Of a stretch of 24,000 nt of DNA, positions 1 through 24,000 are shown in pieces. Below the pieces are notes generated by a model. The model saw nothing but the letters and a program-made list of their open reading frames with translations, did not search any database and was not told the origin of the DNA. The position numbers and the translations under genes were made by a program. Where the stretch lies: contig JADJAH010000037.1 of assembly GCA_016704345.1 (NCBI GenBank), positions 116,417 through 140,416 of the forward strand, written 5' to 3'. The stretch is from Ignavibacteria bacterium. Its GTDB lineage: Bacteria > Bacteroidota > Ignavibacteria > Tepidaquicellales > Tepidaquicellaceae. The number at the start of each line of letters is the position of its first letter. Position 1 is the stretch's first letter.

Positions 1-254
1 TTTATCTCTCTTTTGATCTCAGGAGATTCAACGATGACATATTTCCAGGGCTGCTTATTTGCACCCGAAGGCGCTGTACTTGCAGTCATTACGGCAAGTT
101 CAAGCAGCCTTCTGTCAAACTTTTCGTCCGAAAAGAATCTCACACTTCTTCTGGAACTCATGAGTTTGTAAAACTGCTGCGCTCTTAATCTACTTTCCTC
201 GTCAGAATATCTCTGATGTACAAGGTTGATAAATCCTTCAGGTGTGTTCTTCAA
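1..254 (-). CDS. Nitroreductase-family flavoprotein, N-terminal part only (3' end runs off the window); resembles the iodotyrosine-deiodinase-like subgroup
   Basis: Absent from the supplied ORF track because it is edge-truncated. My minus-strand translation from TTG 254-252 reads (M)KNTPEGFINLVHQRYSDEESRLRAQQFYKLMSSRRSVRFFSDEKFDRRLLELAVMTASTAPSGANKQPWKYVIVESPEIKREI... The RRSVRxF ... TAPSGAxxQPW block is the N-terminal FMN-binding signature of the nitroreductase superfamily. There is an in-frame stop upstream at 368-366 and no ATG before the motif, so TTG-254 is the first canonical start. It lies 26 bp downstream of the fumC stop on the same strand. Confidence 0.7.
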   Translation of the reverse strand, partial: MKNTPEGFINLVHQRYSDEESRLRAQQFYKLMSSRRSVRFFSDEKFDRRLLELAVMTASTAPSGANKQPWKYVIVESPEIKREI

Positions 255-280
255 AATATTAAATATTCTTCCGATAAAGT

Positions 281-1687
281 TTAGAAAATGTCTTTTGCAA
301 TATCTCCAACCATCTTGCCGGCATCTACCTTTTCGGTAAACTCTGAATCCGTTAACAAGCCCAGTTCAATTGCTGCTTCGCGGAGTGTTTTGTTTTCCTT
401 ATGAGCTTTCTTGGCGATCTTAGCGGCGTTTTCATAACCTATGTGCGGATTCAATGCTGTCACAAGCATCAGCGACCGCTCAACATTTTCATTAATTTTC
501 GATATATTGGGTTCAATGCCGGATGCACAATGCTCATCAAACGATACACATGCATCTCCAAGCAATCTTGCAGAGAGAAGCGCATTGGAGATCATCATAG
601 GCTTGAATACGTTGAGTTCAAAATGACCGTTCATTCCGCCAATTGAAATGGCAACATCGTTGCCTATCACTTGAGCACAGACCATTGTCATGGCTTCAGT
701 CTGTGTGGGATTTACCTTGCCCGGCATGATTGAAGAGCCCGGTTCATTTTCAGGAATCAGTATTTCCCCTATTCCGCTGCGAGGACCTGATGACAACATT
801 CTTATGTCATTTGCAATCTTCATCAGACTAACAGCAAGTACCTTCAGAGATGAAGAGAGTTCAACTATAGCATCATTTGAAGCAAGAGCTTCAAATTTAT
901 TCGGAGCAGTTTTAAATGGAAGTCCGGTCAGCTCCGATATTATTGCGGCAACTATAACATCATAATTCTCAGGAACATTTATTCCTGTCCCTACTGCTGA
1001 TCCTCCCAAAGCCAACTCTGACAGATGCTCAAGTGAATTCTCGATTGCTTTAATTCCATGCCTCAGTTGATAAACATATCCAGAGAATTCCTGACCCAGA
1101 GTAAGAGGTGTTGCATCCATGAAGTGAGTTCTGCCAATTTTAATTATATTCTTAAAGGCCTTTGACTTCATCTCAAATGTTTTCAATAGCTGTCTTGCTC
1201 CGGGTAAAGTGACCTCAGAAACCATTTTGTAGGCTGCAATATTCATTGCTGTTGGGAATGTATCATTTGATGACTGAGACTTATTCACGTCATCATTCGG
1301 ATGCAAAGACTTTTGCTTGTCGTCCAGATTTCCTCCGCTAATCAGATGTGCCCTGTTTGCTATAACTTCATTTACGTTCATATTGCTTTGAGTGCCGGAA
1401 CCTGTTTGCCAGATTACGAGAGGAAATTCATCATCGTGTTTTCCTTCAAGAATTTCATCACAAACTTTTCCTATTTGTTCGGCTTTTTCAGCAGAAAGAA
1501 CACCGCACTTCATGTTTGCCAAAGCAGCAGCCTTCTTTAGTATTGAGAATGCATATATCACTTCCAACGGCATTCTCGAATTGCCGATCCTGAAATTTTC
1601 TTTCGATCTTTGTGTTTGTGCGCCCCAGAGTTTATCGGCAGGAACTTTGACTTCCCCCATTGTATCATGTTCGATCCTTTGTGACAT
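281..1687 (-). CDS. fumC: Class II fumarate hydratase (fumarase C)
   Basis: The 468-aa ORF carries the aspartase/fumarase superfamily signature [15 protein letters not shown]. The N-terminus ([21 protein letters not shown]) and the length are typical of FumC. ATG start at 1687. Confidence 0.95.
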
Positions 1688-1707
1688 AATATTGATTAGT
1701 TTCAGTT

Positions 1708-1748
1708 AACAAAAAACTCCGCAAAGTTTATGACTTCTTTGCGGAGTT
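1708..1748 (-). terminator. Rho-independent terminator closing the 7098->1772 secreted-protein operon
   Basis: A perfect 12-bp inverted repeat, AACTCCGCAAAG (1715-1726) / CTTTGCGGAGTT (1737-1748), encloses a 10-nt loop. On the minus-strand transcript the stem is followed by TTTTGTT. It sits 24 bp after the stop codon at 1772 and immediately before the fumC start. Confidence 0.75.
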
Positions 1749-1771
1749 GGATTAAATTTCAGTTTTCTGAT

Positions 1772-2854
1772 CTACTTGACCAGGAGCATTTTCTTTGTAT
1801 CAAGGCTGTTATTTGTTTTCAACGAATAAAAATACATACCGCTTGAAAGATCCGATGCATTAAAATCAACCGTGTAATAATTGGCTGTTCTGAATTCATT
1901 GTTTAAAATCCTTGCCACCATTTTTCCGCTCATGTCATAGACCTCAAGAGTTACCTTTGAATCATTTGGAAGTGAGAAAGAGATCTTGGTCGATGGATTG
2001 AATGGGTTTGGATAATTTTGTTTGAGTTCAAATACCTGCGGAGCACCAATCACTATTTCACTCTGAAGATTGAAGTATTCAAAATTTCCGTTGAAATCAA
2101 TCTGCTTGAGTCTGTACTGGTATTTACCAATATTCAGGTTATTGTCTTTGTAAGAATACTCAACTGTCTGATTTGAATTTCCATGACCTTCTACAAAATT
2201 TACTTTCTGCCAATCACTTGATGATAATACTTTTCTTTCAATATCAAATCCGTTGTTATTTCTTTCGCCTGTGGTAGTCCAATTCAGCGTCACATTGTTA
2301 TTTGAGACAGCTGAAGTGAATGAGCTAAGCTCAACAGGCAGCGTACCGTTGTAATTTCCATTATAGGTGCCTGATATAGTTGGCGTGAATGTTGGAGTTA
2401 CAATTTCCGATGAGCTGGCTTCCCAGATTACTTGTGCCTGAACATTCTGAAGAATGTCCAGAGTTATTGTAGCCACACGTTCGCCAAAACCATTTGCTCC
2501 CCCATCTGCCAGGACTTCAACTCCGGGCCCGGAAACATAATTGATCTGCAAGGCGACCTGTTGACCGAAAAATAGTACGGTTTCCATCGGCCCATAATTT
2601 CCGGTGCTGTATCTTGGGCTTTGATTTGAGATGACGGGATTATTCATAACCGCATCCGTGAATTGCAGTACAAATGTTGACAGTCCCATATTATAAGGAT
2701 CAGCACTTGTTCTAAGGACATAAATGTCGAAAGTAAATTTCGTCCCGGCATTTGTTATGTCAAAATTTGTGGCAGTTACTGTCGCTGTTTGTGATCTGAG
2801 ACTCGCGCCGCCGAACAACAAACATGCAAATAGAAATAGAAGAAATTTCTTCAT
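1772..2854 (-). CDS. Secreted T9SS-cargo protein: signal peptide, N-terminal ~150-aa beta-sandwich (cohesin-like, tentative), FN3-like domain, Por/T9SS C-terminal sorting domain
   Basis: 360 aa. The signal peptide is MKKFLLFLFACLLFGGASLRSQ. The central block LPVELSSFTSAVSNNNVTLNWTTTGERNNNGFDIERK...YQYRLKQIDFNGNFEY is an FN3-like module common in FCB-group surface proteins. The C-terminus NYPNPFNPSTKISFSLPNDSKVTLEVYDMSGKMVARIL...SGMYFYSLKTNN...KKMLLVK matches the T9SS C-terminal-domain pattern (TIGR04183-like). It is a paralog of the adjacent gene. Confidence 0.85.
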   Translation of the reverse strand: MKKFLLFLFACLLFGGASLRSQTATVTATNFDITNAGTKFTFDIYVLRTSADPYNMGLSTFVLQFTDAVMNNPVISNQSPRYSTGNYGPMETVLFFGQQVALQINYVSGPGVEVLADGGANGFGERVATITLDILQNVQAQVIWEASSSEIVTPTFTPTISGTYNGNYNGTLPVELSSFTSAVSNNNVTLNWTTTGERNNNGFDIERKVLSSSDWQKVNFVEGHGNSNQTVEYSYKDNNLNIGKYQYRLKQIDFNGNFEYFNLQSEIVIGAPQVFELKQNYPNPFNPSTKISFSLPNDSKVTLEVYDMSGKMVARILNNEFRTANYYTVDFNASDLSSGMYFYSLKTNNSLDTKKMLLVK

Positions 2855-2858
2855 TTCA

Positions 2859-2863
2859 CCTCC
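2859..2863 (-). promoter_or_regulatory. Canonical Shine-Dalgarno (GGAGG) for the 1772-2854 gene
   Basis: The minus-strand mRNA reads ...CGGAGGTGAAATG, placing GGAGG 4 nt before the ATG at 2854. By eye, none of the other ~20 starts in the window has a comparable SD. Confidence 0.6.
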
Positions 2864-2906
2864 GAAGGTAGTTGATTAGAAATCATTGAATTAAAATTGT
2901 TTATGA

Positions 2907-4004
2907 TCATTTTACTAAGGTCATTTTCTTTGTTTGAACTTCTTTATCGGTTCTCAATTCATAGAAATATACTCCGCTGGAAAGTGATGAGCCATTCATC
3001 GAGACTGAATAATAGTTAGCCTGCTTAAGTTCATTATCAATAAGCATTGAGATTCTTCTTCCCGAAATGTCATAAACTGACAAAGAGACTCTTGAATCAT
3101 ATGGTAAATCAAAACTGATGACAGTTGACGGATTGAACGGGTTAGGAAAGTTTTGATTCAGTGCAAAATCTTTCGGAATACCAATCTCAATTTCTGTACT
3201 AAGATTATGACACTCGTAGTTACCGTTGAAATCCAATTGTTTGAGTCTGTAAGAATATGAACCGGTTGGAAGTTGATTATCATTGTAAGTGTAATTCTTC
3301 AGATCAGACGAGTTACCACTTCCCTGAACATATCCCGCCTTGATCCAATCACCTGCTGTAGACTTTCTTTGAACTTCAAATCCTGCATTATTTTCTTCTG
3401 AACTTGTCGACCATGAAAGCTTTACAGAATTACCGTTTGAGACTGCAGAAAAGCTGCTTAGCTCAACAGGTAAAGTACTGTTGAAGAATCCGTTGTTTGT
3501 ACTTATTGCTGACTCATTCTGCGGATTAACAACAGCAGTATTTAAGTTATCCCATCTAAGGTCAGGAAGATTAAGAGCAATGATGTCAAGTTTCACAGAA
3601 GCTATCTTTTCACCAAGCCCCTGAACACCCGGATCATTTGAAACAACATCACCCGGTCCGCCGGAATTATAATACAGCTGAATTGCTACCTTGCCGCTGG
3701 AATATCCAAACGGTTGCATTTCATTGTATGAGGATGTCACACTTCCGACTGTATATTTAGGGTTGACATAAGTCAACACCGGATTTGCAAATGTTCCGGT
3801 TACAAATCTCAAAAAATAAGAAGAATTACCCATTCTGAAATCCGGAGCGCTGGTTCTCAGGGTGAAGATATCGAAATTGAACTTTGTTCCGTTTTCTGTG
3901 ATATCAAAATTCGCAATTGTGTTAGTTACATTATTTTGCGATCTCAGTGAACCTGAAAACAGAAATAGCAGAATTACGGAAATTGAAAGAATGCTTTTGC
4001 TCAT
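2907..4004 (-). CDS. Secreted T9SS-cargo protein, paralog of 1772-2854 (cohesin-like N-domain, FN3-like domain, T9SS C-terminal domain)
   Basis: 365 aa. The signal peptide MSKSILSISVILLFLFSGSLRSQ shares the SLRSQ cleavage context with its paralog. It has LPVELSSFSAVSNGNSVKLSWSTSSEENNAGFEVQRK...YSYRLKQLDFNGNYE, and the C-terminus NFPNPFNPSTVISFDLPYDSRVSLSVYDISGRRISMLI...SGVYFYELRTD...KKMTLVK. Confidence 0.85.
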   Translation of the reverse strand: MSKSILSISVILLFLFSGSLRSQNNVTNTIANFDITENGTKFNFDIFTLRTSAPDFRMGNSSYFLRFVTGTFANPVLTYVNPKYTVGSVTSSYNEMQPFGYSSGKVAIQLYYNSGGPGDVVSNDPGVQGLGEKIASVKLDIIALNLPDLRWDNLNTAVVNPQNESAISTNNGFFNSTLPVELSSFSAVSNGNSVKLSWSTSSEENNAGFEVQRKSTAGDWIKAGYVQGSGNSSDLKNYTYNDNQLPTGSYSYRLKQLDFNGNYECHNLSTEIEIGIPKDFALNQNFPNPFNPSTVISFDLPYDSRVSLSVYDISGRRISMLIDNELKQANYYSVSMNGSSLSSGVYFYELRTDKEVQTKKMTLVK

Positions 4005-4023
4005 TACACTTAATTGTTAATAC

Positions 4024-7000
4024 TTATTGAAAATTTGGTACGTTTGATGCTTTGGCAAGATTCGGAGTTATGAATCCAAAATCTGCTGATGTTACTGTTC
4101 CATTAAGGTTTAAGTCACCGTAATTATAGTTTGCCTGCAAGAGATTGTTTTGAACAACTGTATAGTCTGCTGCAGAAACGATGAATGACTTATTAGCATC
4201 ACCACTGAACATACCAAAGAATCCGCCTGACAAAGCAGCAGCTTCATCTCCAAAATACTGATTCAATCCGCTTCTAAAATCGTAAAGAGCAGAAAGTCCG
4301 TTAAGGAAAACTACATTCTTAGACATTACCGGCAAATGATTTCTATGTCCCACTACTACGTAATAATTTCCTGTTGGGACGCCTTGTATTTTTACAGGAC
4401 TTGTTCCATTAAGATCAACAATTGAACCGTCATTCTTGAGGAACGCAGCTCTTTTGCCATTTGGTACCGCTCCACCGTCCGAAGTAGCCCTCACTTCAAG
4501 ATAAATCCAATCTACAACACCGTCCGGAATGCTTGTAACACTTTCAGTACCGTTGTAATTGAACTGTGAATTACCATATGGTTGTGACAATGGAAGCAGG
4601 TTAAAGTTTTTCAAACTGATTCTCATATTACCTGCACCTATATAAGCACCTTGTAGAAGCACCTTAGTATTGATCACTGTATTCTGACTTCCAATACAAT
4701 TTTCATCTCCACCGGTAAATTCACCAAATGCATTAATGCTTGTTGTAACAAATGAATTTGTTGCCGCATTCACCGGTCCAAATGTAAGCCAGCCATTGCC
4801 ATCCCATCTTCCTCCAATAATATTTGCTTCATTACCGACAACATCTCCATCCTGATAACCAAATCTGACGGATGAAGTAAAGTTTGATATGCCTGTTTGA
4901 CTAACTGTCCAGTATCTGTTCAGATAATCAACAGAACAAGTATTATTTGGATGAACTATGTTTACTGTTTTTACATTTGCATATGCGGGAAGCGAAAGAT
5001 TCCATGACCCAAAGAATACCAGAGCAGGAGCATATCCACCGTTACCTACCGCAAAATTAAAGGATGTTATGGAATTCGGAAGAAGTGCTTTTTTCATTTC
5101 CCCTGTTCCATCAGTTCTCACATAACTTGCAATTGCCGAAGGGCTGAAGTAAGATGAATTTGGTCCCATGTAAAGATTATTAGAACCAAGACTAAGAAGT
5201 CCGTTTTGACCAAACAATAATCTGTGCAATCTTAATGAATCGGCGAGAGCAATGCCGTTCGCTCGGCTGACCTGCAGAGTTCTTAATCCACCCTGAACGG
5301 TTGTAAGATTTGTTGATGCTGAAGAACCTCCGAAGAACATATCTGAATTGAGTCCTCCAACAATTTCACCACCCGGCACAATTGCACCGAGAATACTTAG
5401 AGTATGGTCTTCGCCAATTACAATTCTGTTTGGAGTAAAATTATTTTGAACTGCAAAGTCACTTCCCATTTGAAGCGTGGCGCCTGATATTGTAAGATCT
5501 TCAAAAGTTGTTTGGCTTCCGCTATGAAGAAAACCGGCGCCAGGACTGACAAGTCTAAGATCTCTGTCTATGATTGTATTTCCGGGAATGACACCTGATG
5601 GTACATTCCAGATGGTTCCTCCACTGTTTGTTCCACTGATAGCTGAAGCTAAGTTTGGAAAGCTGACATTTCCCTGGTTGATAATGGAATGTGGAAGCGG
5701 GTTTCCTGTAGATATTGTGTTTAGAGAAGTTCTGACCAGATCAGTTGATGTTGAAAAATTGAACGCAAATCCAATTTGCGGAATAAATCCATCCAATGTT
5801 GCGTTGTTACTCATTGAAATCGTATTAGGAGATTTTCCAGTTACGGTTGTATTCGGTGGAATACCAGATCCCTGGATACCCATTCCGATAAATATACCAT
5901 CTGTTGAAGGCATGAATGAAATTATATTATTTCCGGTAGTAAGCAATCCTCCGGAAACAACTGTAGTATCAGGCACAACGCCGTTTTGCCATTTGTTGTT
6001 ATTTGCATTTATCGCACCGCCCTGATCAGTATAGTTTACGAGACCATAGACTGAGTATGTGCTAAGATCGCATTTATCAACAGTCATATTCTTCACCTGT
6101 CTGTTGAATGCAATATTCGTATCGCAATTTGTGAATGTCAATCCTCTCAAGACTACTGTATCTAATGCGGCGGGTGGATCAAACAAATCATTTCTTGCCT
6201 GTATCCAAATACCGCTTCCGGGAGATTGCCTGACGACCCTCGAATTGACAATTGAAATGTCACTGTAATCTAATCTGCTAAGCAAGTTAATGTCGATGCC
6301 TATCCAGTTATTATTAGCAGGCATAACGACGGATATATTCTCAAACGTAGAATTTGTCAGCTTTTCAAAGTAAATAGTATGACCTTGCTGCTGATTAGTT
6401 GCATTATTATCTGCAAACGAACAATGAGAGAAGTTCACATTACTTATCTGTGTTGGATTACTTCTTCTTTGAAATGCTGCAACACCCCATAATCCATTCT
6501 GTCTTACAGTAGAATTCTTCATAACCCAGCCGTCTATGCTAACAAAAGTTGGAACAAATATTCCTGCAATGCCGCTGCCGTCAAAGTTGCAAGATTCCAA
6601 GACTATGTCATTGAGCAAATCGCCATTCAATCTGAGACCGTTAACGGAACTGCTTTTTGCAAATACATTTTCCATAGTTACATACCCGGTTCTTATATCA
6701 ATGGCATCCCCTGCCGTAACATCAGCCCTGAGATTCTTAAGCACCATTCTCTCAGATTGACTGCCGCCAGCTGCACGAAGAGTCACAGTGGAATTAAATA
6801 CCGTATTGACAGTCGGTGTCGAGCCTTTCCAGGCGCCTACAACGTTGAGTCTCTTTGTTAATGTGAATCCTGCATAAGTTCCTGTGGCAACAACAATATT
6901 GTCACCGTCAGTCACAGCCGGATTGTCAATAGCAAATTGAACCGTGAGCCACGGAGTTGCTATATTCCTGGCTTGTGCCGGCGAGTTAGAATTGCTTCCT

Positions 7001-7098
7001 GTCGTTGCGTTTACGTAATAAGTAGCCGCATTTACGGAAGCAGTGAAAATTAAAAAGGCTATTATAGCCGAAAAGGAAAAGTGTAGAAGATTTTTCAT
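4024..7098 (-). CDS. Large secreted right-handed beta-helix-type protein with a C-terminal dockerin-like double EF-hand; no T9SS tail
   Basis: 1024 aa. The signal peptide is MKNLLHFSFSAIIAFLIFTASVNA/AT. The N-terminus YYVNATTGSNSNSP...PWLTVQFAIDNPAVTDGDNIVVATGTYAGFTLTKRLNVVGA is the classic opening of parallel beta-helix (PbH1) proteins, and N/G/S/T-rich repeats follow. Near the C-terminus is GNYYVVVGHRNHLPVMS, followed by two Ca-loop-like segments, DANKSFIVSAAD and DLNLNGTVTSAD. The protein ends ...NVPNFQ with no Por C-terminal-domain pattern. Confidence 0.8.
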   Translation of the reverse strand: MKNLLHFSFSAIIAFLIFTASVNAATYYVNATTGSNSNSPAQARNIATPWLTVQFAIDNPAVTDGDNIVVATGTYAGFTLTKRLNVVGAWKGSTPTVNTVFNSTVTLRAAGGSQSERMVLKNLRADVTAGDAIDIRTGYVTMENVFAKSSSVNGLRLNGDLLNDIVLESCNFDGSGIAGIFVPTFVSIDGWVMKNSTVRQNGLWGVAAFQRRSNPTQISNVNFSHCSFADNNATNQQQGHTIYFEKLTNSTFENISVVMPANNNWIGIDINLLSRLDYSDISIVNSRVVRQSPGSGIWIQARNDLFDPPAALDTVVLRGLTFTNCDTNIAFNRQVKNMTVDKCDLSTYSVYGLVNYTDQGGAINANNNKWQNGVVPDTTVVSGGLLTTGNNIISFMPSTDGIFIGMGIQGSGIPPNTTVTGKSPNTISMSNNATLDGFIPQIGFAFNFSTSTDLVRTSLNTISTGNPLPHSIINQGNVSFPNLASAISGTNSGGTIWNVPSGVIPGNTIIDRDLRLVSPGAGFLHSGSQTTFEDLTISGATLQMGSDFAVQNNFTPNRIVIGEDHTLSILGAIVPGGEIVGGLNSDMFFGGSSASTNLTTVQGGLRTLQVSRANGIALADSLRLHRLLFGQNGLLSLGSNNLYMGPNSSYFSPSAIASYVRTDGTGEMKKALLPNSITSFNFAVGNGGYAPALVFFGSWNLSLPAYANVKTVNIVHPNNTCSVDYLNRYWTVSQTGISNFTSSVRFGYQDGDVVGNEANIIGGRWDGNGWLTFGPVNAATNSFVTTSINAFGEFTGGDENCIGSQNTVINTKVLLQGAYIGAGNMRISLKNFNLLPLSQPYGNSQFNYNGTESVTSIPDGVVDWIYLEVRATSDGGAVPNGKRAAFLKNDGSIVDLNGTSPVKIQGVPTGNYYVVVGHRNHLPVMSKNVVFLNGLSALYDFRSGLNQYFGDEAAALSGGFFGMFSGDANKSFIVSAADYTVVQNNLLQANYNYGDLNLNGTVTSADFGFITPNLAKASNVPNFQ

Positions 7099-7313
7099 AT
7101 TTTTCTATCAACTTAAGTTTTTGTTCCAGTTTATAAGGGCATGACATTGAATCCTGTGAAACCATTTTTAGTACATTGAGAATCAATAGCTCGTGTTCTG
7201 TCTTTCATTCAATTTGAATTGCAAAATACCTTAAACAATTACAAAATTCAACGAAAAGTTAAACTATTTTCGAATGATATACACTTTAATGATTTAATTT
7301 AATTTAAACCCAT

Positions 7314-7335
7314 TCCTAACAAAATCCTAACAAAA
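7314..7335. repeat. Perfect 2 x 11 bp tandem direct repeat TCCTAACAAAA in a divergent intergenic region
   Basis: TCCTAACAAAA occurs at 7314-7324 and again at 7325-7335, read directly. It lies inside the 400-bp AT-rich gap between the divergent starts at 7098 (-) and 7499 (+). The function is unknown. Confidence 0.9.
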
Positions 7336-7498
7336 CACCCAACAGCTGATTTATTTTATACTGGCAAATCAACACTCAAAAGTTGTAATAGCAAGAATCC
7401 CCAATCGTTATCATCCATTTCTTTTGAAGGGCATCCCAAATTGCAATTTCTTTAGATGCCTATATTGGCTAATTTACCAAAATCGAAAAATAATAGTC

Positions 7499-8473
7499 AT
7501 GAAACAGAACATTTTAACATCCGTGAAAGGCTTCCTTCATAATACAATTGATTATGCGGGGTTATTCCCGCCGGCTTCTCTAAATCTTGAAGATTCCTTT
7601 GACAACTTTGTTGAATATTCAAATGGCTCTTACAATTGGATGCTTTCTAAATTCATATGCCCATTCAGAAAGACCAAAGACCTTTCTTTGCTGCCCGGAT
7701 TCAAGTCTTCAACACAGAAAATACGATTGTCACTCCTCTCTGCTTCGTCTCTGAAGACAGATGAATTTCTGCTATTATTCAAAGATGACATTTTAAGTTA
7801 TAGAAAATTGCCTGATGAGTTTCATGACAAATCTATTTTTGAAACAATTGAATTAAAATTTCCGCTTGAACTTGTAGAAAGGAATTCGAAAGACAGTATC
7901 AGAATTTTTCTTGACAGCTTGTCTGAAATAGTTAAGGAACATTTTGATCACCGAATTTTCATATTTTGTGAATTACCACTGATTGGAGATTTCGATCATA
8001 ATCTGAAGAACACCGTTAAGGAAATTTGCGAGCACAATGAGGCTTTCAACGATGCCGGCTTTAAGCTTAGAACAGGAGGCACTGATCCTTCTGATATTCC
8101 TTCACCGGACATATTGGTTTCCTCGATCAGGCAATGTCTTGTTCACAATGTTACATTAAAATTCACAGCGGGTATGCATCATCCCATAAGACATCTGGAT
8201 AAAGGTATGAATGCAAAGATGCATGGATTTGTAAATGTCTTCGGAGCTGGCATACTGGCATTTCGTCATACAATTTCGGATCGCGAACTCAGGGAAATGA
8301 TCAGCGATGAAGATCCTGCCAATTTCAAATTCAGTTATGATGCTTTTGAATGGAGAGAATGGAAGAGCGATACAGAAGAAATTCACGGCGCGAGAAACGG
8401 TTTGGTTCTGTCTTTCGGAAGTTGTAGTTTTGATGAGCCTGTTGAAGATCTTAAAAAACTTCATCTTATTTAA
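7499..8473 (+). CDS. Conserved hypothetical protein (possible TIM-barrel or metal-dependent enzyme), function unknown
   Basis: The ORF track starts at TTG 7424. I prefer ATG 7499 (MKQNILTSVKGFLHNTIDYAGLFPPA...), giving 324 aa. There is no signal peptide. Internal motifs are FKLRTGG, KFTAGMHHPIRH, HGFVNVFGAG and a C-terminal SFGSCSFDEPVEDL. I could not assign a family with confidence. Confidence 0.7.
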   Translation: MKQNILTSVKGFLHNTIDYAGLFPPASLNLEDSFDNFVEYSNGSYNWMLSKFICPFRKTKDLSLLPGFKSSTQKIRLSLLSASSLKTDEFLLLFKDDILSYRKLPDEFHDKSIFETIELKFPLELVERNSKDSIRIFLDSLSEIVKEHFDHRIFIFCELPLIGDFDHNLKNTVKEICEHNEAFNDAGFKLRTGGTDPSDIPSPDILVSSIRQCLVHNVTLKFTAGMHHPIRHLDKGMNAKMHGFVNVFGAGILAFRHTISDRELREMISDEDPANFKFSYDAFEWREWKSDTEEIHGARNGLVLSFGSCSFDEPVEDLKKLHLI

Positions 8474-8507
8474 AAGTAATTTTCTAAGAACATTTTATAT
8501 TTTAATC

Positions 8508-9767
8508 ATGCAATCATTTCTGAAGATCAGTCCCGATTCGCATTTTCCAATTCAAAACATCCCGTTCGGAATATTCACGAAGCTTAATGACAATAAGCCA
8601 AGAGCGGCTTCGCGGATTGGAGATCATGTCATTGATCTTTCTATGCTGGAGAAAAAAGGTTATCTGAAGGAATTTATTCCCGAAGAAGCCGATGAAGTCT
8701 TTTCCGGAAAATCTCTTAACAAGTTTATGGGATTAGGAAAAAGTGTTACTTCAGATGTTCGCAAGAGGATACAGACTCTTCTGCGAGATGATTGTGATGA
8801 AATAAAGGAAAAAGAATCATTTCTAAAAAAACTCCTGATTCCTATTGAAGATTGCAGAATGCTATTGCCTGTTGAGATTGGAGACTATACAGATTTTTAT
8901 TCGTCAAAAGAACACGCAACAAATGTGGGTATAATGTTCAGAGGAAAGGAGAATGCGCTTATGCCCAACTGGCTGCATCTTCCGGTTGCATACCACGGAA
9001 GAGCAAGCTCAATAGTTGTCAGCGGAACTGATGTAACAAGGCCGAAGGGTCAGACTAAAGCAGATGATGAAGATCTTCCCAAGTTCGGACCGAGCAAGCT
9101 TTTGGATTTCGAACTTGAGATGGGATTCTTTATTGGACAAGGAAATGATTTAGGCAAAGCTGTTCCGGTGAAGAAAGCGCAGGATCATATATTTGGATTT
9201 GTGCTTGTTAACGACTGGAGTGCACGCGACATTCAAAAATGGGAATATGTGCCTCTTGGTCCGTTCCTTGCAAAAAATTTTGCTACATCAATTTCTCCCT
9301 GGATCGTTACTCTTGAAGCACTTGAGCCATTCAAAGTTGAGAGACAAAAACAAGATCCCAAACCGCTCCCCTATCTTAAGAGCTCAGGAGAATGGCATTA
9401 TGACATCAACCTTGAAGTTAGCATCCGTTGTGCAGGAACAAACGATTTTATTCCAATATCAAAATCGAATTTCAAACATCTGTATTGGGATATATGTCAG
9501 CAGTTAGCTCATCATACTGTTACGGGATGCAACCTGCGTACGGGAGATCTTTTGGCATCCGGAACAATAAGCGGTCCTTCAAGCGATTCTTTCGGCAGCC
9601 TGCTTGAACTAACATGGAAAGGAACCCAACCGCTTAATCTTGCATCCGGTGAGACGCGGAGATTTCTTGTTGATGGGGACACTTTGAAGATTACAGGTTG
9701 GTGTCAAGGCAAGAGCTATAAAATTGGATTCGGCGAAGTGACCGGAAAAATTCTTCCAACTAATTGA
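8508..9767 (+). CDS. fahA: Fumarylacetoacetase (fumarylacetoacetate hydrolase, EC 3.7.1.2), full-length type with the N-terminal FAH domain
   Basis: The ORF track starts at 8307, overlapping the previous gene. The ATG at 8508 gives 419 aa beginning MQSFLKISPDSHFPIQNIPFGIFT...PRAASRIGDHVIDLS, which is collinear with the start of animal and bacterial FAH. Other matching segments are DYTDFYSSKEHATNVG, LPVAYHGRASSIVVSGT, FELEMGFFIG, FGFVLVNDWSARDIQKWEYVPLGPF and GDLLASGTISG. Confidence 0.9.
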   Translation: MQSFLKISPDSHFPIQNIPFGIFTKLNDNKPRAASRIGDHVIDLSMLEKKGYLKEFIPEEADEVFSGKSLNKFMGLGKSVTSDVRKRIQTLLRDDCDEIKEKESFLKKLLIPIEDCRMLLPVEIGDYTDFYSSKEHATNVGIMFRGKENALMPNWLHLPVAYHGRASSIVVSGTDVTRPKGQTKADDEDLPKFGPSKLLDFELEMGFFIGQGNDLGKAVPVKKAQDHIFGFVLVNDWSARDIQKWEYVPLGPFLAKNFATSISPWIVTLEALEPFKVERQKQDPKPLPYLKSSGEWHYDINLEVSIRCAGTNDFIPISKSNFKHLYWDICQQLAHHTVTGCNLRTGDLLASGTISGPSSDSFGSLLELTWKGTQPLNLASGETRRFLVDGDTLKITGWCQGKSYKIGFGEVTGKILPTN

Positions 9768-9775
9768 TCATTAGC

Positions 9776-10651
9776 ATGAATAACAGTAATGCTTTAATAG
9801 GAATTTTTGCTGTGATGTGCTTTGTATTTTTCATATCTTGCTCAGATGAAAATCCCGCAACTAATAATCCTAACGAACCTTCAGGAAATTTCAAGTATCC
9901 GTACGAGATAAATTCATTCTGGTATTATTCGACATACAATTATGTAACTAACTACAGACCTGATAGTCTCAGAAACATTATTGCGGATGATACTATTGTC
10001 GGAAACGGAATCGCAGAATTCACAAGAGATACAGTATTCAATTCAGACACTTTACATCTTTTGAAGAATACACATTCTTCAGAAGGTCATGAGCATACAA
10101 CTCTGGAGTTGTATAAACAGAGTGATACCGGATTAGTCAGATTTGCATTTTACTCAAGCGGTACTAACTTCGGACCATTCCGAGTTTCGCAACTAAGATT
10201 TAAGATTGAGAATGACAGCAAAGAGTTTAAATCAACAACTGAACTCTTGCGCTGGTATGAAAGCTATGCCGTTGCCGATTTCCACGGTGATACAACTTTC
10301 ATTATTGATGATCCTCCAATCAACGCTATAAAATATCCGATCACAGATGGCACTGAATGGTCATATCTTGATTACGGTGCAACGAAGATAAAGAAATTGT
10401 ATTCAGGATTTGAGAACATTTCAACACAGGCAGGCTCATTCTATTGTGCAAGAATTAAGAGAAACTGGTATCTGAACTTTTCGAATGTTCCTGACAGCAA
10501 TTTTTATCTTGTGGATTATTTTTCGGAATCCGGCATGGTAAAAAGAGATTTCAGAATTAAGAATGTGCTTGTCACTACAAGCACGGGTGATCCGCTCGGA
10601 TACATTGAAGTTGTCGAAGAATCAAAACTAAATATTGTAACACTTCCCTAA
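9776..10651 (+). CDS. Hypothetical lipoprotein
   Basis: The track start at 9764 is TTG. The ATG at 9776 gives MNNSNALIGIFAVMCFVFFISCSDEN, a hydrophobic signal followed by a lipobox-like IS-C. It has aromatic-rich beta-type composition and no recognisable catalytic motif. It begins 8 bp after the FAH stop. Confidence 0.7.
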   Translation: MNNSNALIGIFAVMCFVFFISCSDENPATNNPNEPSGNFKYPYEINSFWYYSTYNYVTNYRPDSLRNIIADDTIVGNGIAEFTRDTVFNSDTLHLLKNTHSSEGHEHTTLELYKQSDTGLVRFAFYSSGTNFGPFRVSQLRFKIENDSKEFKSTTELLRWYESYAVADFHGDTTFIIDDPPINAIKYPITDGTEWSYLDYGATKIKKLYSGFENISTQAGSFYCARIKRNWYLNFSNVPDSNFYLVDYFSESGMVKRDFRIKNVLVTTSTGDPLGYIEVVEESKLNIVTLP

Positions 10652-10671
10652 AAAGAGTATTTAAAACAGAT

Positions 10672-11739
10672 ATGGATTCAGATACGCAGAAAGTAAGACT
10701 CACACAAATGGTAAAAGCCGCCGGTTGTGCCGCAAAACTTTTTCCAAACATTCTTTCAGATGCATTGCACGACATAGACTGGCTGCAAAATGAGAATGTG
10801 CTTGTTGGTTTTGAAGGCAGGGATGATGCCGGAGTGTACAAAATTTCAGACGAGCTAGCATTGATACACACAACAGATTTTTTTACGCCTGTTGTTGATG
10901 ACCCGTATATATTCGGACAGATAGCCGCAACTAACGCTTTGAGTGATGTGTATGCCATGGGCGGCACTCCGGTCAGCGCGCTAAACATAGTTGCATTTCC
11001 CCAAACGGAGGATGTCTCAATATTGAAGGAGATTCTTCGCGGAGGCGCTGACAAAACACGGGAGGCAAACACTGTTATCATTGGCGGTCATTCAATTGAT
11101 ATTCCGAATATTGCATATGGACTCGCAGTAACGGGAACAATCAATCCCAATAAAATAAAGGGCAACAATTGCGCACGGCCCGGCGATGTTCTTATTATTA
11201 CAAAAGCGCTAGGTACCGGCATTCTGAATAATGCTGTAAAGTTCGCAGCCTTAAGCAATGGCAGATTAGATGCTTTGCTGTCATCGATGCTCAGGCTCAA
11301 TATGAATGCATCTCAATGTATGCAGAAGCATAATGCAAATGCATGTACTGACATTACCGGTTTTGGTTTAGCCGGTCATGCAATGCAGCTTGCAAAAGCA
11401 AGCAGAGTTATTTTGAGTTTTCAAGCTGCCGCTATCCCCGTTCTCGACGGCGTGTTTGAAGGTATTGCTGCAAACATGCTGACGAGAGGCGACAAGTCAA
11501 ACAGAGATTACACAAAACATTCCGTGAAGACCAAAGGCATTGTTGACAAAGCAATTGATCATCTCATTTACGATCCGCAGACTTCAGGCGGATTGCTAAT
11601 CTCTGTTCCCGAAAAACATTCCCGACAGTTAATTCAAGAACTCAGAGATTCCGGAGATGAAGTATCTGCTATTGTTGGAGAAATATTACCCGCTATGAAT
11701 GAAGAGGAAATCGGCAATATCATATTCAGTTATGAATGA
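10672..11739 (+). CDS. selD: Selenide, water dikinase (selenophosphate synthetase), Cys-type
   Basis: 355 aa. The N-terminal active-site loop is LTQMVKAAGCAAKL, with Cys at the Sec/Cys position. It has the PurM-like/AIR-synthase-related fold motifs DDAGVY, TTDFFTPVVDDPYIFGQIAATNALSDVYAMGG and GGHSID. Confidence 0.92.
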   Translation: MDSDTQKVRLTQMVKAAGCAAKLFPNILSDALHDIDWLQNENVLVGFEGRDDAGVYKISDELALIHTTDFFTPVVDDPYIFGQIAATNALSDVYAMGGTPVSALNIVAFPQTEDVSILKEILRGGADKTREANTVIIGGHSIDIPNIAYGLAVTGTINPNKIKGNNCARPGDVLIITKALGTGILNNAVKFAALSNGRLDALLSSMLRLNMNASQCMQKHNANACTDITGFGLAGHAMQLAKASRVILSFQAAAIPVLDGVFEGIAANMLTRGDKSNRDYTKHSVKTKGIVDKAIDHLIYDPQTSGGLLISVPEKHSRQLIQELRDSGDEVSAIVGEILPAMNEEEIGNIIFSYE

Positions 11740-12946
11740 ATTTAAAGGAGACAAGCAGCTATTTGAATTCATAAGGTCGGCAAACATTTCACAAACACCT
11801 TCTCTTAAAGAACTCCTATCCAATTATCAATCAGATACAATTATTATCTCCGATGTTCTGTCAAAGTTGAGACAACACAATGACAGACTATTGTTGATCG
11901 ATGCACGTTCACAGGCAGAATTTGAAGATTCTGAAATTCCCGGGGCAGTAAATTTTCCGGTTCTTACAAATACTGAAAGACACAATGTCGGCTTGATATA
12001 CAAGAAATATTCACAAGCCGCAGCATTGTGGCTTGCATTGAAGTATGCGCAGCCAAAAGCCGATGATCTCAACAAAATCTTAACCGGCCACAATGCAGCT
12101 GAAAGAGAAATAGTCGTTTACTGCTGGCGCGGAGGAGGAAGAAGCGGATATCTTTCTAAAATGATCAGTGATCTCGGATATAAAGTTTCAACACTTAAGG
12201 GAGGACACAAGTCATTCAGAAGATACGTCAACGAATATTTCTCAAGGAAGAATTTTCATTCCGGCTTGATTGAGCTTACCGGAATGACCGGCAGCGGTAA
12301 AACTATGCTGCTCAAAGAGACCGGCAAATCTATTCCCATAATTGATTTGGAAAATTCAGCTCTGCACTATTCAAGTTTACTTGGAAGGATACCTTATGAC
12401 ATCAAGTCAATCCCCGAAGTTAAAAATCAGGCGGCATTTGAGAACAGGGTTTTTGCGGATGTGTGTTTGAATAGAATGGAGAAATCAGAAGAAGAAGAGA
12501 TTTATTTGATCGAAAGTGAAAGCAGGAAAGTCGGGGACTTCATAATACCTGAGATGCTATTTAATAGAATGCTGACAGCACCCGTTATCAGAGTTGACTC
12601 AGCCGTAGAGTACAGAGTGAAGCGATTAAACAGAGACTACTTCGGCGAGAATAATGAAGGCATAGAACCTATGTTGAATATTATGAAATCAAAGGAAACA
12701 TTCTTCAGACAACAATTGAGTTCATCAACTTACAAAGAGCTTATTGGAAATTTAGAAAGAGGTGAAACGGAAAAGTTCACAGAGATTATGCTGATCAAAT
12801 ATTATGATGTGAAATATAAAGACAAAGGGAAAATACCTGTCGCAGTTGTTAATGCAGATCATGCTCAAGATGCAGTGAAAGAAATATTGGAAATATATCG
12901 AAAGAACAAGCAGAGTCGGAGGAATGCATCCTCGAACTCTGCTTAG
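11732..12946 (+). CDS. selU: tRNA 2-selenouridine synthase
   Basis: It has an N-terminal rhodanese domain with the active-site loop VVYCWRGGGRSG, followed by the P-loop GMTGSGKT. This architecture is diagnostic for SelU/MnmH(YbbB). The start is ambiguous: ATG 11732 (MNEFKGD..., overlapping the selD stop by 8 nt) or ATG 11699 (track). Either start implies translational coupling with selD. Confidence 0.88.
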   Translation: MNEFKGDKQLFEFIRSANISQTPSLKELLSNYQSDTIIISDVLSKLRQHNDRLLLIDARSQAEFEDSEIPGAVNFPVLTNTERHNVGLIYKKYSQAAALWLALKYAQPKADDLNKILTGHNAAEREIVVYCWRGGGRSGYLSKMISDLGYKVSTLKGGHKSFRRYVNEYFSRKNFHSGLIELTGMTGSGKTMLLKETGKSIPIIDLENSALHYSSLLGRIPYDIKSIPEVKNQAAFENRVFADVCLNRMEKSEEEEIYLIESESRKVGDFIIPEMLFNRMLTAPVIRVDSAVEYRVKRLNRDYFGENNEGIEPMLNIMKSKETFFRQQLSSSTYKELIGNLERGETEKFTEIMLIKYYDVKYKDKGKIPVAVVNADHAQDAVKEILEIYRKNKQSRRNASSNSA

Positions 12947-12951
12947 ATAAA

Positions 12952-15900
12952 TTAGAATACAGGTTCTGTTAACGGTACAAACGATCTCACTATTAACTCT
13001 TCCTGAGTTTCAATATGGACACTAAGTGAACCCGGTGCTGGACTTGAACTTTCTTCCTTGGTCAATCTGAATAATCTCTGACCATTACCAAGACTGTCTT
13101 TCAGCCTAAGCGAAAGGAATCCCCAAGCACCCATGTTTGCCGGCTCTTCCTGAACCCACACGACTTCTTTAGCATTCTTGTATCCTTGCAAAACATTTCT
13201 CACTTTATCTGTATCGTATGGATAGTACTGCTCAAGCCTGATAATTGCTGTGTCAGAAATCTTTTTTGCTTCCCTGTATTTTGACAGGTCATAAAAAACT
13301 TTACCGCTTGTTAACAAGATCCTTTCCGTTTTCAGTTTGTCAGCATTTGCATCATCAATAATTTCCATGAAGGTCTGTTCAACAAAATCTTTCTTATAAG
13401 ATCTTGCTTCGGGAAGCCTTAGCAAACTCTTCGGAGTCATAATCACCAAAGGTCTTTTCTTGTGTTGCTTAGACTGACGTCTCAGTAAATGAAATAATTG
13501 TGCAGGTGTTGTAGGATTACAGACAATCATGTTGTCCTCAGCACAGAGCGTAAGAAATCTTTCCAGTCGTGCGCTTGAATGCTCGGGTCCCTGTCCTTCC
13601 TGTCCGTGAGGAAGCATCAAAACAATATTACATGGCAAACTCCACTTTGCATAAGAACTCGATATGAAATTATCTATGATAACCTGACCTGCGTTTGCAA
13701 AGTCGCCAAACTGCGCTTCCCATACCACCAGTGTGATAGGATCTGCTGTGGAATAGCCGTATTCAAATCCTAAGACTGCAGCTTCAGACAAAAGACTGTC
13801 AAGCGGTTCTATCCATGAAACCCCGGGAGCGATGTTATTCATTGTAATTATCTCTTGTCCCGTCTCAGCGTCAGTCAGTACAATGTGTCTTTGTGAGAAA
13901 GTACCTCGCGCACTGTCCTGTCCGCTCAGCCGGATTGGAATTCCATCCTGCATGAGACTTCCGAAAGCAAGCGCTTCACCGAATGCCCAATCTACTCCTG
14001 CATCAGTTGAAATAAAATCCTTTCTTGAATCAACGAACTTCTTGAGTTTAGGATGAAGAGTAAAATTTTCAGGAAGCGTAGTAATTGAGTTTACTATTGC
14101 ATTCAGTTTCTCTTCAGGCACATGTGTTTCTACATGAGACTCGGCAGCTTCTATCTCTTCTTCAGTAACAGCAAGCGGAATGTCGGTTTTAAATTTCTGG
14201 ACTTTTTCATGCCCTTCACTCATTTTCTCATAAATTCGAGTTTCGATTTCTTTCAATACCTCCGGAGTTACAACTTTTTCTTTCAACAACCGTTTCTCAT
14301 AGATCTCCTTTACCGAAGGATGATTCCTTATTTTTTTATACATCAGCGGCTGAGTGAATGCCGGCTCATCTGCTTCATTGTGGCCCAGCCTTCTGTATCC
14401 CCATACATCAACAACCACATCACTATTATACTTCATCCTATATTCAAAGGCGAGTTTGGTTACAAGCAAAGTTGCTTCAGGATCATCACCGTTAACATGA
14501 AAGATCGGAGCCTGTATCATCTTTGCCACATCCGAACAATACTGCGACGAGCGCGCTTCCTCAGGAGTAGTTGTGAAACCAATCTGATTATTAATTATGA
14601 TATGTATTGTTCCACCGGTTCTGTAGCCGTTGAGTTGAGAGAGATTGAGTGTCTCTGCTACAATCCCTTCACCCGCAACAGCAGCATCTCCGTGTATGAG
14701 AACAGGTATGACTCGATTCCGTGAGTTGTCATCCATCCATGTCTGCTTTGCCCTGACAATTCCTTCAACTACCGGATTTACAAATTCCAGATGGGACGGA
14801 TTTGACGCAACGGATACGATTATCTCTTTATCAGATTTTGTCTTATAATTACCTGTTGCGCCAAGATGATATTTTACATCGCCGGAACCTTGTGCAGACG
14901 CGGGATCAATATAACCTTCAAACTCAGAGAAGATGGCAGACATGGATTTTCCGATAATATTAGCAAGCACATTCAATCTTCCGCGGTGAGCCATGCCCAT
15001 AACAAGTTCATGTACAGAACTCTCCGAAGCACAGTTGAGAAGAAAATCCAGCAATGCAATTATAGTTTCAGAACCTTCAAGCGAGAATCTTTTGTGCCCC
15101 ACATATTTCTTATCAATAAACTTTTCAAAATTTTCAGCTTCCGAAAGTTTGAAGAGTATATGCTTCTTTTCTTCAACTGTGAATGAAGGCATATTCATAT
15201 TCATCTCAATTTGTCCTTCAAGCCATCTTTTCTTTTCCGGATCTTGAATATGCTTATATTCAACGCCTATCTTATCGCAATATGTTTGATAGAGAATATT
15301 CAAAATTTCACGAAGAGTCGCAGTTCTCTTACCCGCTAAGCCGTCCGTTATAAATTCTCTGTCGTAATCCCAAACTGTGAATCCGTATTTAGAAGGATCA
15401 AGCTCAGGGTGATACTGAGCTTTAGATTCCAGTGGATCCAGATTCGCAAGAAGATGCCCGCGGACCCTGAACATATTGATTAGTTGAATAGCCTTTGCCT
15501 GTTTTTCAATTTCTTCAAGATTGTCAATTTTGCCAAGATCATCTGCGTTCTTATCGAGAAACCATTTTACGGGTTTCATGGGTATCTGCAGTCCCTCGAA
15601 TATCTCTTCATAAAAATTATCATCGCCTTTGAGCAAGCCGCTCAACTTCTGTAAAAATACACCTGACTCTGCGCCCTGTATGATTCTGTGATCGTAGGTG
15701 CTTGTGATATTCATTACTTTGCTGATGCCGATCGTAGTGATGATCTCATTTGTAACTGCCTGATACTCTGCGGGATAATCTATTGCGCCTGTTGCAATAA
15801 TTGCGCCTTGCCCAAGCATCAGCCTCGGTGTTGATGCTACCGTGCCAAGCGTTCCGGGATTGGTAAGAGAAATTGTAGTTCCCTGAAAATCACTGACCTC

Positions 15901-16581
15901 AATTTTATTACTGCGCGCCTTCTTTATTATTTCATCGTAAGCATCGAAGTACTCGCCGAAGTTCATGAGATTTGCCTTCTTGATATTAGGAACTATGAGT
16001 GATCGGCTGCCATCTTTTTTTTCAAGATCAACGGCCAGTCCCAGATTCACGTCGGGCTTTTTGATAACGTTCGGTTCTCCGTTTATTACAGTATATGCAT
16101 TGTTCATGACGGGCACTGAGTTTATACCCTTTATGATTGCCCAGCCTATGATGTGTGTAAAAGAAACCTTGCGTCCGTTTTTTTTCTTGAGATATTCGTT
16201 TATCAATCTCCTGTTTTCCTCAAGAACTTTTACCGGTATGGTTCTGAAAGTAGTAGCAGTAGGAATAGTAAGACTTGCATTCATGTTTTCTATGATCTTG
16301 GCGCCAACACCTCTTATGACTTCAGGTTGCTCATCTCCTACCGGCTGGGGAATATTGATTTGTGCACGCGAATATCCGTTGCCTGAAACAGGTTTTGTCT
16401 CCGTTGATAATTTTTTGTCATTCTTATTAAGCTCGAGTTCCTTGAACAGGGTCTTCCAGTTGTCACTTACAGATCCGGGATCTTTCTGATATTCATCGAG
16501 AAGTTCGAGCACGTACCAGGTATTGAGTCCGAATTCAGAGATCTTTTCCTGTTGCTCAGTAGATAAGTCTTCTAATTTCAT
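12952..16581 (-). CDS. Multifunctional 2-oxoglutarate dehydrogenase: E2-type acyltransferase catalytic domain fused N-terminally to an E1o (SucA) ThDP enzyme (OdhA/Kgd-type)
   Basis: 1209 aa. The order is an N-terminal 2-oxoglutarate-DH helix (FGLNTWYVLELLDEYQKDPGSVSDNW), then a 2-oxoacid-DH acyltransferase core ending in the catalytic STYDHRIIQGAESG, then E1o motifs FRVRGHLLANLDPL, HRGRLNVLANI, GDVKYHLG, NPSHLE, HGDAAVAGEG and PHGQEGQGPEHSSARLERFL. I could not find a lipoyl (biotin-like) domain. Confidence 0.9.
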   Translation of the reverse strand: MKLEDLSTEQQEKISEFGLNTWYVLELLDEYQKDPGSVSDNWKTLFKELELNKNDKKLSTETKPVSGNGYSRAQINIPQPVGDEQPEVIRGVGAKIIENMNASLTIPTATTFRTIPVKVLEENRRLINEYLKKKNGRKVSFTHIIGWAIIKGINSVPVMNNAYTVINGEPNVIKKPDVNLGLAVDLEKKDGSRSLIVPNIKKANLMNFGEYFDAYDEIIKKARSNKIEVSDFQGTTISLTNPGTLGTVASTPRLMLGQGAIIATGAIDYPAEYQAVTNEIITTIGISKVMNITSTYDHRIIQGAESGVFLQKLSGLLKGDDNFYEEIFEGLQIPMKPVKWFLDKNADDLGKIDNLEEIEKQAKAIQLINMFRVRGHLLANLDPLESKAQYHPELDPSKYGFTVWDYDREFITDGLAGKRTATLREILNILYQTYCDKIGVEYKHIQDPEKKRWLEGQIEMNMNMPSFTVEEKKHILFKLSEAENFEKFIDKKYVGHKRFSLEGSETIIALLDFLLNCASESSVHELVMGMAHRGRLNVLANIIGKSMSAIFSEFEGYIDPASAQGSGDVKYHLGATGNYKTKSDKEIIVSVASNPSHLEFVNPVVEGIVRAKQTWMDDNSRNRVIPVLIHGDAAVAGEGIVAETLNLSQLNGYRTGGTIHIIINNQIGFTTTPEEARSSQYCSDVAKMIQAPIFHVNGDDPEATLLVTKLAFEYRMKYNSDVVVDVWGYRRLGHNEADEPAFTQPLMYKKIRNHPSVKEIYEKRLLKEKVVTPEVLKEIETRIYEKMSEGHEKVQKFKTDIPLAVTEEEIEAAESHVETHVPEEKLNAIVNSITTLPENFTLHPKLKKFVDSRKDFISTDAGVDWAFGEALAFGSLMQDGIPIRLSGQDSARGTFSQRHIVLTDAETGQEIITMNNIAPGVSWIEPLDSLLSEAAVLGFEYGYSTADPITLVVWEAQFGDFANAGQVIIDNFISSSYAKWSLPCNIVLMLPHGQEGQGPEHSSARLERFLTLCAEDNMIVCNPTTPAQLFHLLRRQSKQHKKRPLVIMTPKSLLRLPEARSYKKDFVEQTFMEIIDDANADKLKTERILLTSGKVFYDLSKYREAKKISDTAIIRLEQYYPYDTDKVRNVLQGYKNAKEVVWVQEEPANMGAWGFLSLRLKDSLGNGQRLFRLTKEESSSPAPGSLSVHIETQEELIVRSFVPLTEPVF

Positions 16582-16588
16582 TTTGAAT

Positions 16589-16596
16589 TAATTTTG
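16589..16596 (+). promoter_or_regulatory. Candidate Bacteroidota-type -7 promoter element (TAatTTTG) for the 16649 gene
   Basis: TAATTTTG matches the TAnnTTTG consensus and lies 53 nt upstream of ATG 16649 in a 67-bp divergent intergenic region. Whether this organism uses that sigma specificity is an inference. Confidence 0.35.
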
Positions 16597-16648
16597 CCTA
16601 ATTTATCCAAATTTATAAACAACTTCAGCAGATTAAATCAAATCATTC

Positions 16649-17380
16649 ATGACTCGTATTACAATTGTTGCAATTATGTTGCTCATCGCATCAGTAACAC
16701 ATGCTCAAAGACCGGAAGACAAGACTTACATGGCGGGAGGATTCAATTATCAGCTTGCTTCAGCTGCTCCGCTTGATTATATAATTGACCGATTCAATCA
16801 AACACGTAACCTCATCGACGAAATGGACAAGGTAAGCCACATGTCCGGTGCAGTATTTGCTTTTGGGTTTGGATGGGGTGAAGATGAAAAGTTCATTTTA
16901 CTGGAAATGGGCTTGACCCTGGGAGGATCAGGTTCACTTTCGTCTGAAAGGCTGGAAAATGGCGTATTAAAAAAACAGGATCTCAAGGTGACTTCATTTC
17001 TTATTAATACCGGCTTCGCTTATTTGATACAGACTGAAAAGAAGTTTGAATACGGAGCAGGGCTATTCATTGACTACGGCGGGTTCAGAGTAAGAACCAG
17101 AACTTACAACAGCAATCAGACAGCCCCGGACTTTAAGGATATCGGAGAGTCAAATACTTTGGTTGGATTGACACCAACAATATTTCTTGATTACAACTTC
17201 TCTGAAACTTTCGGATTATCTTTTAGGCCGTTTTACAGATACCAGCTGTATGACAATGACTTGCAGTATGTTAACAAAGAGCTGAATCCAAACACATGGC
17301 AGAATGATGCTTATGATAATCAGCACGGAGCAATGCTGGACGGATTCGGAGGCACCTTATTGGCAGTATTCTTCTTCTGA
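16649..17380 (+). CDS. Putative outer-membrane beta-barrel protein (hypothetical)
   Basis: 243 aa. The signal peptide is MTRITIVAIMLLIASVTHA/Q. It has alternating hydrophobic beta-strand periodicity with G/Y/F-rich strands and an aromatic C-terminus, ...LLAVFFF, typical of OMP terminal strands. Confidence 0.65.
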   Translation: MTRITIVAIMLLIASVTHAQRPEDKTYMAGGFNYQLASAAPLDYIIDRFNQTRNLIDEMDKVSHMSGAVFAFGFGWGEDEKFILLEMGLTLGGSGSLSSERLENGVLKKQDLKVTSFLINTGFAYLIQTEKKFEYGAGLFIDYGGFRVRTRTYNSNQTAPDFKDIGESNTLVGLTPTIFLDYNFSETFGLSFRPFYRYQLYDNDLQYVNKELNPNTWQNDAYDNQHGAMLDGFGGTLLAVFFF

Positions 17381-17396
17381 TTCTGACAAACTTTTC

Positions 17397-17891
17397 TTAA
17401 ACGGGCTTGAACTGTTCGAATGACTGCATGCAATTATCGCAATAATGAATTGCTCTGCATTGAGTAGGACCAAAGGGAGTCTGCAATCTTGTATCACGGC
17501 TCCCGCAGAAAGGACATGCAACCTTAAACAGAGAATCAACTGAAACGAAACCGTCAACATGTCCAGGTAGTGCGAATTTGGATTCCTTCAACATCTGAAT
17601 GCCCTTTTCAGTTATCATGTTTGTACTCCACTGAACATCATAATTAACTTCCACTTCAACACTTCTGATTGGAAGCTTTCCGACTTTGGATTTTACATCT
17701 TCCTTCATCATATTAACAGCAGGACAACCGGCGAACGTAGGAGTCATTGTAACTCTAACATCTCCTTCATCAGATATTTTTACCGAAGTAATTATTCCCA
17801 TGTCAACAACCGATAATTTGGGAATCTCCGGGTCCATTACATCCTGAAGCGCTGCCCAAACATTTTCTTCCGTAACTAATTCATTTACCAT
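17397..17891 (-). CDS. paaD: 1,2-phenylacetyl-CoA epoxidase subunit D
   Basis: 164 aa. It has an N-terminal DUF59/MIP18-like segment (VWAALQDVMDPEIPKLSVVDMGII...TPTFAGCPA) and a C-terminal Cys4 ribbon (CPFCGS...CDNC). It is last in the paaA-B-C-D order and overlaps paaC by 7 nt. Confidence 0.85.
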   Translation of the reverse strand: MVNELVTEENVWAALQDVMDPEIPKLSVVDMGIITSVKISDEGDVRVTMTPTFAGCPAVNMMKEDVKSKVGKLPIRSVEVEVNYDVQWSTNMITEKGIQMLKESKFALPGHVDGFVSVDSLFKVACPFCGSRDTRLQTPFGPTQCRAIHYCDNCMQSFEQFKPV

Positions 17892-18649
17892 TCTGCCTTC
17901 GGGTCAATCTTATAAACTTCAGACATTTCATCAATCAGTGGTTTTAGAAATTCTGTATGAAATCCGGCTCTGCCTCCATAAGATGGTGTGCAGTTACCTA
18001 CATCAGGCATTCTTAATTCACCAGCATTCAATATTGGAGTGATGTGATCAATCCAGGCATCCTGTAAAAATTTCTCACCGGGAAAGATGCCTTCATTCTG
18101 CAATGCCAACTCGTAATCAGAAGGTTCAAAAATTCCTAATGCAAGAGGCATACATTCATTAAGAGCGGATTGCATCCTTGCCCTGCTTTCTTCATTAGCG
18201 CTTCCGAGTTGTTTGATCCAGGTATCTGCATGCATAGTATGATATCTGAGTTCGCCTCTGAACTTTCTCGCTATCTTTGCCAGCGGTTCAAATGAAGACT
18301 CAGCCAGCATTCCGAATCTCAATGCTTCTGATGAATCAAAAAGAAAATGCCTCATCAGGCTGAAGTCATATTCGCCGATCGGATACTCAACAAAGTGGCA
18401 ACAGACATAATCTTTTTCTTCCCTGTTGAATGCCAGCGTGTCCGGATCCTTTTCTCCGATCTCATGCAGTAATGTGTAAAGCGCAAGTGCATGCCCGAGT
18501 TTATCCTGTGCCATTGATGAGAATGCGATGTCCTCTTCAAGGATTGGACCAAGTCCCGTCCATTCAGAATTTCTATGACCGATTATCAATTGATCATCGG
18601 CAATTCTGAATATAAGATTCCTGATTGCATCTTTGTTATCTTCAGCCAT
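17885..18649 (-). CDS. paaC: 1,2-phenylacetyl-CoA epoxidase subunit C
   Basis: 254 aa and ferritin-like. The N-terminus LIFRIADDQLIIGHRNSEWTGLGPILEEDIAFSSMAQDKLGHA is typical of PaaC. It sits between paaB and paaD, and its start lies 1 nt after the paaB stop. Confidence 0.85.
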   Translation of the reverse strand: MAEDNKDAIRNLIFRIADDQLIIGHRNSEWTGLGPILEEDIAFSSMAQDKLGHALALYTLLHEIGEKDPDTLAFNREEKDYVCCHFVEYPIGEYDFSLMRHFLFDSSEALRFGMLAESSFEPLAKIARKFRGELRYHTMHADTWIKQLGSANEESRARMQSALNECMPLALGIFEPSDYELALQNEGIFPGEKFLQDAWIDHITPILNAGELRMPDVGNCTPSYGGRAGFHTEFLKPLIDEMSEVYKIDPKAEW

Positions 18650-18650
18650 T

Positions 18651-19025
18651 TTATTTTGAATGTTCCTTTCTGTATTTGTTAATTCTTTCCATCACTTTGT
18701 AACCACCGGCTTCTCTGTACATCTTCTCCTGATTATTTTCATACATATCTTCATCTCTATAGTTTGTCTGATACACATCTGAGGTCTTTACAATCCAGAG
18801 ACTCACGCAGTCTGCTCTTCTGGCAAATTGTTCCTTCGCAAGGATGTAAGCCATTTCGTGATTCGGTGCATGCACGGAACCTACATGAATATGCCGATCG
18901 CCTTTTTTTGTTTGATGAAATACTTCAAATGTTGTCCAGTGATGAATGTTTTCAACCGGAGTGTTATCCGGTTCTTCCGGAAGTCCTTCTCTTGTGATTC
19001 TTGGATCTAATGATTTCAGTGACAT
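18651..19025 (-). CDS. paaB: 1,2-phenylacetyl-CoA epoxidase subunit B
   Basis: 124 aa. The core WTTFEVFHQTKKGDRHIHVGSVHAPNHEMAYILAKEQFARR...SLWIVKTSDV is collinear with PaaB (YEVF....G..H.HVGS.HA). It is somewhat longer at both ends than the ~95-aa E. coli protein (length recalled from memory). Confidence 0.85.
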   Translation of the reverse strand: MSLKSLDPRITREGLPEEPDNTPVENIHHWTTFEVFHQTKKGDRHIHVGSVHAPNHEMAYILAKEQFARRADCVSLWIVKTSDVYQTNYRDEDMYENNQEKMYREAGGYKVMERINKYRKEHSK

Positions 19026-19053
19026 TGTTGTAACAAATTTTATCTGTCAATAT

Positions 19054-20040
19054 TTATGAAAGTGGAATTGTATATTCCTCTGCATTTCTCATCAAAGCCT
19101 TTCTGACCCATTCACCCTTTTCTTCGGCTCTTCTTCTAACTGCAAGTCGTTCTTTGTTGCAGGGTCCGTCGCCGTTTATGACTCGTTTGAATTCTTCCCA
19201 ATCGGGTTCTGTGTAATCCCAAATACCAGTATCTTCATTCTTCTTGAGTTTTTGATCAGGAATCGAAAGTCCAAGCTCCCAGATCTTTGGCACATACATA
19301 TCAAGAAACTTCTGCCGCATATCGTCATTGGAAGCCATCTTAACTTTCCATCTCATGAGTGTTTCAGTATGAACGGAAATTTTATCAGAGGGTCCGAAGA
19401 AATGCATGATCGGTTTCCACCATCTGTTAAGCGCGTCCTGAACCATCTCTCTTTGTTTTGGTGTCCCGGTTGCAAGAAACACTACATTATCATGACCATA
19501 CTTTAGATGGAAAGATTCTTCCATGCAGATCCTCTCGAGCGCTCTGCAGTATGGGCCATAGGAGCCTTTAGAATTTGCTACCTGATTAATTATAGCGCCT
19601 GCATCTATCAGCCATGCAATTACGGCTGTATCTGCCCAAGTTACGGCAGGATAATTGAATACGTTGGAGTATTTTGATTTGCCGGTGATAAGATCATTGA
19701 TCATCATTTCACGTGGTTTACCGAGTGTTTCTGCGGCGCTGTAAAGAAGCTGTGCATGGCCGACTTCATCCTGAACTTTTGCCATCAACGCAAGTTTTCT
19801 TCTGAAGCCCGGCGCTCTTGTGATCCAGGTACCTTCGGGCAAGGCGCCAATAATTTCAGAATGGGCATGCTGTTCGATCATTCGTATTAACTGCTTTCTA
19901 TATTCGGCAGGCATCCAATCCATAGGTTCGATTTTTTCCCCAGCCTGAATACGCGCTTCAAAATCTTCAAGTCTTTTTGGATCTTCTACTGTCCTTTCAC
20001 CGTTCTTTGTTTCTTCAAAAATATAACCGCCTCCGTACAT
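19054..20040 (-). CDS. paaA: 1,2-phenylacetyl-CoA epoxidase catalytic subunit A (di-iron)
   Basis: 328 aa. It has di-iron ferritin-like ligand motifs ([30 protein letters not shown]) and a PaaA-typical N-terminus ([29 protein letters not shown]). Confidence 0.9.
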
Positions 20041-20108
20041 GTATTGTATTTTAGTTTTTAGGGATGTTGCTTCGGTGAACTGCTCCGATTGCTTTAAAAT
20101 TTCTTTTG

Positions 20109-20116
20109 CAAATGTA
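20109..20116 (-). promoter_or_regulatory. Candidate -7 promoter element (TAcaTTTG) for paaABCD
   Basis: The minus strand reads TACATTTG (plus-strand CAAATGTA, 20109-20116), about 70 nt upstream of the paaA ATG at 20040, within the 181-bp gap upstream of paaA. Confidence 0.3.
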
Positions 20117-20221
20117 ATTGAAATGATGCTAAAATTATATTGTAAAAATTCAACTTTGATGTTGTAGTAACCTAGATTCTTTCAAAACTCTATTGATGCA
20201 TTCAGCACAAGAGTCGGTTTG

Positions 20222-20848
20222 TCAATATCGGGTTAAAAACATACGCTGTAAAACTATACCGGCTAACATGAAGGCAGAAAACATTCCCCGCTGTATATCA
20301 ACTTCTGATTGATACACTTTTGTTCGCTGTGCAACAATTCCTAATGAAATCCAGTCTGCGGGTGCAACACTGATCTCTGACCAGGTATAAAGAAAATTAT
20401 CCGAAGAGTTTTCCAAATCGAAAACATACTCCCATTCAGAGTAAATATCCAAAATGCCATAGGTCAACTCCATTTCTATTCCGGGAGCGATTCCCATTAT
20501 GCTTCCGATAACCGCTCCAAACATGGGCGTAGCATTAAGTTCAAGTTCGTTTCCTGCATTGAAATTATAACCAATCCATGCTGAGCCACTTTCTAATGCT
20601 TCATAGTTGTATCTTGCTTCTATATGAAGCCAATCCTTATCTGCAGTGAATGCCGGCAGCAGAAAGTCGTTTTCGTCTGAAATAATATATTGATTGATTT
20701 CGGCGAGGAACGACCAGTCATCTGTGTTGATCCTGTCAGAGCTCTTTTCAGAAGAGTCCGCTCTCAAATCACTGCAACTTGTAAAGTCATTTTCGGCTCT
20801 ACAAATGCCTGTAAATATTATCAAGGTCACTATCAGATACACTAACAT
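20222..20848 (-). CDS. Hypothetical secreted beta-rich protein (possible small outer-membrane barrel)
   Basis: 208 aa. The signal peptide is MLVYLIVTLIIFTGICRA/E. It has an acidic, serine-rich linker and then amphipathic beta-strand-like repeats (WLHIEARYNY, SAWIGYNFNAG, IEMELTYGILDIYSEWEYVF, LYTWSEISV, WISLGIVAQ). It lies 26 bp downstream of the sulfotransferase gene on the same strand. Confidence 0.6.
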   Translation of the reverse strand: MLVYLIVTLIIFTGICRAENDFTSCSDLRADSSEKSSDRINTDDWSFLAEINQYIISDENDFLLPAFTADKDWLHIEARYNYEALESGSAWIGYNFNAGNELELNATPMFGAVIGSIMGIAPGIEMELTYGILDIYSEWEYVFDLENSSDNFLYTWSEISVAPADWISLGIVAQRTKVYQSEVDIQRGMFSAFMLAGIVLQRMFLTRY

Positions 20849-20874
20849 GTTAATCTTTTTCTAATTAGCAAATG

Positions 20875-21579
20875 TCAAATAGCATTGAAACTGCTGAGTG
20901 CGTAATTATATATCGCATAATCCAGTTCGTTATCTTTCTTAAACTTCGAGACGAATTCTGGAGTAAGAATAGAAACTTGATCGTCTCTTTGTGTCTTATT
21001 GAGAAGTTTGATGTCAATCCTTGGCTTCTTCAAAATAATTGCAAGTTTGTCCATTGACTCCTGCAGTTTCTCAAGAATTCCAATAAAGAAATATCTGTCA
21101 AGAACCTCCTTGTAATCGGATTCCTCACAAGGGAAATAATAAGCATACAGATTCTTGTTTTCATCAATAAATTCTTCCAGAGATTTATCCATCCTGCCGT
21201 GCTCCCTTGAATAGTAATAGAAGGAAACGAAGAACTCCAGAGGATCCCTTAGGAATGTAAATGCTTTCAGCCTATCTCTTTGAGTAATGATTTCGGGATA
21301 TCTTTGATGCAGATAAGTACCATCATAAGCATAATGCCCTGCGATACAGTCATTAGCTCTGATTCTTGAAACATCAATTCTATTCTTCTTGTAATCTTCA
21401 AGCTGATCAAAAGAAACGAAATGATCATTTACGACATTGAACCAAGTGTGAAGAATTCTTGTAACCGAGGTACCCCCACACTTAATGAAATGATGAAAAA
21501 TGTAAGCGGGATGTTCCTTCGATGGCAATAGCACTTCTACTGTTTCAGAAGAAGAATGATTGGATTTATTCTCAGTCAA
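20875..21579 (-). CDS. Sulfotransferase-family protein (PAPS-dependent, membrane-independent type)
   Basis: 234 aa. It has a 5'-PSB-like loop HHFIKCGGTSV (compare the hPKxGxTS pattern) and a 3'-PB-like segment FLRDPLEFFVSFYYYS (the RDPxxRxxSxY pattern). There is no in-frame ATG before the PSB loop, so the start must be TTG 21579 or an internal GTG/TTG. The start coordinate is therefore uncertain. Confidence 0.75.
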   Translation of the reverse strand: MTENKSNHSSSETVEVLLPSKEHPAYIFHHFIKCGGTSVTRILHTWFNVVNDHFVSFDQLEDYKKNRIDVSRIRANDCIAGHYAYDGTYLHQRYPEIITQRDRLKAFTFLRDPLEFFVSFYYYSREHGRMDKSLEEFIDENKNLYAYYFPCEESDYKEVLDRYFFIGILEKLQESMDKLAIILKKPRIDIKLLNKTQRDDQVSILTPEFVSKFKKDNELDYAIYNYALSSFNAI

Positions 21580-21657
21580 GATTTTTTCAAATTTTGTTTT
21601 ACAGACAATTTTAACAGATCATTCCAGTAATCATAAATTCGTCTCTAAATTTCCATT

Positions 21658-21665
21658 CAAATTTA
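21658..21665 (-). promoter_or_regulatory. Candidate -7 promoter element (TAaaTTTG) for the sulfotransferase operon
   Basis: The minus strand reads TAAATTTG (plus-strand CAAATTTA, 21658-21665), about 80 nt upstream of the TTG start at 21579, in the 247-bp divergent intergenic region. Confidence 0.3.
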
Positions 21666-21826
21666 AGAAGCTGTTATTAACATTGATGACAATTTATTCA
21701 ATCAATCTCAAAATATAAGTGACATAAAGGAATGAGTTCAAAATCAGGATGTATTGTCAAATTCAGAAGTATTTATTTAGGAAATTTTATAACATATTGG
21801 CAGACGCAAAAATCAACTGAACTTTT

Positions 21827-23080
21827 ATGAAATCCAAATTCAAGCTCTTCTCGGGAACATCAGCTTTCAGGATCGCAGTTTTGCTCTTGTTGCTTTCCTC
21901 CAATATGTATGCTCAGGATAATTCAAAATACGAAAGAATAAAGGTTGCCTTAGACAGTGTGAGATCATCTTATGAAAAAATAACAAACCGATCCTGTCCT
22001 TCAATCAACATTCTGATTCACACACCTGTTGATTACATTTTCGTATCATTTGCAGCCGATGGTATTTCTCCATTAACAAAGGACACATACTTTCGCTTTG
22101 CGAGCAATACGAAGAATTTCACATCCGCTTCAATACTTAATATGCAGGAAGACGGGTGGCTAGATATAAAGTCGCTGATCGTTGACAAAATACCCGGAAG
22201 CAATATTCCTTATGTTCCGGACACTCCTGAATTTGATATTCCGTACAAGAATCAGATTACTATTGAACAACTTCTTCAGCATGCGGCGGGTGTTTATGAT
22301 GTTGATAATGATTCAGTTCCGGGTTACGGCGGGTTGAGTTACGTTGATTATATGACTTTCAAAAATCCGGCTCATCAGTTTGAACTAAAAGATCTCGTTG
22401 AACAAGCAGCTAACAATAAGATCTCTTTTTTTCCACCGGGGCAGGGTTATCATTACAGCAACACAGGCTATACAATACTGAGTGAAATTATAGAGAGAGT
22501 TTATACATTCAGAAGCGGCTCTACAAAATTGTATGCTGATTATATTAATGACTTCATAACAGGCACTTCAGCAAAAGTGCCTCTTGATATTTCATTTCCG
22601 TATCTTGCATCTGATAATACAATGAGATCTCCTTTCGTGACAGGATCATTGATAACTCCGGACAGTACTGCGATTTATTCGTCCGTGAATATGTCGGCCC
22701 ACGTTGGAGAGGGCAACGGATACACAACATTTTCGGAGCTGGACAAATATGTAAGATCTTTGATGAAAGGAGAGAATGTTCTGACACCGGCAAGTGTAGA
22801 GCTTATGCAGAAATCAGTTTCTGAACACAACAAGACATACGGTCTCGGATGCTTTTATATTGAGGATCTCGGTTACGGGCACAACGGCTGTATCAAAGGT
22901 TACCTGTCTAATATGCTTTATGATCCTTTAACTGATGTATCGTTAATTATTATGATGCCTGTCAATGATTATACATTTCCAAATGAAGAAGGAATTGTTC
23001 ACGGGCTAAAAGCCTTGGCAAATGCAGGATTCAAAGCTCGGATGGCTTTGGGATTTCCGGGCAAGGACATCGGTTACTGA
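21827..23080 (+). CDS. Secreted beta-lactamase-fold serine hydrolase (class C beta-lactamase / DD-peptidase / esterase family)
   Basis: 417 aa. The signal peptide is ...LLLLLSSNMYA/QD. All three family motifs are present in order: S-x-x-K (FASNTKNFTS), Y-x-N (YHYSNTGYTIL) and an H/K-x-G triad equivalent (GYGHNGCIKGY). Confidence 0.85.
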   Translation: MKSKFKLFSGTSAFRIAVLLLLLSSNMYAQDNSKYERIKVALDSVRSSYEKITNRSCPSINILIHTPVDYIFVSFAADGISPLTKDTYFRFASNTKNFTSASILNMQEDGWLDIKSLIVDKIPGSNIPYVPDTPEFDIPYKNQITIEQLLQHAAGVYDVDNDSVPGYGGLSYVDYMTFKNPAHQFELKDLVEQAANNKISFFPPGQGYHYSNTGYTILSEIIERVYTFRSGSTKLYADYINDFITGTSAKVPLDISFPYLASDNTMRSPFVTGSLITPDSTAIYSSVNMSAHVGEGNGYTTFSELDKYVRSLMKGENVLTPASVELMQKSVSEHNKTYGLGCFYIEDLGYGHNGCIKGYLSNMLYDPLTDVSLIIMMPVNDYTFPNEEGIVHGLKALANAGFKARMALGFPGKDIGY

Positions 23081-23169
23081 GATTCGCTTCACAACATTGC
23101 ATGTCCGTTTGACTTTTTTCACAGGTGATAGTTATCCCCAATCTTGAGTAAGTGCACCACATCTATTTT

Positions 23170-23184
23170 GAATCTTAAAGATTC
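23170..23184. promoter_or_regulatory. Perfect 7-1-7 palindrome GAATCTTaAAGATTC upstream of the P-loop gene (possible operator)
   Basis: Read directly: GAATCTT A AAGATTC, 43-57 bp upstream of ATG 23227 and directly 5' of a TTGACA hexamer (23195-23200). The palindrome is certain. Its function is an inference. Confidence 0.35.
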
Positions 23185-23226
23185 TATTGCTAACTTGACA
23201 GCAATTTAAATCCAAAATAAAGAATA

Positions 23227-23949
23227 ATGCCAGAACTTTTCAAAAAGATAATTCTCCTTGGAAGACCCGCCTCGGGAAAATCAGAAGTGATCAACTATCT
23301 CAAGAATGCCTCAGCGGAGGACAGGCTAAACAGATTTCATGTTGGAAAGCTAAAAGAAGTTGACGACTTTCCGATGCTTTGGACGTGGTTCGAAGAAGAT
23401 GCAATACTTTCAAAAATGTTTGGAAAGCCAAGGATACATACTGATGACGAAGGATATTTTAAGCATGAATATCTCTGGCATTTGTTGATAGAGAGACTTT
23501 CGCTGGAATACGCAAAGTTGAAGAGAGACAATGCAGACTTGCATAATGATACAACAGTTCTGATTGAATTTTCCAGAGGAACAGAACATGGAGGCTACAA
23601 AGAAGCGTTTAAGCATCTTTCCAAAGATGTACTAGAAGATGCCGTAATAGTTTACATAAACGTTCCGTATGAAGAGTCGCTTCGCAAGAATAGAAAGAGA
23701 TTCAATCCAGACAAACCGGATAGTATTCTTGAACATGGATTGCCGGACGATAAGCTCGAGAAAATGTACAAACTTGTTGACTGGGAAGAAGTTTCCTCTG
23801 CATCAAAGACTCATATAAATATTAACGGGATTGAAGTTCCCTATGTAGTTTTTGAAAACATGCCATCAAAGACAGATGATCCTGAACTGCTGGGTCCTGC
23901 GCTGGATGAGGTGTTTACGCGATTATGGAATCTCTATCAAACCAATTAA
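23227..23949 (+). CDS. P-loop NTPase / small-molecule-kinase-like protein, function unknown
   Basis: 240 aa. The Walker A motif GRPASGKSE is at residues ~12-20 (KIILLGRPASGKSEVINYL). A hydrophobic strand plus acidic/polar segment (TTVLIEFSRG) is consistent with a Walker B/lid arrangement. The layout loosely recalls 6-phosphofructo-2-kinase/AAA_33-type kinases, but I cannot assign a substrate. Confidence 0.6.
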   Translation: MPELFKKIILLGRPASGKSEVINYLKNASAEDRLNRFHVGKLKEVDDFPMLWTWFEEDAILSKMFGKPRIHTDDEGYFKHEYLWHLLIERLSLEYAKLKRDNADLHNDTTVLIEFSRGTEHGGYKEAFKHLSKDVLEDAVIVYINVPYEESLRKNRKRFNPDKPDSILEHGLPDDKLEKMYKLVDWEEVSSASKTHININGIEVPYVVFENMPSKTDDPELLGPALDEVFTRLWNLYQTN

Positions 23950-24000
23950 AGTCATGATCCCATAATTTAACAACATCAAAGAAAATACACATCCACGCTC

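Follow-up and report, generated by a model that had tools for sequence, protein, structure and literature searches.

A proposed type II X-dockerin–cohesin docking operon with T9SS-tailed anchor proteins in an Ignavibacteria bacterium

A three-gene operon in a 24,000-nucleotide stretch of DNA from an Ignavibacteria bacterium (the window) probably encodes two components that dock through a cohesin–dockerin pair of type II (X-dockerin), in a diderm with a T9SS. We put the probability of this reading at about 0.7. The first-pass annotation had proposed two-component surface docking, and this is supported by the folds of both partners, a dockerin HMM match with conserved Ca-ligand residues, T9SS tails, gene linkage at the level of modules and the separation of tail and plug between the partners, from which we infer physical binding. 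The large cargo protein would be exported by Sec, and its C-terminal X-module–dockerin dyad would act as a plug, presumably in a Ca-dependent manner. The type A C-terminal domains of two small paralogs would send these proteins through the T9SS. As in other type A substrates, covalent attachment to the cell surface by the PorU sortase would follow. The N-terminal domain of each paralog may then serve as the socket for the cargo X-dockerin. Since the cargo has the plug without an anchor and the small proteins combine socket and anchor, the cargo would be displayed on the cell surface. Attachment at the surface is predicted, and binding may take place there or already in the periplasm.

The features of the operon lie on the minus strand and are given in window coordinates. 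The gene order is cargo (4024–7098, an ORF of 1024 aa), anchor gene A (2907–4004, 365 aa) and anchor gene B (1772–2854, 360 aa, paralogous to A and built in the same way); the genes are co-directional and separated by 19 and 52 bp. The unit is closed by an intrinsic terminator (1711–1748) with a 12-bp stem, a 10-nt loop and a U-run, located between anchor gene B and the downstream fumarase gene. The hairpin has a folding energy of −17.4 kcal/mol (z = −5.5) and none of 200 shuffles folded equally well. A consensus scan missed this terminator because its loop limit was 8 nt. The ORF coordinates and hairpin folding statistics agree with the arrangement of three co-directional genes and a terminator described at first pass. 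The 325-bp intergenic region upstream of the cargo gene (7099–7423), beyond which a divergent ORF begins at 7424, is by inference the presumed promoter region of the operon; the consensus scan gave only weak sigma-70-like matches in it.

The cargo protein is recorded publicly as 'hypothetical protein' MBK6507552.1 and has about 45 homologues with 55–90% identity in Ignavibacteria MAGs. A signal peptide and a beta-helix region are followed by middle domains without assignment, and an X-dockerin module forms the C-terminus. The Sec signal peptide (aa 1–24; 7027–7098) was read by eye from the translation as MKNLLHFSFSAIIAFLIFTASVNA followed by A, and is likely cleaved after VNA. The right-handed beta-helix region (ca. 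aa 115–370; 5989–6756) was located from PF13229 matches in orthologues with 55–65% identity to the window cargo. The match in P0008 (aa 117–255) scored 26.1 bits against a cut-off of 25.9, and those in P0040 and P0039 scored 25.8 and 23.1 bits. The beta-helix proposed earlier is detected in these orthologues, whereas the window cargo itself gave no direct Pfam match to it. Dockerin_1 was the sole Pfam match in the 1024-aa protein, and an HMM search with Pfam and TIGR04183 revealed no T9SS tail.

The dockerin (aa 961–1024; 4027–4218) comprises two Ca-loop plus helix segments, with loop segments GDANKSFIVSAAD and GDLNLNGTVTSAD, and a conserved SNVPN end. The Dockerin_1 match at aa 966–1010 scored 24.4 bits against a cut-off of 22.9; together with the missing T9SS tail, this bears out the earlier description of a protein with two dockerin-like Ca loops and no T9SS C-terminal domain. 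Of the Ca-ligand positions, D967, D978, D995, N997 and D1006 do not vary among 28 orthologues, and N969 and S971 hardly do. The preceding X part (ca. aa 810–960; 4219–4671) is a beta-sandwich according to the alignment, an AF2 model and Foldseek; it carries the aligned motifs KVLLQGAY, VVDW.YLE.R and HRNHLPVMS and matches no Pfam family. The AF2 model of aa 806–1024 had a pLDDT of 97.8 and a pTM of 0.93, with the dockerin helices at model residues 172–179 and 199–208, and in this model the last ca. 215 aa of the cargo form one rigid unit. In a Foldseek search against the PDB each of the ten best matches was a type II X-module–dockerin dyad of a cellulosome, with E-values from 5.8e-5 to 2.5e-3 over about 162 aligned columns. 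The X part and the dockerin aligned jointly to these dyads, e.g. to 4u3s_B and 2b59_B. Match 11 was the type II dockerin 2y3n_B (TM 0.75, rmsd 1.5 Å), and scores dropped sharply beyond it. The cargo tail as modelled is a full type-II-like X-dockerin dyad.

Anchor proteins A and B share 48% identity along the full length (E 1e-111) and are built from a signal peptide, a cohesin-like domain, a spacer domain and a T9SS type A tail. The public record of anchor A states just 'T9SS type A sorting domain-containing protein'. The C-terminal sorting domains of A (aa 286–365; 2910–3149) and B (aa 281–360; 1775–2014) scored 42.5 and 49.5 bits with PF18962 (Por_Secre_tail, cut-off 27) and 43.5 and 49.3 bits with TIGR04183 (cut-off 23). 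Both paralogs therefore carry the tails ascribed to them earlier. The spacer domain of A (ca. aa 176–285; 3150–3479) has an LPVELSSF... motif and is kept between the paralogs. It has no Pfam assignment, and the module also occurs ahead of the tail in P0045 and P0047, two unrelated proteins. Close relatives have two anchor copies and relatives with 55–65% identity have one.

The N-terminal domain of A (ca. aa 24–175; 3480–3935) was modelled with AF2 at a pLDDT of 95.3 and a pTM of 0.90. The corresponding domain of B (ca. aa 23–170; 2345–2788) is homologous to it and matched the cohN HMM with an E-value of 1.3e-40. Foldseek against the PDB placed cohesins at the top of the list for the A domain: nearly all of the top ca. 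26 matches were cohesins, of types I, II and III, including 2ccl_A (E 2.3e-5), 1ohz_A (TM 0.64), 1anu, 1aoh, 2jh2 and 2xdh. The likeness in fold is moderate, with TM values of 0.45–0.64. CBM3/CBM2 folds ranked below the cohesins (E 1e-3 to 1e-2), so that neither a CBM nor another Ig fold displaced the predicted cohesin fold. A jelly-roll topology is common to cohesins and CBM3/CBM2 domains.

Of the checks proposed at first pass and carried out, all but the cohesin HMM search favored the docking hypothesis. The dockerin and the T9SS tails passed curated HMM cut-offs, but the window N-domains matched no Pfam family, the Cohesin HMM PF00963 included. Profiles of the N-domain family, which has 68 representatives, retrieved no cohesins from the PDB sequences, and hhalign of the N-domain with two Pfam-verified cohesins gave non-significant E-values of 0.25 and 0.36. 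The fold guess of the first-pass annotation was correct, but the motif parallels that it drew with cohesins lack statistical support in these sequence comparisons. The downstream domain of locus L040 scored 38.5 bits (E 2.5e-10) with the un-iterated window-family HMM and 32.0 bits with Pfam Cohesin (cut-off 24.1). Judged by these scores, it bridges the window N-domain family and Pfam Cohesin, and the modelled fold points to a highly diverged cohesin in the N-domain.

In orthologous loci the X-dockerin (X-Doc) gene and the cohesin-like gene were always paired, at a spacing of 17–32 bp. At these loci a small cohesin-like gene with a T9SS tail always came directly after the large gene, and this synteny favors the proposed pair. 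Furthermore, independently found cohesin-like genes had an X-Doc-ending gene 12–20 bp upstream in all five family members with retrievable DNA. The upstream cargoes differ, including a polysaccharide deacetylase, an Fn3-containing protein, a three-cohesin scaffoldin and a cohesin plus CarboxypepD_reg protein. Cargoes of distant cohesin-like genes are unrelated and have only the C-terminal X-dockerin module in common. Within 70 non-orthologous X-Doc loci, 26 of 27 cohesin-like ORFs lay directly after the X-Doc gene; no cohesin-like neighbor was detectable at 37 of 62 X-Doc loci. The linkage holds between modules and not between whole genes, and it extends across phyla. T9SS tails were found on 0 of 117 X-Doc ORFs and on 37 of 40 cohesin-like ORFs, in line with the suggested division of labor between a plug without anchor and an anchored socket; a second count gave tails on 3 of 165 X-Doc proteins. 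True multi-cohesin scaffoldins with the same X-Doc end were found upstream of window-type anchors, as in locus L090, and P0183, P0186, P0071 and P0182 are adaptor proteins with a cohesin plus X-Doc. In a further cellulosome-like arrangement, several X-Doc genes stand in tandem ahead of a single anchor gene at loci L040 and L061.

There is no established outer-membrane route for a Sec-exported cargo that lacks a T9SS tail, and surface docking therefore needs an extra step. The anchor could supply this step itself by binding the X-dockerin in the periplasm and lending its sorting domain in trans, with the T9SS exporting the complex or the cargo being handed over at the translocon. Outer-membrane crossing of the cargo would then be the main role of the pair, and surface display would follow from it. 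We consider this unlikely as the main role, although the Sec signals on X-Doc proteins and the near absence of T9SS tails from them, together with the nearly always tailed partners, fit it. The tight co-directional spacing of 12–32 bp also resembles that of type B T9SS substrates, which form cognate cargo/helper gene pairs in which a dedicated partner gene for an adjacent PorP/SprF-like helper, required for the T9SS to handle the cargo, follows the cargo gene. Unlike such helpers, the partner here has a cohesin fold, is itself a type A substrate and is not an outer-membrane beta-barrel, and unlike type B cargo the window cargo has no recognised T9SS domain. The occurrence of several X-Doc genes before one anchor gene is compatible with trans-export, and the T9SS passes folded and very large proteins through its wide SprA barrel (PMC9251779). 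However, we found no precedent for T9SS trans-export in the literature, many X-Doc genes have no adjacent partner, and assembly of the classical cohesin–dockerin pairs is extracellular.

It is much less probable still that the proteins act independently, the N-domain being an adhesin or carbohydrate-binding domain that has a cohesin shape and belongs to an ordinary T9SS cargo, and the X-dockerin a Ca-binding stabilising or glycan-binding module, with adjacency reflecting co-regulation of envelope genes instead of binding. The missing cohesin HMM match in the window proteins and the CBM3/CBM2 folds in the same Foldseek list point this way. Many dockerin-like modules that occur outside cellulosomes are not known to have a cohesin partner, and among orthologues the entire neighborhood is syntenic. 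But adjacency outlasts full replacement of both cargo and genomic neighborhood, and 26 of the 27 cohesin-like ORFs follow an X-Doc gene exactly. Cohesins and not CBMs top the fold list, one family member exceeds the Pfam Cohesin cut-off, and the same X-Doc is used by true scaffoldins and adaptors.

For the docking system, the best structural match for both window partners is clostridial type II anchoring, in which the XDoc of C. thermocellum CipA pairs with SdbA, Orf2p or OlpB, and that of A. cellulolyticus ScaA with ScaB (PDB 2b59, 3kcp, 4u3s, 5g5d, 5m0y). In both cases a rigid X-module plus dockerin dyad occupies the extreme C-terminus of the docked protein and the cohesin sits on a protein with a cell-surface anchoring module; the multi-cohesin scaffoldin of L090, which ends in X-Doc and precedes its anchor, follows the clostridial hierarchy. 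Here a diderm would use a T9SS type A C-terminal domain as its anchor, where the monoderm clostridia have SLH repeats or a sortase motif. Other differences are that X-Doc is carried not just by scaffoldins but directly by diverse cargo proteins, that the X part is larger, has conserved motifs peculiar to it and falls in no Pfam family, that the cohesin is too diverged for PF00963, and that the window cargo is no recognised glycoside hydrolase. In Ruminococcus flavefaciens the XDoc of CttA or ScaB binds the sortase-anchored type III cohesin of ScaE (PDB 2zf9, 5lxv). There too a single-cohesin protein, covalently attached to the envelope (as predicted here), receives X-Doc-bearing partners, and type III cohesins occur in the fold-match list of the window N-domain. 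Attachment is by sortase/LPXTG there and would be by PorU/A-LPS here, and the phylum and sequence families differ.

Cohesin–dockerin pairs outside cellulose degradation, with varied cargo, are known from the C. perfringens GH84/GH33 toxin complexes (PDB 2jh2, 2vo8, 2o4e); other non-cellulosomal modules are an archaeal A. fulgidus cohesin (2xdh) and scattered dockerins of rumen Bacteroidetes, read as transfers from Firmicutes (PMC6487960). Structures from these systems are among the fold matches, but T9SS anchoring is absent from these systems, and they show no X-Doc/anchor gene pairing that is conserved. A T9SS-anchored cohesin scaffold has already been proposed by genomic inference in Cloacimonadota: for 'Ca. 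Stygibacter' a cellulosome-like complex was predicted from genomes alone (Williams et al. 2021, PMC8542988), with dockerin-bearing enzymes and a cohesin scaffoldin carrying a C-terminal domain of T9SS type. That scaffoldin is one 3755-aa protein with tandem Pfam-detectable cohesins and CBMs, and the parts of the account consulted describe no small single-cohesin anchors, X-Doc module, gene adjacency or spread over the FCB group (PMC8542988). In the Cloacimonadota MAG locus L083, an X-Doc gene is followed by a gene for a T9SS-tailed, cohesin-like protein of 1427 aa. The plug–socket gene pair recurs with many cargoes across the Bacteroidota–Ignavibacteria–Calditrichia group.

The three genes of the operon are co-directional on the minus strand. 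They encode a large protein of 1024 residues (7098..4024), which is the candidate cargo, followed by two small proteins of 365 residues (small A, 4004..2907) and 360 residues (small B, 2854..1772); 19 and 52 bp separate the three genes. Small A and small B share 48% sequence identity over their full length. Before the downstream fumarase gene (1687..281), at 1748..1711, lies a hairpin whose 12-bp stem encloses a loop of 10 nt; a U-run comes after it. The hairpin has a free energy of −17.4 kcal/mol (z = −5.5), and all 200 shuffled sequences folded less well. The compact gene order and the closing terminator described in the first-pass annotation are both confirmed. A consensus terminator scan gave no match at 1748..1711 because it tolerates loops of at most 8 nt. 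The exact protein sequences are present in GenBank with an Ignavibacteria MAG as source, under the names 'hypothetical protein' and 'T9SS type A sorting domain-containing protein'.

The surrounding genes were also inspected. A 349-aa ORF without a Pfam match (7424-8473, plus strand) is divergent from the cargo gene, and in loci L003-L005 a gene for a 324-326-aa protein occupies the equivalent position. Genes for a selenophosphate synthetase of the AIRS/AIRS_C type (10672-11739, plus strand) and a rhodanese/SelU-like protein (11699-12946, plus strand) overlap by 41 nt and stay beside the operon in relatives. The gene at 12952-16581 (minus strand) encodes a 1209-aa 2-oxoglutarate dehydrogenase in which an N-terminal 2-oxoacid acyltransferase (E2) catalytic domain is fused to E1o, an OdhA/Kgd-type fusion known mainly from Actinobacteria. 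Two PaaA/PaaC-family genes (phenylacetate-CoA oxygenase subunits; 17885-20040, minus strand) and a beta-lactamase-fold gene (21827-23080) appear unrelated to the docking operon.

The C-terminal end of the large protein was proposed earlier to carry dockerin-like Ca-binding loops, and this proposal holds. Pfam Dockerin_1 (PF00404) matched residues 966-1010 with 24.4 bits, above the curated cut-off of 22.9. In nine orthologues the same model matched seven (14-24 bits), two of them above the cut-off, and X-Doc relatives scored up to 35.1 bits (P0188). Dockerins are recognized by a duplicated EF-hand-like Ca loop, with ligands at positions 1, 3, 5 and 12, and a helix. The large protein has loops D967-N969-S971-D978 and D995-N997-N999-D1006, each followed by a helix in the structural model. 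Five of these residues (D967, D978, D995, N997, D1006) do not vary among 28 orthologues; N969 and S971 are nearly invariant.

When orthologues and distant relatives were aligned, the conserved C-terminal unit proved to comprise about 215 residues (810-1024) rather than 60. Its motifs KVFLEGAY, VVDWV.LE.R and HRNHLPVMS precede the two Ca-loop segments and an SNVP end. An AlphaFold2 model of residues 806-1024 (219 residues, 75 sequences; pLDDT 97.8, pTM 0.93) consists of a beta-sandwich packing onto two helices. The best 10 PDB matches of this model were all type II X-module-dockerin dyads from cohesin-XDoc complexes, including 4u3s_B, 4wi0_B, 2b59_B, 3kcp_A, 4fl4, 5g5d_B, 5k39_B and 5m0y_B, with alignments of about 162 columns spanning both the X and the dockerin parts. 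The eleventh match was a type II dockerin (2y3n_B, rmsd 1.5 Å, TM 0.75), beyond which E-values rose past 0.05. As in type II dyads, the modeled Ig-like X module lies directly N-terminal to the dockerin and forms one rigid unit with it. On the basis of this model, the large protein ends in an X-dockerin dyad (X-Doc).

As stated in the first-pass annotation, the large protein lacks a T9SS C-terminal domain, none being detected in Pfam and NCBIfam searches. The beta-helix of the first-pass annotation was detected in orthologues, whereas no such model matched the window protein itself; PF13229 scored at or near its cut-off over approximately residues 115-370 of orthologues with 55-65% identity. 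The cargo gave no glycoside hydrolase or CBM match, and searches of PDB for its function, with the single sequence and a profile of 28 orthologues, returned only the dockerin and weak noise.

Both small paralogs do carry the T9SS C-terminal domains ascribed to them. The Por_Secre_tail (PF18962) and TIGR04183 scores were 42.5 and 43.5 bits for small A, and 49.5 and 49.3 bits for small B. T9SS type A substrates are recognized by a sorting domain scoring above cut-off together with a signal peptide; small A and small B possess both, with the hydrophobic N-termini visible in the sequences. A spacer domain starting with LPVELSSF, without Pfam match, is encoded at 3150-3479 and 2015-2344 (minus strand), and it also precedes the T9SS tail in the unrelated proteins P0045 and P0047.

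To the N-terminal domains of the small proteins a cohesin-like character had been attributed from their strand pattern. A word-index homology search with the N-domain gave only one match. An exhaustive search of 1.84 billion representative proteins with a profile of the two N-domains and this match produced 68 relatives. The family is thus small and consists mostly of proteins of 360-385 residues that share the small-protein architecture. The corresponding Pfam expectation failed: PF00963 (Cohesin, curated cut-off 24.1 bits) matched neither the window N-domains nor the 42 family members in alignment A2 at E ≤ 1. Searches of PDB sequences with small A (phmmer), with profile A2 and with profile A5 retrieved no cohesin, the best match of A2 being an Ig domain with an E-value of 0.23. 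Comparison of A2 by hhalign with the Pfam-verified cohesins of two relatives, P0183 and P0186, was not significant (E 0.25 and 0.36).

The fold was recovered at the structural level. An AlphaFold2 model of the N-domain based on 42 family members (pLDDT 95.3, pTM 0.90) was compared to PDB by Foldseek, and almost all of the first ca. 26 matches were cohesins (E 2.3e-5 to 4e-3, TM up to 0.64). These included type I cohesins (2ccl, 1ohz, 1anu, 1aoh), type II/III cohesins (5lxv, 2zf9), cohesins of Clostridium perfringens (2jh2, 2vo8) and an archaeal cohesin (2xdh). The predicted structure thus superposes on solved cohesins, in agreement with the earlier assignment. CBM3 and CBM2 domains share the jelly-roll topology of cohesins and ranked lower in the same list. 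At the sequence level, as far as HMM scores can tell, the link to cohesins is transitive and runs via a domain of locus L040 that is encoded directly after an X-Doc gene. This domain scored 38.5 bits (E 2.5e-10) against the un-iterated HMM of the window family and 32.0 bits against Pfam Cohesin (cut-off 24.1); L061b and L053b reached 19.4 and 16.8 bits against the latter. Given the higher rank of cohesins among the fold matches, and one family member scoring above the Cohesin cut-off, the reading of the N-domain as a CBM was rejected. The predicted fold identifies the N-domain of the small proteins as a hidden cohesin.

We then examined the association of the two gene types across genomes. In orthologous loci (55-90% identity) the large gene always had either one or two genes for cohesin-like T9SS proteins after it, at a spacing of 17-32 bp, so the expected synteny is constant. 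Since synteny in these loci extends to the fumarase gene, selD and others, this adjacency alone could reflect a conserved neighborhood. In a reverse test, contigs were collected for cohesin-like family members found through the N-domain profile alone. All five cases with DNA available (L006, L008, L089, L090, L091) had a co-directional gene ending in X-Doc 12-20 bp upstream, and the upstream proteins scored 219-230 bits with the X-Doc HMM in the three cases scored. A sixth case had a matching layout, seen from the gene layout alone. The upstream cargo differed in each case. Two are a polysaccharide deacetylase and a protein containing Fn3; the others are 1090, 793 and 1620 residues long, the 793-aa one having three Pfam cohesin stretches and the 1620-aa one a cohesin together with a CarboxypepD_reg domain.

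In the forward direction, a search of species-representative genomes with X-Doc alignment A3 gave at least 589 matches, spanning Ignavibacteria, Bacteroidota, Calditrichia, Cloacimonadota and others. Counts were made in 80 loci kept from these matches. They contain 117 X-Doc ORFs encoding proteins of 233-1895 residues, frequently in tandem arrays, with the module almost always at the extreme C-terminus; the iterated cohesin-like HMM matched 53 ORFs. The 70 non-orthologous loci contain 27 cohesin-like ORFs, of which 26 directly followed an X-Doc gene, and an adjoining cohesin-like gene was present in 25 of the 62 X-Doc loci with enough downstream sequence. A T9SS tail was found in none of the 117 X-Doc ORFs versus 37 of 40 cohesin-like ORFs, the other three being truncated or partial. 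The cohesin-like proteins adjoining X-Doc genes carry the surface-anchoring tails. The pairing is retained where both cargo and neighboring genes change, and for this reason a mere conserved neighborhood was rejected as its explanation.

Several loci show variations. In L022, L028, L040 and L041, three or four X-Doc genes that differ in their N-terminal regions stand in tandem, and a single cohesin-like T9SS gene closes the array in L040 and L061. An internal X-Doc, with at least about 200 further residues after the module, was seen in L073 (4866-6287), L086 (2763-6299) and P0046 (1020 aa), where more sequence lies C-terminal to an X-Doc-like stretch. In most of L035, L052, L056, L067, L074 and L087 the X-Doc gene is followed by a gene for a T9SS-tailed protein of 365-415 residues that even the iterated cohesin-like HMM does not match; in L087 the custom tail HMM gave no match either. 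These HMM-negative proteins may be more diverged sockets.

Cargo domains among 546 X-Doc proteins include subtilase, BNR repeats and GEVED. In other relatives both halves of the pair occur in one chain. P0183 (34.6 bits) and P0186 (27.8 bits) combine a Pfam-verified cohesin with X-Doc, and P0071, P0050, P0080, P0182 and P0173 carry X-Doc together with a window-type cohesin-like domain. In L090 a 793-aa scaffoldin (2607-4988, plus strand) has its three Pfam cohesin stretches (63.4 bits) followed by a C-terminal X-Doc, and a window-type cohesin-like T9SS anchor (5001-6104, plus strand) is encoded 12 bp downstream. Together the two genes have the appearance of a full scaffoldin-to-anchor hierarchy. 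Cohesin plus X-Doc adaptors and the scaffoldin-to-anchor order are familiar from cellulosomes. The gene preceding the L090 scaffoldin has a T9SS tail at its end. The L091 anchor (5001-6119, plus strand) has X-Doc proteins on both sides, the 1620-aa protein upstream (123-4985, plus strand) and a 1140-aa Peptidase_M6 protein downstream (6257-9679, plus strand).

The nearest known system is the type II cohesin/X-dockerin anchoring of clostridial cellulosomes, from which the operon differs in anchoring chemistry, phylum and sequence families, and in that X-Doc sits directly on diverse cargo. Unlike a classical cellulosome, in which a scaffoldin with several cohesins organizes glycoside hydrolases bearing dockerins and anchoring to a monoderm wall is through SLH repeats or a sortase LPXTG signal, each window anchor has a single cohesin-like domain and ends in a T9SS type A domain instead of SLH or LPXTG; Pfam found no SLH domain in the window anchors, and multi-cohesin scaffoldins were confined to loci elsewhere (L090). 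The concept as such has a precedent: a T9SS-tailed scaffoldin with Pfam-detectable tandem cohesins, along with dockerin enzymes, was already inferred for Cloacimonadota MAGs (PMC8542988). Rumen surveys described scattered Bacteroidetes dockerins, viewed as transfers from Firmicutes (PMC6487960). In the literature searched we found neither small T9SS anchors with a single cohesin nor this X-Doc module described, nor the X-Doc/anchor pairing across the FCB group.

The observation underlying the first-pass annotation is thus confirmed as real and its interpretation as two-component docking is supported, with the binding itself predicted. In the proposed mechanism, Sec would export the cargo to the periplasm, while T9SS would export the small proteins, which by analogy PorU then probably fixes to the surface; surface attachment of type A substrates by PorU is established for this family. 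From the folds, motifs, tails and gene linkage we infer that Ca-dependent binding of the X-dockerin by the diverged cohesin follows, by which the cargo would be displayed on the cell.

How the tail-less cargo would cross the outer membrane is the weak point of this docking model, and this raised another reading, in which the cohesin-like T9SS substrate acts as an export adaptor in trans, capturing the X-dockerin-tagged protein in the periplasm and taking it through the T9SS translocon. Transport of folded and very large proteins by T9SS (PMC9251779) would accommodate such a complex, but in the literature searched we found nothing on piggyback export and no precedent for trans-export by T9SS, for which reason we consider this a minority reading and rather unlikely. 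If it were true, X-Doc, with its 589 or more matches, would function as a modular 'secretion by proxy' tag spread widely through the FCB superphylum, and would represent a new mode of T9SS substrate recruitment as well as a new use of the cohesin-dockerin pair on the intracellular side. For the T9SS field, the question is how hundreds of Sec-exported X-Doc proteins without a sorting domain reach the surface.

Under the docking model, the compact plug-and-socket pair with its T9SS anchor could be put to use for displaying proteins on the surface of Bacteroidota, and the gene-pair signature is simple enough for automatic mining. The analysis uncovered a predicted cohesin family that present HMM libraries miss and that is publicly labeled only as T9SS-tail or hypothetical proteins. 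Because of this, PF00963-based surveys probably give much too low an estimate of cohesin-dockerin systems among Gram-negative FCB bacteria, and the X-dockerin-to-anchoring-cohesin logic of clostridial cellulosomes would have a T9SS-built counterpart.
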